Shown here one piece after another: positions 1 through 50,596 of a stretch of DNA of 50,596 bases. The position numbers and the translations under genes were made by a program. The notes under the pieces are model-generated. The model saw only the letters and a list, made by a program, of their open reading frames with translations. It did not search any database and was not told where the DNA came from. The first letter of the stretch is position 1. Every line of letters starts with the position of its first letter. Source of the stretch: Candidatus Binataceae bacterium. GTDB taxonomy: Bacteria > Desulfobacterota > Binatia > Binatales > Binataceae. The stretch spans positions 1 to 50,596 of the forward strand of contig JBEKLA010000002.1 in assembly GCA_050010455.1 (NCBI GenBank). The letters run 5' to 3'.

Positions 1-1
1 G

Positions 2-316
2 GCTGCGCTTTTGATGCAGCCTTCGGAGCGTGAGGGTTTTGGACTTCCGGTGATCGAGGCGATGGCATGCGGCGTTCCCGTGGTTGCCAGCGATTTGCCC
101 GCTTTGCGAGAGGCGGGCGGGCCGTCTACGACCTTCTGTCCGATCGCCGACGTGCCGGCATGGACGAACTCAATCGTCGAGTTGCTTCGCGAGCGACAGA
201 ATTGGCCTGAGCGTTGGAGAGAACGTCGGTTCGCGGCGCTAGGATGGGCGGCGAGGTTCAGTTGGCGCGAACACGCTCGAATGACTGTCCAAGTGTATAA
301 AGAGTTGTTGCATTAG
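2..316 (+). CDS. Glycosyltransferase family 4, C-terminal part (5' truncated by window edge)
   Basis: PSEREGFGLPVIEAMACGVPVVASD is the GT-B/GT4 signature; the frame is open back to the window start. Confidence 0.9.
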   Translation, partial: AALLMQPSEREGFGLPVIEAMACGVPVVASDLPALREAGGPSTTFCPIADVPAWTNSIVELLRERQNWPERWRERRFAALGWAARFSWREHARMTVQVYKELLH

Positions 317-449
317 GTAGTTGATGGCAATGCGACGACCTGAATATAGAAAGCGCATGAGGAGCGGAACAGCGAAGTGAGTATAGTCAGGAGCCTATAA
401 GATCTGTCGGCAGATCTGCTGACGGCTGTCGTGGCAAGGGGGGAAGCGA

Positions 450-1703
450 ATGGCCGCGAGTGGTTTCAGAGTTGTTCAGATCGGCAAGTATTATCCACCG
501 CACAAAGGCGGGATGGAGACCCATCTTCAGATGCTGTGTGGGGCGCTGCGGGAGTCGCTCGACGTCAAGGTGATCGTCGCAAGCGATGGGCGTCGCGGAG
601 AAGAGACCGTCATCGATGGCGTGAACGTCTCTCGAATGGGTACTCTGTTCAAACTTGCCGCCACGCCGATTTGTCCAGGGCTGGCGCGGCAAATACGCAA
701 TTTGCAGCCTGATCTGATTCACTTACACTTGCCCAATCCGTGGGCGGTGCGGGCTTGCCTTATGGCCGATCGCCAGACGCCGCTTGTGGTTACCTATCAC
801 AGCGATGTCGTGAAGCAGAAGGTGTTGGGCCGGCTTTTCGAACCGTGGTCGCGAAACATACTGAATCGCTGTGCTGCGGTGATTGCCACTTCGCGCGCGT
901 ATATCGAAAGCTCGCAGACGCTGACGAACTATCGCGGCAAGTGCCGCGTGGTGCCGCACGGGATTCCGCTTACGCCGTTCCGTCGTTACGACCAGATCGC
1001 GGCAGCGAGGATTCGCGAACGATACGGCCCACGGATCGTGATTACCGTCGGGCGCCTGGTTTATTACAAGGGCTTGGAGTACTTGATTCGCGCCATGGCT
1101 GCCGTGGAAGGCACGCTGCTTATCGTGGGCGAGGGGCCGTTGCGTTCGAGCCTCGAGCGTGAGGCTCGCGCAAACGGGGTGGCGAATCGAGTGGTGTTCC
1201 TCGGTGACGTGCCCGACGTAGTGCCGTACTATCACGCGGCCGACGTATTTGTCCTCGCCTCGATCGCGCGCAGCGAGGCCTTCGGCATAGTTCAGTTGGA
1301 AGCGATGGCCTGCGGCAAGCCGGTGATTAATACGCAGTTGGCGTCCGGAGTGCCCTTCGTTTCCGTGGATGGGGCGACCGGTTTAACGGTCGCTCCCGCC
1401 GACCACGAGCAGGTGGCGGTGGCGATGAATTGCCTGCTCAACGATTCGGCGCGCCGATCGCTATACGGACAGGCTGCGCAGCGCCGTGTGCGACAGGAGT
1501 TCACCGTCGCCAAGATGGCTGAGCGCACGCTTGAGCTTTATGGCGACGTCATGGGCTTCCCGATCGAGCGGCGGGAGATCGCGAGGCTTTCGGACCCCGG
1601 TGTCCGCAGTGCTCACTACGGAAGCTTTGCGGAAATCAAGCCCTCCCGCGTCGCGACAGGGATGGCGGCAGTTCGGAGCCCATCGGTCGGTCATCCCAGA
1701 TAG
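450..1703 (+). CDS. Glycosyltransferase family 4 protein
   Basis: KYYPPHKGGMETH N-terminus, GRLVYYKG and EAFGIVQLEAMACGKPVI motifs. Confidence 0.92.
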   Translation: MAASGFRVVQIGKYYPPHKGGMETHLQMLCGALRESLDVKVIVASDGRRGEETVIDGVNVSRMGTLFKLAATPICPGLARQIRNLQPDLIHLHLPNPWAVRACLMADRQTPLVVTYHSDVVKQKVLGRLFEPWSRNILNRCAAVIATSRAYIESSQTLTNYRGKCRVVPHGIPLTPFRRYDQIAAARIRERYGPRIVITVGRLVYYKGLEYLIRAMAAVEGTLLIVGEGPLRSSLEREARANGVANRVVFLGDVPDVVPYYHAADVFVLASIARSEAFGIVQLEAMACGKPVINTQLASGVPFVSVDGATGLTVAPADHEQVAVAMNCLLNDSARRSLYGQAAQRRVRQEFTVAKMAERTLELYGDVMGFPIERREIARLSDPGVRSAHYGSFAEIKPSRVATGMAAVRSPSVGHPR

Positions 1704-1732
1704 GGATGCCGGCCGCGAGCTAGCGGTCTCAT

Positions 1733-2065
1733 CTAGTTGGTGGCGGAGCTTTTGCCTCCATCCTTGAGGAGCGGTTCGAGTTCGCCGCTCTCGTACAACT
1801 CTCGCACGATGTCGCATCCGCCAACGAACTTGCCGTTGATGTAGACCTGCGGAATCGTCGGCCAGTTGCTGTAGCGCTTGATCTCATCGCGCAACTCCGG
1901 GTCGGTCAGCACGTCGGCAGTGGCGAATGGCACTCCCATTTGCTCGAAAATCTGAACCGTCGCCGCGGAGAAGCCGCATTGCGGGAAGGTGCGCGTGCCC
2001 TTCATGAAGATCATCACCTTATTACTGGTGATCGCCGATTTAATCCTTTCGATAACTTCCGCCAT
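1733..2065 (-). CDS. grxD: Monothiol glutaredoxin (Grx4 family)
   Basis: FMKGT..PQCGFS active site, SNWPTIPQVYING, GGCD. Confidence 0.95.
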   Translation of the reverse strand: MAEVIERIKSAITSNKVMIFMKGTRTFPQCGFSAATVQIFEQMGVPFATADVLTDPELRDEIKRYSNWPTIPQVYINGKFVGGCDIVRELYESGELEPLLKDGGKSSATN

Positions 2066-2072
2066 CGCGAAC

Positions 2073-2318
2073 CTACCTCCCTGGCCGATATTGAGATGGG
2101 GTCAGCGTTTTGAGACTCAAGGCGTGCACCTGCTGGCGCATCGCGTCACCCAAGGCTCGATAAACCATCTGGTGGCGCTCGACCAACGAGCGGCCCTCGA
2201 AGTCCGCAGTGACGACGAGCGCCTCGAAATGATCACCGCCGCCGGTTAGGTCCTTTACTTCGACCTGGGCGCCAGCAAGAGCTGCCTCGATCTTGAGCTT
2301 GAGCTCACCCGCTTCCAT
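2073..2318 (-). CDS. bolA: BolA family protein
   Basis: GGGDHF, ERHQMVY, VHALSLKT motifs; adjacent to grxD; start placed at ATG 2318 (81 aa) rather than the ORF-track start. Confidence 0.92.
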   Translation of the reverse strand: MEAGELKLKIEAALAGAQVEVKDLTGGGDHFEALVVTADFEGRSLVERHQMVYRALGDAMRQQVHALSLKTLTPSQYRPGR

Positions 2319-2604
2319 GTAGGGTATGCTAACTGGTCGCGGCCAGCCAGATCCACTAAAAGCCAACCCCCATGATGCCGTGGGATTCCCATCGACAGTA
2401 AACCGGCGGACGGTCGATAGACTGATTTGCGTTGCTAATGCCGCGACCAATCGAACGGATTTTAGCTATAGGATAGCGGGTTTTGTAAAGCTGCTTGCTT
2501 TAGGCAACTGGCGTGACATAGTGGAAGGAGGACTACGAAACTAACCATTTGGGCAGATCTACGGATGATGGTTACGTAACCGAGCGCTGGAGAGCCCAAA
2601 GTCG

Positions 2605-3837
2605 ATGTTGCCCCCGCTACGAGCGAATACGAAAATGAGAAGGTATCCGGATTCGGTGGACGTGAGGCTGTCGAACACCCGAGGAACGTTTACCACGCTT
2701 AGCCTGGCGGCGGTTACGGCTGTGATTGTCCTGACAATGACCTTGCTGGGCAGCGGGGCGGTCAACGCCCAACAGGGCGGCTATAACCCGCAACTCACGA
2801 CGCCGGGCAGTCAGGGGTCGGGCGGTACGGTGCTCGAGCTTCCAGCCACTCGCCGCCAGGAAGTAGCACCGCCGGCCGTACCGCAGCTCACTCCTCAGCG
2901 GGGTCAGGAACTCGAGATTCCGTCGCGCCAGCTTCGCAGCCAGGCCGGTTATACGCAGGTCACGGTTACGGTGACCAATCCGAACGGAGGGTATGTTCCC
3001 GGCCTTACCAAAGATGACTTTCGCGTTTACGAAAACGGCCAGCAAAGGCCGGTTGAGTTTCTGCGTCAGGACCTGAATACTCCCGTATCGATCGGCATCC
3101 TGGTTGACACTTCCGGCAGCATGCAGCCGAAGATCCCGCAGGCGCGCGCGGCGATCGCACAATTCCTGCGCAACCTCAACGAACGCGACGACGTCTTTCT
3201 GTTTGCGTTTTCCGATCGTCCGTTTCTACTTCAGCCCTTTACCAGCGATCACTCCCTGGTGATGAGCCGCCTCGGTCTGCTCCACGCGTATGGCCGGACG
3301 GCGCTCTACGACGTGCTGCTGGACGGCCTCCTGATGGTGCAGCGCGGGCGCTACGACAAGAAGGCGATTTTGGTCGTAACGGACGGGATGGATACCGCCA
3401 GCCGCTCGTCGTTGAACCAGGTTATCGCGCAGGCGCGCCGGATGGGGGTTCTGGTCTATTCGATTGGTATCGGCGATCCGGGCGCTGGTTCGGGACCGGG
3501 AGTTGGGATTTCGCTGGGCCCGCTGATTTTTGGCGGCGGCGGCGACCTCGAACGGGTCGACGCCGAAACGCTCAAGATGCTGTCTAACGAGACCGGCGCC
3601 AAAACTTTTATCATCCGAGAAGTTGGTGACGGCGAGGCGCTGCGCAACGCGACCGCGTCGATCAGCCAGGAGCTGCGCGAGCAGTATACGGTAGGTTTTC
3701 TGTCGCCCGATCCGGAGCACGGCGGCTATCGCAACCTGCGCGTCGAGGTGCCCGGACATCCGGGTGATATGGTGCGGGTGCGCAAGGGCGTTACGGTGGG
3801 CGAGGGCGGCGGCGCCGAATCCGCCGCCGCGCGTTAG
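2605..3837 (+). CDS. Exported VWA-domain protein (acidobacterial VWFA-related type)
   Basis: Hydrophobic signal-like segment, VTVTN..GLTKDDFRVYENG, MIDAS motif DTSGS, TALYD, VTDG; start uncertain (2605/2635 or later). Confidence 0.85.
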   Translation: MLPPLRANTKMRRYPDSVDVRLSNTRGTFTTLSLAAVTAVIVLTMTLLGSGAVNAQQGGYNPQLTTPGSQGSGGTVLELPATRRQEVAPPAVPQLTPQRGQELEIPSRQLRSQAGYTQVTVTVTNPNGGYVPGLTKDDFRVYENGQQRPVEFLRQDLNTPVSIGILVDTSGSMQPKIPQARAAIAQFLRNLNERDDVFLFAFSDRPFLLQPFTSDHSLVMSRLGLLHAYGRTALYDVLLDGLLMVQRGRYDKKAILVVTDGMDTASRSSLNQVIAQARRMGVLVYSIGIGDPGAGSGPGVGISLGPLIFGGGGDLERVDAETLKMLSNETGAKTFIIREVGDGEALRNATASISQELREQYTVGFLSPDPEHGGYRNLRVEVPGHPGDMVRVRKGVTVGEGGGAESAAAR

Positions 3838-3898
3838 CGGCGACGGCGTTGTGTTAGCGGGAGCTCCTAGCGCTATCGCCACTCGTCACGCCATACGC

Positions 3899-4582
3899 CT
3901 ATTTCTTGAAGGGGGGCAAGAACGCTCGCGACGGATCGGGCAGCAGATTCGAGAACTTTATTTCCGCGAAATCGCCCACGATCTCGATGCCAAAGAACGA
4001 CGCATTGTCGACGCGCAGCCGATGGTAATGGCGCAGCTCCAGCTTCATGAAATGGCAGACCGCGGTGCGAATGATATCGCCGTGAGAGACGAACAATACC
4101 CGGCGGCCGTGGTTTGCCTCCATCGCGCGCATAACCGCGCCGACTCCGCGCGCCTGCACCTGTACGATAGTCTCGCCGCCCGGCGTCACGCTCTCGATCG
4201 GCGACTTGCGGAAAGCGAGGAAACTCTCGTCCTCGATGAGCTGCTGATAAGTCATCCCTTCCCACTTGCCGTAGCGCACTTCTTCGAGCTGAGGCTCGTC
4301 GATTACTTCGATACCGCCGACGGCGGCCGCGATAATCTCGGCGGATTGGCGCGCGCGGGCCAGCGGACTGGACAGGATTAAATCCGGCTTCAGCATCCGC
4401 GCGAGCGGTATCGAGCTCGCTACCTGCTCACGGCCGGCGGCGTCCAGTTCGACTGGTTGGCGGCCCATCACCCGGCCTTCCCGGTTCCATGGGGTCTCGC
4501 CATGTCTCATCAGAATCGCGGTGCCGCGGATTTTAACCGCTTCCTTAAGTTTGTCAGCCACGTAAAAAGGCCCCAGTGCCAT
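3899..4582 (-). CDS. Histidine phosphatase (phosphoglycerate mutase-like) family protein
   Basis: RHGET..N, SSPL.RA, GKWEG, VSHG motifs; true start may be slightly downstream. Confidence 0.9.
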   Translation of the reverse strand: MALGPFYVADKLKEAVKIRGTAILMRHGETPWNREGRVMGRQPVELDAAGREQVASSIPLARMLKPDLILSSPLARARQSAEIIAAAVGGIEVIDEPQLEEVRYGKWEGMTYQQLIEDESFLAFRKSPIESVTPGGETIVQVQARGVGAVMRAMEANHGRRVLFVSHGDIIRTAVCHFMKLELRHYHRLRVDNASFFGIEIVGDFAEIKFSNLLPDPSRAFLPPFKK

Positions 4583-4682
4583 GTGCTTATCACCCGGAGG
4601 CGAACGCCAGCTTGATTGCGAGCGTTACAGACAGCGCCCGCCATTGTTGATGTTTTGGTTGTCGATGTCCAGACAGCAGGAT

Positions 4683-5915
4683 TTACTTGCTCTGAAGCTC
4701 GGTTGTCCGATTGCCGTTTGCGGGCGCCGCGGTCGCCGCGTGAGCGGCGCCAAGTCCGCAGAATGCTTCATAATCGATAAGCTTGGTCTGCGTGGGATGG
4801 TCCCCGCAAACCGGGCAATCGGGATTGCGTTTTAGCTTGAGGACTCGAACATAGTCGCGATCGGACAACGTATCGAAGTAGACCATCGAGCCGATTAGCG
4901 GCTTCCCGGCACCCAGAATCAGCTTGATCGCCTCAAGCGCCTCGATCGAACCGATGATTCCGGGCAAAACGCCCAGTACTCCGGCCTCGGCGCACGACGG
5001 CGCCATCCCGGGCGCGGGCGGTTCCGGATAAAGGCATCGATAGCAGGGACCGCCATTGTGCGGATAGAAGACCGTGGCGTTGCCCTCGAACTGAAAGACC
5101 GCGCCATCCACCAGCGGCTTCCTTGCGAACACGCAGGCGTCATTGATCAGGTAGCGAGTCGGAAAGTTATCGCTGCAGTTAACGATAACGTCGTAACCGC
5201 CGATCACTTCCATCACGTTTTCCGAGCTCAACCGCATCTCGTGACGAATAACCTTGACGCCGGGATTGAGAGCGTTGATCGACTTCTGCGCCGACTCGGT
5301 CTTGAGCGTGCCAACCCGATCGCTGGCGTGAATTATCTGGCGCTGGAGGTTCGAGATGTCGACGACGTCGTAATCGACGACGCCGATAGTGCCGACGCCC
5401 GCGGCGGCCAGATACAGGCCCGAGGGCGAGCCCAGCGCGCCGGCACCGACCAGCAGCACCTTGGCGTCGAGCAGCTTGGCTTGGCCCTTCTCACCGACGT
5501 CGGGCATCACGAAATGGCGCGAGTAACGCGCCAGTTCATCCGGGCTGAACTGATGATCGGCGACCCACGGCAGTCCTTTCGCCTTCCAGGCCGTGAAACC
5601 GCCTTCCAGATTGTACAGATTCTCGTAGCCCATCTCGCGCAACGTGCGCGCCGCCAACAGCGAGCGCGTGCCCGAGGCGCATTGAAGGATTATCGGTGTT
5701 TTGCGATCCGGAATGCTCTCTTCGACGCGAAGCTCGAGGAATCCACGCGGGATACCAATCGCTTGTGGCAGATGGCCCTGGCGCCGCTCCTCGCTCTCGC
5801 GAACGTCGAGCATCACGACGCCGTGGCTCTCCAGCATCCGCCGGGCTTCCTCGACGCTGATTTGCCTAATCTCGGCCCGCGCCTCGTCGAGGATTCCCTT
5901 CGAAGTCTTGGCCAT
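4683..5915 (-). CDS. moeB: Rhodanese + ThiF/MoeB adenylyltransferase fusion (MoeZ-like, rhodanese N-terminal)
   Basis: LDVRE and CASGTRS rhodanese loop; RYSRH, GAGALGS, SNLQRQ, PCYRC, CPVCG; start at ATG 5915. Confidence 0.9.
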   Translation of the reverse strand: MAKTSKGILDEARAEIRQISVEEARRMLESHGVVMLDVRESEERRQGHLPQAIGIPRGFLELRVEESIPDRKTPIILQCASGTRSLLAARTLREMGYENLYNLEGGFTAWKAKGLPWVADHQFSPDELARYSRHFVMPDVGEKGQAKLLDAKVLLVGAGALGSPSGLYLAAAGVGTIGVVDYDVVDISNLQRQIIHASDRVGTLKTESAQKSINALNPGVKVIRHEMRLSSENVMEVIGGYDVIVNCSDNFPTRYLINDACVFARKPLVDGAVFQFEGNATVFYPHNGGPCYRCLYPEPPAPGMAPSCAEAGVLGVLPGIIGSIEALEAIKLILGAGKPLIGSMVYFDTLSDRDYVRVLKLKRNPDCPVCGDHPTQTKLIDYEAFCGLGAAHAATAAPANGNRTTELQSK

Positions 5916-5967
5916 AGCGTCTAGCTGTCCCACCCGTCGGCGGGCCTTAGTTCGCTCGCTCGATACG

Positions 5968-7278
5968 TCAGCCCGCCGCGGGAGCCACGGCTTGGGCCAG
6001 CGGCTGGCGTTTGACGAATTTGATCGCCGCGTTGTCGACGTTGATCGAGCACAGCGAGCCGCACATCGTGCATACGTTCGAGCCCGCGGCCTCGCTTTCC
6101 TCTTTGTAACGGCGGGCCTTGTCGGGATCCATCGCCAGCGCATACATGCCCTGCCAGTCGAGCGCCTTGCGATAGCGCGACATCTGGTCGTTCCATAGCT
6201 TGGCGGCCCGCACCCCTTTGACCAGGTCGCCCGAATGCGCGGCGATTCGAGTAGCGATTACGCCCTCGCGCACGTCGTCGATATCGGGCAGGCGCAGATG
6301 CTCGGCTGGAGTCACGTAGCAGAGGAAATCGGTGCCGGCAGCCGCCGCGATCGCTCCGCCGATCGCGCCGGTAATATGATCGTAGCCCGGCGCAACGTCG
6401 CAGGTCAGCGGTCCGAGCACATAAAAGGGCGCGCCGCCGCAGATCCGCTTCTCGAGCTGGACGTTGGCTTGAATCTGATCGAGCGGCACGTGGCCTGGGC
6501 CCTCGATCATCACCTGAACGCCAAGCTCGCGCGCGCGCTGAGTCAACTCGCCCAGCACGAGCAGTTCGCCGAGCTGGCCGCGATCGGTCGCGTCGCCCGT
6601 GGCGCCCGGCCGAAGCCCGTCGCCCAGCGATATCGTGACGTCATGCTCGCGCAGGATTCCGCACAATCGGTCGAACTGCTCGTATAGCGGATTCTCGTTG
6701 CCGGTGCGCTCGATCCAGGCGGCGATCAGCGCTCCGCCGCGCGACACGATTCCCTCGATCCGGGACTGGCCGCGCAACCGCTTTACCGTCTCACGAGTCA
6801 CGCCGCAATGCAGCGTCATGTAATCGACGCCCTGGCGCGCCTGGCGCTCGATCACTTCGAAGAAAAACCCCGCGTCCAGGTTCATGATCGAGCCTTCGGA
6901 AGCGACCTGATAGATCGGCACCGTGCCCAGGATGACCGGGCATCGCGAAAGCAGCTCGACGCGAATCCGATCGAGATCGGTTCCGGTCGACAAGTCCATC
7001 GCCGAATCGGCGCCAAACCGCACCGCGGTGTAGAGCTTGTCGATCTCTTCGGCCAGAAACTGATGGAAGTTTGAGGCGCCGATATTGGCGTTGACCTTGG
7101 TCCGCAGCCGTTTGCCGATTCCGATCGCGCGGAACTGATGATGGATATTATGCGGGATCACCAGCTCGCCGCTGGCGACCAGATCGCGAATCTCTTCCGG
7201 TGCGAGGCCCTCGTCCTCGGCCACCTCGCGCATCTGCTGGGTAATCGTGCCCTTTCGCGCGGCCTCTAGTTGAGTCAT
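5968..7278 (-). CDS. thiC: Phosphomethylpyrimidine synthase, short form
   Basis: [62 protein letters not shown]-terminal CTMCGSLC; start at ATG 7278. Confidence 0.88.
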
Positions 7279-7490
7279 CGTTGGCACCTCTGATTTCTGA
7301 TATAGGCACTGGCGCGGCGCAAAGCCGACGCCAGGCAATCGTCATCGCAGCCTGCCGTGCCGCTGGGTTTGCCCGCGCCGAGCTTGCAATCCGATTCGGC
7401 ACCGCATTCGCATCAGCCACGCCCGGCGGACGCGACCGATGCTAGACACATACTGGCAACACTATACAACTTACCGCAATCCGTCGACAA

Positions 7491-7506
7491 AGAGGCCGCG
7501 GCCTCT
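7491..7506. terminator. Perfect 16-bp palindrome AGAGGCCGCGGCCTCT, possible weak terminator after archease
   Basis: Perfect inverted repeat about 35 nt past the archease stop, with a short T run on the minus strand. Confidence 0.35.
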
Positions 7507-7539
7507 CGTGGCAGCCCACCGTAAAGGCGTGCGCCACCC

Positions 7540-7974
7540 TCAGCGATCGAAAATGATCCGAGCTCGCCAATCCCCGTTGGGGGCGGGCGCAACCTCCAAC
7601 TGATGATAGGTCACGGCCTTGATCTCGCCCCGAAACTCGTGGCGTGCGGGATCGAATCGCTCGCCGGTCAGGCGTGCGGTCAGTTCGCCGCCGCGATCGT
7701 CGACCGCCGCTTCCAGCCAGATAAATCCATCAATCAGAAATAGATTCAGTGCCGCCGCCAGCAAGTCGTGCATCAGATCGCAGTCGTTATCCGCCGCCGC
7801 CGAGATGGTGCGGCTTTCGACCGCGCGAATCTCCTCGCCGGCCACCATCAGCCTGCCCAACGCGACGACTGCGCGGGCAAATAGTTCGGGCCGCGACGGC
7901 GCAACGATCTCGACGCCGACGTCGCCGGTATGCTCGAACTCGACAAAAAAGTCCTGGCTCGTCGACGTGGCCAT
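7540..7974 (-). CDS. Archease
   Basis: FEHTGDVG N-terminus, EIKAVTYHQL, C-terminal IIFD. Confidence 0.92.
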   Translation of the reverse strand: MATSTSQDFFVEFEHTGDVGVEIVAPSRPELFARAVVALGRLMVAGEEIRAVESRTISAAADNDCDLMHDLLAAALNLFLIDGFIWLEAAVDDRGGELTARLTGERFDPARHEFRGEIKAVTYHQLEVAPAPNGDWRARIIFDR

Positions 7975-8011
7975 AAGCTTTCTCCCTTGGTCTGGGAGAA
8001 CGAAGCCTTTG

Positions 8012-8764
8012 CTAGATCGCGAATCCGCCGTTAGGGCTGAGTACCTGACCGGTCATGTAAGAGCCGTCATCTGACGCGAGGAACAAGGCGGCAGAGGCGA
8101 TCTCGCGTGCCTCCCCAAAGCGTCCGAGCGGCGTCATCGCAACCGCCAACTGGCGGATCTCGTTGCGCAGCACCGCCGTCATCGGCGTTTCGATGAAACC
8201 CGGCGCGATACAGTTCACCAGGATGCCGCAAGAAACGACCTCGCGCGCAACCGCCTTGGTGAACGCGATGATCCCGCCCTTGGCCGCGCAGTAATGCGCC
8301 GATCCCGCCAGGCCGACGGTTCCGGCGACGGAGCCGAGATTGATTATCCGGCCGGACTTCTTAGGGATCATGATTTTTAGCGCTTCACGTGTGAAGTAAA
8401 AGGTGCCGTCCAGATGAATAGCGATCATCTCGTGCCAGCCCTCATCGCTCAACTCGACGGTGGCTTCGGGGAAGCGCTCGGCGTGCGCGATGCCGGCGTT
8501 GTTGATCAGCACGTCGATCGTGCCGAACTTGGCAACGAAGTCGTCAACAACTTTCTTGGCCGCGACGCTTTGCGCCACGTCAGCCACCAGCGCGATCGCC
8601 TCGCCCCCCGCGCGCCCGATTTCAGTGACGACGTTGTGGGCCGATTCGGGCCGGATATCGTTTATGCCGATCCGTGCTCCCTCCCGCGCGAAGGTTAGCG
8701 CCGTCTCGCGTCCGAGGCCCGAGCCCCCGCCAGTTATCAGGACCGCCTTTCCTTTGAGCTTCAT
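8012..8764 (-). CDS. SDR family oxidoreductase (FabG-like)
   Basis: TGGGSGLG, NNAG, YCAAKGG, NCIAPG; start at ATG 8764. Confidence 0.92.
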   Translation of the reverse strand: MKLKGKAVLITGGGSGLGRETALTFAREGARIGINDIRPESAHNVVTEIGRAGGEAIALVADVAQSVAAKKVVDDFVAKFGTIDVLINNAGIAHAERFPEATVELSDEGWHEMIAIHLDGTFYFTREALKIMIPKKSGRIINLGSVAGTVGLAGSAHYCAAKGGIIAFTKAVAREVVSCGILVNCIAPGFIETPMTAVLRNEIRQLAVAMTPLGRFGEAREIASAALFLASDDGSYMTGQVLSPNGGFAI

Positions 8765-8808
8765 CGTTTTCTCCCCAGAGTTCGTCGACCACGTTGGTAT
8801 CGTACCGC

Positions 8809-9147
8809 TTACTTCTTGCCCTCCTTGAGCTGGCGTTTCCAATCCAGGCGCCGGGCTTCGGCGCCCGCGGCTTCGGCCTCCTGAATCATGCCTTTCTTCT
8901 GGTAGAACATGCTCAGATTGGTGAACGCCAGGATGTCCTCGGGATCGCGCTCGATCGAGCGCTTGGTCAACGCGATCGCGGCGTCGAGATCGCCCTTGGC
9001 CTGATAGCACATCGTCAGGCCGTGAATCGCGTCGTCGAAATTGGGATCGAGTTCGAGTGCTTGTTTGTAGAGCGCTATCGCTTCGTCGTATTTGTTCTCC
9101 GCGTACAGATCGACGGCGTCGTCGCAGAGTTGTTCCTTATCGGCCAT
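8809..9147 (-). CDS. Small tetratricopeptide repeat protein
   Basis: AIALYKQALELDPNF and further TPR-like helices; start at ATG 9147. Confidence 0.85.
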   Translation of the reverse strand: MADKEQLCDDAVDLYAENKYDEAIALYKQALELDPNFDDAIHGLTMCYQAKGDLDAAIALTKRSIERDPEDILAFTNLSMFYQKKGMIQEAEAAGAEARRLDWKRQLKEGKK

Positions 9148-9313
9148 CGCAGCCTCCGAGCCCGAAAATTTCTTGGGGACGGTCATGCCTTGTATATAAT
9201 AAACCTGGTCGCGGCAGAAACGTTCGCTTCGCGGCTCTCGAATCGATCGCTATCCGTTTGCCGACGGCGAGAGTAGCGGCGGAGGTAAACATCAACCAAG
9301 CGAGGAGAATCCT

Positions 9314-10030
9314 ATGACCGTAACCGCATCGTCGCAGGTGGCCGTAGTCGTGGGAATCGGGCCGGGCCTGGGCGCCGCGCTGGTCCGGCGCTTCGCCCGA
9401 GAGTATCGCGTGGCGATGATCGCGCGCACCGCCGGCTACATGGACAAGCTCGGCGTCGAGATCCGCGCCGCGGGCGGCGCCGCCGCCAGCTTTCCGGCCG
9501 ACGTCGGGGTCGCCGAGCAGGTTGCCGCATCGTTCGAGAAGATTCGCCGCGAGCTGGGCGCGCCCGAGATTCTGCTCTACAACGCCGGCGCCGGCCCGTT
9601 CGGCTCAATCGCGGAAGTGTCGCCGGAAGATTTCGAAAGCTGCTGGCGCGGCAACGCATTCGGCGCTTTCCTATGCGCCAAGCAAGTGTTTGGCGACATG
9701 GTCGCGCGCGGCCGCGGCGTGATGCTGTTCACCGGCGCGACCGCCGGAGTCAAAGCCGGCGCGCGCTCCGCAGCCTTTGGACCCGCGAAGTTCGCGCTAC
9801 GCGGATTGGCACAATCGATGGCGCGTGACCTCGGGCCCAAGGGCGTTCACGTCGCGCATATCAACGTCGACGGTGTGATCGATATTCCTGGCCGAAGCTT
9901 CCCCGGCTTCAAGCCGGAAGACATGCTGAAGCCCGACGCTATCGCCGAAACATATTGGCATCTCGCCCATCAGGACCGCAGCGCCTGGACGATGGAACTC
10001 GAGGTCCGCCCCTTCAAGGAAAAATTTTGA
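9314..10030 (+). CDS. SDR family oxidoreductase
   Basis: VGIGPGLG, YNAG, FTGATA, AKFALRGLAQSMAR, C-terminal RPFKEKF; AGGAG RBS upstream. Confidence 0.92.
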   Translation: MTVTASSQVAVVVGIGPGLGAALVRRFAREYRVAMIARTAGYMDKLGVEIRAAGGAAASFPADVGVAEQVAASFEKIRRELGAPEILLYNAGAGPFGSIAEVSPEDFESCWRGNAFGAFLCAKQVFGDMVARGRGVMLFTGATAGVKAGARSAAFGPAKFALRGLAQSMARDLGPKGVHVAHINVDGVIDIPGRSFPGFKPEDMLKPDAIAETYWHLAHQDRSAWTMELEVRPFKEKF

Positions 10031-10119
10031 TCAGCGGATCGGGTCGATCAGCACTCCCGGATTGAGGATTCCGCGCGGATCGAGCGCGTGCTTGGCGGCC
10101 TGGAGAGCGCGAAGCCGTC
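10031..10119 (-). repeat. Diverged copy of the last ~27 codons of the FAD oxidase gene (other copy at about 10940-11032)
   Basis: Direct alignment: 8 mismatches over 81 nt, mostly synonymous, then a 4-nt deletion in a CG run; encodes ..RALQAAKHALDPRGILNPGVLIDPIR*. Confidence 0.92.
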
Positions 10120-10158
10120 CTCCCTTTAATTTCGCCACGGTTTATTTCGGCAGCAGCG

Positions 10159-10854
10159 TTAGTCTTCAAAATAAGGCCGGAACAGTTCCTCGAACCGGCG
10201 ATGCATCCATAGACGTTCTTCGGCGGCACGGTTGCCCTGTTCGGCAATTACGGCGACAGCGCACATGGCGCCTTGCAGTCCGAGCATGATGTCGCTATCA
10301 GACGCGAACATAGCCGCCCGTGCGGCAGCATAAGCTGGGCCGTCGCCAGCGTCGGCCGCTATTTTGGCGAGATTCCGAGCCGCATCTAATTCCGCAAGAG
10401 GGGCTTTGCTTCGTGCTAGTCGCCGCGAAACGTCAATTGCTCGGCGAGGCCGCTCATCTCCTGGGCACGCTTGTTCGTAAATCGGGAGAAGGCGCTCGGC
10501 GCAGTCACAGGCCAAGGTCCGAAGCGCACCGCTAACATCGAACGCTCGCAGCAATTTTTTCGTGACACTGATCTGGGAGGTTCCAAAGTTGGCATCGATT
10601 TTGACTTCGACAGGCTCCGAGACCTCAAAAACGCATGCTATTGGCCCGAGCCCGTGCATTAACGCGTCCCACAGCGTAGGCGACGATTCATAGCCGTCTA
10701 CGTGATTCATGAAACATTCGTCGTCTCCGCACCTGAAAGGCACGAATGTGCGTGTCTCGCCAACAGACCAAGGCAGCCGGCTTTCCAAACAAGGATGTTC
10801 GTCAGACCACATATCGGAACCGAGCAACTGATAGGCCTGAACACGCGTTTCCAT
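10159..10854 (-). CDS. Hypothetical protein with C-terminal Imm5-like (putative immunity) domain
   Basis: ACDCAERLLPIYE...PGDERPRRAI..R pattern typical of Imm5-like proteins; visibly lower GC than flanks; start at ATG 10854. Confidence 0.6.
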   Translation of the reverse strand: METRVQAYQLLGSDMWSDEHPCLESRLPWSVGETRTFVPFRCGDDECFMNHVDGYESSPTLWDALMHGLGPIACVFEVSEPVEVKIDANFGTSQISVTKKLLRAFDVSGALRTLACDCAERLLPIYEQACPGDERPRRAIDVSRRLARSKAPLAELDAARNLAKIAADAGDGPAYAAARAAMFASDSDIMLGLQGAMCAVAVIAEQGNRAAEERLWMHRRFEELFRPYFED

Positions 10855-10939
10855 GTTGCCTCCGAAGAGGTTCAATTCTCAGCGCCGTAGCGGCTCCGGC
10901 ATCAACGCGCTGCTCCGCTGCCAGGCTCGACGCGCAGCG

Positions 10940-12556
10940 CTAGCGAATCGGATCGATCAGCACTCCCGGATTGAGGATTCCGCGCGGATCGAGGGCGCGT
11001 TTGGCAGCCTGGAGAGCGCGCGCGAAGCCGTCGGGCCGTTGGCGATCGTACCATCGGCGATGGTCGCGGCCGACCGCATGATGATGCGTGATCGTGCCGC
11101 CCAGCCGGATCAGCGTATCCGACGCCGCGAGCTTGATCTCGTTCCACTGATCGATTTCGCTGCCCCGGCGGCCGGGCGCGAGGATAGTGTAATACGGCGC
11201 CGGCCCATCCGGGTAGATGTGAGTGAAGCGGCAAGTCACGGTGCCGGTGTCGGCAACCTTTGCCACCGCCGCCCGCGTCGCCTCCATCACCTGTGCGTGG
11301 AAATCCGGGAACCGCTCCCACGTGATCGCGGTCTCGAAGGTTTCGCTGATGACGCTCATCGCGATCAGCACGTCGCGGACGTAGGGAGCGTTGAGGAAGG
11401 TCTGGCGCCATGCGCCCGCCGCGCCTTCCTGCGAGGCTCCCTTATCGGTGCGCGTCTTCACCGGTTCGGCGGGAATCTTGCCGCCGTGATCGGCGCAGCA
11501 TTCGAGCGCGCGCGCCATCCAGGCGTCGACATTGTGATCGGCTGACTCGAACGTCAGCACCAGGATAGCCGCCGTGCCGTCGCCGGCGCTGGCCGACAAC
11601 GCCTCGCCCGGATCGAGCAATCGACAGTTCGCGGGATAAAGGCCGGCCTGCGAGATCGCGCGCGCGGCGTTGGCGCCCGAAATAAAATCGGGGAAGGGCA
11701 CCGACGTGGTTGCGCGCATCGTGGGCCGGTCCTGCAATCGCATCCAGGCCTCGGTGATAATGCCGAGCGTGCCCTCAGAGCCGATAAACATCCGATCGGG
11801 ACTTGGCCCGGCGCCGGAGCCCGGCAATCGGCGCGACTCGATGATTCCGGTCGGCGTCACCACGCGCGTCGATTCGACGAAGTCGTCGATATGCGTATAG
11901 AGCGACGCGAAATGGCCGCCCGAGCGCGTCGCGATCCATCCGCCGAGCGAGGAAAATTCGAACGACTGCGGAAAGTGGCGCAGCGTCAGGCCGTGCGGAC
12001 GCAACTGATCTTCCAGCGCCGGGCCGAACACGCCCGCCTGGATTCGTCCCGCGCGTGAGACGCGATCGATTTCGAGCACCTTGTTGAGATGGCGCAGATC
12101 GATCGATACCACGCCGCGATAGCTGCTGTCGTCCTGGATTGGTCCAAGGCCGCTGACCACGCTCGATCCGCCGCCGAACGGAATCACCGCGGCGTTGGCG
12201 CCGTCGCACCACTCCAGCAGCTGCACGATATCCTGCTCCGAGCGCGGGAACGCGACGACGTCGGGCGGATAGCGAAAATCGCGGCGAAACATCCGCACCC
12301 CGTCGCTGTACGATCTGCCGTAGGTATGCGCCGCGCGATCGTATTTATCGGTCGAGCAAATCGCGGCCAGCGCCGAAGGCGGCGACAGCCGGGGCGCGCG
12401 CAGATTGAGTTCGTCCAGCGTCGGCGGCGGCACGGCCTTCAATTCGGCCACGCCGAAACGCTTGGCCATCTTCTCGGCCAGCCGCTTTTGCGAATCGCGG
12501 TCAGGTCCCTGATCCTCGTAACCCCAGCCCCAAAACTTGAGTCTGCGTTCCGCCAT
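10940..12556 (-). CDS. FAD-binding oxidoreductase, alkyl-DHAP synthase (AgpS)-like
   Basis: PFGGGSSV, HFPQSFEFSSLGGWIATRSGG, GSEGTLG, THHHAVG, ILNPG. Confidence 0.88.
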   Translation of the reverse strand: MAERRLKFWGWGYEDQGPDRDSQKRLAEKMAKRFGVAELKAVPPPTLDELNLRAPRLSPPSALAAICSTDKYDRAAHTYGRSYSDGVRMFRRDFRYPPDVVAFPRSEQDIVQLLEWCDGANAAVIPFGGGSSVVSGLGPIQDDSSYRGVVSIDLRHLNKVLEIDRVSRAGRIQAGVFGPALEDQLRPHGLTLRHFPQSFEFSSLGGWIATRSGGHFASLYTHIDDFVESTRVVTPTGIIESRRLPGSGAGPSPDRMFIGSEGTLGIITEAWMRLQDRPTMRATTSVPFPDFISGANAARAISQAGLYPANCRLLDPGEALSASAGDGTAAILVLTFESADHNVDAWMARALECCADHGGKIPAEPVKTRTDKGASQEGAAGAWRQTFLNAPYVRDVLIAMSVISETFETAITWERFPDFHAQVMEATRAAVAKVADTGTVTCRFTHIYPDGPAPYYTILAPGRRGSEIDQWNEIKLAASDTLIRLGGTITHHHAVGRDHRRWYDRQRPDGFARALQAAKRALDPRGILNPGVLIDPIR

Positions 12557-12666
12557 CGCCGATCCCTGCCTTTCGCGAAAATTTGAGTGGTCAAACTTCG
12601 CGCACGATTGTGCGCCCAGCTTCGGCCAAAGCGCAAATCCCCGAGATAGGGCGAACGAGCGCCGAA

Positions 12667-15246
12667 TCAGCCCTTCAGCAATCGTTCGAGATTCGCGCCC
12701 TCGCGCTTTCTGAACTCCACCGCCACGCGCAGCCGCTCGAGATGCTGGTCGATCGTCTTACCCGCCTGCTTGACCTTGTGCGTGGCGAAGAACTCGCGAA
12801 CTTCGTCTTCGAGCGTCGCGAGCGCGATCACGCCCTCGCACATGCGCGGTATCGAGTTCTCCGGATAGCGCTCGACCATCGTGTCCCAGTTGCGTTTGAA
12901 AAATCGCCAGGCCTCTTCGCGGCATACGGTGTTGTACATCAACGAATGCATCAAGTATGGCGCGTTCTGGGTGCGCACCTCGCCGCTGAGCGTCAGCTCC
13001 ATCGTGGCGCGTAGCAGCTCGATACGGCGGAAGGCGGCCAGCGAGAACAGGTAGCGCTGCTCCTCCTGCGGATTGCGAGCTGTCTTAAAGTTGTCCTTGA
13101 AGTCGCGATACTCGGCTTCGCCACCGCTATAGGAGATGATCGAGATCAGCGCCGGTACCAGGTTGCGATCGACCGACGAGCCGTCGCGGCGGTAATCGGC
13201 GTAGAGCCGGCGCGCCCGCTGCCAGCAATCGCTATCGGCGCCGAGCGTGCCGAGCGCGCCGAGGATGTTGGCGCGCAACTGGCTCTGCAATTCGTCTTCG
13301 CCGGGACGTGGCGCCCATCCCAGGCGTGCCGCGGCCAACGCCAGCATCTCGCGAACCCTGGCTTGCAAAGCGGGCCGCGCGTCCTCGTTAATCACCATGT
13401 CGAGGTAGTTGAAGGCACCGAGCAACGCCCGCCACACGTTGAGGTCGGTTTCATCGCGAAACAGCCGCGCCATCGTCAGGAATTCGGCCAGCGGCGTGAG
13501 CCCGGCGACGACCGCTGCCCAGGTGTCGCTGACCAGCCCGAAACGCTCGATCGGCGCAAGCTCTGTCAGTGCCGAATTCAGCGCGGCCAGCATCTCCGGC
13601 GCGTAGCGCGAGCGATAGAACCCATGTCCACCTTCGTTGACGATTCCCCATTGGATACGGCCGGGAAGCTCGAGCGTGGCTTCGGTCTCGTCCAGTATAA
13701 TCTTGTGAGTGCTGACTCCGTGCTCGGTGCGAACCTTCACCATCACCGGCACATGCCAGAGCTGGGCGTTGGTCTGGCCATCGGCGATATAGGCGAACCG
13801 CTTCTGGCTCAGTACGATTCCGCGTCCGTCGGCCGCGGGCCTGACGCTGACGATCGGAAATCCGGGCTGGAAGATCCACGAATCCATCAGCTTGCGCACC
13901 GGCTGTCCCGAGGACTCTTCGAGCGCGTCCCACAGGTCGGTGGTTTCGGCGTTGGCGTACTGATGCTTGCGCAGGTAGAGCGCGATTCCCTTGCGGAACT
14001 CTTCGGCGCCGAGATACTGCTCGAGCATCCGCAGCACCGACGCGCCCTTTTCGTAGGTCAGAACGTCGAACATTCCGCCGGCTTCGCTGGCTGCGCGCAC
14101 CGTATATTCGATCGGGCGCGTGCTATGGAGCCCGTCCACCGCCATTGCCGCGCCGCGCGACATGCCGAAGCTCACCCATCGCTGCCATTGCGGCTTCCAG
14201 GCGTCCACCGCCAGCATCTCCATGAATGTCGCGAACGCCTCGTTCAGCCAAAGGCCGTTCCACCATTTCATGGTGACCAGATCGCCGAACCACATATGGG
14301 CGTTCTCGTGCGAAACTACGTCGGCGACGCGTTCGAGCTCGGAGCGCGAGGCGGTCTTCTCGTCGACCAGCAGGGCGGTTTCGCGAAACGTGATGGCGCC
14401 CAGGTTTTCCATCGCGCCCGAAGCGAAATCCGGAATCGCGATCAGATCGAGCTTGTCACCGGGATACTTGAAGCCGTAATAGTCGGCGAAGAACTTGAGC
14501 GAGAAAGCGCCGATTTCGCGCGCCCAATTCGTGAGCGGCCGCTTGCCGGGCACGTGAACGATCCGGAGCGGCGCACCGTCGACATCAACCGCGTCGGTAG
14601 CTTCGAACTCGCCCACAACAATCGCCACCAGATAGGTGGACATCCGGATCGTTTCTTTGAACGTAATCTCCTGCTTGCCGTCGCCAAGCCGCCGCTGGCC
14701 CTCGATAGCAGTGTTGCCAATCGCGGTCAGGCCATCGTCGATCACCAGGCTTAGCTTGAAGCTCGCCTTGAGCGCCGGCTCGTCCCAGCATGGAAAGGCG
14801 CGGCGCGCGTCGGTTGCTTCGAACTGGGTCGCTGCGACCCTGTGGGTCTGCCCAGCCGAATCCTTGTATTGGCTGCGATAGAAGCCGTGGAGCTTATCAT
14901 TCAGGATGCCGCGAAAAACGACGGTTAACCGCCACGCGCCCGCGTCGAGCGTCTCGCCGAAACGCAGTCGGGCGCGCTCGTTTGCCGCATCGAGATCGAT
15001 CGCGACGGCCGCGAGCCGCCGCCCGGCGCGCTCGACCTCGGCTTTATCGATCTCGAGCTCGATAGCGTTGAGCACAACCTCGGCGGTCGGCTGATGAACC
15101 GTTATCGCTACGGTTTCTTCGCCGGCGAACGTGAACGCTCGCAGGTCCGGGACCAGGCGAATCTCGTAACGCTCCGGAGTTACGCTCGTGGGCAGCCTAT
15201 AATCTTCGGCCGTGACGCTGGTTACCGCCGCTTCCTGATCGTGCAT
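12667..15246 (-). CDS. pepN: M1 family zinc aminopeptidase (aminopeptidase N / puromycin-sensitive type with ERAP1-like C-terminus)
   Basis: ATQFE..DARRAFPCWDEP, GAMEN, HENAH(x18)E zinc motif, YEKG. Confidence 0.93.
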   Translation of the reverse strand: MHDQEAAVTSVTAEDYRLPTSVTPERYEIRLVPDLRAFTFAGEETVAITVHQPTAEVVLNAIELEIDKAEVERAGRRLAAVAIDLDAANERARLRFGETLDAGAWRLTVVFRGILNDKLHGFYRSQYKDSAGQTHRVAATQFEATDARRAFPCWDEPALKASFKLSLVIDDGLTAIGNTAIEGQRRLGDGKQEITFKETIRMSTYLVAIVVGEFEATDAVDVDGAPLRIVHVPGKRPLTNWAREIGAFSLKFFADYYGFKYPGDKLDLIAIPDFASGAMENLGAITFRETALLVDEKTASRSELERVADVVSHENAHMWFGDLVTMKWWNGLWLNEAFATFMEMLAVDAWKPQWQRWVSFGMSRGAAMAVDGLHSTRPIEYTVRAASEAGGMFDVLTYEKGASVLRMLEQYLGAEEFRKGIALYLRKHQYANAETTDLWDALEESSGQPVRKLMDSWIFQPGFPIVSVRPAADGRGIVLSQKRFAYIADGQTNAQLWHVPVMVKVRTEHGVSTHKIILDETEATLELPGRIQWGIVNEGGHGFYRSRYAPEMLAALNSALTELAPIERFGLVSDTWAAVVAGLTPLAEFLTMARLFRDETDLNVWRALLGAFNYLDMVINEDARPALQARVREMLALAAARLGWAPRPGEDELQSQLRANILGALGTLGADSDCWQRARRLYADYRRDGSSVDRNLVPALISIISYSGGEAEYRDFKDNFKTARNPQEEQRYLFSLAAFRRIELLRATMELTLSGEVRTQNAPYLMHSLMYNTVCREEAWRFFKRNWDTMVERYPENSIPRMCEGVIALATLEDEVREFFATHKVKQAGKTIDQHLERLRVAVEFRKREGANLERLLKG

Positions 15247-15327
15247 CGATGATGGCTCCTTCCCTTAACGAAAAGCTTTGCATACTTGGCAGAAGGATTG
15301 AATCCTTCTACCTAGGCGAGAGTCCGG

Positions 15328-16194
15328 TTAGCGCTTGCCCGGTTGCGGCGCCTGGGCCATCTCGGCGAAGGTCGTCAGTCGCACGCCGTGCGCGTCGAGG
15401 GCCGCACGAAGCCCAGGGCTGGTCAGTAATTCGACCTCAATCTGAGCGTGCGGCGACGGCGGTAATCCGCCGACGTCGGCGGCGGGATGAAAATAAAGCT
15501 CGGTCGTGCCCTCGGGCAGCCGCGCGATCAGGCCCAGCAGATAGCTTTCGCTGAAGTTGCCGCTCTGATGGAGTCCGAACAGCCAATCGGTCGAGCGAAT
15601 CCCGCGTTCGGCCATCTTGCGCCGGGCGCGCGCCGAAAGCGAACGAAAGATCACCGCCCCGACGAGCTTGCGCCGGAGATGGTCGCGCGCCAACGCGAGC
15701 GTGGTGAAAACCGGCTCGCGCGGCAGCCTGAGGCACGGCACATGATATTCGGCGGCGAGATCGATCAGAATATCGGCCACCACCGGATGGACATGGATGT
15801 TCAAGTGGCCGTCGATGTGATTGAGACTGCCGGTCAGCTTCAAGTGCCGTTCAATTTGCGCGCGGCATTCGGCGCGAAGCTTGTCGCGCAACTTGCGATC
15901 GAAAAAATATTTGAGCCCGGCAATCGTCGGATTGTCCCCGAAGCGGCCGTTGGCGTCGACGATCCCGCCGAGCTCGGTATGTGGCATCGTGCTCGATCCC
16001 TGGCACAGCACGAGATGCAATCCGACGTCGAGCTTCGGGAGATCCCTCGCCGCTGCGACCGCGGCCTCGCACGCGCTTGCTGTGACCATCAGGCTTGCGC
16101 TGGTCAGCACGCCTTCGCGATGCGCCCGGATTACCCCGGCGTTGACTTCAGGCGATAGCCCAAAGTCATCGGCGTTGACGATCAGTGCCTTCAT
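15328..16194 (-). CDS. hpnK: Hopanoid-associated YdjC-family deacetylase
   Basis: LIVNADDFG, GLHLVL, HIDGHLNIHVHP, ELYFHPA; lies beside hopanoid genes; start at ATG 16194. Confidence 0.85.
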   Translation of the reverse strand: MKALIVNADDFGLSPEVNAGVIRAHREGVLTSASLMVTASACEAAVAAARDLPKLDVGLHLVLCQGSSTMPHTELGGIVDANGRFGDNPTIAGLKYFFDRKLRDKLRAECRAQIERHLKLTGSLNHIDGHLNIHVHPVVADILIDLAAEYHVPCLRLPREPVFTTLALARDHLRRKLVGAVIFRSLSARARRKMAERGIRSTDWLFGLHQSGNFSESYLLGLIARLPEGTTELYFHPAADVGGLPPSPHAQIEVELLTSPGLRAALDAHGVRLTTFAEMAQAPQPGKR

Positions 16195-16272
16195 GGCGGC
16201 ATCAGGCGCGACGGCGCCGGCGGAATCGCGGAGGGCCGCCAATAGCCGCGCTTGCCCGCTCGAGTTGTTGCT

Positions 16273-17109
16273 ATGAAAGCGTGGGGAGCGCGACGCGCGC
16301 TTGACGAGGCCATCCGCACGCGCAATTTTGCTCGCAACGTGACCGCCGCTCAAGAACCGTCGAGAATTCTGATCTTCTATGCGTTTGCGCGCGAGCTCGC
16401 CCATTTCAAGCACAGGCTCGAAGCTCGCTCCGCGCTCGAGACCGAAGGACTGCACGGCTTGCGCGGCCGTATCGGGAAAGCGGAGCTCACGCTGGTAGCC
16501 ACCGGGATGGGAGCGATGCGCGCCCGCCAGACCGCTCACCGCGCGCTTGAGATCTTTTCCGGCACGAAGCTGATCATCTCCGCCGGTGTCGCTGGCGCTC
16601 TGTCCGAAGGGCTTGAACCCGGTGACGTAATCATCGCCGATCGGCTGCTGCTTGGCGGCAAGGAAAGCTTCAGGGCCGATCACATTCTGGCGCTTGAGCC
16701 GGAGCAGGTGCGCGCCGCCGAGTACGCGATGCGCGAAGCGAAAGTGCGCTTCGCTACGGGCGCGATGCTTACGGCCAGCCGAGTGCTGGCAGACAGCGCG
16801 GCCAAGCGTCTTGCCAAGGAACAGAGTGGCGCGATCGCGGTTGATATGGAGAGCGCGGTGCTGGGCCTCGAGGCCGCGGCGCGCGGCATCCCGTTCGTGT
16901 GCGTGCGCGCGGTGCTCGATACCGTTGATGACGAGATCCCGGCGGCAGAACTCGGCGCTGCCGACGGCCGGGTAAGGCCGCTCGCAGCCACCGCATTCCT
17001 GGTTCGCCATCCTGCGACGATACTCAAGCTGCCGCGGCTGATGCGCAATCTGTCCCGCGCGACTGCTCGTCTGGCAGACGCTCTAGACGCGATAACTCGA
17101 AACGCCTGA
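16273..17109 (+). CDS. hpnG: Hopanoid-associated nucleoside phosphorylase/nucleosidase
   Basis: TGMG, ISAGVAGAL..L.PGDV, AVDMES, VRAVLD (PNP/MTA-SAH nucleosidase fold) plus hopanoid context; start uncertain (16273 or GTG 16339). Confidence 0.78.
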   Translation: MKAWGARRALDEAIRTRNFARNVTAAQEPSRILIFYAFARELAHFKHRLEARSALETEGLHGLRGRIGKAELTLVATGMGAMRARQTAHRALEIFSGTKLIISAGVAGALSEGLEPGDVIIADRLLLGGKESFRADHILALEPEQVRAAEYAMREAKVRFATGAMLTASRVLADSAAKRLAKEQSGAIAVDMESAVLGLEAAARGIPFVCVRAVLDTVDDEIPAAELGAADGRVRPLAATAFLVRHPATILKLPRLMRNLSRATARLADALDAITRNA

Positions 17110-17147
17110 GGCGATCGCGCCGCCGTTTCGCGCGCTTTCGAGCGCGC

Positions 17148-18065
17148 TCAAGGCACGCTTCGCGAAGAATCGCCGACCGCGGCCGCTTCGAAATCGAAAT
17201 TGGTCGCCGCCTGATTTTCGAAGACCGTTCTCAGGTAGGGGAAGTCGGCGAGATGGCGCGCGATCGCGGCGGCGTCGCCATAAGTATCCGCTCGCGTCAG
17301 AATATTGATCAGCAACGCCAGGAACGGAACGAAGATAAACACGCTCGCCCAAGCGATCTCGGCGGCTCCGATCCAGAACAGCATCGTGATGCCGAAGCCG
17401 ACGATGCCAGCGTAGAGCCCAAGGCCGAGCAACGCGCGCGACGGAAATCCGGACACGATGCCCATCGGTTTGTGCGGCCCGCGATTCAAGCGCGCGGCGA
17501 GCATCTGGAAGATCGCCACCGTCACGGCAGCGACGAAGAACCATCCGAGGTAATTGCTGATCGGCACGCCGAAGTGCGGTCCGGGCGGGTCGTACCAGAA
17601 AATTTTGCCGAGAAACCAACGGTTGCCACGCACGCTCAGTGGATCGACGACGAGGTCGATCATGGTCATGAACGTCGCCGCCATCAGCCACACTCGCGGC
17701 GCGCGCCGAAGCTTCCACGTGTCGAGGATGCGCAGGTCGAATCCGCGGCGGTAAAGCGGCGAGCTTGCGAGCAGCGCGACGCTGTAACTGACGAACGACA
17801 GGAACGTGAACGAGAGCGAGTCCATCAGCGGAACGCCTGCGACCCAAAGCTCGCGCCCGCGCGTTGCCTCGATGTAATGATAGAGACCGAAGGGGAAGCC
17901 GTTGTGTATCGAACTCCATTCGCACGCGAGCGCCACCGCGTAGGTCAGCGCCGTGAACAGAATCGTGGTACGCAATCCGAAGTTGATAATCGCGATGAAC
18001 AGATAGCTGGCGAGAAACACGAACACATAGGGGCGCAATACGATCGTCGATAGCAGCAGGTTCAT
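17148..18065 (-). CDS. CruF-like membrane protein (carotenoid biosynthesis / 1,2-hydratase family)
   Basis: Multiple TM segments, E..SIHNGFPFGLYHY, GVP, IDLVVDP, FGVPISNYLGW. Confidence 0.8.
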   Translation of the reverse strand: MNLLLSTIVLRPYVFVFLASYLFIAIINFGLRTTILFTALTYAVALACEWSSIHNGFPFGLYHYIEATRGRELWVAGVPLMDSLSFTFLSFVSYSVALLASSPLYRRGFDLRILDTWKLRRAPRVWLMAATFMTMIDLVVDPLSVRGNRWFLGKIFWYDPPGPHFGVPISNYLGWFFVAAVTVAIFQMLAARLNRGPHKPMGIVSGFPSRALLGLGLYAGIVGFGITMLFWIGAAEIAWASVFIFVPFLALLINILTRADTYGDAAAIARHLADFPYLRTVFENQAATNFDFEAAAVGDSSRSVP

Positions 18066-18153
18066 GGCATTCCATGCCAACGGGGAGACTGCTCGCGTTG
18101 GTCGAGTTTTCGGTTACCAACCGCTGCGCAGGCGAGCCCGGCCTTCTTAGAAA

Positions 18154-19152
18154 TCACTTGGCGCACGCGCCGGATTCCCGATAATAGGCGATCGCGCGAG
18201 CCAGCGCGTCATCGATCGAACGCGGCGCGTAGCCCAGCTCTCGATTCGCCTTGCCCGAATCGAAGAACATACGCTTGCGCGCCATCCGCACCGCGGTCAG
18301 GCTCGCTCGCGGCTCGCGCTTGGTTATGGTTCGCGCGACCGCTTCCGCCGCGAGCGCGAAGGCGTAAGCGAACGCGTACGGGATCTTGAGCTTCGGTGCG
18401 GGAACACCGGAAATCGCCGCCAGACGCTGAAACACTTCGCCAAGCGTCAGGTTCTCGCCGCCCAGGATGTACTTTTCGCCGATCTTGCCGCGCTGCGCGG
18501 CGAGCAGATGGCCGCGCGCGACATCTTCGACGTCGACGAGATTCAGGCCGGTGTCGAGGTACGCCGGCATGCGGGCGTTCAGGAAATCGACGATAACTCG
18601 TCCCGTTGGCGTGGGCTTGTAATCGAACGGACCGACCGGCGTCGAAGGATTGACAATCACCACCGGCAGGCCGGCGCGTGCGGCCTCGACCGCGGCTTGC
18701 TCGGCGAGGAACTTGGAACGTTTGTACGCGCCGACCATGTCCTCGATCGAAACCGGAACGTCCTCGCGGCCGGGACCGTCCGGCGGAATTCCGAGCGTAC
18801 CGACGGTGCTGGTATGAATCACTTTCGCGACGTTGGCGCGCCGCGCGGCAGCGAGCACGTTTCTGGTGCCGTCGAGATTGGTGGCGTACATCGGCGCTTC
18901 ATCCAGCAGCCACAGCCGATAGTCAGCCGCGACATGATAGATCTCGTCACACCCCTCGGCAGCGCGCGCGACGGAATCAGGATCGCGCAAGTCGCCGACC
19001 AACGGTTCGCAGTTGACGCCGCGCAAAGTGCGAACGTCGGCGCCGGCGCGGAGCAGAACGCGGACGGTGCGGCCTTCCTGAAGCAGCGCGCGAACGACGT
19101 GGCATCCGACGAAGCCGTTGCCTCCAGTTACCAGCGCTCTACGTCCGGCCAT
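18154..19152 (-). CDS. hpnA: Hopanoid-associated sugar epimerase/dehydratase
   Basis: TGGNGFVG, HVAADYRLW, YKRSK, VNPSTPVG..KPTPTG. Confidence 0.92.
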   Translation of the reverse strand: MAGRRALVTGGNGFVGCHVVRALLQEGRTVRVLLRAGADVRTLRGVNCEPLVGDLRDPDSVARAAEGCDEIYHVAADYRLWLLDEAPMYATNLDGTRNVLAAARRANVAKVIHTSTVGTLGIPPDGPGREDVPVSIEDMVGAYKRSKFLAEQAAVEAARAGLPVVIVNPSTPVGPFDYKPTPTGRVIVDFLNARMPAYLDTGLNLVDVEDVARGHLLAAQRGKIGEKYILGGENLTLGEVFQRLAAISGVPAPKLKIPYAFAYAFALAAEAVARTITKREPRASLTAVRMARKRMFFDSGKANRELGYAPRSIDDALARAIAYYRESGACAK

Positions 19153-19155
19153 CGC

Positions 19156-20538
19156 TCAGCCCCTCGCTTCCGAGCGCGCGCTCTCGACGCGAGCGATCAC
19201 GGCGGCCGCCGCCGCGCGGCCGGAAATCACCGCGCTCTCGATCGTTGCGGGCAGGCCGGTTTGGATCCAATCGCCGGCGAGGAACAGATTGGGGATCGGC
19301 GTCACCGTGCCCGGACGGATCGCGTGCGAATCGGGCGCCGGCGCCATCGTCGCCTGTTTCTCCTTGAGCACCAGCGCTTTTATTACCTTGGCCTCGCGCG
19401 CCGCAGGCACCATCGCGCGGAGGTCGTCCATCACCTGGTCGAGCAACTCTTCGTTCGACCGATCGACCAGCGCGCGTGCCCCGCTGATCACGAAGCTGAG
19501 ATATCCGGGATGATGGTCGCCGCTTTGAGCGAAAATCTTGCGTTTGTTGAATAGCCACTGAGTAGTGGTGCCGATGAATCCGACAAAAGCGGAATCGATT
19601 ACTTCGCGATCCAGCCAGACGTGAACGCAGATAATCGGCGAGTATCGCAGCCCGGTTATGCGCGCGAAGAACGGATCGTCAGCGATGCCCGGTGGCAGCA
19701 TCTGCAGCAAAGGTCCCCACGGCACCGCCGCGATAAAGTTGGCAGCATTGAGGCTGCCGCCATCGCGCAATCGGACGCGCTCGATTACGCCGCCGACGCC
19801 GAGTTCGAGCGCTTCGACGCCGGTGCGCGACGTCACCACGCCGTCGCGACGCTGGATAAACTCCGCGGCGGCAGCGCAATAAAGATCGCTCAGCCCGACC
19901 TTGGAGTAGACGAAGGCCGAGTCGCGGCGGCGCGCGAAGAAGGCGCGTTTCAGCACCTCGGCAAGCGGCGCCGATGATGCGAGTTTCGGCTCTTCGTTCA
20001 GCGTCGCGATAGTCAGCGGATACCAAAAGCTCTGGCGCGCGCGTTCCGACTGGCCCAGACGGTCCATAAGAGTTGCGACGTCGGTTTGTTCGAGCGCGGG
20101 GTGATCCGAGCGGCGCATTGCGAGCAGTCGTAATCCAGCCCGCAGGAGGCTCGCTCTTTCGCGGAGACTCAGATGTCCGTAGCGCAGCACGGCGGCGGTC
20201 ATATGGAACGGGCCGGGTAGGCGCCCGGTGCGAAGGGTCGCGCGCGCTCCGCCTGGTGCGACCATTTCGATCTCGAGATTTTCGAGGAAGACCAGCTTGT
20301 CGTAAGTGCCAATCTTTTTGAGGAAATCGAGCGTCTCGGCGTAGCATCCCATCAGCACGTGCTGGCCATTATCGACGAAATCACCGCTCTCAGGATCGAT
20401 AAACGAGTAGGCGCGGCCGCCCAGCGCCGGCTTGCGCTCGAGTACCGCGACGCGAAAGCCGCGCTCGGCCAGCGCGACGCCTGCGCTCAGGCCGGCGAAG
20501 CCTCCGCCGATTACAACCACGTCGCGGTCGTCCGCCAT
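19156..20538 (-). CDS. hpnE: Hydroxysqualene dehydroxylase
   Basis: IGGGFAGLSA, GGRAYSF, DNGQHVLMGCY, EKQAT, LAGDW..TGLPATIESAV. Confidence 0.93.
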   Translation of the reverse strand: MADDRDVVVIGGGFAGLSAGVALAERGFRVAVLERKPALGGRAYSFIDPESGDFVDNGQHVLMGCYAETLDFLKKIGTYDKLVFLENLEIEMVAPGGARATLRTGRLPGPFHMTAAVLRYGHLSLRERASLLRAGLRLLAMRRSDHPALEQTDVATLMDRLGQSERARQSFWYPLTIATLNEEPKLASSAPLAEVLKRAFFARRRDSAFVYSKVGLSDLYCAAAAEFIQRRDGVVTSRTGVEALELGVGGVIERVRLRDGGSLNAANFIAAVPWGPLLQMLPPGIADDPFFARITGLRYSPIICVHVWLDREVIDSAFVGFIGTTTQWLFNKRKIFAQSGDHHPGYLSFVISGARALVDRSNEELLDQVMDDLRAMVPAAREAKVIKALVLKEKQATMAPAPDSHAIRPGTVTPIPNLFLAGDWIQTGLPATIESAVISGRAAAAAVIARVESARSEARG

Positions 20539-20547
20539 CGGGCTTTG

Positions 20548-21444
20548 CTAGCGCGCGAGAGACCAGCGGTGCGCGCTGGCCCACGCGCGTCCGACCAGGA
20601 AGAGCTTGCGCGGCGTTGACAGTCGATGGCGGTGGTCGAGCACGCGATAGTTCGAATCGACGATCTGCCGCAGGATCGCACCGTAGATAAGACGCATCGC
20701 CTCCGCCGCCAGCAGCGTTGGGCGGTCCTCGGCCGGCAGTGCCCGCTCGGCCTGTTCGTAATATGATTGCGCGCGCTCGGCCTCGAATCGCATCAGGCGC
20801 TCGAAGCGATCGCTGTGCGTGGCGGCGAGGATTTCCTGTTCACTGACGCCGAAGCGCGCCAGGTCTTCGAGCGGCAGATAAATCCGCCCGCGGGCCGCGT
20901 CTTCGCTCACGTCGCGCAGGATATTGGTGAGTTGAAAGGCGATGCCGAGGTTCTCCGCGTACAGGCGCGTTTGCTGGTTGCGATAGCCGAAGATCTCGAT
21001 GCAGATCAAACCCACCGCTGAGGCGACGCGATAGCAGTAAAGGCGGAGCTCGTCGAAAGTTGAGTAACGTTTGCGCTCCAGGTCCATCTCGACGCCGGCG
21101 ATCACTTCCTCGAACCAGCGCCGCGGGATGTTGAAGCGCGCGGCGCTGTCGGCCAGCGCGCGCGAGATAGCTCGGGTCGGCGCACCGCCGTAAACGCGAT
21201 CGAGTTCTTCGCGCCAGCGCGCGAGAAGGCTTGCCGCGTCACCGATAGTCTCGTCGTCGGCGATATCGTCGATGAAGCGGCAGAAGGCATAAACGGAATA
21301 GAGCGCGCGGCGGCGCTCGGCCGCCAGCAGCATGAACGCATAGTAGAAGTTGGAAGAAGAGCGGCGGGTTATTTCGGCGCAGCGCGCGAAATCCGCCTCA
21401 AGCTGGCGCGAATCAATCGCGCTTATCGCTGCATCCGGAGCCAA
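20548..21444 (-). CDS. hpnD: Presqualene diphosphate synthase
   Basis: SSNFYYAF, FCRFIDDIAD, YCYRVASAVG, FQLTNILRDV.ED, GRIYLP; TTG start 21444 has a GGAGG RBS. Confidence 0.92.
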   Translation of the reverse strand: MAPDAAISAIDSRQLEADFARCAEITRRSSSNFYYAFMLLAAERRRALYSVYAFCRFIDDIADDETIGDAASLLARWREELDRVYGGAPTRAISRALADSAARFNIPRRWFEEVIAGVEMDLERKRYSTFDELRLYCYRVASAVGLICIEIFGYRNQQTRLYAENLGIAFQLTNILRDVSEDAARGRIYLPLEDLARFGVSEQEILAATHSDRFERLMRFEAERAQSYYEQAERALPAEDRPTLLAAEAMRLIYGAILRQIVDSNYRVLDHRHRLSTPRKLFLVGRAWASAHRWSLAR

Positions 21445-21448
21445 GTGC

Positions 21449-22348
21449 TCAGACCTCCAACCGCCCGCCAAGCGCGTGCCATCCGAGCTTCAGGTAGTCG
21501 AATTTGCTTAGCGTCGGACGCCGGCGGAAAACGTCGTAATCAACTTTTTCGATCGCGCGCAGGATGGCAAGCCCGCCGCCCGCGAACATCAGGATGTCGC
21601 GCTTAAGACGCCTGTCGACGAGGCCGCTCAGCGCCGCGCCGCTGCGCAGCAGATCGCGCGCGAACGCGACTTCGTGTGCCATCAGCTCGGCAAAATTACG
21701 ATTGACGACTGCGCGATCGAGTTCCTCGACGCTGTAGCCGAATCGCTCCATATCGCGGCGCGGAAAATAGATTCGCCCTTTGGCGCGATCGATCGCGACG
21801 TCCTGCCAGAAGTTGGCTAGCTGCAAGCCGCTGCAGATCCGATCGGAGAGTTCCTGGCGCTCAGAGTCGCGATAGCCGAATAGGTATAGCACCAGCCGCC
21901 CGACCGGATTGGCGGAGTAACGGCAGTAGCCCAGCACGTCCTCGATAGTATCGAAGCCTTTGAAATCGACGTCCGAGCGGAACGCGCGCAGCAGGTCGGC
22001 GAACGGCTCGCGCGGGATATTGAAGCGCATAACAGTGTCGGCAAGGGCCACGAACACCGGATGGCGCGGCGTGCCAGCGTAAGCGAGGTCGAGTTCGCGC
22101 TCCCATCCGTCGAGCTTGGCGAGGTCATGCTCTTCGTCGGCGAAGTCGTCGGCCATTCGCGAGTAAGCGTAGATGGCATACATGTGCGGGCGCATCGCGC
22201 GCGGCATCAGCCACGACGCAATCGTGAAATTTTCGTAATGGGAACGGGCGAGCCGCGCGCACCACTCGTAGGCGTCGGCGAGCGCCTGCTCCGGCGCCGG
22301 CGCGATGCCGGCGCGACCGTGCTCGGCAATCGCGCGCTCCGAGGCCAT
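21449..22348 (-). CDS. hpnC: Hydroxysqualene synthase (squalene synthase HpnC)
   Basis: HYENFTIAS, ADDFADE, YCRYSANPVGRLVL, LQLANFWQDV; start at ATG 22348. Confidence 0.93.
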   Translation of the reverse strand: MASERAIAEHGRAGIAPAPEQALADAYEWCARLARSHYENFTIASWLMPRAMRPHMYAIYAYSRMADDFADEEHDLAKLDGWERELDLAYAGTPRHPVFVALADTVMRFNIPREPFADLLRAFRSDVDFKGFDTIEDVLGYCRYSANPVGRLVLYLFGYRDSERQELSDRICSGLQLANFWQDVAIDRAKGRIYFPRRDMERFGYSVEELDRAVVNRNFAELMAHEVAFARDLLRSGAALSGLVDRRLKRDILMFAGGGLAILRAIEKVDYDVFRRRPTLSKFDYLKLGWHALGGRLEV

Positions 22349-22353
22349 CGCGT

Positions 22354-23508
22354 TCAGGCTGCGATCAGCTCGCGCGCCGCCGCGCGGGCCCATCGGTCAA
22401 CCTCAAGCGAGTCCTCGAGGCTCGGGGCGGGCCGACAGTCATGGCGTTGCATGACAGCTTCGATGTGACGCGGGATATCGACGAACCGAACCCTATTTGC
22501 CAGAAAGGCCGCCACCAACTCTTCGTTCGCGGCATTGAGGCACGCAGGCATCGTGCCGCCCGCATCCAGCGCCTCGTACGCCAGCCGCAGACACGAGAAC
22601 CGTTCGAGATCGGGAGCTTCGAAGGTTAGCTTCGCGCACTCCAGCAACGAGAGCGGCTTCAGATGGGTGAGCGGCAGACGCTCGGGATAGGCGAGGGCGT
22701 AAGCAACCGGTATCGCCATGTCGGGAATCGCCATCTCGGCGATCACCGATCCGTCGATCATCTCGACCATCGAATGAATCACACTCTGTGGGTGAACCAC
22801 CACCGAGATGCGTTCGGGCGGGAGATCGAACAGCCACCGTGCTTCGATAACTTCGAGCCCCTTGTTCATCATCGTGGCCGAGTCGATCGTGATCTTGTTG
22901 CCCATGTTCCAGGTCGGATGGTTGAGCGCATCGGCGATCGTGATCGACGAAAAGCGCTCGCGGGGAAGCTCGCGGAACGGTCCGCCCGACGCGGTCAGGA
23001 CGACACGCTTCACCGTCGCGCGATCGCGTCCTTCCAGGCATTGAAAAATCGCGTTGTGCTCGCTGTCGACCGGAAGCAATCGGACGCCGCGAGCGCGGGC
23101 GGCGCTTGTTACCAGCTCGCCCGCAACGACCATGACTTCCTTATTGGCGAAAGCGATATCTTTGCCGGCTTCGATCGCGCCCAGCGTCGGACGCAGCCCG
23201 AGTGCACCCACCATCGCCGAGACCACCATTTCGGCCTCGGGATGAGTCGCGACAGCGAGCGCGCCCTCCGGGCCGGACGTGATCTTGACTTCAGCCGGTC
23301 CCAGGACGGCGCGGAGCCGATGCGCAAGCTCGGCCGTCGCGACTGATACCAACTCGGGATGGAAGCGTCGAATCTGTTTGGCCAGCAGTTCGAGATTATT
23401 CCCTGCCGCCAATGACGCGACGCGAAAGCGATCGCTGAAGCGGCCCACCACATCCAGCGTGGTCACTCCCACGGAGCCGGTGGAGCCGAGTATCGCGAGC
23501 GTCTTCAT
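22354..23508 (-). CDS. dxr: 1-deoxy-D-xylulose-5-phosphate reductoisomerase
   Basis: LGSTGSVG, ANKE, LPVDSEHNAIFQ, TASGGPF, HPTWNMGNKITIDSATMMNKGLEVIEA. Confidence 0.97.
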   Translation of the reverse strand: MKTLAILGSTGSVGVTTLDVVGRFSDRFRVASLAAGNNLELLAKQIRRFHPELVSVATAELAHRLRAVLGPAEVKITSGPEGALAVATHPEAEMVVSAMVGALGLRPTLGAIEAGKDIAFANKEVMVVAGELVTSAARARGVRLLPVDSEHNAIFQCLEGRDRATVKRVVLTASGGPFRELPRERFSSITIADALNHPTWNMGNKITIDSATMMNKGLEVIEARWLFDLPPERISVVVHPQSVIHSMVEMIDGSVIAEMAIPDMAIPVAYALAYPERLPLTHLKPLSLLECAKLTFEAPDLERFSCLRLAYEALDAGGTMPACLNAANEELVAAFLANRVRFVDIPRHIEAVMQRHDCRPAPSLEDSLEVDRWARAAARELIAA

Positions 23509-23524
23509 CGAATTCGCACACGCC

Positions 23525-25564
23525 CTACGAGTGCATTTCAGCGAGGCGGCGGCGGAAGCGGCCCAACGCCATCAGCGGAAAGTAGTGCGGGTACAAGTAA
23601 TAACGCAAATAGAAATGATTCGGAAATCCGGTGCCGGTGAAGGCCTGTTCGTCCCAGGCGCCAAAGGCATTCTGGCGTTCCACCAGCCATCTGACGCCGC
23701 TTCTCACGTTGTCGCTGATAGCGTCTTCGCCCGCCAGCAGGCCGATCAACGCCCATGCGGTTTGCGACGCGGTGCTTTCGCCGCGGCCGTGCCAGAACGG
23801 GTCCTTGTCGCTAAGGCAGCTTTCGCCCCATCCGCCGTCGGGATTCTGCCTTTGCTTGAGCCATCGCACCGCGCGCTGGATCCATTCTTGATTGAGGTCT
23901 ACGCCGATCGCGCGCAATCCCGCCAGGGCGGAGAAAGTGCCGTAAATATAATTGACGCCCCATCGCCCCCACCACGAGCCGTCGATTTCCTGCTCGCGCT
24001 TGAGCCAATCGATAGCGCGGCGCGCTGTTGGATGTTCGGCGCGATAGCCCAGCGCGCCCATCATCTCCAGAACCCGCCCGGTAAGATCGGGGCAGCTTGG
24101 ATCGGTGACCGCCTCGACGTCGGCGAATGGCGCCTGACTAAGCCAGTGCGAGTCGTTGTCAACGTCGAAGGCAGCGAACCCGCCGTCGCGCGACTGCATG
24201 CCGATCACCCAGTTGCAACCGGCGCGAATCGCACGTTCCTTGGCCTCGCGATCGCCGATCGCGGTGCTAGCCAGCACGCACAGAATTACAGCCGAATCGT
24301 CCACGTCGGGGTAATGATCGTTGAAAAACTGGAATGCCCATCCGCCCGGCTCGAGGTCTGGCCGTTTGACCGACCAATCGCCGCGTCTGAAAACCTGATT
24401 GTCCAGGAACCATCTGGCCACTTTGGCGAGCGATTCGTCACGCGGGCTGAGATCGGATTCAAGCAGCGCCTTGGCGGCCAACGCGCTATCCCAGTTGGGG
24501 GATACGCACGGCATGCACAGCGCTTTGTCGCCGAAGTCCCAGATCAGCTCGCGCGAGGCTTCGAGCGCTTTGCGGACCACGGGATGCTCGTTGCGGTAGC
24601 CGAGCGCCTTGAGCGCCATCGTGCTCAGCAAGTAGCAAGGCTCGATTCCGCCCCACGAGCCATTGGCGTCCTGACGCTGTAGAATCCAGCTTTCAGCGCG
24701 CTGGATGGCGCGATCGCGCAAGCCCTTGAGATGGTGGCGATCATAGAACTTGAGCAGCTTGTCCGCGATGTTGAGCGCGTTGCGCAGCGACAGCAGCCGT
24801 CGGCCGCGGAGCGTGGCGAACTTGGTAAAATGAGGTGGCTGGATATAAAGCTCGAGCACGCCCTCGCGATATTCGACTTTGACCGTGGGGCGCATCGCCT
24901 GCAACAGCATCAGGCCGAACACCGTGCCGCGCGCCCACGAACTTAGTTCGTACACGTTTCCCGGGGACCAGTCGGGAAGCAGCGCCAGTTCTACCGGCAC
25001 GGCGGGCGTCGCATCCCACGGCACCTGGCCCATCGCGGCCAGGTAAAAGCGCGGCAAGGTGCCTGCGGCAGCGATTCCGCCGCGAGCGAGGATCCAGCGC
25101 CGCGCTTTGGCCATCGGCTCGTCGCCGGCCCGCATGCCCGCTAGCTTAAGGGCGAAGTAGGCCTCGATGCTGCTGGAGAGATAGCCTTTGCCGCCGGCGA
25201 ACAGGTTCCAGCTACCGTCGGGCTGTTGCAATTCCAGCAGCAGGCGCTTGAGCTTGGTTTCGAGCTCCAGATCGACGACGCCCATGAAACGGTTGAAGAT
25301 GATGAACTCGGCGTTCATCTGGGCGTTGGCTTCAAGCGGCGCGTGCCAATAGCCACGTTCGTTCTGAAGCGAGAGCAGGGAGTGCTGTGCGCGCCCGATC
25401 ACGCGATCGAGTTGGGTGGGGAAATCGGCCGGCGCGGAATCGATCGCGCGAGCCGCGAAGTTCTCGGCCTGAATGATGTCGCTCATATTTCCGGGCGCGC
25501 CGTTTACAACACCCAATTTCTCGTCAGGATCCAGGCCACTCGTGTTCGGGTCCAAGGCGACCAT
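23525..25564 (-). CDS. shc: Squalene-hopene cyclase
   Basis: QW repeats (QQPDGSW, QDANGSWGG, QNPDGGWGE), catalytic YPDVDDSA, GTGFP..FYLRY..Y; start at ATG 25564. Confidence 0.97.
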   Translation of the reverse strand: MVALDPNTSGLDPDEKLGVVNGAPGNMSDIIQAENFAARAIDSAPADFPTQLDRVIGRAQHSLLSLQNERGYWHAPLEANAQMNAEFIIFNRFMGVVDLELETKLKRLLLELQQPDGSWNLFAGGKGYLSSSIEAYFALKLAGMRAGDEPMAKARRWILARGGIAAAGTLPRFYLAAMGQVPWDATPAVPVELALLPDWSPGNVYELSSWARGTVFGLMLLQAMRPTVKVEYREGVLELYIQPPHFTKFATLRGRRLLSLRNALNIADKLLKFYDRHHLKGLRDRAIQRAESWILQRQDANGSWGGIEPCYLLSTMALKALGYRNEHPVVRKALEASRELIWDFGDKALCMPCVSPNWDSALAAKALLESDLSPRDESLAKVARWFLDNQVFRRGDWSVKRPDLEPGGWAFQFFNDHYPDVDDSAVILCVLASTAIGDREAKERAIRAGCNWVIGMQSRDGGFAAFDVDNDSHWLSQAPFADVEAVTDPSCPDLTGRVLEMMGALGYRAEHPTARRAIDWLKREQEIDGSWWGRWGVNYIYGTFSALAGLRAIGVDLNQEWIQRAVRWLKQRQNPDGGWGESCLSDKDPFWHGRGESTASQTAWALIGLLAGEDAISDNVRSGVRWLVERQNAFGAWDEQAFTGTGFPNHFYLRYYLYPHYFPLMALGRFRRRLAEMHS

Positions 25565-25566
25565 GA

Positions 25567-26664
25567 TTAGGGTATCACCGCGCACTTCAGAATCGCGCCG
25601 CGCTCGAGCAACTCGAACATCTCGCCCAACTCGCTCAGGCGCCGGCGGGCGTTGATGATTCGTCCGGCGTTGAGGGTCCTGTCGCGCAGCATCTCGAAGG
25701 CGAGCTTGACATCGCGGGGGCGGAAATGAAACGGCGCCAGCAGACTCAGATTGTCGTAATGCATCCGCCGCGTATCGACGCTCAGGCTGGTGTTGGCGGG
25801 GCATCCTCCGAAGAACACCACGCGTCCGCCGCGTCTCACCCAGCGCATCGACTCCTGCCATCCCGCGACCTGGCCGGTCGATTCGATCACCAGGTCGGGG
25901 CCGTGGCCGCCATTGAGGCGTGACATCTCGTGGGCGAGATCGGCTCGATCGATATCGATCACGAGATCGGCGCCCAGTTCGGCGGCCTTCTTGAGGCGAT
26001 TCTGTCGGCGGCCGGCGATCACCACCTGGCTTACGCCACGGGCCTTGAGCACGAGCAGATGCAACAGGCCAAACGGTCCCGCTCCCAGAATCAAGGCGGT
26101 TTCGAATTTCTCGGCGCGTGCCATCTCTTGAGCGTGGAGCACGCAGGACAGCGGTTCGAGCAGGGCTGCTTCTTCAAACGTCAGCGATGCGGGCTTCTTG
26201 AACGCGTTGCGCGCGACCACATGCGGCGGCAACAGGAGATAGTCGGCATAGGCGCCCAGCACCATCTGCTCCATGACTTGGGGGCAGAGATTCTCCTGAC
26301 CGCGATTGCAGTGGAAGCAATCGCCGCAGGGCGCCGTCGGCGCGGCCATGACAGAGTCGCCCACTTCGAACTTGTTCACGCCCTCGCCGACCTCGACCAC
26401 CACGCCTGAAAATTCGTGTCCGAACAGCGTCGGCAGATGGAACAGCGGATGGCCGCGGCGGAAGGTCTTCAAGTCTGTGCCGCAACTGAGCGCGCATTTG
26501 ATCGCGATCAGAACCGCGCCGGGTCCGGGACTGGGCGGTTCGAACTCGCGCAACTCCAAGCGGCCAGGGGCGACCAGCACCGCCTGACGCGGCCGTCCGG
26601 TCTCCGTCCACGTGCCCGCACGAGGCGGGCGATGATCGATTGCGATCGCGGCTTGATTATTCAC
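25567..26664 (-). CDS. Zinc-binding medium-chain dehydrogenase (polyol/sorbitol dehydrogenase-like)
   Basis: CGTD, GHEFSG, CGDCFHC..GQENLC structural Zn site, GAGPFG; GTG start overlaps ispA stop. Confidence 0.9.
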   Translation of the reverse strand: MNNQAAIAIDHRPPRAGTWTETGRPRQAVLVAPGRLELREFEPPSPGPGAVLIAIKCALSCGTDLKTFRRGHPLFHLPTLFGHEFSGVVVEVGEGVNKFEVGDSVMAAPTAPCGDCFHCNRGQENLCPQVMEQMVLGAYADYLLLPPHVVARNAFKKPASLTFEEAALLEPLSCVLHAQEMARAEKFETALILGAGPFGLLHLLVLKARGVSQVVIAGRRQNRLKKAAELGADLVIDIDRADLAHEMSRLNGGHGPDLVIESTGQVAGWQESMRWVRRGGRVVFFGGCPANTSLSVDTRRMHYDNLSLLAPFHFRPRDVKLAFEMLRDRTLNAGRIINARRRLSELGEMFELLERGAILKCAVIP

Positions 26665-27617
26665 AGATTTCGCTCCACCACGAAGCTTGCGATCCGGCGC
26701 AGCGCCTCGGCGCGCTCGTCGAAGGACGAGAGCGCCTGATGCGCGCGGATCACCAGGCTGCGCGCAAACTCACGCGACTGTTCGAGCCCGAGCAATGTGG
26801 GATAGGTGGCCTTGCCGCGGGCTTCGTCCTTATGCGTGCGCTTGCCCATCTGTTCGGTCGACGCCTCGACATCGAGAATGTCGTCGGCGACCTGAAAGGC
26901 GAGACCCAGCGCACGCCCGTAAGCACTCAACCTTTCCAGCTGATCCTCATCCGCCCCGCCCAGCCGAGCGCCGCCGCGAACCGCAGCCAAAAACAACGCG
27001 CCGGTCTTCTTGCTATGCAGATACTCCAATTGGTCGAGATTGGTGGGCACGCCTTCGCTCAAAATATCGATCGCTTGGCCAGCCACCATTCCTCCCGAAC
27101 CCGCCGCGTCCGCCAACTCCGCGACGACTTCCAGCACCACCGCGGGCGGCACACCTTCTCCGGAGCGGGCCAGCACCTTGAAGGCGTCAGTCAGCAGGGC
27201 ATCGCCGGCCAGCGTTGCCATCGCCTCGCCGTAGACCTTGTGATTGGTGGGCTTGCCGCGGCGCAGGTCGTCGTCGTCCATGCACGGCAGATCGTCATGG
27301 ATCATCGAGTAGGTGTGGATCATCTCGAGCGCGCAGCCGAGCCCGGTCGCGTTTTCAAGACGTCCGCCAACCGCTTCGCAAGCCGCCAGGGCCAACACCG
27401 GGCGAACCCGCTTGCCGCCGGCGAAAAGACTGTAGCGCATCGCCTCGAACAGCGATGCGGCGGAAGTTCCGGGCTGTTCAGGCAAAGCGTCCGCCAGAGC
27501 GGCCTCGATAAACCGGCAGCGCTCCTTCAGATAGTCGGCGAGGACCAAGCCGCCATCACGCGGCGACCCGGTACTCGGGCGGGAAGCTGTTACTCGATCT
27601 GACTTGGTGCTTTGCAT
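26661..27617 (-). CDS. ispA: Farnesyl diphosphate synthase (polyprenyl synthetase)
   Basis: GGKRVRP, IHDDLPCMDDDDLRRGKPT, KKTGAL, FQVADDILD, KATYP. Confidence 0.93.
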   Translation of the reverse strand: MQSTKSDRVTASRPSTGSPRDGGLVLADYLKERCRFIEAALADALPEQPGTSAASLFEAMRYSLFAGGKRVRPVLALAACEAVGGRLENATGLGCALEMIHTYSMIHDDLPCMDDDDLRRGKPTNHKVYGEAMATLAGDALLTDAFKVLARSGEGVPPAVVLEVVAELADAAGSGGMVAGQAIDILSEGVPTNLDQLEYLHSKKTGALFLAAVRGGARLGGADEDQLERLSAYGRALGLAFQVADDILDVEASTEQMGKRTHKDEARGKATYPTLLGLEQSREFARSLVIRAHQALSSFDERAEALRRIASFVVERNL

Positions 27618-27720
27618 CGCTTAATCGCTGGGCCCATAACCCGGACATCCGTTCGCTCAACCTCCGCGACTCAGACGCTCGGACGATCCGAACGCATCCC
27701 CTCTCGCCACCTTGACCCGC

Positions 27721-28731
27721 TCAAGAGATGTAATGACGCACCATCTGCCACGTGTCCTTCAGGTTCTTGCCGAAATCGAGCGCCACCGTTCCTTCGAAGC
27801 CCGAATGCAACTTGCAGTTGCGGCAGCGGATATCCTGCCTGGTCCGATAGAACTCCCAATCCGTGGCCGCGTGCATTTCTTTGAACGTCCGATAGTGACC
27901 GTTCGTTATAAGATAGCATGGACCCTTCCAGCCCTGCGGATTGCGCGTCACCGTCGTCCACGGGCTGCACAAGAGGTCACGCTCGCCGGCCAGAAACTGG
28001 AGATATATCGGGGTGTTGATAATCTTGTGATCGGAAGCGAGCTGCTTGATCTGCTTGAACTTGTACGGCATCTCGTCTGCTTTCAGATAGATGTCGTCGT
28101 TGGCGAGCACCTGATAGTGGTAGCCGGGCGTGAGCAGCATGCCGTCAACCCGCAGCCCCGTCAGCATCTGGATTAGCTCTTCAATTTCGTTGGAGCTGGT
28201 ATCGCGGAAAATCGTGGTATTGGTCTGGACCCGATAGCCCAGTTTCTTGAGCAGCTCGATCATCCGAACGCAGGTATCGAACACACCGTCACGATCCACG
28301 ACGCGATCGTGGGTTGACTTCATGCCGTCGATATGGATGTTGAAGCTGAGATAGGCGTTGGGCTCGACCTGCTTGACGAATCGTTCAAGCAACAGCGCGT
28401 TGGTACAGATCTGAACGTGGCGTTTGCGCTCGATCAGCCCTTTAGTGAGCGGCACGATATGCTTATACATGAGCGGCTCGCCGCCGCAGATCGAAACGAT
28501 CGGCGCGCCCGCCTCCTCCGCTGCCCCCAGCGCCTCTTCGAGCGGCATCTGATCGCGGATCGTGTCTTTGTACTCGACGATCCGCCCGCATCCGACACAG
28601 GCCAGATTGCAGGCATGCAAGGGCTCGAGCATCAGCACGATCGGAAAATATTTTTCGCCGGCCCGCTTCTTGGCGTTCATGTAGCGGGCCAAGTCAACCA
28701 TAAACCTTATAGGAACACGCATTTTCCCCAA
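27721..28731 (-). CDS. hpnH: Adenosyl-hopene transferase (radical SAM)
   Basis: VLMLEPLHACNLACVGCG, GGEPL, CSPW...GWKGPCYL, C..CKLHSGFE. Confidence 0.93.
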   Translation of the reverse strand: MGKMRVPIRFMVDLARYMNAKKRAGEKYFPIVLMLEPLHACNLACVGCGRIVEYKDTIRDQMPLEEALGAAEEAGAPIVSICGGEPLMYKHIVPLTKGLIERKRHVQICTNALLLERFVKQVEPNAYLSFNIHIDGMKSTHDRVVDRDGVFDTCVRMIELLKKLGYRVQTNTTIFRDTSSNEIEELIQMLTGLRVDGMLLTPGYHYQVLANDDIYLKADEMPYKFKQIKQLASDHKIINTPIYLQFLAGERDLLCSPWTTVTRNPQGWKGPCYLITNGHYRTFKEMHAATDWEFYRTRQDIRCRNCKLHSGFEGTVALDFGKNLKDTWQMVRHYIS

Positions 28732-28758
28732 CCATTCGCGCGCCGTAAGCGGCGCGAT

Positions 28759-29397
28759 TCAAGCTGCGCCAGCGGCCCCGGCCTCCGGCGCTTCGGGTGC
28801 CCCCTGGAACAAAAGCCCGGAGAGCATTTCGACCGGCCCCTGAAGATCGAAATCGGGCTTGCGGATAAACAATAGTTCGAGCAGGAAGCCGTTTAGCGCC
28901 GACAACAGGAAGCTTATCGTGCGCTCCGGATCCAGCTTCGACGAGCAAATTCCCTTGGCTTGGGCGCGACGAAACAGGTCAACCAACAGGCTCTGGTAGC
29001 CCTCGTAAAGCATGCGAATCTGGCTGGTAACGGCGTCAGGCACGTCATCGTCGTTCAGGATCCGGGTCAGGAAGAAGCGTACCGAGTTCGCGTTCTCGCG
29101 CACGAAGAGCAGGTACGATTCGATCAGCCGCCGCAATTGCGCGCGCTCGTCCAGTTCCCGTGATTCTTCGGCGAAATCGATATAATAGGGTTCGAGGAGC
29201 CGATTCAGCACCGCGATAAACAGCTCTTCCTTGGTCTTGAAGTGCCAGAAAATCAGCGCTTTGCTGACCTTGGCCTCACGCGCCACTTCCGCCATCGAAG
29301 TCTCATGAAAACCCCGTCCGGCAAAGATCTGCGTCGCGGCCTTTAGGATGTCATCCCGGGATTCCTGCGATTGTGCCCGCGATACGGCGCCAGTCAT
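28759..29397 (-). CDS. TetR/AcrR family transcriptional regulator
   Basis: ILKAATQIFAGRGFHETSMAEVAREAKVSKALIFWHFKTKEEL helix-turn-helix. Confidence 0.93.
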   Translation of the reverse strand: MTGAVSRAQSQESRDDILKAATQIFAGRGFHETSMAEVAREAKVSKALIFWHFKTKEELFIAVLNRLLEPYYIDFAEESRELDERAQLRRLIESYLLFVRENANSVRFFLTRILNDDDVPDAVTSQIRMLYEGYQSLLVDLFRRAQAKGICSSKLDPERTISFLLSALNGFLLELLFIRKPDFDLQGPVEMLSGLLFQGAPEAPEAGAAGAA

Positions 29398-29524
29398 CTG
29401 CGATTCCTAAGTCTGTCCAAGACATTAACGTTAACGTTGAGATCCCGCCCTCGATTGCGCTACCGACGGATCGTTCTGCACTCGAAGCAGCGATCCCCGA
29501 TCGCGCAGCCGTTCCACCAGCTCC

Positions 29525-29608
29525 TAACCTAGCGGTCAATGGCACACTTTTACCTTGCTCGATCGCAAAGTCAAGAGCCCGTCCGAGCGGTCAGTGACCG
29601 ATCGGTTA
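29525..29608 (-). promoter_or_regulatory. Putative tetR/hpn promoter with three palindromic operator-like 14-mers (29525-29538, 29580-29593, 29595-29608)
   Basis: TAACCTAGCGGTCA, CGTCCGAGCGGTCA and TGACCGATCGGTTA flank a minus-strand TTGACT (29574-29569) and a TAAAAGT -10-like element. Confidence 0.65.
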
Positions 29609-29646
29609 GGTTATCTACAGGCGTCGCGATTCAGGTTGGCGAGGTC

Positions 29647-30702
29647 TTAACTGCTCAAATCAATCGATGAGCCATCGGAATCATTAGATTGTCTTGCCGC
29701 GAGTATCAGAACTAAAGCTGTTCTCGCCTCTATGATATTGCTGGCGGCCGCACGCGGATTGGCGCCGGTCAACACGCTCTCGAACTCGGCGGCGAGATTA
29801 CCGAACCAGGCCGAATGATAGGAATCGTCGGGTGCGTCGGCGACCGACAGGTCTTCGCGCTTGCCTGACTGAGAGGTCAAAATGACGTGGTCGCCCTCGA
29901 TTTCCAGGATAGCCTTGCTGCCGTAAAGCATCGCCGACGTGCGGCGCACCGGCGCGCGCCACGACAGATGGACGTAACCGATTCGTCCGTCACCGAATCC
30001 GATGCCGAGGTCGGCAACCTCGTCGATTCCGCTTTCGCGATCGACGCCCAGGCGGGCGCTGATCGTCTCGGGCGCCCGATGGCCCATCAGCCAGTGCATC
30101 AGGTAGAAGATGTGCCATCCGTGATCGATCAGGATTCCGCCTCCGCTTGCCGCGCTGAGCCGCCACGGCGTCGTGCTCGGATGGCTCGCAGAGCTTCCGT
30201 GCGTGGATACCTCTGAAACGCCGCGTGCCTGTTCGGTTCGCAATCGGATCAGCGAGACATAGCGAAGCGCGCCGAGCCGGTCCTGAGCGACCAATTCGCC
30301 GGCCAATCGATAGGCCGGGGCATGCTTCCAGTTATGCACACAGAAGAGCGTGCGATTTCGCGAAGCGGCTAGCGCGGCCAAGCGGTCAAATTCTTCGAGG
30401 CTCAGGCAGAGCGGTTTTTCTATCAGCACGTGCACGCCCGCCTCCAGCGCCAGACGGGCAGCGGCGGGGTGATAAGCGGGTGGGCTTGCGATATCGAGGA
30501 AGTCGAGATGCTCGCCGTTGAGCATCAGTTCCAGATCCTCGTAGACCCGGACGTTGCGGATAAGTTTGAGCGCCTCGTGGCGCCGCTCGGCAAGCGGTTC
30601 GTGCACCGCGACGATTTCAACGTCCGGCCGCGTGCGCCATCCCGGCAGATGGCCCAGCGCCGCCACCTGGCCGAAACCCGATATCGCACCGCGCAGCTTC
30701 AT
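29647..30702 (-). CDS. Gfo/Idh/MocA family oxidoreductase
   Basis: ISGFGQVA..GH, HVLIEKPL, GGGILIDHGWH. Confidence 0.9.
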   Translation of the reverse strand: MKLRGAISGFGQVAALGHLPGWRTRPDVEIVAVHEPLAERRHEALKLIRNVRVYEDLELMLNGEHLDFLDIASPPAYHPAAARLALEAGVHVLIEKPLCLSLEEFDRLAALAASRNRTLFCVHNWKHAPAYRLAGELVAQDRLGALRYVSLIRLRTEQARGVSEVSTHGSSASHPSTTPWRLSAASGGGILIDHGWHIFYLMHWLMGHRAPETISARLGVDRESGIDEVADLGIGFGDGRIGYVHLSWRAPVRRTSAMLYGSKAILEIEGDHVILTSQSGKREDLSVADAPDDSYHSAWFGNLAAEFESVLTGANPRAAASNIIEARTALVLILAARQSNDSDGSSIDLSS

Positions 30703-30711
30703 CCGTTCGGT

Positions 30712-31581
30712 TCAGCGGCCAAGGCCCCACTGATGGGCCAGTTGTTCCAGCGCTTCTCCGGCGTTGCCCCGCTCCAGGCTCGGCGAATCGAGCACTAATC
30801 GATGGCAGCCCGCGTCACGGTACAAGGCGATCGCGCGTTGCGGATCGCCGTCGACTTGCGGGAAGTAGACCGAGATTTCCATACGGCTGAAATCGCGGCC
30901 CGCTTCAGCGCACATCTTTTTGAGCTTGGCGAGTTCCGTGGCCAGCCGATCGGGCGGCATTCTCAGCGGCGCCCATCCGTCGCCGATCGCAACCGTGTAT
31001 TTGAGCGCGCGATCCACGGGGCCGAGACCGCCCGCGCCGATATGAATCGGTGGATGCGGCTTTTGCGCCGGCTTCGGATAGGAGAACACCGGCGGAAACT
31101 TGACGAACTCGCCCTCGAAGGAGGCCTCGGGTTTGGTCCACAGCTCCTTCATCGCGCGGACGTAGTCGCGCGTGATGGCCCATCGCTTCGAGAAGTTGAC
31201 GCCCATGACCTCAGATTCGTCGATCAGCCATCCGGCGCCGATTCCGAGAATCAGGCGTCCGCCGCTGTAAAGGTCGAGCGTCGCGATTTCCTTGGCGAGG
31301 CCGATCGGCTCGTGCTCGGGTATCAAACAGACGCCGGTGCCGAGGATAAGTCGCTTGGTGGCGCTGGCGGCAAAGGCCAATCCGATGAACGGATCGACCA
31401 TGCGGGTATACATCTCCGGGATTTTGCCGTCGCCGACAGGGTAGGGCGTCTTGCAGTGAACGGGAATGATCGGATGCTCTGGAAGGAAGAACGACTCGAA
31501 GCCCAGCGCCTCGCATTTTTTCGCCACGGTTGCGGGATCGGGACTCTTGGGTGTGATCCAGGCCAGGATTCCGATTTTCAT
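30712..31581 (-). CDS. LLM-class (probably F420-dependent) oxidoreductase
   Basis: GFESFFLPEH, DPF, LGTGV, ATLD..SGGRLILGIGAGW, PKPAQKPHPPIHIG; start at ATG 31581. Confidence 0.9.
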   Translation of the reverse strand: MKIGILAWITPKSPDPATVAKKCEALGFESFFLPEHPIIPVHCKTPYPVGDGKIPEMYTRMVDPFIGLAFAASATKRLILGTGVCLIPEHEPIGLAKEIATLDLYSGGRLILGIGAGWLIDESEVMGVNFSKRWAITRDYVRAMKELWTKPEASFEGEFVKFPPVFSYPKPAQKPHPPIHIGAGGLGPVDRALKYTVAIGDGWAPLRMPPDRLATELAKLKKMCAEAGRDFSRMEISVYFPQVDGDPQRAIALYRDAGCHRLVLDSPSLERGNAGEALEQLAHQWGLGR

Positions 31582-31674
31582 ATGTCCTCCGCGCGGCATT
31601 CAGTGCCGCCCATTGAAATCGTGATGCTTGCTGGCGCGATCGCTGACCGCGTCACCATTGCGCCGCAGCGCCGA

Positions 31675-32154
31675 TCATTGACCGAAGCCGAAGAAATCCT
31701 TCGCGTAGATGAACTCGCCGACGCCCGCGTTGCGTGCGCATTCGGCGTCAACCTCCTGGTCGCCGACCATCGTCGATCCGGCCAGATCGATTCCGAAGGT
31801 CTTGGCGAGCTCTTTGATCATGCCGGGCTTGGGCTTGCGGCATTCGCATCCGTCGCTCGGCTGATGAGGACAGATCCGCCATCCGAACAGGACTCCGCCG
31901 AGTTGGCGATCGAGCTCGGTCATCGCGGCCTCGGCCTTTTCCACCGTGAAGCGGCCGCGTGCGACTCCGGCCTGATTGGTGACGACACAGATGAGGGCGT
32001 CGCGAATCGGACGAAGCTTGTCGGCCACTCCCGGCAGCAGCTCGATCTGGATATTGCCGGCGGCGTCCATCGGCAGTTCGCGGTTATGGTCAAACCTGAC
32101 CAGCGTTCCAACCAGATCGCAGAACAGCGCGCGGTTTCCGCTTTCGCCCGCCAT
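31675..32154 (-). CDS. HAD-IIIA phosphatase (GmhB/HisB-N-like)
   Basis: FCDLVGTLV, VTNQAGVARG, CPH..CECRKPKPGM, VGDQEVD. Confidence 0.88.
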   Translation of the reverse strand: MAGESGNRALFCDLVGTLVRFDHNRELPMDAAGNIQIELLPGVADKLRPIRDALICVVTNQAGVARGRFTVEKAEAAMTELDRQLGGVLFGWRICPHQPSDGCECRKPKPGMIKELAKTFGIDLAGSTMVGDQEVDAECARNAGVGEFIYAKDFFGFGQ

Positions 32155-32157
32155 TGC

Positions 32158-33522
32158 CTATGCCTCCGTCCGCCAGTCCAGATGGTCGCGCACGTAGGCG
32201 CACACTTCGTCGAGGATCGCGATCCCGGCCTCGGCCTGTGCTTCAGTAATCACCAGCGGTGGATTCAGCCGCACGTGCGGGAAGTAGCCCATCATCAGCA
32301 GGCCGCGCTTGAGCGCTTCCTTGAAGATGATTTCGGTTACTTTGCGGCTCATCTCGTGCTTGGTCTTGCGATCGCGCACCAGTTCGACTCCAATTAGCAA
32401 GCCGCGCCCGCGCACGTCGCCGATAAACTCGTACTTCTCTTTGAGTTCGAGCAGCCGCTTGAGCATCAGTGCGCCGACTTTGCGCGAGTTCTCGACCAGA
32501 TTGTCGCGTTGAATTGTGCGGATAGTTTCGGTTACGGCCACCGCTGCCAGCGGATTGCCGCCGTAACTCGACGAGGACGCGCTTGGCTTCGCAAACGGCT
32601 CCGCGGTAGCGAGGTCGTCGCCCAGAAGCACGCCCGAAACCGGATAACCCGAGCCCATGCCCTTGCCCACGGTCATGATATCGGGCTCGACGCCGCTATG
32701 TTCGACGCCCCACATCTTGCCGGTGCGTCCGAAGCCGGTGATCATTTCGTCGGCGATCAGCAGTGCGCCGTTGTCGCGCGCGATCTCTTTGACCGCGGGC
32801 AGGAAATCGTCGGGCGGAATCACGTTGCCGGCCGTGCCCTGGAACGGTTCGATAATCACCGCGGCCAGCGCGCCGCTCGAGCTATGCCTGAGCTGGTCAC
32901 GCGCGAACTCGACACAGAATAATCCGCACTCGGGATAATCGAGCTTGAACGGGCATCGATAACAATCGGCATACGGCACCGAGAACTGGCCGCCCGGCAG
33001 CGGCCCGTAGCCCCCCTTCGATTCGTCGCCGATCAGTCCGATAACGCCGCCAGTCTTGCCGTGGAAGCCGCCCCAGAAGCTCAGCACCTCGTGCTTCTTG
33101 GTGGCGCAGCGCGCCAGGCGCAAAGCCGCCTCGACCGCCTCGGCGCCGCCGCTATACAGATGGGAACGCTTGAGCCGGCCCGGCGCGACCTCGCCCAGCA
33201 GCCTGAAAACTTCCGCCCGCTCGGGCGTGGCGAAGGTGCCGACCATCAGGCGCGACGCTTGCGCCGATAACGCCTGAGCCAGACCCGGATGGCCGTGGCC
33301 GAGGGCCGCGACCGCGACGCCGGCAAAAAAATCGACGTAGACGTTGCCGTCCATGTCGGTCAGCGTCGCGCCGTCGCCGCGTTCGAAGGCGATACCCGCG
33401 AGCAGCGAAATGCGCTGGCGGCCAGGCGCAATATGACGCTGCTCGGCCTCGAATACTTGGCGCGACTTGGGGCCGGGAACCGGGACAGAAATCTTGGGAA
33501 GCTTTTCGCTTTTTACGCTCAT
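32158..33522 (-). CDS. Class III PLP-dependent aminotransferase
   Basis: [42 protein letters not shown] (PLP lysine), RGRGLLIG. Confidence 0.92.
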
Positions 33523-33535
33523 CCTGTGCGGGTGC

Positions 33536-34396
33536 TCATCCTCGTGTGACCGGCACCCTTATTCCTTTCGATTTTGAAGCGGCGTGAGCATACAGATCGA
33601 GGCATCGGCGCGCGATCGCTTGCGCGGCCTGCGCGCGTACCCGGCTGAAGCTCGGCCAGTCGTTAAAATCAATGATCGTGAAACCACGGTCGTTTACTAT
33701 AGCGTCGCCGCCCCATATTTCGAGCCCCAAAGCTGAAGCGGCGGCCTTTGCGGCGTCGGCCAGGGCTTGTTCGATCGACGAGGGAAGCGTTCCGCCGTCG
33801 CTGACGGCGGCAAAATATCCGCCGCCGCTGACCCCGTAGAACTTAACCACCGCTCCGTCAACCGCCTGTTGCAAATAGGCGGATTTAACCCCACGCGCGG
33901 CAAAACGTTCGATCACGGAGTGAAGCCGATCCGCGCTTTCAACTTTGACCACGTCTTCGGCGGTGAGGGCGTGCAGATCGCCGCGCTTGACGAAAACGCC
34001 GGCGCCGAGATCGAAGCGAGCGATCGATTGCGGCTCGACTATCGCGGATGTCCTTACCAGCAAGCCTGCGGGAGTTGGCACATCGGCTGCCTCCAGCGCG
34101 GCGCCGAGCCGATCGCGATAGCAAGCGCGAATCGCGCGCGGCGAATTGATCACCAAACCGCTGATTTCCTCGAGCGCGGCGAGTTTGCTCAACGCTCGTT
34201 CGCTCTGGCACATCGCAAGCACGAGATCGTAGCGTGCGGGCGTGGCTGTGACGAAGCTGTCGGCGTCGAGCGCCGAGATCTGAGCTTGGTCCGCTTTGAA
34301 ATGATCCAGCACCGAATCGAGGATGCCGGCGTCGTCGCCGACTTTACCCGGCGAGAACTCGGTCTCGCGGTAAACTCCGAGGATTCGCAACGTCAT
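33536..34396 (-). CDS. ATP-grasp-like protein of unknown function
   Basis: VINS, VFVKRGD, YLQQAVDG..VKFYGV, GGDAIV, IIDFNDWPSF (RimK/Ddl-like pattern). Confidence 0.7.
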   Translation of the reverse strand: MTLRILGVYRETEFSPGKVGDDAGILDSVLDHFKADQAQISALDADSFVTATPARYDLVLAMCQSERALSKLAALEEISGLVINSPRAIRACYRDRLGAALEAADVPTPAGLLVRTSAIVEPQSIARFDLGAGVFVKRGDLHALTAEDVVKVESADRLHSVIERFAARGVKSAYLQQAVDGAVVKFYGVSGGGYFAAVSDGGTLPSSIEQALADAAKAAASALGLEIWGGDAIVNDRGFTIIDFNDWPSFSRVRAQAAQAIARRCLDLYAHAASKSKGIRVPVTRG

Positions 34397-35145
34397 CTGC
34401 CGCTCCGCGGCGCGGGAGCGCCTTGGCGCCGATTCTCGCCTTCCACCATCGCGCGCGCCGCTTCGAGGTCCGCGGCCTCATCGATATCTATCGTTTCGCC
34501 GAGTTCGATCGCTTTCAAACGCCGTCCGTTCGCGACCAGATAGGAAAGGAACTGCCGCAGCGCTCCGCATCCGGATTCGCGCGCTCGCGCTGCGAAGTCG
34601 AAGATGCGAGTCGAGAAAACGTACACTCCAGCAGTAACCATCGACGCACGCTCGTCACCGAACGATTCGATCAGACCGCTGTTCGAGACGCTGACGAAAA
34701 GCGGGCGATGGTCGCCGCGCCAGCGCACCACTCCGAGCACACCGTCGAGAGCAGGCTCGGACTCGACTATCGCGAACGCGCCACTCGCGAAGCGTTCGAG
34801 TTCGCCCGGCGCCGTTACCGCATCGACGGTGGTGAGCAGGAAATAGCCCGGCGCAAGCCGCTCGCCCAGCGCGAACAGCGTCTCCATCGAGTTTGGCGTA
34901 TCGCGCACCGAGAGCATCAAGCCGTCGGGAATTGCGATCGCGTTTGCTGCGCGCAATCGCTCGGTCTCCGAATTGATCACGGCCAACACGCGTTCCGCGC
35001 CTGCCGCGATCAGCGCGCGCGCCTGCCGTATCAGCATCGGCTGGCCGGCGATCTCGACCAGCGGTTTGGGCAGCGCTTGTCCGCCCGCGCGCAATCGCTC
35101 GCCGTGTCCCGCGGCGATTATCGCGCCCTCGAAGCGCGCTACCAT
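34393..35145 (-). CDS. Sugar/polyol-phosphate nucleotidyltransferase
   Basis: AIIAAGHGERL...PKPLV, TAGVY, DIDEAADL; start at ATG 35145. Confidence 0.85.
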   Translation of the reverse strand: MVARFEGAIIAAGHGERLRAGGQALPKPLVEIAGQPMLIRQARALIAAGAERVLAVINSETERLRAANAIAIPDGLMLSVRDTPNSMETLFALGERLAPGYFLLTTVDAVTAPGELERFASGAFAIVESEPALDGVLGVVRWRGDHRPLFVSVSNSGLIESFGDERASMVTAGVYVFSTRIFDFAARARESGCGALRQFLSYLVANGRRLKAIELGETIDIDEAADLEAARAMVEGENRRQGAPAPRSGR

Positions 35146-35879
35146 CGAAGCTCCGTCAATTCGCGCAACTCGCTGATGATGTGATCGACGAGGCTTGCGT
35201 CTGCCTCGCGAATGGCTCTGCCATCCGACGACGTCCTTAGCCACACCGCGCGCATGCCGAGGCGGCGCGCCGGGAGGCAATCCTTATCCAGGGAATCGCC
35301 GACGATCGCGACTTGCGCGGCCGGGAGCGCGAATGCCGTGAGCGCGGCCTCGAAGATGCGCGGATCGGGTTTGAAGAGATTCACGCGTGTCGAATCAATA
35401 ACGATCTCGAACAATTCGCCCATCCGCGCTTGCGCCAGGATGCGATCGAGATTGCCGTAGAAATTAGATATCACGCCGAGGCGGAAATCTCGCGCAAGGG
35501 TTGTGAGCACCTCGCGGCTCGACGCCAATCCGCGATTCGTCTCCTCGACGAAGCCGGCGCTGATTTTTTCCGCCAGCGCATCGCGCCCTCCGTCGGCCGC
35601 TCTGACTTGCGCGCGAACCGGCTCAGGCCCGCGGCTCGACAGGTAATCTAGCTGTGCATCGACCAGGAATCGCACGAGTTCGCCAAGTCCCCGCTCGCGC
35701 ATCGCCGGGCCCGCTCCATAGCCGGCGTCGGTGCCGCAGGCGAACGCCGGGTCAAGCTCCTCGCGGGTGATGACGACGCCGGCGCGGCGATAGTTCGCCA
35801 GGAAGCGATCGAGCCAGTGGCTGCCGGGCAAATCGATCGTGCCACCGAAGTCGAACAAAAGCGCGCTTGGAGTCTTCAC
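35139..35879 (-). CDS. HAD-family hydrolase
   Basis: LFDFGGTID, ISNFYGN, KPDPRIF, VGDSLDKD. Confidence 0.88.
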   Translation of the reverse strand: MKTPSALLFDFGGTIDLPGSHWLDRFLANYRRAGVVITREELDPAFACGTDAGYGAGPAMRERGLGELVRFLVDAQLDYLSSRGPEPVRAQVRAADGGRDALAEKISAGFVEETNRGLASSREVLTTLARDFRLGVISNFYGNLDRILAQARMGELFEIVIDSTRVNLFKPDPRIFEAALTAFALPAAQVAIVGDSLDKDCLPARRLGMRAVWLRTSSDGRAIREADASLVDHIISELRELTELRW

Positions 35880-36064
35880 GGTTGCGTAGACATTAGCAGT
35901 CAGTAATCTCCGCCTCTAGGCGGGTAGCCGCAGCTAATAGTATCGGATAGGCTCCAAGCTGTTTTTTGAATCGCGCGCGCCGACGATCCCGACTGGATTA
36001 AAATCGAGTTTGCGGCAACGAAACCCTCTTGCCGAGAGCCATTACTTGTAACAATACTGATATT

Positions 36065-36109
36065 CGACCGCTCGGTCAGCCTACGTTGATTTGCCTGACC
36101 GATTGGTCT
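36065..36109. promoter_or_regulatory. Two operator-like 14-mers in the divergent intergenic region (36065-36078, 36096-36109)
   Basis: CGACCGCTCGGTCA and TGACCGATTGGTCT match the palindrome upstream of tetR. Confidence 0.65.
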
Positions 36110-36154
36110 AGGAGGTGCGTCTAAAATGATTTATTACAAAGTTTCAAGAACGGC

Positions 36155-37345
36155 GTGAAAAACGCGCTAATCTTCTCCGCGCCTGCGGGCGCCCAGACGC
36201 TATTCGGTCGCCCTCTGCTTGAGCGCGCTTTGACTCACTGCGAGCGAGCGGGAATCGACCGTTTCTTCGTTATTTGTCCGATTGAGCAGAGCTCGCAGCT
36301 TTCCTCGACCCTCGGACGCTTCGAGCGCGACGCGCGATTGAAAATAGTCGACTCAACAGACAATGTATTGCTTGAACCGAGCAGCTTGAAGGAGCCGTGC
36401 CTGGCGATCGGTGCCGACGTAGTCTTTGCGCGCTCTCAGATCAATATGTTGTTGCGCCATAGCGAGGCCAATCCCGGCGAAATTGCACAGATTCCGGTCA
36501 AGGATGGCGGGCCGGATTCTGTCCTGGCGGTCGGGCCGCTCGGCGAGATGCTCAAACGATCCGGAGCGTCGAAATCGCTCGCTGCGGGTCTCGATGGGAC
36601 GCTGCCGTTCGCCCTCGAAGCTAACCCCGGAGCGAACGCGCGAGCGGAAGTGGCGATGGCGCGGGTGCTGCGCTTCGAAACGGTCGAAACCGACGGCCTG
36701 ATGGCGCGTATAATGGATCGCAAAATCTCGTGGCGGCTCAGTTATCAGCTGGCGCGAACCGCGGTGACACCGAATCAAATCACGATTGCCAACACCGTCT
36801 TCGGCCTGATCGCCGCCTGGATGTTTGCCGGACACGGATACTGGCTGCCCTTGCTCGGATCGCTGTTGTTCCTGGCGTCGGTGACGATCGACGGAGTGGA
36901 CGGCGAGGTCGCGCGGCTCAAGATGGCGGAGTCGCCATTCGGCAAGCGGCTCGACGTGATCACAGACAATATCGTCAACGTCGCGGTTCTGGCCGCTATA
37001 GGAATAGGATGTTATCGACACAGTGGCAGCAAGACCTACCTTTATCTGCTGCCATTGTTCCTCGGCGGTTTCGCATCTTGCGCGGTAGCCGTCCAGCGCG
37101 CGTTGAACGTATGTGGAGCGCAAGCCGAAGGCTGGATCGGGCAAGTGGAAAGAATCTGCGGGCGCGATTTCGCCTACCTGTTGGTGGTGATGGCGGCGAT
37201 TAACCGCCTCAACTTCGTCGCCTGGGGAACCGCTTTCGGCACCTATGTTTTCGCCATCGGATTGTCGTGGATGACGAACAACCACGTGCGGTTCGCGGCC
37301 GGCGTCGCCGCGCCTGAGCGGCCCGTGGCGGCAGAGGGATTATGA
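36155..37345 (+). CDS. CDP-alcohol phosphatidyltransferase with degenerate N-terminal nucleotidyltransferase-like domain
   Basis: TPNQIT, D..DGEVARLK..ESPFGKRLD..TD signature, TM helices; N-terminus LFGRPLLERAL..C.RAGI. Confidence 0.88.
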   Translation: MKNALIFSAPAGAQTLFGRPLLERALTHCERAGIDRFFVICPIEQSSQLSSTLGRFERDARLKIVDSTDNVLLEPSSLKEPCLAIGADVVFARSQINMLLRHSEANPGEIAQIPVKDGGPDSVLAVGPLGEMLKRSGASKSLAAGLDGTLPFALEANPGANARAEVAMARVLRFETVETDGLMARIMDRKISWRLSYQLARTAVTPNQITIANTVFGLIAAWMFAGHGYWLPLLGSLLFLASVTIDGVDGEVARLKMAESPFGKRLDVITDNIVNVAVLAAIGIGCYRHSGSKTYLYLLPLFLGGFASCAVAVQRALNVCGAQAEGWIGQVERICGRDFAYLLVVMAAINRLNFVAWGTAFGTYVFAIGLSWMTNNHVRFAAGVAAPERPVAAEGL

Positions 37346-38670
37346 ATAAAAAACCGAGGATTCTCCTCGTTCAACCTACAACGGTTCATCTCGACGGCAC
37401 GCCCCATAAGACGCGATGGCGGCTGATCATGGGGCTGATGATCCCGCTGATAGCGGGACTAACCCCTGAGGATTTCGACGTTACGCTGTGCGACGAACGG
37501 CTCGAGGAGATCGACTTCGACGCCGGATGGGATCTGGTCGGCATGACCACCACGATCGGGGCGTCGCTGCGCGCCTACCAGCTCGGCGACGAATTCCGCA
37601 AACGCGGCATCCCGGTGGTGATGGGGGGCTTTCACGCCACGCTCCAGACCGACGAGGCGCTCAAGCACGCCGACGCGGTGGTGCAGGGCGAAGCCGACAC
37701 GGTGTGGGAGCCGCTGCTGCGCGATTGGCAGGACGGCAAGCTCAAGCAAATTTACAAGGCCGACAAGCTCCACGATTTGAAGAACCTGCCGCGCCCGCGC
37801 CACGAGTTGCTGAAGCTCAACCGTTACCTGTTCAAGGCGGTGCCGATTCAGGCCAGTCGCGGATGTCCCTATCGATGCTCGTTCTGCGAGATTCCGGTCT
37901 TTTACGACGGCTCGTACCGCACCCGCCCGATCGGGGATATCATTGAAGAAATCAAACAGGTGATGGAAATCACTGGCTTTCGCCGCTTCCAGTTTATCGA
38001 CGATCAGATCACCGGCAAGCACAAGTTTGCACGCGAGCTGTTCCGCGCCCTGGAGCCGCTCAACATCCGCTTCTCGTGTCTGTGGACGATCAATTCCAAT
38101 CACGACGACGAGCTGCTCGAACTGGCGGCCAAGGCCGGCGTCTTCCACGTCAATATCGGCGTGGAATCGATCAGCCAGGACAGCCTGATGTCGATGAACA
38201 AGATTCAAAATCACGCCAAGCAGTACAAGGAACTGCTCGCCAAGCTGAAGCGGTACGGAATCTACTACTCGCTCAATTTCCTGTTCGGGCTGGAGAACGA
38301 CGGTCCCACGATCTTCGACGATACGCTCAAGTTCCTGGACGAGGTCAAGGCGCCCGAGGCGTTCTTCAACACCGTCACACCGCGCCGGGGCACTCCGATG
38401 CGCCAGCAGCTCGAGGACGAGGACCGCGTCATCATTCCCGACGCCGACATGTACACCAACAACTTCCGCTGCATGTTCGTGCCCAGGAATCTCTCGCCGC
38501 AGGAGGTCGAAGAGGGCGTGTGGCGGTGCAACACCGAATTCTATTCGCTCAAGTCGATGTTCAAGCGGCTGCTGATGCCGCCCAGCAAATTCACCTGGCA
38601 GGGGCTTACCGAGAACGCGCTGTTTTACTGGGGCGCCAAGCAGCGAATCGATCCGGTCGATTATTACTGA
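37342..38670 (+). CDS. B12-binding-domain radical SAM protein
   Basis: GIPVVMGGFHAT..GEAD cobalamin-binding region, SRGCPYRCSFC CxxxCxxC, FIDD, GVES; start overlaps upstream stop. Confidence 0.92.
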   Translation: MNKKPRILLVQPTTVHLDGTPHKTRWRLIMGLMIPLIAGLTPEDFDVTLCDERLEEIDFDAGWDLVGMTTTIGASLRAYQLGDEFRKRGIPVVMGGFHATLQTDEALKHADAVVQGEADTVWEPLLRDWQDGKLKQIYKADKLHDLKNLPRPRHELLKLNRYLFKAVPIQASRGCPYRCSFCEIPVFYDGSYRTRPIGDIIEEIKQVMEITGFRRFQFIDDQITGKHKFARELFRALEPLNIRFSCLWTINSNHDDELLELAAKAGVFHVNIGVESISQDSLMSMNKIQNHAKQYKELLAKLKRYGIYYSLNFLFGLENDGPTIFDDTLKFLDEVKAPEAFFNTVTPRRGTPMRQQLEDEDRVIIPDADMYTNNFRCMFVPRNLSPQEVEEGVWRCNTEFYSLKSMFKRLLMPPSKFTWQGLTENALFYWGAKQRIDPVDYY

Positions 38671-38697
38671 GCCTCAGCGCGGCTCCGAGTCGAAATC

Positions 38698-38733
38698 GAA
38701 GGCCGGCGGCAACTTTTGTGGCCGCCGGCCTTC
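38698..38733. terminator. Strong hairpin after the radical SAM gene (probable intrinsic terminator)
   Basis: Perfect 13-bp inverted repeat GAAGGCCGGCGGC / GCCGCCGGCCTTC with a 10-nt loop. Confidence 0.65.
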
Positions 38734-38863
38734 ATCATGTGCGCCAAGAAAGCTACTTTTCTCTTTGCGTCGAAGAATCTCGCGCTGCAGCCGACGATCT
38801 CAAGGCGAGAAGCTTCATAACTCGACTATGGGCTCGTCGCTCGTTTCCTGCTAGCCAGATCCT

Positions 38864-39757
38864 GTGGGCCGGGGAGAGCAAGTGGTCGCGGTGCTGGGCG
38901 CGATTTTGCTGACGCTCAGCCTCGCCGCAGGGGGCGTGAGTTTTGCCGCCGAGACGGGTGCTGCGCCGCAGACGCTACACATCGCCGGGCTGGATGTTGC
39001 CGCCTGGATTCCGAATCGCGCGGCGCCCGGTCCCTGGCCAATCATAATTTTCTCGCACGGCTTTCACGGATGTAACACGCAGTCTACTTTTTTGACCGCT
39101 GCGCTGGCCGAGGCGGGTTATGCGGTCTTTGCCCCTAACCATCACGACGCTGCCTGCAAAGGACGGGGCCTCCTGCGCACCTGGCTCACGCGCCCCGACG
39201 TTCCTTTCGGCGATCCGCAGGAGTGGAGCGACGCCACTTATTACGATCGCGCCCAGGATGTCGAAAAACTTCTCGACGCGCTTAGCCGCGACCCGCAGTA
39301 TCGCGCGCCTCCTTTCGACTGGAATCATGTGGGGCTGATTGGCCATTCGCTCGGCGGCTATACCGTGCTGGGGGTTGGTGGCGGATGGAAACGATGGAAG
39401 GACCCGCGCGTCAAAGCGGTGCTCGCGCTCTCGCCTTACACTAATCCCTTCATCGAGCAGAAAACGCTGAGTGGTATCGGCGCGCCGGTGATGTATCAAG
39501 GCGGCACGCGCGATGTCGGTATCACGCCCTTCGTCAGGAAGAACGATGGTGCCTACGACGAGACTCCCACTCCAAAATATTACGTCGAGTTTGACGGCGC
39601 CGGGCATTTCGCCTGGACCAATCTGCGCAAGACGTACCAGTCGTTGATCGTCGCTTACAGCCGCGCCTTCCTCGATCGCTGTTTTAAAGGCAAGCCATTT
39701 CCCAGAACTCTTGCCGAGCCGCATCAAGGCGTCACAGCCGTCCGGATAAGCGAATAA
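38864..39757 (+). CDS. Exported alpha/beta hydrolase (PAF-acetylhydrolase/chlorophyllase-like)
   Basis: Signal-like N-terminus, IIFSHGF, GHSLGG nucleophile elbow, GTRD, GAGHF. Confidence 0.85.
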   Translation: MGRGEQVVAVLGAILLTLSLAAGGVSFAAETGAAPQTLHIAGLDVAAWIPNRAAPGPWPIIIFSHGFHGCNTQSTFLTAALAEAGYAVFAPNHHDAACKGRGLLRTWLTRPDVPFGDPQEWSDATYYDRAQDVEKLLDALSRDPQYRAPPFDWNHVGLIGHSLGGYTVLGVGGGWKRWKDPRVKAVLALSPYTNPFIEQKTLSGIGAPVMYQGGTRDVGITPFVRKNDGAYDETPTPKYYVEFDGAGHFAWTNLRKTYQSLIVAYSRAFLDRCFKGKPFPRTLAEPHQGVTAVRISE

Positions 39758-39935
39758 GGTAGCCCCGCCACCTTCATCCGTTGTCTCAGCGGAAAGCCGG
39801 CGCGGCCCATCGCGCGCGCGTGCGGCGTGCACCACGGCGCCCTTGCGAGCGCGGCCATCAGGTTGCGGCACCCGTCGCGAGTGCAAGTTGCTGCCCTGGG
39901 GCCGCTTCGTTATGGTACCCTCGCGTGAGGTTGCG

Positions 39936-40175
39936 ATGAGCGAGGCTGATCCAAATCGTATCGACGCCGAATGGGACGCGGGCGATATGGGCTGCGGAGA
40001 ACTGATCGTGGAATTGCGCAAGCGCGTCAGGGCAATCCAGCCCGGACAAGTGCTCCGTCTGATCGCGCGCGATCCGGGTGCGATCGAAGATCTGCCCGCC
40101 TGGTGCCGGATGACCGGCCATCGCATGAACCGCGCCGAGCATCCTGTATATTTCATTCAGCGCAAGGAGGATTAA
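39936..40175 (+). CDS. TusA-family sulfur carrier
   Basis: WDAGDMGCGEL, PGQVL.L...DPGA.EDLPAWCR.TGH; GAGG RBS before ATG 39936. Confidence 0.85.
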   Translation: MSEADPNRIDAEWDAGDMGCGELIVELRKRVRAIQPGQVLRLIARDPGAIEDLPAWCRMTGHRMNRAEHPVYFIQRKED

Positions 40176-40178
40176 TCC

Positions 40179-40541
40179 GTGGCAGGCAAGTTTTGCGTAT
40201 CGTTGACCTTCGCCAAGGACAACACCGACAAGGCTACAGTGGCGTTCGTAGTTGCCAACGCGGCGGTCGGCTCCGAGCAGGAAACGATCGTTTTCCTCAG
40301 CAGCGAGGGGGTGCGGCTGGGCGTCAAGGGCTATGCGGACGACATCCGTGAAGAAGGCTTCGCACCGCTGAAAGACCTGATGGCGAGTTTTGCCGATGCC
40401 GGCGGCACCATCTATGTCTGCTCGCCGTGCTTTAAGCGCCGGGGCCTCGATGAAAATAATCTGGTTGCCGGGGCGAAGATCGTGGGCGGCGCCAAGCTGG
40501 TCGAGTTTCTCGCCAGCGGCGCGGCGTGCGTCTCCTACTGA
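40179..40541 (+). CDS. DsrE/DsrF-like family protein
   Basis: DKATVAFVVANAA, FLSSEGV, GGTIYVCSPC..RGL, IVGGA; AGGAGG RBS. Confidence 0.88.
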   Translation: MAGKFCVSLTFAKDNTDKATVAFVVANAAVGSEQETIVFLSSEGVRLGVKGYADDIREEGFAPLKDLMASFADAGGTIYVCSPCFKRRGLDENNLVAGAKIVGGAKLVEFLASGAACVSY

Positions 40542-42139
40542 GTCGAGGGAGAAGACTAGTTACGACGGATTCCAAAGAACCGCGCACGCGCCATCCGTAC
40601 GCGCCCGACGCGAGCTTCGACGGCGGCGACCTCGATTGTGGCAGCGGGCTGCTGCTGCTGATCCGCAAGCATATCGATCCACTGGCGCCGGGCCAGTTGC
40701 TCGAGATTCGCTCAACCGAGTTGTCGGTGCGCGAGGATCTGCCGGCGTGGTGCCGATTAACGCGCAACGAACTGGTGTCCGAGATTCGTGACGGCCGGCT
40801 CGGCAGCTATCTGGTATCGAAGGGACCGTTCACGCCGCGCGCATCCATCGCGCGAGAACCGGATGCGGACGCGGCGAATCAGGAATCGCGCATCAGGACG
40901 CCGGCGCCCGTAACTCAGGCAATCAAGGCGGTTACGATTCCCGCCACGCTGCCCGAACCCGCAGCGGTGCCCGCGATCCGGCCGCTCTCGGTGATCGGTA
41001 TCGGCAGTTGGCCGCGCCCGCGCTGGATGCTGCAGGCGCTGCACGATTATCACGAAGGCCGGCTGAGCGAAGAGGCGTTTCAGGAGACCGCGAACGACGC
41101 GGTGCTTCTCGCGATCGATGCGCAGCTTCGCGCCGGCGTGGACGTCATCACCGACGGTGAGCAGCGGCGCGACAGCTACGCCAGCTTCGTCGGCGGCATA
41201 CTCGACAACTGTCAGCTCATCCCGGTAACCGACCTGCTTCCCTACGTTGATCATCCCGACGAGTTCGAAGAACAGTTGCGCGCGCTCGACGTCCCCGCCG
41301 GCAAGGTGCTGCATCCCGCCGTCTTCGGCCCGCTCGGACGCAGCCGCCCGCTCGCGGTGCACGAATTGGAGTTCGCGCGCGGAATTTCGAGCCTGCCGGT
41401 GAAGGTTGCGCTGCCGGGACCGTACCTGCTGACGCGCACGATGTGGATGGAGTGCATTTCGGACCGCGCCTACGCTCGCCGCGAGGATCTGGCGGAAGAC
41501 ATTGTGCGCGTGCTGCGCGAGGAGCTGCATTACCTGCTTGCGGCCGGCGCGGCGATCGTGCAATTCGACGAGCCGGTGCTGACTGAAGTAGTGTTCGGCA
41601 AGCCGCCTGGCCAACGCACGTTCATGTGCGGCGCGCTGGGCGCGCGGATGGATACCGCCGCGGAGCTGGCGTTCGCGGAAGCGCTCATCAACCGCGTCGT
41701 CGACGGCCTCCCGCGCGATCGGATCGCGCTGCATATCTGTCGCGGCAACTGGAGCCCGGACGAACGCGTCGCGCTGGCGGGTGATTATCGGCCGCTGATA
41801 CCTCTTCTGTCGCGGGTCAAGGTCGGCACGCTGTTTCTCGAACTGAGTACGCCGCGCGCGGGCGAGGCGAGCGTGCTTCGCGACCTTCCCGCCGATCGTC
41901 GGATAGGCGTCGGCGTCGTTAACCAGAAATCCGCGCGCGTCGAGACGGTGGAGGAGATTGTCGCCGCGACCGAGCGCGCAATCGCTATCTTCGGAGCAGA
42001 ACGATTATTGCTCACCCCGGATTGCGGCTTCGCGACCTTTGCCGACAATCCGATCGCGTCGTCCGATATCGCCGAGAAGAAACTTGCCGCGATCGTTCAG
42101 GCCGCGCATGTCCTGCGGCGCAAGTACAATCTCGACTGA
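40526..42139 (+). CDS. Fusion of a TusA-like domain and a single-barrel cobalamin-independent methionine synthase (MetE C-terminal-like) domain
   Basis: FDGGDLDCGSG..EDLPAWCR, then IGSWPRP, VITDGEQRR, QFDEP, HICRGN, LELS, PDCGF (Zn ligands H/C/E/C); start uncertain. Confidence 0.85.
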   Translation: MRLLLSRGRRLVTTDSKEPRTRHPYAPDASFDGGDLDCGSGLLLLIRKHIDPLAPGQLLEIRSTELSVREDLPAWCRLTRNELVSEIRDGRLGSYLVSKGPFTPRASIAREPDADAANQESRIRTPAPVTQAIKAVTIPATLPEPAAVPAIRPLSVIGIGSWPRPRWMLQALHDYHEGRLSEEAFQETANDAVLLAIDAQLRAGVDVITDGEQRRDSYASFVGGILDNCQLIPVTDLLPYVDHPDEFEEQLRALDVPAGKVLHPAVFGPLGRSRPLAVHELEFARGISSLPVKVALPGPYLLTRTMWMECISDRAYARREDLAEDIVRVLREELHYLLAAGAAIVQFDEPVLTEVVFGKPPGQRTFMCGALGARMDTAAELAFAEALINRVVDGLPRDRIALHICRGNWSPDERVALAGDYRPLIPLLSRVKVGTLFLELSTPRAGEASVLRDLPADRRIGVGVVNQKSARVETVEEIVAATERAIAIFGAERLLLTPDCGFATFADNPIASSDIAEKKLAAIVQAAHVLRRKYNLD

Positions 42140-42150
42140 CAAAATACTGA

Positions 42151-42172
42151 ATAGCCAGATCGATCTGGCTAT
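42151..42172. terminator. Perfect 22-bp palindrome between convergent genes
   Basis: ATAGCCAGATCGATCTGGCTAT, overlapping the stop of the dehalogenase gene. Confidence 0.5.
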
Positions 42173-43428
42173 GGTTTGGCTGCCATCCATGCGCGGATAC
42201 GAGTAGCTACTTCTTCGCCGGCGTCCTCCTGGATGAAATGACCGGCGCCGCTGATCGTGAGCGGCGGTGCGACGTTGCGAAACAAGGCCCGCATCGCAGG
42301 CTCACCCTTGCCCAGCACCGGGTCGGCGTCGCCCCACGGCAGCAACACAGGAAGGTCGAGGCTTTTCAACTTTTCGATCGCGGCGCGATTCTCGTACGCG
42401 CCGGGATGATCCGGCCTGATCGGTACCAGGCGCGGAAACACCAGCGCGGCGGTCTGATACTCGGCTGAAGGAAACGGCGCGTTGTATGCGGCCGCCTCGG
42501 CGTCGCTGAGTGTGCGCTTGCGCAGCGTCACGCGCACGATCGCGCCGGCATCGAGTTGCTTCTGGCGCAGCGCGAAACGACGCCATCGTACGAATCCCTC
42601 GCCAAGGCTGCGGCCGTCGGGCATGCCCGTATTGATCGCCACGAGCCGCGCGAACCGCTCCGGTATCGAGGCCATCGCGCGCATCCCGAGCAACCCGCCC
42701 CAGTCCTGACACACGAGCACTATGCGGCGGAGGTCAAGCGTTTCGATGAAGCGCCGCAGCCATCGCGCGTGCGAGCGATAGCTGTAAGCGTTGCGCGACA
42801 CCGGCTTGTCCGAGCGGCCAAACCCGATTAGGTCGGGCACGATCACGCGTCCCACTTCGGCGAGGGGCGGAATCATCCGCCGATACAGATATCCCCACGT
42901 TGGCTCGCCATGCAGCATCAGGATCGGATCCCCCTGGCCGCTGGTTACGTAAGCCATGCGCAATCCTTCGACGTCGACGTACTTGGGCTCGTATGGGAAA
43001 TCGGGAAGATTGTTGAAGCGCTCCTCGGAAGTACGCAGCACCGATCCTTCGGGCCAGGCGGGCTTGAGGCCCGCATAGCTAAGGACCTTGGTGAGATGGG
43101 CCGCGCCGAGAGTGTCAGATATCTCAGAAATCCACAGGCAGAAGTCAGTCAGGTCGGCGTCGATTTCGTGCTCCGGCGGACGCGGTTCGTACCGATCCCA
43201 CATGCCGTAGACCATCGCCATTGAAGGCCGTCCGCGACCCAAGTCCGCGAGTTCGAGGGCGTAAAGATGGTCATGGGCCGAGCGCCAATAGACGCGGCCT
43301 GCGCGTTTCCCCACGGCTCGTTCGATCGATTCCGCGACCTGTGGCCGCACATCCAATTCCTGCTCCCACAGCAGCGGGTCCGCTCGCAAATAGGACATCT
43401 CTTCGACGGCAGGCGTGACGAATTTCAT
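42169..43428 (-). CDS. Haloalkane dehalogenase family protein with ~125-aa N-terminal extension
   Basis: VLRT.EERF.NLPDFPY, HGEPTWGYLYR, PDLIGFGRSDKP, QDWGG (Asp nucleophile), GHFIQED. Confidence 0.88.
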   Translation of the reverse strand: MKFVTPAVEEMSYLRADPLLWEQELDVRPQVAESIERAVGKRAGRVYWRSAHDHLYALELADLGRGRPSMAMVYGMWDRYEPRPPEHEIDADLTDFCLWISEISDTLGAAHLTKVLSYAGLKPAWPEGSVLRTSEERFNNLPDFPYEPKYVDVEGLRMAYVTSGQGDPILMLHGEPTWGYLYRRMIPPLAEVGRVIVPDLIGFGRSDKPVSRNAYSYRSHARWLRRFIETLDLRRIVLVCQDWGGLLGMRAMASIPERFARLVAINTGMPDGRSLGEGFVRWRRFALRQKQLDAGAIVRVTLRKRTLSDAEAAAYNAPFPSAEYQTAALVFPRLVPIRPDHPGAYENRAAIEKLKSLDLPVLLPWGDADPVLGKGEPAMRALFRNVAPPLTISGAGHFIQEDAGEEVATRIRAWMAAKP

Positions 43429-44342
43429 AGCGCTGCTCCCACGGTACGATCGAGGAACTCGATAATCGGCCTCACCAAATCAGGGCCGCGATCATCCTGG
43501 AGAAAGTGTGCGGCTCGGTCGAACAAGATCGGTCCCTCGGCGTGCGGCAGCAATTCCTTGAGCCGATTTGCGTAGTCGATCGGAAAGACGTTGTCTTCGG
43601 GCGCCCACAGCAAAAGAGTCGGCACCTTCGCCAATTCCGGGAGCCGGCGCTGAATCATCTGCATGTCGGCCCATCCGCGATCGCCCTCGCGCAGCGGTAT
43701 AGTCCGCGGCCAGGTCAGCACCACATGATCGGAATCGGGCTCGTCGTATATATGATGATACGCGCGTTTTTCCTCCTCACTCATGCCGCGGCGCGTGATC
43801 GCGGAAACGCCCGCATGCGAGAGCACTTTGTAACGTTTCATCAGCAGTTGACCGATAAGCGGCGCGTGCCATGTGGTCCATGGCAGCGGCGACTGATGAA
43901 ACTTTCCGACATAGTCGGTAAATAGCCACGTGTTCATCAGCACCATCGCGTCGAATCCTTCGATCCGCTGCAGCGCGGCACCGACTCCCTGCGGTCCGCC
44001 CCAGTCCTGACCAACGATTACGTAGCCACACAAACATAGTTGATCGATCAGCGACACCAAGTCCGCGATATGATGGGCAAGCGAAAAGGCTGCGTCTATC
44101 CGCGGATGGTCCGAGTATCCGGACCCGATCCAATCCGGCACAATCACGCGGTAACCCGCGTCAATCAGAGGGCGGATGAAGTCGCGGTAAAGGAAGCCCC
44201 AGGTAGGATTTCCATGCAGCAAGAGGACGGGGCGCGTGTCGCGAGCGCCTTCGTCGATGTAGGCCATCGAGCGGCCGTTGACGCGTAGCGTTTTTTGTTC
44301 CCAGGGAAACAGTCGCTTTAGCCAAGCCGGCTTTTCAAGCAT
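43425..44342 (-). CDS. Haloalkane dehalogenase-like alpha/beta hydrolase
   Basis: HGNPTWGFLYR, PDWIGSGYSD, QDWGGP, HFLQDD; start at ATG 44342. Confidence 0.85.
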   Translation of the reverse strand: MLEKPAWLKRLFPWEQKTLRVNGRSMAYIDEGARDTRPVLLLHGNPTWGFLYRDFIRPLIDAGYRVIVPDWIGSGYSDHPRIDAAFSLAHHIADLVSLIDQLCLCGYVIVGQDWGGPQGVGAALQRIEGFDAMVLMNTWLFTDYVGKFHQSPLPWTTWHAPLIGQLLMKRYKVLSHAGVSAITRRGMSEEEKRAYHHIYDEPDSDHVVLTWPRTIPLREGDRGWADMQMIQRRLPELAKVPTLLLWAPEDNVFPIDYANRLKELLPHAEGPILFDRAAHFLQDDRGPDLVRPIIEFLDRTVGAAL

Positions 44343-44418
44343 GACAAACCTCGCAAGCGAGCGTTGGGCCGTTAGCGCACCCGGATTGAAACGTCTGGCT
44401 AACAGCCGGTCCTGGGCA

Positions 44419-45294
44419 TTAGTCACTCCATAAATGGGGAAAGGTGCGCATCCGGCTGAAGCCCGAGCCGCTATAGTCGACGCCCATAGCATGAGGGTCG
44501 GCGATAACAGCGTATTCTTTAAGAATCTGCTGGCTATAGCAGACTCGTCCCGTGACGCGGTCGAGCGGTTCGGTGGCCAGGATCAGCACCGCTTGAGCCA
44601 TATAGTCCGCTGGCTCTCCCTGAGGCTTGTCGCCGCCCACGAGTTTATGAAAAACAGTTCCGGGTGTGGCTACAACGTCTGATGGCGAGATGCAGGTGAC
44701 GGAGATTCCATTCTGATAGACTTCATCGGCCAGGCCCTGAGTGAATCTTTCGAGGGCGGCTTTGGCAGCTCCGTAACAGGTCCAAGGTAGGCCGAACGGA
44801 CTGCGATGGCGGTAGGGGCCGCGGCCCGGGCCGACGGCGGCGCCGGAGCTGATATTGACGATCGCGCCGGAGCGTTTGGAAAGCATGTCCTCGAGCACCA
44901 TCTTGCTCAGCATAAAGGGGCCGTGCACGTTGACGGCGAAGGAACGTATCCAGCGCTTGATCGTAAGGTCGCGCACGGGGATCGGGTAGGAGAGGACCGC
45001 GTTGTTAACGAGCACGTCGCAGGGGCCATAATGCTCACGCGTCGTTGCCACCAAACGTTCGCAGTCCTGCTCTGAAGATACGTCGCACGGGACCGCGAGC
45101 GCCTGCGCGCCCTGGCTTGTTATTTCGGAAACCGTGGTTTCGAGCGAGCCCTCAAGTTGATGCTCTCCCTCGCGCATCGTGCGCGCCGTGCAGACTACCT
45201 TGGCGCCCTCGCCGGCAAACAGTTTCGCGATCGCCTTGCCGATACCGCGGCTGGCTCCGGTTACGATAGCTACCTTACCGTCAAGTTTCCCCAT
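44419..45294 (-). CDS. SDR family oxidoreductase
   Basis: TGASRGIG, VNNA, NISS, YGAAKAALERFT. Confidence 0.9.
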   Translation of the reverse strand: MGKLDGKVAIVTGASRGIGKAIAKLFAGEGAKVVCTARTMREGEHQLEGSLETTVSEITSQGAQALAVPCDVSSEQDCERLVATTREHYGPCDVLVNNAVLSYPIPVRDLTIKRWIRSFAVNVHGPFMLSKMVLEDMLSKRSGAIVNISSGAAVGPGRGPYRHRSPFGLPWTCYGAAKAALERFTQGLADEVYQNGISVTCISPSDVVATPGTVFHKLVGGDKPQGEPADYMAQAVLILATEPLDRVTGRVCYSQQILKEYAVIADPHAMGVDYSGSGFSRMRTFPHLWSD

Positions 45295-45482
45295 CCTACA
45301 GGCTCCTATCGCAGTGATGCGTCTCCTTCGAGTTGGGCTGTCGAAGCGTCATGATGAGAAAGCAGAGTACACCTTCACACTTGCGAAGATCGACGGCGGG
45401 CGGCACGAGTTCCGGCGGGGGGCGCGCCGTGCCAAGGCAACCTGAATAGTGCACGCGCCGCACAAGACGAGCGCTGAAAAAG

Positions 45483-45577
45483 GGCGGAGGGGGGAAGGAG
45501 TCGAACCTTCCGGCGAGCGCAATACCCGCCAGGCCGGTTTTGAAGACCGGTGGGGCCACCGGGCCCCTTCCTCCTCC
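45483..45577 (-). tRNA. selC: tRNA-Sec (anticodon UCA)
   Basis: Minus strand GGAGGAGGAAGGGGCCCGGTGGCCCCACCGGTCTTCAAAACCGG...GGTTCGACTCC..CTCCGCC: 8-bp acceptor, 6-bp D stem with 4-nt loop, TCA anticodon, long variable arm, G discriminator; CCA not fully encoded. Confidence 0.93.
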
Positions 45578-45629
45578 GAGTCTTATTTTCTAAGCACTTT
45601 TGGCGATCATCTCAACCGTCTCGCCAGCT

Positions 45630-45651
45630 TGAGTGCCCACTGAGTGCCCAC
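45630..45651. repeat. Tandem 11-bp direct repeat TGAGTGCCCAC x2 (candidate integrase arm-type sites)
   Basis: Two exact adjacent copies about 50 nt from the tRNA 5' end. Confidence 0.7.
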
Positions 45652-46027
45652 AATTTCCGAGTTCCGCCAGATCATCCCAGATAACCTGAGATCGCTTGCG
45701 CCCGCTCGCCAACCTTCTCGCGCCTTCGGTTGGCTGACGCAGGCCTCTCGCGCCAGCTTGACGCTCGCCGCCAATCTAGCGGTATAAGTCAGCAAATTCG
45801 TCCTGAAGCCTGCCTGTATATCGAGCGCCGACAGCGGTCGCCCAGAACTACCGCTCGATCCGTCGCTTTGCGGCGCGCGACAGCCGTGCGTTCCTGTTAT
45901 GGAAAAAGAAAAGTGCAAGCGTTCCCAGCCTTGGTTCAGGAGGAAGAAATCCGAAGTTGGGTACTCCGAGTTCGTAAGCCGGATCGTCGCGATCAAGCAG
46001 CGCGCCCAATGGGCGGCGCAAATGGGC

Positions 46028-46996
46028 TCAATTTGTCCCAGAAGTTTTCGGAAGCCTGGGGTTTGGCGCGAATAAATCGGCGTGTTGCGCAACAAAGTCG
46101 CGCACGCTCAACGCGGGCCTTCCCGTGATCGCCTCGATATCGTGGGTGATGCGATCATAGCGGTTGGCGGCGTGCAGGCGGGCCATCGTCAGCAGATGGT
46201 GGAGGACATGCTCAGGTAGGTTGCGACGGCTCAGCTCCTGGTCACGCCACTCCTCCAAAGGCACGTCAACATAGCTGATGGCTCGGCCCAGCGCGCTTGA
46301 ATATTCCGCCGCCACGGCATGCATGTCCGCAGACCTTGGCCCGGTCAGTTCATACACCTTGCCGATATGAGCGGCCGGGTTGGCCAAAATCGTCGCGATC
46401 ACCTCGGCCACATCAGCAACGGCAACCGGAGACGTTCGCCCGGTTCCGAACGGCAGCCGGATTGTGGCGTCCCTCGCAATCGATTCAGCAGCCCAGGCCA
46501 AGAAGAAGGGGTTTTCCAGGAACACCGTGGGGCGGACATGCACGACGGGGAGTCCTGACCAATTCAACACCAGCTCGGCGAGCAGATGCTGGCGCTGCTG
46601 CGGAGACTCCGTCATGGTGGTCAGGGTCATCTGCGACACGGTCATTTGCGAGATGTTGACGAACACAACCAGATCGCCGCGTTCGCGCGCAACGGCTGCC
46701 GCGACCACGGTGGCCTCCAGATAGGGCGGCGACAGGCTCAGGCCGAAGTAGATGCGCCGGCAACCCTCCAACGCTCGCACCACATCCCCGGCCCGTGTCA
46801 GGTCTCCCACAACAACCTCGGCGCCCGTTGCGCGCAACGCCTCAGCGCGTTCATCCTCGCGCCGCACCATCGCGCGGACCGGCCACCCGCGCCTGCGCAG
46901 CAACTCCACAACAGTGCGGCCCACCGCCCCGACGCTACCAGCGGCGCCGGTGACAAGGATGGGGCTCTCAACCGGCATTTTTTCTTCAGCTCGCAT
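46028..46996 (-). CDS. NmrA-like NAD(P)H-binding protein
   Basis: ILVTGAAGSVG, VRAMVR, AEVVVGDL, VRPTVF, YELTGP; start may be the second Met. Confidence 0.88.
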   Translation of the reverse strand: MRAEEKMPVESPILVTGAAGSVGAVGRTVVELLRRRGWPVRAMVRREDERAEALRATGAEVVVGDLTRAGDVVRALEGCRRIYFGLSLSPPYLEATVVAAAVARERGDLVVFVNISQMTVSQMTLTTMTESPQQRQHLLAELVLNWSGLPVVHVRPTVFLENPFFLAWAAESIARDATIRLPFGTGRTSPVAVADVAEVIATILANPAAHIGKVYELTGPRSADMHAVAAEYSSALGRAISYVDVPLEEWRDQELSRRNLPEHVLHHLLTMARLHAANRYDRITHDIEAITGRPALSVRDFVAQHADLFAPNPRLPKTSGTN

Positions 46997-47150
46997 TTAG
47001 GCTCGCACCAACACAGGCCCAATTGCAAACTTCGAGCTCGCTTTTAGAAAAGGGGGCGCTTGAGCCGATCGCGTCGCGGAGTAAGCCTAACGCCCCGGCG
47101 TGAGGAGGCAACCCCGACACAGTGGGCGCGCTGAATCGCCGGAAAACGGA

Positions 47151-48374
47151 TCAGGCGATCGCAGCGCTTAGCTCTTCTGTTCGGCGAGAGCCGTTCGAGC
47201 CAAGGACAACCTCAGCCAGCCGGTCGGCCACGTCGCTCTCTGTGTGCTTGAGGAAGTGGGAGTAAACCTGCAGGGTGATCGCCGGATTGGCGTGACCCAA
47301 GCGATGCTGGACTTCCGTGACCGGTGCCCCAGCCGCGATCATGGCTGAGGCACAACTATGACGCAACGTGTGGAAGGTCACGCGCCGCAACCGCGCCCGT
47401 GAAAGGGCCGGGTAGAAGCTGACCCGCAGCAGCCAGTCCCGGCATATGGGTTTCCCTTCGGACGACGAGAAGACAAGGTCCTCCTCGGACTTCGGGCACT
47501 GCAGTTTCCAGCGCTTCAGATCGGCAACCAGCGGCGCAGCAATCGATATCGTGCGGCGGCCTGCCTTGGTCTTGGGCGGGAAGTAACGCGGGCGAGTTTC
47601 TTCCCCCTTAAGCCGCGCCCACGAGAGGCTGCGGCGGATCGTTATCTTGCCCGGCCCCTCCTTGGGCAGTTCAAGATCGCTCCAGCGCAAGGCGAGTAGC
47701 TCTCCCTCGCGCGCTCCGGTCAAATAGGCGGCCTCGAACAGCACTCGCTCGAACCCCGGTTGAGCCGCCCGCAACAACAACTGAATCTCGGCCGGGCTCA
47801 GCACGTTGTCGGGGTCAACCGTGTCGTTGCTGGCATCAGCGGCATCTTCGCCCGCCTTTAGTTCTTTCGCGACCTGTACCGCGCGCTCCACGCTGTCCAC
47901 AGGATTCTTCGCGCACTGGCCGCGTTTGATCCCGAGCTTAAAGACCGCACCCATGATCCTCAGGATGGTGTTGATGGTGCGGTGCGCATAGCCGCGATCA
48001 CGCAGATCGTCTCGCAGCTTCTCGACCTCGGCTAGCCTGATCGTGTCCAGGCGCCTCGTGCCGAAGAGGGGAATCAGGTGCTTGTCGAGACGTGTGCGGA
48101 GATCTGAGACGTGAGAAGGGCGGCGATCAGTCTTGCTCCGAAACCAGTCCTCGGCGACCTCCGCGAAGGTCGGCACCTTGGCCGGTTCGACGTACTCGCC
48201 GCGCGCGGCCTGGAGCGCCGTTTCCGCGAGGAATCGCTCGGCGGCCTTTTTAGTCTTGAAACGCACTCGCCGCCGCGGGCCGTACATGCCCAGCGGGCGA
48301 TAGTCCAGCGCCCACAGGCAATCGCAATCGCCACCATTGCAATTGGGCAGGTGAAATTTCTTAATGCTTGCCAT
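47151..48374 (-). CDS. int: Tyrosine recombinase / phage-type integrase
   Basis: Catalytic set LTGAREGEL (R), PKTK (K), FHTLRHS (HxxR), LGH, VYSH (Y); N-terminal arm-binding-like region. Confidence 0.95.
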   Translation of the reverse strand: MASIKKFHLPNCNGGDCDCLWALDYRPLGMYGPRRRVRFKTKKAAERFLAETALQAARGEYVEPAKVPTFAEVAEDWFRSKTDRRPSHVSDLRTRLDKHLIPLFGTRRLDTIRLAEVEKLRDDLRDRGYAHRTINTILRIMGAVFKLGIKRGQCAKNPVDSVERAVQVAKELKAGEDAADASNDTVDPDNVLSPAEIQLLLRAAQPGFERVLFEAAYLTGAREGELLALRWSDLELPKEGPGKITIRRSLSWARLKGEETRPRYFPPKTKAGRRTISIAAPLVADLKRWKLQCPKSEEDLVFSSSEGKPICRDWLLRVSFYPALSRARLRRVTFHTLRHSCASAMIAAGAPVTEVQHRLGHANPAITLQVYSHFLKHTESDVADRLAEVVLGSNGSRRTEELSAAIA

Positions 48375-48386
48375 CGGACATCCCCA

Positions 48387-48707
48387 TCATCGTGCTTCCT
48401 GGTGCGTTCGCTCGCTCAAGGCCCGCTCGACATCGCTCAGCCGGAACCGGATATATCTGCCGAGCCTGAAGCTCGGAATTTTGCGCGCGCGCCCCTCGGC
48501 CCGCACCCAGCTTTCTGGAACCTTAAGGCGCCCGGCGAGCTCGCTCGCTGTGAGCAGATTGTCAGCGCTGGACGCGCTCTCGCCATTGCGACAGGTGCCG
48601 CTCTCGCCCAGAAGCCGAGCAGTCAGGAATGCCAGAACAGCAGGAATCTGATCGACCGGGATGCGCCTGGCCCACTCCACCACCGCCACGTCCATCCTCT
48701 CCTGCAT
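48387..48707 (-). CDS. Excisionase-like helix-turn-helix DNA-binding protein
   Basis: LLTASELAGRLKVPESWV....RARKIPSFRLGRYIRF; immediately upstream of int; start at ATG 48707. Confidence 0.82.
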   Translation of the reverse strand: MQERMDVAVVEWARRIPVDQIPAVLAFLTARLLGESGTCRNGESASSADNLLTASELAGRLKVPESWVRAEGRARKIPSFRLGRYIRFRLSDVERALSERTHQEAR

Positions 48708-48721
48708 CCCCGTGTCCTGCG

Positions 48722-49343
48722 TCAGCCTTCGATCAGTCTCGGTTCCAGACTGAGGTCCGCGAGCCGTTGTAGTGCTACCGCCGCATATCCGGGATCGATC
48801 TCGCAACCGAAACCGACGCGGCCAAGTTGCTGCGCGGCGACCAGCGTTGTTCCCGATCCAGCGAACGGGTCGTAAACGACGTCGCCGACGCAACTGCTGT
48901 TGCGGATCATTCGCGCGACGAGTTCAACCGGCTTGGTGGTCGGATGCAGGTCGCTAAGGTGCGGCTTGTCGACCTCGAAAACCGAGTCCTGGGTGCGTTC
49001 GTCGGTGAAGTAGTGCGCGCCGTTATCTAGCCAACCGTATAAAATCGGCTCGTGCCTGTAGTGGTAGTCCGAGCGGCCGATCACGAACTGCTGCTTCACC
49101 CAGACCAGCCCCGCGCGATACGAAAAACCGCCTTGCTCGAATGCCTCGATGAAGCCCCGCAGCAAAGGGCCGCCGGGCACTGTCGCGTAACACGACGCGC
49201 CGGGCCGCGCATGCCCCGCCGCGGTGCGGAGCGCACTCGCGAACAGCGCAAAAACCTCTTTGGCGCTGAGATGGTCGTTCTCGATCGGCTTCTGAACGCG
49301 ATTCCCGCGATCGCCGGCGTTCAAGAACTCGTTCTTGTCGGCG
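48722..49343 (-). pseudogene. Phage-type N6/N4 DNA methyltransferase, C-terminal part, interrupted by IS21
   Basis: IENDHL, DYHYRHEPILYGW, HPTTKPVEL, YDPFAGSGTT, EIDP.Y; DPPY motif absent because the sequence switches to the IS end at 49344. Confidence 0.85.
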
Positions 49344-50596
49344 TGAGAGCGCCAGAGAGAAAATCCCTCACAGAAGCAGCCGGATAGGCCGGTTGCAGCG
49401 GAGTAAAAATCCGGCAGCAATGGCCCATTTGCCGAGGAGCGGCAAAGGTGGGCGGAGGGATGAAACGGGTGGAACTATACGCGCAGGTACGACGAGCGGT
49501 TTACGTAGAGGGAATCAGTCAGCGGGGTTATGGAATCGACCCGCGGACGGTGGCGAAGATGCTGGCGTTCTCTGTGCCGCCTGGTTATCGACGGAGCCGG
49601 CCGCCGGCGCGGCCCAAGCTGGATCCGTTTGTCGGGATCATCGACCAGATCTTAGAAGAAGATAAGTCCCAGCCGGCCAAGCAGCAGCACACGGCGAAAC
49701 GGATTTTCGAGCGGCTGCGCGATGAGCATGGGTACAACGGTGGGGTCTCGATCGTAAGGGGCTACGTGCACGAGCACCGCCAGCGGCTGCGCGAGATGTT
49801 CGTGCCGTTGCGTCACGATCCTGGACACGCGCAAGTCGACTTCGGCGAAGCGCTCGCAGTGATCGCAGGCGAGGAGTGCAAGATCCACTTTTTTGCGATG
49901 GATCTGCCGCACAGCGATGCATGTTTGGTGCAGGCCTATCCGGCGGAGAGCAGCGAAGCCTTCTGCGAAGGGCACAACGTGAGCTTCGAGTTCTTCGGCG
50001 GAGTGCCGCGATCGATCCTCTACGATAACCTCAAGCTGGCGGTGGCGCGCATTCTCGGGGATGGCACCCGCCGGCGCACGCGAATCTTCAGTGAACTGCA
50101 GTCCTACTATCTGTTCGCCGACCGCTTCGGGCGGCCGGGCAAAGGCAACGATAAGGGCAAGGTCGAGGGGTTGGTCGGCTACGCGCGGCGCAACTTCATG
50201 GTTCCCATCCCGCGCGCGGCCAGCTTCGCTGAGCTCAATGCGCAGTTACTGGAGTGCTGCCGTCGGCGCCTGAATGATCGGCTGCGTGGTCATGACGAGA
50301 CCATCGGCGAGCGGTTGGCGCGGGACCGTGAAGCCTTACTGCCGCTACCACCTGCTCCCTATGAGGCCTGCGAAAAGAAGCCCGCGCGGGTCAGCTCGTT
50401 GTCGCTGGTGCGCTATCGCGGCAACGACTATTCGGTGCCGACCGCATACGGGCATCGCGAGGTCCTGGTCCGCGGTTACGTCCACGAAGTGGTGATCGCC
50501 TGCGCCGGCGAGGAGATCGCCCGGCACGCGCGTTCCTACGCGCACGAGGACTTCGTGTTCAACCCATTGCATTACCTGGCCCTGCTGGAACGCAAG
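49344..50596 (+). mobile_element. IS21-family insertion sequence (left end; runs off window)
   Basis: Begins TG(AGAGCGCCAGAGAGAAAATCC) with a related internal repeat (GCAGCGGAGTAAAAATCC near 49396), followed by istA. Confidence 0.88.
49460..50596 (+). CDS. istA: IS21 transposase IstA (3' truncated by window edge; absent from ORF track)
   Basis: GGAGG RBS; MKRVELYAQVRRAV.., KQQHTAKRIFERLRDEHGY, FVPL.H.PG.AQVDFG, ILYDNLK, DKGKVEG, HYLALLERK; start and window end are in the same frame. Confidence 0.93.
   Translation, partial: MKRVELYAQVRRAVYVEGISQRGYGIDPRTVAKMLAFSVPPGYRRSRPPARPKLDPFVGIIDQILEEDKSQPAKQQHTAKRIFERLRDEHGYNGGVSIVRGYVHEHRQRLREMFVPLRHDPGHAQVDFGEALAVIAGEECKIHFFAMDLPHSDACLVQAYPAESSEAFCEGHNVSFEFFGGVPRSILYDNLKLAVARILGDGTRRRTRIFSELQSYYLFADRFGRPGKGNDKGKVEGLVGYARRNFMVPIPRAASFAELNAQLLECCRRRLNDRLRGHDETIGERLARDREALLPLPPAPYEACEKKPARVSSLSLVRYRGNDYSVPTAYGHREVLVRGYVHEVVIACAGEEIARHARSYAHEDFVFNPLHYLALLERK

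Follow-up and report, generated by a model that had tools for sequence, protein, structure and literature searches.

A conserved pseudo-palindrome as the putative operator of an autoregulated TetR repressor of hopanoid and isoprenoid genes in Candidatus Binataceae

To our knowledge, bacterial control of hopanoid amount is largely unexplained. The DNA analyzed here (50,596 nt, referred to at its full length as the window) comes from a genome of the family Candidatus Binataceae and carries a tetR gene beside a hopanoid cluster. The original prediction was that five copies of a palindrome, TGACCGNNCGGTCA, join this cluster and a second group of genes in one TetR regulon. Are these copies operators and, if so, of which protein and for which genes?

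The tetR gene (28759..29397, minus strand, PF00440) encodes a protein of 212 aa, the proposed operator binder, and lies upstream of the hopanoid operon as predicted. It heads a series of hopanoid and isoprenoid genes on the same strand (15328..28731; Pfam and NCBIfam assignments, scores given against cut-offs): hpnH (27721-28731; HpnH 380 vs. 225), a polyprenyl synthase gene, ispA (26661-27617; Pfam), a Zn-ADH gene (25567-26664; Pfam), shc (23525 to about 25500; SHC 727 vs. 431), dxr (22354-23508; Dxr above cut-off), hpnC (21449-22393; HpnC 324 vs. 250), hpnD (20548-21471; HpnD 324 vs. 279), hpnE (19156-20538; HpnE 428 vs. 283), and hpnA (18154-19152; HpnA 460 vs. 368), continuing with a CruF-like gene (17148-18080; Pfam) through a gene for an HpnK-domain protein (15328-17010; HpnK 277 vs. 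233). HpnJ (718 vs. 578) and HpnI (315 vs. 310) also exceeded their NCBIfam cut-offs, as did each of the nine proteins of the hpn set tested here. The adjacency of tetR and hpnH was found in 25/25 loci and that of ispA in 24/25, although the kin genomes are non-independent samples in these and all later conservation counts. The genes from tetR to hpnK are probably co-transcribed, because they share a strand and are separated by short gaps.

The TetR protein has the helix-turn-helix domain of its family (PF00440 TetR_N, residues 17-63, 67.2 bits vs. a cut-off of 24). Its AF2 model (mean pLDDT 82) shows the canonical all-helical TetR fold with nine helices, and the best Foldseek matches were all TetR-family structures (TM 0.6-0.8); the nearest solved chain scored 66.7 bits. 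Toward the C-terminus, the Pfam families TetR_C_24 and TetR_C_13 fell slightly below their cut-offs. Assignment to a named NCBIfam TetR subfamily (MtrR, ScbR, FasR, FadR, AcrR, FabR, and others) was rejected: all 19 equivalog models listed were below cut-off, and the best, MtrR, reached 70.1 vs. 280.

The search for TGACCGNNCGGTCA revealed no exact match in the 50,596-nt window. The five predicted copies were all found at their positions, but they are not exact: 29525-29538 (TAACCTAGCGGTCA), 29580-29593 (CGTCCGAGCGGTCA), and 36096-36109 (TGACCGATTGGTCT) have two mismatches each, and 29595-29608 (TGACCGATCGGTTA) and 36065-36078 (CGACCGCTCGGTCA) have one. Allowing ≤2 mismatches, two more matches occur in the window, at 29866 (within the GFO gene) and 42807, and this count is only marginal (7 vs. 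3.1 expected; ≥7 in 4/100 shuffles); the whole genome had 222 such matches in 4,567,222 bp. The element itself is a 16-bp pseudo-palindrome with the symmetrised consensus CTGACCGATCGGTCAG. We describe it with a symmetric 16-bp weight matrix, whose training set was 38 sites at tetR promoters of other genomes only. When the whole genome (~4.57 million positions) was scanned with this independent matrix, all five sites were within the best 13: the site starting at 29524 ranked 1st, 36095 joint 3rd, 36064 10th, 29594 11th, and 29579 13th. Ten genome sites scored ≥18, compared with 0, 1, 2, 2, and 3 in five genomes simulated with a third-order Markov model. Eight of the ten were non-coding, located at tetR, the transferase operon described below (two), uppP, a 625-aa radical SAM gene, hpnJ, beside an IS1-like gene, and downstream of lspA.

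The distribution in relatives is likewise above background. Target windows (34,968 bp in total) contained 67 matrix matches and the flanking DNA of these relatives (368,496 bp) 12, an enrichment of ~60-fold. A strict IUPAC pattern found 21 sites in five near-complete relatives, 14 of them at regulon targets (hpnJ 5, the 625-aa radical SAM gene 5, ispH 2, tetR 1, transferase 1); the total did not exceed that of a reversed-pattern control in the same five genomes (21 vs. 23), and non-randomness is seen here in the locations only. Judged from these sequence statistics, the five sites are not chance.

The arrangement at the tetR promoter resembles that of a repressor-controlled gene. As had been predicted, the 29525 copy closely follows a -10-like element: along the minus strand, TTGACT (29574-29569) is followed after 16 nt by TAAAAG (29552-29547) and, 6 nt further on, by the operator (29539-29524), and this layout is kept in relatives. 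An anchored comparison of 25 loci placed the -35 at 29569..29574 (TTGACT; cTTGACTTT was kept across the 25 loci) and the -10 at 29546..29552 (TAAAAGT; relatives' consensus TAnAGT), although a simple consensus promoter scanner did not call the tetR -10. Operator O1 (29524..29539, minus strand; TTGACCGCTAGGTTAG on that strand) scored 21.07, the best in the genome, begins 6 nt past the -10, and extends over the predicted start of transcription. The exact form TGACCG-N3-GGTTA follows a conserved sigma-70-type promoter upstream of tetR, over the predicted +1, in 25/25 loci and in 80/80 further relatives, as expected in silico of a TetR-family gene with a palindrome at its own promoter. A TTGAN hexamer was present in 79/80 of the further loci, and in 73 of them it precedes the start of the operator by 33-35 nt. 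O1 always has the imperfect GGTTA form and never GGTCA (105/105 loci), which is not explained by a simple preference for a palindrome.

O2 (29579..29594, minus strand; CTGACCGCTCGGACGG on that strand; matrix 16.26, genome rank 13) stops 4 nt short of the -35 on its upstream side. A distal site was found in 14/24 relatives and 60/80 further loci, with a spacing to O1 of 53-57 bp in 57/60. The operator-like O3 (29594..29609; GTGACCGATCGGTTAG; matrix 16.57) adjoins O2. For this third tetR-side copy (29595-29608), the comparison within the genus gave no support: at ≤2 mismatches, a site at the -211 position was found in the present genome (L001) and not in the two same-genus relatives (L002 and L003). 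Another operator-like site (29865..29880; matrix 16.12) lies within the GFO/IDH/MocA gene, towards its 3' end; comparable sites occur 282-364 bp upstream of O1 in 21/80 relatives. It may serve as an auxiliary operator or merely reflect the coding sequence.

The two remaining sites precede an operon on the plus strand (36155..39757; Pfam and NCBIfam) that encodes a CDP-alcohol phosphatidyltransferase-domain protein of 396 aa (36155-37345; PF01066 44.5 vs. a cut-off of 22), a B12-binding radical SAM protein (37342-38670), and perhaps an alpha/beta hydrolase (38864-39757). The transferase and radical SAM genes were adjacent in nearly all relatives. A bifunctional CDP-inositol enzyme of the IPCT/DIPPS type was considered and rejected for the transferase (NF041135 80.2 vs. 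a cut-off of 580, residues 178-302 only), and no family matched its N-terminal ~175 residues. From the sequence we infer a promoter of this operon at 36086..36114 (plus strand), with TTGATT (36086-36091), 17 nt, and TAGGAG (36109-36114); relatives have TTGACT-N17-TAGnAn/TAAAAA at the matching place, and the consensus promoter scanner did not call it. O4 (36064..36079; TCGACCGCTCGGTCAG; matrix 18.05, 10th in the genome) lies 6 nt upstream of the -35-like TTGATT; four relatives (L032, L035, L043, and L048) likewise have sites upstream of the -35. O5 (36095..36110; CTGACCGATTGGTCTA; matrix 18.93, joint 3rd) lies in the -35/-10 spacer; its 16-mer is identical at the matching place in L044 and L055, near-identical in L039, and also present upstream of uppP (contig C100).

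The original prediction of one TetR regulon across both modules is supported for the CDP-alcohol transferase/radical SAM operon, where the 350 bp upstream contained an operator with a score of ≥13 in 15/28 testable loci, including six genomes with the operon and tetR on separate contigs. It is not supported for the divergent operon (29647..35879, minus strand; Pfam and NCBIfam), which encodes HAD, NTP-transferase, ATP-grasp-like, class-III aminotransferase, HAD-like, F420-type LLM oxidoreductase, and GFO-IDH-MocA proteins. O4 and O5 are 185-230 bp from the start of this operon, and its own conserved TGATAAACT-like -10, near the HAD gene start, lies ~150 bp from the sites.

Conservation upstream of orthologues was expected of a true operator, and footprinting bore this out: besides the exact form at 105/105 tetR loci, the matrix found the element in 23/24 testable loci at the hpnJ-hpnI promoter and in 22/23 orthologous loci of the Binatota-specific 625-aa radical SAM gene (0/5 paralogues). 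It was also present in 13/25 ispH and 8/20 uppP loci; conservation is thus partial (40-54%) at ispH, uppP, and the transferase operon. The promoters of hpnJ, the radical SAM gene, the transferase operon, ispH, and uppP are unlinked to tetR, and all have the 16-bp element. These genomic data support a putative regulon broader than first proposed, with the addition of hpnJ-hpnI, the 625-aa radical SAM gene, ispH, and uppP. The operator starts 0-6 nt past the -10 at tetR, hpnJ, and the 625-aa radical SAM gene, and a site just past the -10 is the classic repressor position. Its orientation relative to the gene varies among targets, as expected if a DNA palindrome is recognised.

Outside the family the picture is mixed. 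In favour of the assignment to TetR, three hpnH loci had neither an adjacent tetR nor a site. A good site was found at 2/6 hpnJ loci (genomes G029 and G032), where the TetR is 39-43% identical and has no site at its own gene, and three other genomes had a comparable TetR homologue and no hpnJ site. Because of these hpnJ loci, the presence and absence of site and TetR do not track cleanly.

We estimate a probability of about 0.8 that the element is the operator of a TetR repressor that controls its own gene together with a hopanoid/isoprenoid regulon; the grounds for taking TetR as the likely binder are its autoregulatory position and co-conservation. The sites could instead be genuine cis-regulatory elements bound by a different factor, either another TetR paralogue or an unrelated protein, with tetR merely one of the targets. 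The hpnJ sites of G029 and G032, which lack a hopanoid-linked tetR, would fit this, as would a TetR paralogue in the relative G024, whose own gene carries a comparable palindrome (TTAACCGTGCGGTTAA); this indicates that related operators can be the sites of other regulators. We nevertheless consider a different binder unlikely: the site is universal and strongest at the promoter of tetR itself (105/105 loci), the TetR helix-turn-helix is almost invariant among 24 orthologues, and the genome has no close paralogue (at E≤1e-20 the protein matched only itself). Out-of-family TetR homologues also retain the recognition helix VSKALIFWHF, so a related protein could serve the sites in G029 and G032.

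Action at the RNA level, through a 5'-terminal hairpin affecting the stability or translation of the tetR, hpnJ, and radical SAM transcripts, would account for sites starting at about +1 at three promoters, and for the constant imperfect form of O1, whose arms TGACC and GGTTA would pair fully in RNA via G-U. This is very improbable, since O2, O4, and many of the sites at the transferase operon precede the -35 or fall in the promoter spacer, and are not transcribed from that promoter; moreover, the orientation varies among targets and Rfam gave 0 matches in both intergenic regions. The idea that the sites are a chance or compositional cluster of GC-rich near-palindromes without function draws on the lack of exact copies, the marginal window count, and the reversed-pattern control, but it is hardly credible against the genome ranks of the independent matrix, the enrichment in target windows, and a placement relative to -35 and -10 that is kept across >100 genomes.

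An autoregulated TetR repressor would act as follows. A dimer of TetR (28759-29397) would bind the 16-bp operator, with O1 over the transcription start and O2 five helical turns (~55 bp) from it, immediately before the -35. O1 and O2 flank the promoter, and repressor bound there would therefore bracket it and keep RNA polymerase out; tetR would be silenced along with hpnH, ispA, shc, dxr, hpnCDE, hpnA, and hpnK. The operator would similarly act over or beside the core promoters of hpnJ-hpnI, the membrane-anchored 625-aa radical SAM protein, and the transferase/B12-radical SAM operon, and less consistently at ispH and uppP. Through an operator common to unlinked promoters, a single repressor would thus bring the supply of isoprenoid precursors under joint control with the synthesis of squalene and hopene, the elaboration of the side chain, and some lipid-modifying enzymes that are uncharacterised. 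Release or modulation of TetR may come from a hydrophobic metabolite of the pathway.

A more far-reaching reading, which we regard as tentative and rather doubtful, is that all genes with the operator form a complete regulon dedicated to hopanoids, in which three uncharacterised enzyme sets (the transferase/B12-radical SAM operon, the aminocyclitol-like module beside it, and the 625-aa radical SAM protein) take part in hopanoid chemistry. If true, Binataceae would make a composite hopanoid not described so far, whose head group might be a phospho-linked (amino)cyclitol or which might carry a new radical SAM modification, and TetR would be the first transcription factor sensing a hopanoid/isoprenoid intermediate, steadying membrane triterpenoid content. 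In the literature searched we found no dedicated hopanoid TetR repressor, in agreement with the earlier statement that no repressor of a hopanoid cluster had been characterised; the one put forward here would be the first on/off switch proposed as dedicated to these steroid-like lipids of bacteria. A putative repressor embedded in the pathway, with a sharply defined operator, makes a switch that is directly testable and requires no culturing of Binataceae. As an annotation tool, the regulon links genes of precursor flux (ispH, dxr, and uppP) with the hpn genes and points to uncharacterised enzymes of the radical SAM and CDP-alcohol transferase types as candidate partners in lipid modification. 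The host lineage is globally distributed in soil and peat and uncultured, and its lipids may feed the sedimentary hopane record.

Several known systems resemble this one in part. According to two reports, KstR and KstR2 of mycobacteria are TetR-type repressors of cholesterol-utilisation regulons that were defined through a conserved motif, and they share autoregulation, a short palindromic operator at many promoters, and genes for polycyclic triterpenoid-type lipids with the system proposed here (PMC1995591, PMC3068626). KstR serves host-sterol catabolism in Actinomycetota, whereas the targets in Binatota are biosynthetic (MEP pathway, squalene, hopene, and side chain), and the proteins are not close, as the Binataceae TetR reached no named NCBIfam equivalog. 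The KstR motif, TnnAACnnGTTnnA, is unlike the Binataceae operator. FabR and DesT are TetR-family regulators of membrane fatty-acid metabolism; together with Bacillus and Thermus FadR they share the TetR fold, membrane-lipid target genes, and a lipid-derived ligand, the last a feature of the known systems. The FadR structures were among the Foldseek neighbours of our model, and the FadR, FabR, and FasR models gave weak sub-threshold matches, far below family cut-offs. The ligands of FabR, DesT, and FadR are acyl-CoAs. The Binataceae targets are isoprenoid and hopanoid genes.

The one transcriptional control of a hopanoid gene that we traced is that of hpnP by EcfG in Rhodopseudomonas palustris, reported by Kulkarni et al. 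2013 (J Bacteriol 195:2490; cited in PMC4620461). EcfG is an ECF sigma factor of the general stress response and acts there on one methylase gene, whereas the Binataceae TetR would be a pathway-dedicated repressor within the hpn cluster, with operators throughout the pathway. With the classical TetR and QacR pairs, the Binataceae protein shares the PF00440 helix-turn-helix, an all-helical ligand domain, and an imperfect palindrome of ~15 bp over its own promoter. Those pairs typically control one adjacent efflux or catabolic gene, whereas at least six dispersed promoters have the operator in Binataceae, and the classical regulators are divergent from their targets, whereas this one is probably co-transcribed with its biosynthetic targets.

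Gene calls with Pfam and NCBIfam agreed with the gene order of the original prediction. From 35879 down to 15328 every gene lies on the minus strand, and the hpn assignments score above the NCBIfam equivalog cut-offs. The first genes encode a HAD hydrolase, an NTP-transferase, a weakly ATP-grasp-like protein, a class-III aminotransferase and a small HAD-like protein, followed by an F420-type LLM oxidoreductase (TIGR03619, 242 bits against a cut-off of 167) and a GFO/IDH/MocA oxidoreductase ending at 29647. With its inositol-dehydrogenase-like GFO protein and two HAD phosphatases, this module (29647-35879) resembles a pathway for an aminocyclitol or sugar-phosphate head group. A gap of 249 bp separates it from tetR (29397-28759), after which come hpnH, a polyprenyl synthase gene, a Zn-ADH gene, shc, dxr, hpnC, hpnD, hpnE and hpnA. 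At the distal end, a CruF-like membrane protein (17148-18080, minus strand, weak match) stands between hpnA and the gene for a 560-aa protein (15328-17010, minus strand) that has HpnK as its C-terminal half (residues 273-552) and an N-terminal half without an assignment. Divergently from the HAD gene, the plus strand encodes a 396-aa CDP-alcohol phosphatidyltransferase-domain protein, whose N-terminal ~175 residues match no family, then a B12-binding radical SAM protein and an alpha/beta hydrolase.

It had been proposed that a 14-bp palindrome occurs here in five copies. All five were found in place, at 29525 (TAACCTAGCGGTCA), 29580 (CGTCCGAGCGGTCA), 29595 (TGACCGATCGGTTA), 36065 (CGACCGCTCGGTCA) and 36096 (TGACCGATTGGTCT), but they are degenerate: each matches TGACCGNNCGGTCA with at most two mismatches, and the exact string has no match in the window. 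At this tolerance the window has seven matches, the other two being at 29866 (within the GFO gene) and 42807, against 3.1 expected; 4 of 100 shuffles reached seven, which is weak evidence alone, and the 4.57-Mb genome has 222. Because the window count was marginal, an independently trained matrix was used in its place.

The matrix (symmetric, 16 bp) was trained on 24 proximal and 14 distal tetR promoter sites, all from other genomes, and this genome was then scanned. The best score, 21.1, fell on the tetR-proximal operator O1 (29524); the other predicted operators followed at 36095 (O5, 18.9), 36064 (O4, 18.05), 29594 (O3, 16.6) and 29579 (O2, 16.3). Elsewhere, a 16-mer identical to O5 lies 114 bp upstream of uppP (C100:4643, 18.9), and further sites were found at a gene for a 625-aa radical SAM protein (C128:9030, 18.6) and 18 bp upstream of hpnJ (C135:10573, 18.2), which is followed by hpnI and whose product reaches 718 bits (cut-off 578). 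The sole perfect TGACCGAGCGGTCA in the genome is 29 bp upstream of ispH. Three sites are coding (C6:7442, 18.6; C22:9614, 18.57; C40:21500, 16.32). Ten sites scored at least 18, compared with 0-3 in five third-order Markov genomes, and 14 scored at least 16, compared with 4-8. A REP-like or mobile repeat was rejected, since there are only about ten strong copies and these are located at promoters.

Three other high-scoring places were noted. The second-best site of the genome (C47:4098, 19.9) lies beside an IS1-like transposase gene, between it and small ORFs of no assigned function, with an anaerobic sulfatase maturase nearby, and is perhaps a chance or relocated site. Just 3' of lspA, two operator-like sites about 45 bp apart (C195:690-770; C195:754 scores 18.75) adjoin a 70-aa Xis/MerR-like helix-turn-helix ORF, and no isoprenoid link was apparent for them. 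The site at 29865-29880 (16.1), within the 3' part of the GFO gene, may serve as an auxiliary operator or have arisen as a side effect of a conserved peptide; 21 of 80 relatives (L123-L199) have comparable sites 282-364 bp upstream of O1.

An orthologue of tetR (52-82% identity) was present in all 24 same-family genomes searched; counting this genome, hpnH follows it in 25 of 25 loci and ispA in 24, and the GFO gene precedes it in 22. The closest named records with the tetR orthologue are MAGs titled Candidatus Binataceae, Candidatus Binatus or "delta proteobacterium", of the phylum Candidatus Binatota. The motif TGACCG-N3-GGTTA was upstream of tetR in 25/25 loci and at none of five out-of-family TetR homologues. 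Aligned on this site, the 25 loci share cTTGACTTT, 16-17 nt, TAnAGT, about 6 nt and then TTGACCGNNNGGTTAG. Since a simple promoter/terminator scanner called neither promoter (its counts were at shuffle level), the promoters were read from this cross-genome comparison. In the window, the minus-strand -35 is at 29574-29569, the -10 at 29552-29547 and O1 at 29539-29524, just after the -10-like element as had been predicted; O2 (29594-29579) stops 4 nt short of the -35. Among 80 further Binataceae tetR loci, the exact proximal site was found in all 80, a TTGAN hexamer in 79 (73 of them 33-35 nt upstream of the site) and a distal site in 60, at 53-57 bp in 57 of these. Conservation upstream of tetR orthologues is thus borne out in both sets. 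O3 (29609-29594) had no counterpart at the same position in two same-genus relatives. In 105/105 loci (L001-L025, L122-L201) the proximal site is fixed as an imperfect TGACC...GGTTA, never GGTCA; its arms would pair fully only in RNA, via a G-U pair.

For targets unlinked to tetR, the tetR-trained matrix was applied to 350 bp upstream of each orthologue at a threshold of 11 (for the transferase, at least 13 and at least 10). A site was found in 23 of 24 testable hpnJ loci, three more lying too near contig ends; it is nearly always CTAACCAAKCGGACAG, and a TATAnT -10 precedes it by 4-6 nt. For the 625-aa radical SAM gene, 22 of 23 orthologous loci had a site, which immediately follows a TTGACT-N17-TTTACT-like promoter, and none of five paralogues did. 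Sites were also present at ispH (13/25) and uppP (8/20). The relatives' flanking DNA gave a background of 12 matches in 368 kb; the target windows gave 67 in 35 kb. A chance origin of the sites is excluded. Enrichment by genome-wide raw count was rejected: in five near-complete relatives a strict IUPAC pattern gave 21 sites and its reversed control 23. The signal of the strict pattern is carried only by site locations, with 14 of the 21 at hpnJ, the 625-aa radical SAM gene, ispH, tetR or the transferase. Symmetrising the 121 sites collected gave CTGACCGATCGGTCAG as their consensus, which is partly circular because the matrix itself was used to collect them. One unpublished genome (G018) contributes one row to each of the tetR, transferase, hpnJ, ispH and 625-aa radical SAM counts and one matrix site; dropping it lowers numerator and denominator by one, and no claim hinges on it.

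The 625-aa radical SAM gene (C128:9030-10976; L063 4031-5977; orthologues L233-L256) has a conserved GGTCGGGATTAG-like block in its promoter spacer, and its product has an N-terminal membrane helix, a weak B12-like region and a language-model cluster that is mostly Candidatus Binatota. In one genome only, an IscA/HesB-type Fe-S carrier gene (L267, G005 C1:1866207) has a TTGACT-N17-TAGGTT promoter followed by an operator, which would fit a regulon rich in Fe-S and radical SAM enzymes.

For the CDP-alcohol transferase gene, an upstream site was present in 15 of 28 testable rows at the threshold of at least 13 and in 18 of 28 at that of at least 10, counts that include genomes with the transferase gene and tetR on separate contigs (G007, G008, G011, G013, G014, G017). 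The site is found in one of three positions: in the -35/-10 spacer (as O5, 36095-36110), across the -35 (TTGACTCATCGGTCAG) or immediately 5' of the -35 (as O4, 36064-36079). The original prediction extended the regulon to the divergent HAD/NTP-transferase operon, and this was not borne out. Near the HAD start and far from O4 and O5, this operon carries a conserved TGATAAACT-like element of its own, so its control from these operators was rejected; given this element and the variable HAD/transferase intergenic lengths in relatives (about 180 to more than 1000 bp), the HAD-to-GFO operon was not counted among the supported targets. A 10-codon upstream ORF, MIYYKVSRTA (36126-36158, plus strand), lies 5' of the transferase gene; a perfect AGGAGG precedes this ORF by 8 nt, and the TGA stop of the ORF overlaps the transferase GTG start (GTGA). 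A same-genus relative (L032 1457-1504) has a 15-codon ORF ending in the same overlap. The arrangement may reflect translational coupling, or the ORF may encode a leader peptide.

The TetR protein is a standard member of its family: it matched PF00440 and reached no named NCBIfam subfamily. Its AF2 model has nine helices (pLDDT 82), and its neighbours by Foldseek and by PDB sequence are generic TetRs, with acyl-CoA-binding FadRs among those from Foldseek; a PDB sequence search gave no close relative among solved structures. As all these neighbours are generic, they point to no particular ligand. Across 24 orthologues the helix-turn-helix hardly varies, and the recognition helix VSKALIFWHF is kept even in out-of-family homologues that are 39-46% identical.

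That another factor binds the sites may be the case. A different TetR paralogue (TetR_C_21; L276, G024 C5:688430) has a similar palindrome, TTAACCGTGCGGTTAA, at its own gene, a warning that related operators may serve other TetRs. Moreover, strong sites stand 75-81 bp upstream of hpnJ at two of six loci from other families of the class (L202 in G029 and L204 in G032; scores 21.2 and 15.6); no hopanoid-linked tetR was found in these two genomes, and outside the family TetR and site showed no clean pattern of presence and absence. An RNA hairpin in place of a DNA operator is unlikely, because many sites lie outside the transcript and their orientation varies. Rfam families were likewise absent from both intergenic regions, the sole match being a sub-threshold snoRNA model within the aminotransferase gene.

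The operator set is real and deeply conserved, and it defines a predicted TetR-headed hopanoid/isoprenoid regulon in Binataceae. From the positions and conservation of the sites, we infer that a TetR dimer on O1 would block initiation with the help of another dimer, bound five helical turns away at O2. With tetR at the head of the operon, autoregulation would extend directly to the hpn genes behind it, and this repressor would also control the other promoters. To judge by other lipid-sensing TetRs, the ligand is likely hydrophobic, and it would either release or strengthen DNA binding.

Near-identical DNA to 27700-31700 occurs in peat-metagenome runs, four of which, from four studies and with the possible source run excluded, contain at least half of the sampled words. 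The metatranscriptome run X24 contains about 5% of them and gave only short contig fragments, mostly from relatives, with no start, end or operon-spanning piece.

Full-text searches on hopanoid TetRs and repressors and on Binatota hopanoids yielded no dedicated hopanoid repressor, in line with the original prediction, which knew of no characterised one of this kind. The main text of 10.1101/2025.07.29.667474 contains no occurrence of TetR, regulator, repressor or transcription; its supplementary tables, and those of PMC8262859, may list cluster neighbours or regulators. The interest of the regulon is mainly for hopanoid biology and for the uncharacterised enzymes drawn into it. Within the literature covered, the known precedent for hopanoid gene control is EcfG acting on hpnP. 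The TetR-operator design itself is familiar, and its nearest analogue there is KstR.

Follow-up and report, generated by a model that had tools for sequence, protein, structure and literature searches.

A conserved gene cassette beside hopanoid genes of Binataceae with a putative role in the synthesis of an aminated, inositol-derived lipid head group

Hopanoids modulate bacterial membranes and rank among the major biomarkers of the geological record. To our knowledge, it is not settled what several of the genes associated with them do (HpnL, HpnA), or how many kinds of polar head group they bear. One described route is that of HpnI, HpnK and HpnJ, which starts from GlcNAc and forms the ether of bacteriohopanetetrol cyclitol ether. 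HpnO is listed as a class-III aminotransferase for which no specific sequence model exists (PMC12324291). For inositol lipids, the accessible part of Heaver et al. 2022 (PMC9246714) describes a putative 'alternative inositol lipid cluster' of Bacteroides vulgatus and Prevotella, itself unconfirmed, in which an NTP transferase, a CDP-alcohol phosphatidyltransferase and a HAD hydrolase lie beside the gene for inositol-3-phosphate synthase (MIPS), with an LPG-synthase-family gene nearby. AF2299 of Archaeoglobus fulgidus is, according to the accessible part of its description (PMC4634129), an archaeal enzyme with no action on lipids, the structure of which was determined with CDP-glycerol.

The window, which is the whole stretch of 50,596 bp of DNA that was analysed, stems from an uncultured peat bacterium and carries nine cassette genes that adjoin hopanoid genes. 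An earlier note on this DNA had named nine genes together with their families, and the open reading frames match the limits given there exactly. The features are as follows:

27721-28731, minus strand: hpnH, for adenosyl-hopene transferase, with which the neighbouring hopanoid block begins (TIGR03470, 380.2 bits, cut-off 225)
28759-29397, minus strand: TetR regulator, between the cassette and hpnH (PF00440)
29647-30702, minus strand: Gfo/Idh/MocA oxidoreductase (PF01408/PF22725)
30712-31599, minus strand: F420-type luciferase-like (LLM) oxidoreductase (TIGR03619, 241.9 bits, cut-off 166.9)
31675-32154, minus strand: HAD-IIIA protein, GmhB/histidinol-phosphatase-like (TIGR01656, 98.5 bits, cut-off 84.15)
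32158-33522, minus strand: class-III (omega-type) aminotransferase (PF00202, 324.8 bits)
33536-34396, minus strand: ATP-grasp enzyme of 286 aa from a family without a name, with a ligase-like fold (fold and weak RimK/LysX match)
34393-35280 (open reading frame; likely gene 34393-35145), minus strand: NTP transferase of the sugar/polyol-phosphate type (PF12804/PF00483)
35139-35879, minus strand: HAD-IA protein (PF00702/PF13419)
35880-36154, no strand: promoter region between the divergent genes, holding an operator-like inverted repeat at 36066-36108
36155-37345, plus strand: CDP-alcohol phosphotransferase (CDP-OH_P_transf, PF01066)
37342-38670, plus strand: putative B12-binding radical SAM enzyme (PF04055)

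Judging from the alignment, the NTP transferase most likely starts with the ATG at 35145, and with this start the gene junctions measure -7, -4, +13, +3, +75 and +9 bases. The start of the radical SAM gene is overlapped by the stop of the phosphotransferase gene. The neighbouring hopanoid cluster that had been proposed before was recovered, as HpnH, HpnA and HpnK all exceed their NCBIfam cut-offs; the cluster also holds SHC, HpnC/D/E, Dxr and a polyprenyl synthase. A gene for an HpnG-like phosphorylase is present in the window. As had been remarked earlier, no MIPS gene was found in the window; it was located on contig C54 of the same genome. Operator-like palindromes were detected upstream of tetR at 29528-29605. 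Six copies of the motif TGACCGNTNGG lie in the window, where 0.39 would be expected; the motif adjoins tetR in 28/34 loci and recurs in the divergent promoter region in only 9/77 related loci.

On balance, we favour the reading, at slightly better than even confidence, that the cassette represents, in its Binataceae form, a conserved and so far uncharacterised gene set for making an aminated head group, derived from inositol and joined through a phosphodiester, on a membrane lipid that is most likely a hopanoid. Product and proposed steps are inferred from gene content, conservation, co-occurrence, fusions and folds, and literature searches did not find a description of the cassette. Inositol phosphate would be supplied by the MIPS encoded elsewhere in the genome, and the NTP transferase would activate a polyol phosphate to a CDP-alcohol. 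The phosphodiester would then be formed by a membrane phosphotransferase of the AF2299/DIPPS type, the own cytidylyltransferase domain of which is degenerate. A ring hydroxyl may be replaced by an amine through the Gfo oxidoreductase and the class-III aminotransferase, and the ATP-grasp enzyme may add an amide, either onto the amine or onto a carboxylate partner. The two HAD-like proteins presumably handle phosphate with atypical chemistry. Lineage-specific tailoring would fall to the F420 oxidoreductase and to the B12 radical SAM enzyme.

No element of the proposal in the earlier note was contradicted. The pairing of an NTP transferase with a CDP-alcohol phosphotransferase, on which it had built, gained support from intact motifs of both proteins, from the likeness of the latter to AF2299 and IPCT/DIPPS and from natural fusions. 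The NTP transferase signature GAIIAAGxGxRL...PKPL is invariant in the alignment. The phosphotransferase carries the signature D(x)2DG(x)2AR(x)8G(x)3D(x)3D, with D246, G247, D249, G250, A253, R254, G263, D267 and D271 invariant among 17 sequences. [quoted passage not shown] This domain reads ALIFSAPAGAQTLFGRPLLER, lacks GxGxR and is a degenerate cytidylyltransferase. The best families and solved relatives are DIPPS, AIPS and PIPS, all inositol-phosphate enzymes, and AF2299, and the protein is the sole one of the AF2299/DIPPS type among the five PF01066 genes of the genome. Assignment as a bifunctional IPCT/DIPPS (NF041135 equivalog) was rejected, as the score is 80.2 bits at a cut-off of 580 and an active cytidylyltransferase signature is missing.

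A soluble phosphodiester would fit as well, because neither AF2299 nor DIPPS acts on lipids and because the accessible part of PMC4634129 ties the six-helix architecture to soluble acceptors. The product would then be a relative of di-myo-inositol phosphate with an amino or amide group, a stress solute whose genes lie with hopanoid genes through a common role in stress tolerance. MIPS, an NTP transferase, a DIPPS-like enzyme and a HAD protein indeed make up the enzyme set of the DIP pathway, and the nearest solved relatives, AF2299 and DIPPS, use soluble substrates and share the two-domain architecture. Yet the equivalog score of about 80 bits is far from 580, the cassette stands in an operon with hpnH, and four families have genes resembling an HpnL-type flippase, MMPL/HpnN and MlaC/HpnM within the cassette or next to it, so that we regard a soluble product as improbable.

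The 286-aa ATP-grasp protein gave no match in Pfam, and sequence models matched weakly (RimK family, 26.6 bits at a cut-off of 143). Its predicted structure (pLDDT 90.8) had Ddl, LysX/ArgX, RimK and PsnB as top PDB matches in Foldseek; the nearest structures to the predicted model are ligases, and by fold it would belong with them. The family counts 496 representatives at 50% identity (E<=1e-30). Three natural fusions tie it to its neighbours, namely P0248 (NTP transferase and ATP-grasp), P0295 (HAD of the HAD-IA type, NTP transferase and ATP-grasp) and P0325 (ATP-grasp and phosphotransferase).

For the Gfo protein, the best weak match is inositol 2-dehydrogenase (TIGR04380), with 61.8 bits far under the cut-off of 355, and the aminotransferase reached none of the NCBIfam equivalog cut-offs that were searched. 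The second Asp of motif I serves HAD phosphatases as general acid/base. Neither HAD protein carries the motif I DxDx(T/V), although motifs II-IV are present in both. HAD-IA has DFGGT, conserved in ten aligned sequences of seven families, and HAD-IIIA has DLVGT here and DL(V/G/A)GT among aligned homologues, each without the second Asp; the CxH...CxC loop of HAD-IIIA is present. Because the general acid/base is missing, the label 'phosphatase' is uncertain for both proteins. The radical SAM protein harbors the CxxxCxxC motif as CPYRCSFC at residue 175 (PF04055, 70 bits) and a match to the B12-binding PF02310 of 31.2 bits, slightly under the cut-off of 32.1. Identity with HpnJ (TIGR03471, 78.4 bits vs 577.6) or HpnR (TIGR04367, 52 bits vs 650) was rejected; the true HpnJ of this genome is encoded on contig C135 (G000:C135, 717.8 bits).

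To describe conservation within the family, a seven-gene core was defined by HAD-IIIA, the aminotransferase, ATP-grasp, the NTP transferase, HAD-IA and the divergent CDP-alcohol phosphotransferase and B12 radical SAM enzyme. This core is intact in all 50 related Binataceae loci with at least 9 kb on both flanks. Among related loci with room for the seven genes, 65/66 keep all of them in unchanged order; the arrangement is far from chance. The phosphotransferase was found in 140/151 genomes of the family (133/144 when seven unpublished genomes are left aside), HAD-IIIA in 66/80 loci and the LLM oxidoreductase in 41/80 (identity 43-74%). Identities across loci are 84-94% for the B12 radical SAM enzyme; the aminotransferase shows 73-91% identity among Binataceae, against 52-58% for its counterparts from other families.

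The earlier note had suggested gene neighbourhood and co-occurrence with shc as a check. Besides the intact core, shc and the phosphotransferase gene lie no more than 25 kb apart in 55/58 Binataceae genomes that have both on one contig; in 67/125 genomes the two genes are on separate contigs and thus uninformative on linkage. Against this, 25/50 loci have no hopanoid gene within 10 kb of the cassette, and in three genomes the core lies 190 kb to 1.8 Mb from shc. Co-occurrence of shc and cassette within the family is uninformative, because both traits are near-universal there. Where the core has moved away, Gfo remains adjacent to hpnH.

That half of the loci are without hopanoid neighbours within 10 kb would also be expected if the same head group were placed on an ordinary glycerolipid, giving an aminated lipid resembling phosphatidylinositol, with a membrane-lipid gene island as all that is shared with the hopanoid genes. 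The closest solved relatives of the phosphotransferase include PIP synthases, and for the Bacteroides/Prevotella cluster with its LPG-synthase homologue, PI lipids are the proposed product in the accessible part of that work. The retention of Gfo beside hpnH speaks against this reading, as do observations from other families (see below), and we consider it unlikely.

Outside Binataceae, eight families carry a set of five of these genes (HAD-IA, NTP transferase, ATP-grasp, aminotransferase, Gfo). The order is identical in f13, f14, f33, f49, f57, f58 and f74 and partial in f41. The earlier suggestion that a dehydrogenase and an aminotransferase act together agrees with the co-conservation of Gfo and the aminotransferase across nine families. 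LLM is absent from the cassettes of other families. Three genes outside the widely conserved set, those for LLM, HAD-IIIA and the B12 radical SAM enzyme, are additions of Binataceae, the last also being present in f49. In f13, f33 and f57, hpnH immediately precedes the five-gene set, and in genomes G121, G028, G073 and G107 either hpnH or hpnA-hpnH does so. Genes resembling HpnN, HpnM and HpnL flank the set in G028, G045, G145 and G122, every score being under the NCBIfam cut-off. The gene shc is present in 14/17 genomes carrying the ATP-grasp marker, compared with 41/201 in the whole sample, and MIPS in 14/17 compared with 121/201; these counts include related genomes, which are not independent samples. 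The three marker genomes without shc have a completeness of 62-85%.

The string with hpnH in three families, the flanking HpnN/HpnM-like transporter genes and the enrichment of shc all argue against a glycerolipid product, and synteny and enrichment together support the hopanoid link proposed earlier. The cassette belongs with the hpn cluster by its physical linkage with shc/hpnH and its association with shc genomes, the linkage within 10 kb being missing in half of the 50 Binataceae loci.

The same position immediately after hpnH and hpnA could point to tailoring of the hopanoid side chain itself. Here, an HpnO-like aminotransferase would make aminobacteriohopanetriol from ribosylhopane, Gfo would oxidise or reduce ribosylhopane, ATP-grasp would N-acylate the amine, and the NTP transferase and phosphotransferase would add a separate phospho-alcohol. 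HpnO is a class-III aminotransferase (PMC12324291), Gfo stays beside hpnH, and the window holds the HpnG-like phosphorylase gene. However, MIPS lies within or beside the cassette in f13, f14, f41 and f58 (genomes G121, G074, G036, G122 and G088), and in G107 a second class-III aminotransferase adjoins shc and could be the HpnO of that genome. Side-chain tailoring is the least probable of the readings weighed. The embedded MIPS genes, together with the MIPS encoded elsewhere in the present genome, agree with the cyclitol origin that had been put forward before.

Taken together, a conserved gene set of abundant uncultured peat and soil bacteria joins hpnH to inositol-phosphate chemistry and opens a specific path, amenable to testing, to a putative new lipid head group; it also suggests a candidate substrate for the HpnL-type flippase. 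Going further than the favoured inositol-derived head group, we tentatively propose, at clearly less than even confidence, that composite hopanoids exist, in which bacteriohopanepolyols bear an aminated and amidated inositol head group through a phosphodiester, as the hopanoid counterpart of phosphatidylinositol. They would be flipped and exported by HpnL/HpnN/HpnM-type proteins, and in Binataceae the radical SAM enzyme would further methylate or rearrange them. Uncultured bacteria of peat and soil would commonly contain such lipids, which standard hopanoid analyses would overlook. If the product is a phospho-hopanoid, it would represent a new biomarker class that probably escapes current work-ups; an aminated phosphatidylinositol or a solute as product would still extend bacterial inositol metabolism beyond what is described.

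Among the known systems, AF2299 (PDB 4o6m/4o6n/4q7c) is the best solved relative of the phosphotransferase (profile E 5e-27, full-length fold). Both have a cytidylyltransferase-like domain without catalytic signature, an intact DGxxAR...G...D...D and six long membrane helices, but identity is only about 18-19%. Unlike AF2299, the cassette enzyme is paired with a separate NTP transferase, ATP-grasp, an aminotransferase, HAD proteins and a B12 radical SAM enzyme, beside hopanoid genes. The IPCT/DIPPS pathway (PDB 4mnd; NF041135) resembles the cassette in its MIPS, cytidylyltransferase, DIPPS-like phosphotransferase and phosphatase-type protein; among NCBIfam models the phosphotransferase matches NF041135 best, and IPCT/DIPPS is its second-best solved relative. 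In contrast to that pathway, the cytidylyltransferase domain of the cassette is degenerate and the predicted active one is a separate gene, Gfo, the aminotransferase and ATP-grasp are added, the neighbours are lipid-transport and hopanoid genes, and the carriers are mesophilic peat and soil bacteria. With the Bacteroides cluster, as far as described in the accessible part of PMC9246714, the cassette has three enzyme types in common (NTP transferase, CDP-alcohol transferase and HAD); MIPS is unlinked here and adjacent in other families; that part mentions no ATP-grasp, aminotransferase, Gfo or radical SAM and no hopanoid context. Of the trio of HAD, NTP transferase and ATP-grasp that the earlier note had likened to Bacteroidota inositol-lipid loci, the first two enzyme types are described there, whereas ATP-grasp goes unmentioned in that part. 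The HpnI/HpnK/HpnJ route is likewise encoded in a hopanoid cluster, places an amino-cyclitol on the hopanoid side chain and employs a B12-type radical SAM enzyme (PMC12324291). It yields an ether, whereas a phosphodiester is proposed for the cassette, and the genome has its own HpnJ and HpnK.

Nine open reading frames had been claimed at 29647-38670 in the earlier note. Their limits proved to be exact, and their families were confirmed by Pfam and NCBIfam or, in the case of the ATP-grasp enzyme, by fold.

Genes of the cassette, with coordinates, strand and basis of assignment
29647-30702, minus strand: Gfo/Idh/MocA protein (Pfam/NCBIfam)
30712-31599, minus strand: F420-type luciferase-like oxidoreductase, LLM (TIGR03619, 241.9 bits, above cut-off)
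31675-32154, minus strand: HAD-IIIA protein, GmhB/histidinol-phosphatase-like (Pfam/NCBIfam)
32158-33522, minus strand: class-III aminotransferase (Pfam/NCBIfam)
33536-34396, minus strand: ATP-grasp enzyme (no Pfam hit; identified by model fold)
34393-35280 (ORF), minus strand: NTP transferase (Pfam/NCBIfam)
35139-35879, minus strand: HAD-IA protein (Pfam/NCBIfam)
36155-37345, plus strand: CDP-alcohol phosphotransferase (Pfam/NCBIfam)
37342-38670, plus strand: B12/radical SAM enzyme (Pfam/NCBIfam)

By alignment, the NTP transferase starts at the ATG at 35145. With this start, the minus-strand genes are spaced by -7, -4, +13, +3, +75 and +9 bases, and on the plus strand the start of the radical SAM gene is overlapped by the stop of the phosphotransferase gene. 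The stretch was found in metagenome runs from peat and soil, those listed being DNA runs with no RNA run among them. Phosphotransferase homologues that carry a name belong to Candidatus Binataceae/Binatus.

Conservation within the Binataceae was analyzed in 80 related loci, on which the window proteins were mapped by tblastn. Seven genes form the core, namely those for the HAD-IIIA protein, aminotransferase, ATP-grasp enzyme, NTP transferase and HAD-IA protein, and the divergent phosphotransferase and radical SAM genes. All seven were present in 65 of the 66 loci with room for them and in all 50 loci with at least 9 kb on both flanks. Identity across loci was 84-94% for the radical SAM enzyme and 44-69% for its operon partner, the phosphotransferase; judged from these sequences, the radical SAM enzyme is under unusually strong constraint. 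The Gfo, LLM, tetR and hpnH genes adjoin the core in about half of the loci, and hopanoid genes lie within 10 kb of it in 25 of 50. The hopanoid block is found on the opposite side of the core in two loci (L029 and L064), and housekeeping genes are its neighbours in another (L024).

The phosphotransferase was detected in 140 of 151 family genomes (133/144 without seven unpublished ones) and squalene-hopene cyclase (SHC) in 144 of 151 (137/144). Since both are near-universal, their co-occurrence within the family is uninformative. Their distance was at most 25 kb in 55 of the 58 genomes that carry both on one contig (median 13.9 kb) and ranged from 190 kb to 1.8 Mb in the other three, the split genomes; a further 67 genomes have the two on different contigs. 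In the three split genomes a Gfo orthologue (61-63% identity) still lies 1-2 kb from hpnH.

In the window, the cassette is followed at its 3' side, on the same strand, by a TetR gene and then by a hopanoid block in the order hpnH, polyprenyl synthase, Zn-dependent alcohol dehydrogenase, shc, dxr, hpnC, hpnD, hpnE, hpnA and hpnK (minus strand). Operator-like palindromes with the half-site TGACCGNTNGG are located upstream of tetR (29528-29605) and in the divergent promoter of the cassette (36066-36108), and six copies of the motif were counted in the window against 0.39 expected. The motif adjoins tetR in 28 of 34 related loci, but only 9 of 77 have it between the divergent genes, and a general co-regulation of cassette and hpnH by TetR through a shared operator was therefore rejected. 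Within the block, the alcohol dehydrogenase gene (25567-26664, minus strand), situated between shc and the polyprenyl synthase gene, is kept in loci L021, L029, L061 and L064 and could encode a side-chain reductase; its reading frame overlaps the annotated shc start by about 295 bases, and the start of shc is therefore probably later. A gene for an HpnG-like 'hopanoid-associated phosphorylase' (16252-17109, plus strand; 116 bits, cut-off 187) overlaps with the first 270 codons of the long hpnK frame (15328-17010, minus strand). Because of this overlap the 560-aa 'YdjC fusion' is probably an over-extended frame, with hpnK only about 285 aa long. Elsewhere, the window contains an Imm5-like immunity-protein gene (10159-10875, minus strand), a phage-type integrase gene near its right end (47151-48374, minus strand) and a gene at 40526-42139 (plus strand) in which a cobalamin-independent methionine-synthase-like catalytic domain follows a weak TusA-like N-terminus, an unusual pairing.

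Outside the family, 201 evenly sampled genomes from the phylum-level group were searched. A phosphotransferase homologue (E<=1e-30) was obtained in 8 of them and the ATP-grasp marker (E<=1e-15) in 17, from nine families. In the fetched contexts outside the Binataceae, five genes of the cassette return with their order unchanged (HAD-IA, NTP transferase, ATP-grasp, aminotransferase, Gfo), and the aminotransferase is 52-58% identical to that of the window. A look at other phyla through the genomes that carry loci L035, L037 and L080 yielded no further information.

Contexts of the five-gene set in sampled genomes (G) of other families (f)
G121 (f13): hpnH and MIPS (inositol-phosphate synthase) leading into the five genes, all on the same strand
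G073 and G107 (f57): hpnA and hpnH leading into the five genes
G028 (f33): hpnH, the five genes, a second CDP-alcohol transferase, HpnL-like, OEP, HpnN-like (533 bits), HpnM-like
G045 (f49): the five genes, followed by CDP-alcohol transferase, HpnM-like and HpnN-like
G145 (f74): HpnN-like and HpnM-like leading into the five genes
G122 and G088 (f14): the five genes between a phosphotransferase gene and an HpnL-like gene of the flippase family; MIPS on the other strand
G074 (f58): MIPS between the NTP transferase and ATP-grasp genes
G036 (f41): ATP-grasp, MIPS and Gfo adjoining
G083 (f49): a B12 radical SAM homologue (39% identity) within the cassette

All HpnL-, HpnM- and HpnN-like neighbours score under the NCBIfam cut-offs, yet these models are their best hits. 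Of the 17 marker genomes, 14 carry SHC (41 of 201 overall) and 14 carry MIPS (121 of 201 overall), counts in which relatives are not independent. Neither was detected in the same three marker genomes, whose completeness is 79%, 62% and 85% and whose genera have other members with SHC. Together with hpnH preceding the set in three families (f13, f33 and f57), these counts support the association with shc that the earlier note had proposed to look for. In G107, a second class-III aminotransferase gene (contig C10; locus L099, 13846-15045) lies 1.5 kb from shc, its product being 29% identical to that of the cassette and a candidate for a true HpnO.

The ATP-grasp enzyme was modelled by AlphaFold with a pLDDT of 90.8 (15 homologues as input). 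Nothing was found for it in a sequence search of the PDB, and the best fold matches listed were D-Ala-D-Ala ligases, LysX/ArgX, RimK and PsnB. As these are ligases with no kinase among them, an inositol-kinase-type (ITPK1-like) ATP-grasp was set aside as the less likely reading. Among the best 120 matches listed in a word-index search with its profile, those with names were from Binataceae. A separate profile search of 1.84 billion representatives gave 496 relatives at E<=1e-30, some of them fused. Representative protein P0248 joins an NTP transferase to an ATP-grasp domain (hhalign E 2e-45), P0295 combines HAD-IA (36% identity, identical DFGGT motif), NTP transferase and ATP-grasp, and P0325 links ATP-grasp to a phosphotransferase of the window type (E 3e-28). 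Because of these natural fusions, we argue that HAD-IA, NTP transferase, ATP-grasp and phosphotransferase probably share one pathway. PDB sequence searches with the aminotransferase, NTP transferase, HAD-IA and radical SAM proteins yielded generic relatives only and no clue to substrate.

The catalytic motif of the phosphotransferase is invariant in the alignment. Its top NCBIfam matches, all under cut-off, are IPCT/DIPPS, archaetidylinositol-phosphate synthase and PIP synthase, and its closest solved relatives are AF2299, the CDP-alcohol phosphotransferase of Archaeoglobus fulgidus (E 5e-27), IPCT/DIPPS and PIP synthases. The model (pLDDT 81.6) matches AF2299 and IPCT-DIPPS from end to end. 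Taken by itself, its N-domain resembles IspD, TarI and KdsB, which are cytidylyltransferases; the domain is without the GxGxR signature, which is kept by the separate NTP transferase in all families. A predicted complex of this degenerate N-domain with the NTP transferase scored 0.01, which gives no support but does not speak against such a complex either. Four further PF01066 genes are present in the genome (PgsA-like, PssA, a ClsA-like fragment and Pcs-like), all of them outside the inositol-phosphate type, and its MIPS gene lies on contig C54 with no partner gene adjoining. In the available excerpt of Clarke et al. (2015, PMC4634129), AF2299 and DIPPS are described as not processing lipids, and the six-helix architecture is assigned to soluble acceptors such as inositol phosphate, with any donor. 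This description fits a rival explanation in which the product is a soluble DIP-like (di-myo-inositol phosphate) solute; on the other side, lipid flippase or transport genes flank the cassette.

In the two HAD proteins, motif I is without its second Asp; it reads DFGGT in HAD-IA (a form shared by the ten sequences aligned, which represent seven families) and DL(V/G/A)GT in HAD-IIIA (DLVGT in the window, the change being conserved in homologues). The nearest solved relatives of HAD-IA are dehalogenase-like HAD-IA proteins that match over motifs II-IV only. Because of the missing Asp, the label 'phosphatase' is weakened for both, and they may differ from ordinary phosphatases.

HAD-IIIA and LLM were found in Binataceae loci only, and the cassette B12 radical SAM gene in these and in f49. 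In locus L088 (1-2637; G174, contig C26), from another genus, three tandem F420-type LLM paralogues (48-63% identity to that of the window) lie about 2.7 kb past the HAD-IIIA end of the cassette. By its model scores, the radical SAM enzyme is neither HpnJ nor HpnR, and the Protein Atlas places it in generic B12 radical SAM clusters only. Homologues with 45-54% identity occur in f14, f77 and f57, every such genome having SHC; with the queries used, no hopanoid genes were detected beside homologues outside the family except in G107, where the homologue is 6 kb from shc, and G083. The putative role of the cassette enzyme is methylation or rearrangement.

Taken together, the cassette is conserved, and synteny, co-occurrence and fusions tie it to hpnH/shc and MIPS. 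From established enzymology (cf. DIP, PI and PC synthesis), the NTP transferase and the CDP-alcohol phosphotransferase would form a phosphodiester, the Gfo-type dehydrogenase and the aminotransferase would convert a secondary alcohol to an amine, and the ATP-grasp ligase would form an amide. The most economical reading, which we favour by a little, is that the cassette provides a membrane lipid with a head group built from inositol phosphate, aminated and probably also amidated. Alternatively, the aminotransferase could be HpnO-like and act in hopanoid side-chain tailoring, with which the neighbourhood of hpnH would agree; the ties to MIPS point to the inositol-phosphate head group. The most likely carrier of this head group is a hopanoid, an assignment that is tentative and held with somewhat less than even confidence; the synteny with hpnH/shc speaks for it, and a glycerolipid is the rival carrier, compatible with loci lacking nearby hopanoid genes. 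The lipid or hopanoid head-group interpretation of the earlier note is thus supported as far as comparative genomics reaches.

No paper combining CDP-alcohol, radical SAM, aminotransferase, ATP-grasp and nucleotidyltransferase was found in the literature search. By title and opening of the abstract, papers on hopanoids and CDP-alcohol do not have such a cluster as their topic, those retrieved for Binatota hopanoids or Binatia inositol appear from these parts to be unrelated, and the available sections of a 2025 preprint on hopanoid-associated genes (PMC12324291) do not mention phosphotransferase or words beginning with Binat or nucleotidyl. There is a credible chance that the product is an undescribed hopanoid or inositol lipid. 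The kind of pathway, CDP-alcohol head-group synthesis, is already known, and the cassette would be a new variant of it. Its closest published parallel, compared by description, is the cluster of Bacteroides/Prevotella, for which the available excerpt of Heaver et al. (2022, PMC9246714) describes unconfirmed NTP transferase, CDP-alcohol transferase and HAD genes beside MIPS.

Follow-up and report, generated by a model that had tools for sequence, protein, structure and literature searches.

Single-barrel methionine synthases and chalcogen relays

The MesD/MesX system (3RPD) offers the closest described counterpart of the protein at the centre of this study. As reported by Price et al. 2021 (PMC7857596), MesD is a MetE-type barrel that needs an unexplained partner. 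Both MesD and the fusion described here consist of a single barrel without the folate-binding barrel, and they have in common the zinc ligands, a Ser/Glu/Asp triad and extra residues inserted behind the HxC motif; in both cases the partner system involves neither folate nor B12 and the hosts often also possess MetH (PMC7857596). In contrast to MesD, the fusion is accompanied by TusA, DsrE and its own fused TusA domain instead of MesX/DUF1852, carries three extra conserved cysteines, is linked to selD and shares about 22–30% identity with 3RPD. A search of the MesX/DUF1852 literature found nothing new since 2021.

On the carrier side, the nearest system is YedF (FdhU) with YedE (FdhT), where YedF is described as a TusA–DsrE fusion with CPxP and CGxC motifs and tight SelD co-occurrence (Lin et al. 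2015, PMC5322559). Shared with the module are the pairing of a TusA-type with a DsrE-type domain, the CxxC in the DsrE part, strong SelD co-occurrence and a cysteine-lined membrane or uptake component alongside (PMC5322559). Here, however, TusA and DsrE are encoded by separate genes with CG.. and CSPC motifs and a barrel is attached; neither the free TusA (TusA1) nor DsrE matched the YedF model (TIGR03527, NCBIfam) at E <= 0.01, which places the module outside YedF although the selD co-occurrence is common to both. The TusA-TusBCD/DsrEFH relays of tRNA 2-thiolation and sulfur oxidation draw on the same two families in a single-cysteine carrier cascade, whereas the module appears to lack DsrF/DsrH and TusE partners and, in most loci, has no desulfurase, its putative acceptor is an alkyltransferase barrel and not a thiolase or reductase, and CPxP is replaced. 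Epoxyalkane:coenzyme M transferase, a member of the MetE family, uses its zinc site to make a thiol attack electrophilic carbon that does not come from methyl-folate. The thiol in this case is coenzyme M, and carrier domains play no part. Finally, selenium-starved Methanococcus was reported to induce TusA/TusD together with a methyltransferase system demethylating dimethylselenide (PMC11097638). This archaeal, anaerobic system, SdmABC, mobilises selenium from methylated selenides, as the module may do, but it is corrinoid-dependent, uses URO-D-type methyltransferases and has coenzyme M as acceptor (PMC11097638).

The locus and its proteins

The DNA analysed here, referred to as the window, comprises positions 1–50,596 (50,596 nucleotides) of contig JBEKLA010000002.1 from Candidatus Binataceae bacterium (GCA_050010455.1). 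The module consists of three genes on the same strand (Table 1). GAGG lies 7 nt upstream of the tusA1 ATG, while dsrE begins with GTG after a 3-nt gap and is preceded by an AAGGAGG site. The GTG at 40526 is the sole canonical in-frame start of the fusion gene, which overlaps the dsrE stop by 16 nt. This arrangement confirms, at the level of the DNA sequence, that tusA, dsrE and the fusion gene are translationally coupled. Promoter and terminator scans gave matches no more frequent than in shuffles, and an Rfam search for riboswitches or other RNAs upstream returned only tRNA-Sec in the window and nothing in seven other loci. DNA of the window was found again in many peat metagenomes (sequencing runs). 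Three RNA-library contigs from three studies (160–259 nt, at least 99% alike) fall on tusA1, the tusA1-dsrE junction and dsrE, which is too little to claim transcription of the module.

Table 1. Genes and domains of the module, with positions in the window.
Feature	Position	Strand	Description
Free TusA (TusA1, tusA1)	39936..40175	+	79 aa; Cys20 in WDAGDMGCGEL, Cys57 in DLPAWC
DsrE (dsrE)	40179..40541	+	120 aa; CxxC motif VCSPC, Cys81 and Cys84
TusA::core-MetE (MesD-like) fusion ORF	40526..42139	+	537 aa; coordinates include the stop codon
TusA-like domain of the fusion, residues 26-100	40601..40825	+	alignment, model, PDB sequence match
Pro/Ala-rich linker of the fusion, residues 101-150	40826..40975	+	variable
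MetE/MesD-type (beta-alpha)8 barrel of the fusion, residues 151-537	40976..42136	+	Foldseek, alignment

The free TusA scores well above the Pfam threshold (E 2.2e-11, 43.9 bits vs cut-off 28.6) and belongs to the family (PF01206), which is defined by the TusA fold and a carrier cysteine that opens helix 1. Its CPxP motif is replaced by CG(E/D)L. Across the 64 loci with a free TusA, both CG[ED]L and P(A/S)(W/Y)C persist, bar three (L037, L054, L066) in which this copy is broken or masked. No in-frame TGA was found at the cysteine positions in these 64 loci, as a selenocysteine-containing form would show. DsrE likewise belongs to its family (PF02635, DsrE/TusD; E 3.6e-16, 59.8 bits) by fold and conserved active-site cysteine, and its Cys81 and Cys84 are 100% conserved among 55 homologues. 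Such CxxC motifs are typical of redox proteins.

The TusA domain of the fusion is a weak Pfam match below the cut-off (E 3.7e-5, 23.9 bits). Its membership in the family is nevertheless indicated by E. coli TusA/YhhP as a match in a PDB sequence search (E 1.8e-5) and by the beta-alpha-beta-alpha-beta-beta order at residues 29–98 in an AlphaFold2 model (pLDDT 86–96). Here CPxP gives way to CG(N/S)G: Cys38 in FDGGDLDCG(N/S)G (DLDCGSG in the window) and Cys76 in EDLPAWCR are invariant in 50 aligned sequences, and the domain is among the best-conserved parts of the protein. The linker varies in length and sequence across the alignment; it is predicted to be disordered up to about residue 122 (pLDDT < 50 at residues 107–122), after which a semi-conserved motif, PAPITQPI..V.IP..LP.PAP, follows. 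A complex prediction of the barrel (150–537, with Zn) and the TusA domain (22–104) scored 0.00, which gives no answer and is neutral.

The barrel matches Pfam Meth_synt_2 (E 3.4e-31). The N-terminal MetE barrel is absent, with a Meth_synt_1 match of only 40 residues and 26.3 bits, under the cut-off, and the protein reaches 80 bits against the 930 required by the canonical MetE model TIGR01371, so that it is no tandem two-barrel MetE. The predicted zinc ligands His403 and Cys405 (HIC), Glu439 and Cys500 (PDCG) align with the motifs of T. maritima MetE and are conserved in at least 90–100% of 50 sequences. A predicted homocysteine triad of Ser161, Glu212 and Asp348 is invariant in the alignment, corresponds to Ser22, Glu73 and Asp188 of 3RPD and also aligns to T. 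maritima MetE; the roles of these residues are taken from the published description of the triad (PMC7857596). The barrel thus has the homocysteine Ser, Glu (or Gln) and Asp that characterise the core methionine synthases (MesA–D). Foldseek returned 3RPD as the best match of the fusion model (TM-score 0.79 on target). Sequence and model both place the barrel nearest to MesD, a “core” methionine synthase that works without folate. It does not qualify as MesD itself, since its identity to 3RPD, about 22–23% over the Foldseek structural alignment, is far under the ~55% or more used for that assignment (Price et al. 2021, PMC7857596), and MesX/DUF1852 is not among the conserved neighbours in 80 loci. 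Because the triad is kept in a MesD-like barrel, the zinc-bound thiol is most likely homocysteine and not a carrier cysteine. Conservation extends to each of the seven cysteines in the fusion (Cys38, Cys76, Cys229, Cys310, Cys368, Cys405 and Cys500); Cys229, Cys310 and Cys368 are the three further, family-specific cysteines of the barrel, of which Cys229 and Cys310 are missing from four unfused relatives compared.

These results bear out an earlier note made from the sequence of this stretch, which had described three coupled genes at 39936..42139, two TusA domains with a CG motif in place of CPxP (DMGCGEL, DLDCGSG) and a second cysteine in DLPAWC, a DsrE with CSPC, and a MetE-type barrel that retains its zinc ligands (HIC..E..PDCG) without the N-terminal barrel.

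Distribution, neighbourhood and the link to selenium

In total, 656 related loci were confirmed in Binatia, Burkholderiales, Xanthobacteraceae, Planctomycetota, Actinomycetota and other groups. Scoring of 8000 candidates yielded 7143 database proteins matching the fusion at E <= 1e-3, and the 120 matches listed are 470–545 aa long and 65–98% identical. Of the 80 loci kept, 75 have DsrE near the fusion and 64 have a free TusA. The arrangement lies far beyond chance, given that these genes occur together in hundreds of genomes. Among the findings that the earlier note had named as speaking against its reading were that the fusion is unique to this assembly or that the cysteines are not conserved; neither applies, as the fusion recurs across phyla and the cysteines are kept in the fusion, the free TusA and DsrE. 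It had also known of no characterised TusA-MetE fusion, and our literature search agreed with it, finding no published TusA-DsrE-methionine-synthase architecture. The TusA-DsrE-TusA::Meth_synt_2 combination is widespread but undescribed, and almost all of its hosts are selenium-using bacteria. A “MetE-fusion” from Phaeocystis (PMC10861871) was set aside because its architecture differs (AT/PKS/PP-binding and CzcO domains). Bacteria of soil, peat and the rhizosphere commonly carry the fusion family, and its hosts include the culturable, tractable genera Duganella, Massilia, Xanthobacter and Paracoccus; in a plasmid collection, the module occurred on three Paracoccus replicons only. Relatives are annotated in the sources as 5-methyltetrahydropteroyltriglutamate--homocysteine methyltransferase. 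In Paracoccus and Amaricoccus, a cysteine desulfurase divergently adjoins the module.

Beyond TusA and DsrE, the 80 loci revealed no further conserved neighbours except two optional uptake sets: a substrate-binding protein (SBP) occurs in 21 loci and a permease in 23, and nine loci have the type-B pair. The first set, present in about a quarter of loci, is an ABC importer encoded inside the operon. Its SBP is ~52% identical to HtxB (E 1.4e-82), its permease and ATPase score above the PhnE and PhnC cut-offs, and the specificity residues of the SBP are a PtxB/HtxB hybrid. From five residues, we infer that the SBP belongs to the “hybrid” class as published (PMC5700983); its predicted substrate is a small XO3-type anion, possibly selenite. 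Type B consists of a CxxC membrane protein and an exported protein of about 520–530 aa, for which Pfam and NCBIfam gave no match and a PDB sequence search nothing below E 0.28. An AlphaFold2 model of the exported protein from six sequences is unusable (mean pLDDT 39.5), and Atlas feature matches of 0.83–0.87 to S-layer clusters offer a lead only. By tblastn, the window's own genome contains no hybrid SBP, type-B proteins or OsmC-like neighbour.

A selD gene scoring above the NCBIfam cut-off is present in 57 of 61 fusion-bearing genomes (the window's own genome, 5/5 and 48/50 in two sets, 2/4 further Burkholderiales, and G1268). Among the four misses, one genome contains a selD fragment (G585) and another selA (G038); two Burkholderiales fusion genomes, which may be incomplete, are without an intact selD. 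The background frequency of selD is high in two of the main host groups (Burkholderiales 192/251, Planctomycetota 113/151), so that the co-occurrence signal rests on few lineages. It is 20–30% in Actinomycetes (61/201; Micrococcaceae 21/81) and Alphaproteobacteria (40/201), where all 16 to 17 fusion carriers are selD-positive; a naive product over ~6 and 3 lineages of these Alphaproteobacteria/Actinomycetes carriers is ~5e-6. Furthermore, selA is present in 48 of 56 fusion genomes and SelU in six of the eight without selA. The occurrence of the module both in selenocysteine users and in genomes with SelU and no SelA points to a link with SelD itself, not with one selenium trait.

The neighbourhood of the module adds to this link, as about five lineages have selD, selA, selB or tRNA-Sec next to it. 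In three loci selD lies within 6 kb (L026, L028, L047), and in the last of these dsrE, the fusion, a small exported protein and selD follow each other on one strand. Another locus (L067) has selB nearby, and in Paracoccus ferrooxidans a true selA (Pfam E 1e-151) and then trxB lie directly downstream of the module. In the window, tRNA-Sec is located 3.3 kb downstream; an integrase adjoins it, and the position may merely be an integration site. The majority of loci have no selenium gene nearby. The earlier note had mentioned selenide in an aside, as an alternative to a protein-bound thiol or persulfide. The co-occurrence and neighbourhood of selD lend this aside real support.

Possible functions of the module

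The inventory of methionine synthases differs among hosts. Yaniella flava and a Yaniella MAG possess metX and metY, and MetH, MetE, an S-methyl_trans domain and MTHFR were not found in either; the fusion is their only Meth_synt_2 protein. A 9.1-Mb Planctomycetota MAG has the same pattern. In Yaniella, the fusion is thus the only recognisable candidate methionine synthase, which makes this role, the third finding that the earlier note had named against its reading, a live possibility, if not one exercised without TusA and DsrE. Conversely, some hosts have MetE and 47 of 51 fusion genomes also encode a MetH-type domain, so that most hosts can do without the module for methionine. An unfused sister family (45% identity) has an independent association of its own with thiol/persulfide proteins of other kinds, having an OsmC-like neighbour in 76 of 80 loci and a rhodanese in 25 of 80.

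We tentatively favour, at somewhat less than even confidence, a reading in which the module is one of the selenium-utilisation systems of its hosts and joins a sulfur/selenium cysteine relay to a zinc-dependent homocysteine methyltransferase barrel of the MesD type. The reading builds on the observed gene set and its conservation, the intact sites for zinc and homocysteine, the resemblance of the fold to MesD and the linkage to selD; from these we infer which chalcogen the cysteines hold and which group is transferred. The relay would comprise the free TusA, the CxxC DsrE and the TusA domain tied to the barrel by a flexible linker. Its carrier cysteines would take up sulfur or, by preference, selenium as Cys-S-Se-X, and the tethered TusA domain would bring Cys38-S-Se(S)-CH3 over the barrel, where the methyl group would pass to zinc-activated homocysteine to give methionine and Cys-S-Se(-). 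The perselenide might then be re-methylated, with the chalcogen as a catalytic carrier, or might travel via DsrE and the free TusA to SelD, so that the selenium is salvaged. No enzyme known to us takes a methyl group from a methyl selenenyl-sulfide or disulfide, and a methyl donor that was a trace selenium compound would be too scarce for bulk methionine synthesis in Yaniella. Alternatively, the perselenide on the tethered Cys38 could be the catalytic methyl shuttle of a selenium-dependent, B12- and folate-independent methionine synthase. Cys-S-Se- would then play the part of cob(I)alamin in MetH, and the free TusA and DsrE would install and repair this non-genetically-encoded selenium cofactor from SelD-derived or imported selenium. 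Such a shuttle would jointly explain the homocysteine site, the position of the fusion as the only candidate synthase in Yaniella, the trait-independent selD link and the uptake genes in the operon, and we regard it as distinctly improbable all the same.

The module might also handle sulfur only, as the earlier note had proposed, with TusA and DsrE carrying persulfide and the selD association arising as a by-product of shared ecology or lineage. The barrel could then alkylate the persulfide, yielding for instance methyl persulfide or methanethiol. Alternatively, homocysteine could receive its methyl group from a methyl disulfide on the carrier, with methanethiol or dimethyl disulfide as the origin. 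TusA and DsrE are indeed described as established sulfur carrier families (10.1101/2023.12.18.572138), the sister family pairs with a rhodanese, the desulfurase beside the module in Paracoccus and Amaricoccus fits, and the selD background in Burkholderiales and Planctomycetota is high. We nevertheless consider a sulfur-only function unlikely, given the uniformly selD-positive carriers in the low-background groups, the adjacency of selD, selA or selB in several lineages, and the conserved homocysteine triad, which argues that the zinc thiol is homocysteine and not the carrier persulfide. If homocysteine is the acceptor, the methyl donor could still be unrelated to the carriers, and the module would represent a fifth folate- and B12-independent methionine synthase whose TusA, DsrE and tethered TusA only maintain the dithiol/redox state of an oxidation-sensitive, cysteine-rich barrel or activate it as MesX does for MesD. 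The MesD-like fold and residues, the missing MTHFR and sole candidacy in Yaniella and one Planctomycetota MAG, the redox-type CxxC of DsrE and the OsmC-like, peroxiredoxin-type partner of the sister family all suit this proposal, as does the dependence of MesD on an unexplained partner of its own (PMC7857596). It leaves the selD link and the operon uptake genes unexplained, however, the TusA fold is no known disulfide reductase, and most hosts already have MetH and some MetE; we rate its chances as low.

The annotation of the relatives would suggest an ordinary paralogue of methionine synthase whose TusA domain is decorative or vestigial, the tusA and dsrE genes serving elsewhere, for example in tRNA thiolation or Moco synthesis. 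Against the absent folate-binding barrel, the strong conservation of the TusA domain and the cohesion of the three genes across phyla, this is very improbable. Hardly any weight can be given to a reduced-phosphorus system in which the operon importer transports phosphite or hypophosphite and the module aids their use. The similarity of the SBP to HtxB and the passed PhnE and PhnC cut-offs speak for it, but PtxD, HtxA and C-P lyase are not among the conserved neighbours, only about one locus in four has the importer and the window's genome lacks it, the specificity residues are of the hybrid kind, and the chemistry of TusA, DsrE and MetE has no phosphorus link.

The fusion family currently carries the annotation of an ordinary MetE, and metabolic reconstructions may misread it where they deal with B12 dependence, methionine prototrophy and selenium use. 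If the favoured relay is real, both the traffic of selenium to SelD in bacteria and alkyl transfer by carrier-bound persulfides or perselenides would become testable. The perselenide shuttle, if true, would amount to a new selenium-utilisation trait and a new route for moving methyl groups. The MesA–D scheme would be extended even in the conservative case, in which a core methionine synthase has gained a fifth kind of partner system.

Module genes and spread of the fusion

Three consecutive plus-strand genes at 39936-42139 encode a free TusA-family protein, a DsrE-family protein and a TusA::Meth_synt_2 fusion (see table). The open reading frames and Pfam matches bear out the gene order described in the earlier note, the motifs it quoted are all present in the predicted proteins, and Pfam and NCBIfam profile searches likewise find no N-terminal folate-side MetE barrel in the fusion. 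No NCBIfam model reaches its cut-off on this protein (best 169 bits vs 406). Fusion residues ~26-100 are TusA-like; the call is weak by Pfam (23.9 bits, under the cut-off) and is backed by a match to the E. coli TusA/YhhP structures in a PDB sequence search (E 1.8e-5) and by a beta-alpha-beta-alpha-beta-beta element predicted in the AlphaFold2 model. The tusA-dsrE junction consists of a 3-nt gap with a strong AAGGAGG site; dsrE and the fusion overlap by 16 nt, counted from the fusion's sole canonical start to the dsrE stop.

Coordinates of the module, its surroundings and related operons
Feature	Sequence	Positions	Strand	Remarks
CDP-alcohol phosphatidyltransferase and B12-binding radical SAM genes	window	36155-38670	+	4-nt overlap
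Free TusA-family protein	window	39936-40175	+	79 aa; Pfam TusA E 2.2e-11
Metatranscriptome contigs	window	39938-40387		160-259 nt; at least 99% alike
DsrE-family protein	window	40179-40541	+	120 aa; Pfam DsrE E 3.6e-16
TusA::Meth_synt_2 fusion	window	40526-42139	+	537 aa; residues ~151-537 a single Meth_synt_2 barrel, E 3.4e-31
Two Abhydrolase_1-type alpha/beta-hydrolase genes and SDR	window	42169-45294	-	converge on module from downstream
tRNA-Sec	window	45483-45577	-	3.3 kb downstream of module
Phage-type integrase	window	47151-48374
Integrase, HTH protein, DNA methylase, Mu-type transposase fragment	window	47151-50596
ABC importer (type A insert)	locus L012	3480-5964		also L015, L053, L037, others
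Type B insert	locus L064	3788-5939		also L069, L080, L071, L073, L049, L058, L035, L066
Type B insert	locus L081	6859-8943
Operon with MetE-like relative	locus L090	5765-9392
Operon with MetE-like relative	locus L091	5676-9303

Upstream of the module, the phosphatidyltransferase, which has a weak N-terminal nucleotidyltransferase match, and the radical SAM gene may act as a pair in modifying lipids or polar head groups. The downstream hydrolase and SDR genes are not kept beside the module in other loci. Metatranscriptome contigs from three libraries of three studies lie on tusA, the tusA-dsrE junction and dsrE, and the module DNA recurs in many peat metagenomes.

A word-indexed search in which 8000 candidates were scored yields 7143 proteins with E ≤ 1e-3. 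Those listed, 120 in number, have lengths of 470-545 aa and identities of 65-98%, and precomputed annotation, counted by hand, gives both PF01717 and PF01206 to 94 of them. The earlier note had allowed that the fusion might be unique to this assembly. The search for the domain architecture and its neighbours instead confirmed 656 fusion loci across phyla, 80 of which were kept in a scan with one genome per species. Hosts include Binatia, Xanthobacteraceae, Nitrospirillum, Amaricoccus, Planctomycetota, Acidobacteriota, Methylomirabilota/Rokubacteria and Chloroflexota, many Burkholderiales (Duganella, Massilia, Burkholderia, Paraburkholderia, Bordetella) and, among Actinomycetota, Yaniella, Enemella and Nocardioides. 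In evenly drawn samples the fusion is nonetheless sparse, occurring in 1/401 Pseudomonadota (the window's own genome), 6/251 Burkholderiales and 2/81 Micrococcaceae. A DsrE homologue accompanies it in 75 of the 80 kept loci and a free TusA, separate from the fused domain, in 64; both are placed either immediately upstream or ~2.5 kb upstream. Ten other Binatia-type loci have DsrE and no free TusA within their flanks; the window has both. Apart from two alternative dsrE-fusion inserts, no further neighbour is kept across lineages in the 80 loci.

Barrel, cysteines and methionine-synthase inventory

A residue-level alignment matches the barrel to Thermotoga maritima MetE and best to PDB 3RPD (E 6.7e-25), and places its zinc ligands at His403, Cys405, Glu439 and Cys500. 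When the AlphaFold2 model of the fusion (mean pLDDT 84.2, pTM 0.73; disordered at residues 1-18 and 107-122) is compared with known structures, 3RPD again comes first, with a target TM-score of 0.79. According to the available sections of PMC7857596, 3RPD is MesD, a folate- and B12-independent core methionine synthase which needs MesX (DUF1852) and oxygen and whose methyl donor is not known. Ser161, Glu212 and Asp348 of the fusion align with 3RPD Ser22, Glu73 and Asp188, to which a homocysteine-binding role is assigned there (Price et al., 2021; PMC7857596). MesD and the fusion thus share fold, zinc ligands and homocysteine residues, but their identity is low and no MesX-like neighbour is kept in the fusion loci; judged from sequence on these two grounds, the fusion is not a MesD as the accessible text of PMC7857596 defines it.

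The cysteines on which the earlier note had built its proposal prove to be conserved. When 50 fusions sharing 47-83% identity with the one in the window are aligned, all seven cysteines of the latter are seen to be kept: Cys38 (FDGGDLDCG), Cys76 (EDLPAWCR), Cys229 (DNCQLIP) and zinc ligand Cys405 are invariant, and Cys310 (WMECISD), Cys368 (FMCGAL) and zinc ligand Cys500 (PDCG) occur in at least 90%. Cys229 and Cys310 are missing from four unfused relatives (34-45% identity) and so go with the TusA fusion. Furthermore, the motifs WDAG-x-x-x-CG(E/D)L and P(A/S)(W/Y)C are retained wherever free TusA is present, three broken or masked copies aside, and DsrE has Cys81 and Cys84 (VCSPC) in 55/55 sequences. 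In the free-TusA loci examined, a carrier cysteine is never replaced by an in-frame TGA.

MetH is present in most fusion-bearing genomes (carriers): 47/51 contain an S-methyl_trans domain, mostly in ORFs of ~1200-1300 aa, and direct tests of five genomes found MetH in four and MetE in two. In Yaniella flava and a Yaniella MAG (G002, G052), searches for MetH, MetE, an S-methyl_trans domain and MTHFR gave no match, and the fusion is the sole Meth_synt_2 protein; metX and metY are present, with a Cys_Met_Meta_PP gene adjoining metX. The same absences in a 9.1-Mb Planctomycetota genome are weaker evidence because it is a MAG. Xanthobacter tagetidis (G047) has a MetH-type ORF and no PF02219 MTHFR match. 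MesD was recognised from absences like those in Yaniella, as recounted in the available part of PMC7857596; they suggest a barrel able to serve as a methionine synthase without drawing on methyl-folate.

Closest among the unfused relatives is the P0132 type (45% identity; loci L092-L171), which comes from Chloroflexota, Acidobacteriota and Thaumarchaeota. TusA or DsrE lies nearby in 0/80 of these loci; in 76/80 there is an OsmC-like gene, which in most cases lies 16-300 nt downstream, and in 25/80 a two-domain rhodanese adjoins it. To our knowledge, a pairing of core-MetE-like and OsmC-like proteins has not been described. Two low-GC Pseudomonadota operons hold a MetE-like relative at 38% identity in the order ACAD-like flavoprotein, signal-less cytoplasmic Phosphonate-bd-like protein, MetE-like, OsmC-like, adjoining a Cys/Met PLP enzyme. 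By their gene neighbourhoods, small thiol/persulfide proteins have been repeatedly recruited by this core MetE-like branch, which argues that the coupling is functional rather than accidental.

Selenium genes and optional uptake genes

Scored by TIGR00476 over its cut-off, selD is present in 57/61 fusion-bearing genomes: the window's own (1/1, with an in-frame TGA), the named carriers (5/5), further carriers (48/50), new Burkholderiales carriers (2/4) and the extra Micrococcaceae carrier G1268 (1/1). Of the misses, G585 has a 69-residue selD fragment, G025 and G553 have paralogues only, and in G038 selD was probably not assembled, since selA is present. Evenly drawn backgrounds are 192/251 in Burkholderiales, 113/151 in Planctomycetota, 61/201 in Actinomycetes, 40/201 in Alphaproteobacteria and 21/81 in Micrococcaceae; the high values make the first two groups uninformative. 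The informative signal therefore rests on the Actinomycetota (8/8 carriers) and Alphaproteobacteria (8-9 of 8-9), that is, on roughly six and three independent lineages, over which the naive product, not phylogenetically corrected, is ~5e-6. Unpublished genomes enter the carrier tallies (G010, G020, G034) and the Burkholderiales (G477, G640) and Actinomycetes samples (G687, G695, G704, G710, G712, G716, G723).

The module is linked to SelD rather than to any single selenium trait, as selA occurs in 48/56 carriers and SelU in 6/8 of those without it; selA without SelU is found in Yaniella, in Xanthobacter and in the window's genome. In the last of these (G000; contigs C409 (L082) and C71), selD adjoins a selB-like gene and selA lies on a different contig; the single in-frame TGA makes its SelD itself a likely selenoprotein.

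Physical proximity is seen in ~five lineages among 82 loci, Paracoccus and the window included, with a selenium gene within ~6 kb; by rough estimate, chance expectation is well under one. In two related Burkholderiales MAGs (L026, L028) at most 6 kb separate selD from the fusion; in a planctomycetotal locus (L047) selD comes after dsrE, fusion and a 169-aa exported protein on one strand; and selB is near the module in L067. Paracoccus ferrooxidans has the order cysteine desulfurase (divergent), tusA, dsrE, type B pair, fusion, selA, trxB, with a genuine selA (Pfam SelA E 1e-151). In the window, the genes that follow tRNA-Sec resemble a mobile element inserted at this tRNA gene; as an integrase adjoins it, tRNA-Sec may be present as an integration site only.

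In the available text of PMC5322559, YedF is a TusA-like plus DsrE-like (CGxC) protein almost exclusively co-occurring with SelD, and YedE a putative selenium transporter. Selenium-starved Methanococcus maripaludis induces TusA/TusD and dimethylselenide-demethylating Sdm methyltransferases, as stated in the accessible part of PMC11097638.

The type A insert is a PhnCDE-class ABC importer, with its substrate-binding protein (SBP) in 21 loci and permease in 23. This SBP is ~52% identical to the hypophosphite-binding HtxB of Pseudomonas stutzeri (E 1.4e-82). With specificity residues taken from the available text of Bisson et al. (2017; PMC5700983), the operon SBPs retain HtxB Trp52 and the Arg178-Asp206 pair and have Ser/His in place of Asn128/Phe158; in PtxB, Ser and His bind the third oxygen (PMC5700983). 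The resulting PtxB/HtxB hybrid pattern, seen in 20-21 of 21 SBPs, would fit the "hybrid" class which the same source mentions, in its available part, with no ligand given. A small XO3 anion would fit a site built in this way; candidates are selenite, sulfite and phosphite. The type B insert (9 loci and Paracoccus) encodes a ~175-aa membrane protein with a conserved CxxC in a predicted helix (SALCxxCLAP) and an ECGF motif, and an exported, C-terminally anchored ~520-aa protein with no family match. Neither insert is found in the window's own genome (93.8% complete).

Possible chemistry and novelty of the module

Any explanation has to account for a conserved module of three genes that encodes TusA in a tethered and in a free form, each with a non-canonical CG motif, and a DsrE bearing CxxC. 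It has also to account for a barrel resembling MesD in which the zinc and homocysteine sites are intact, for extra cysteines specific to the family, for the selD linkage and for the fusion being the sole synthase in one genus, Yaniella. Most of these facts would be covered by chalcogen-relay methyl transfer to homocysteine, a reading all of whose chemistry we infer and to which we give somewhat less than an even chance. The carrier cysteines would hold a chalcogen, preferentially selenium, and homocysteine activated by zinc would meet a methyl-chalcogen adduct (Cys-S-Se/S-CH3) presented on the tethered TusA. Methionine would be made, and the perselenide or persulfide that remained would go one of two ways: back into the cycle, with the chalcogen as a catalytic carrier, or on towards SelD, with the module as a salvage route. 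We know of no precedent for methyl transfer of this kind.

Besides this, the chalcogen relay is weak in that few lineages carry the selD statistical signal. Of its main rivals, a relay handling sulfur only seems rather unlikely, and we judge about equally doubtful that TusA and DsrE act as redox or activation partners of an otherwise independent methionine synthase. A selenium-cofactor-dependent methionine synthase, which would be categorically new, appears improbable.

Literature searches found no paper on the TusA-DsrE-TusA::Meth_synt_2 architecture. The available portion of the core-synthase survey restricts candidates to ~400 aa or fewer and mentions neither TusA nor DsrE. The Phaeocystis "MetE-fusion" was set aside as a precedent because its domains differ. 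Each part of the module belongs to a known family; what is new is the way they are combined, together with the altered motifs and the linkage to selD.
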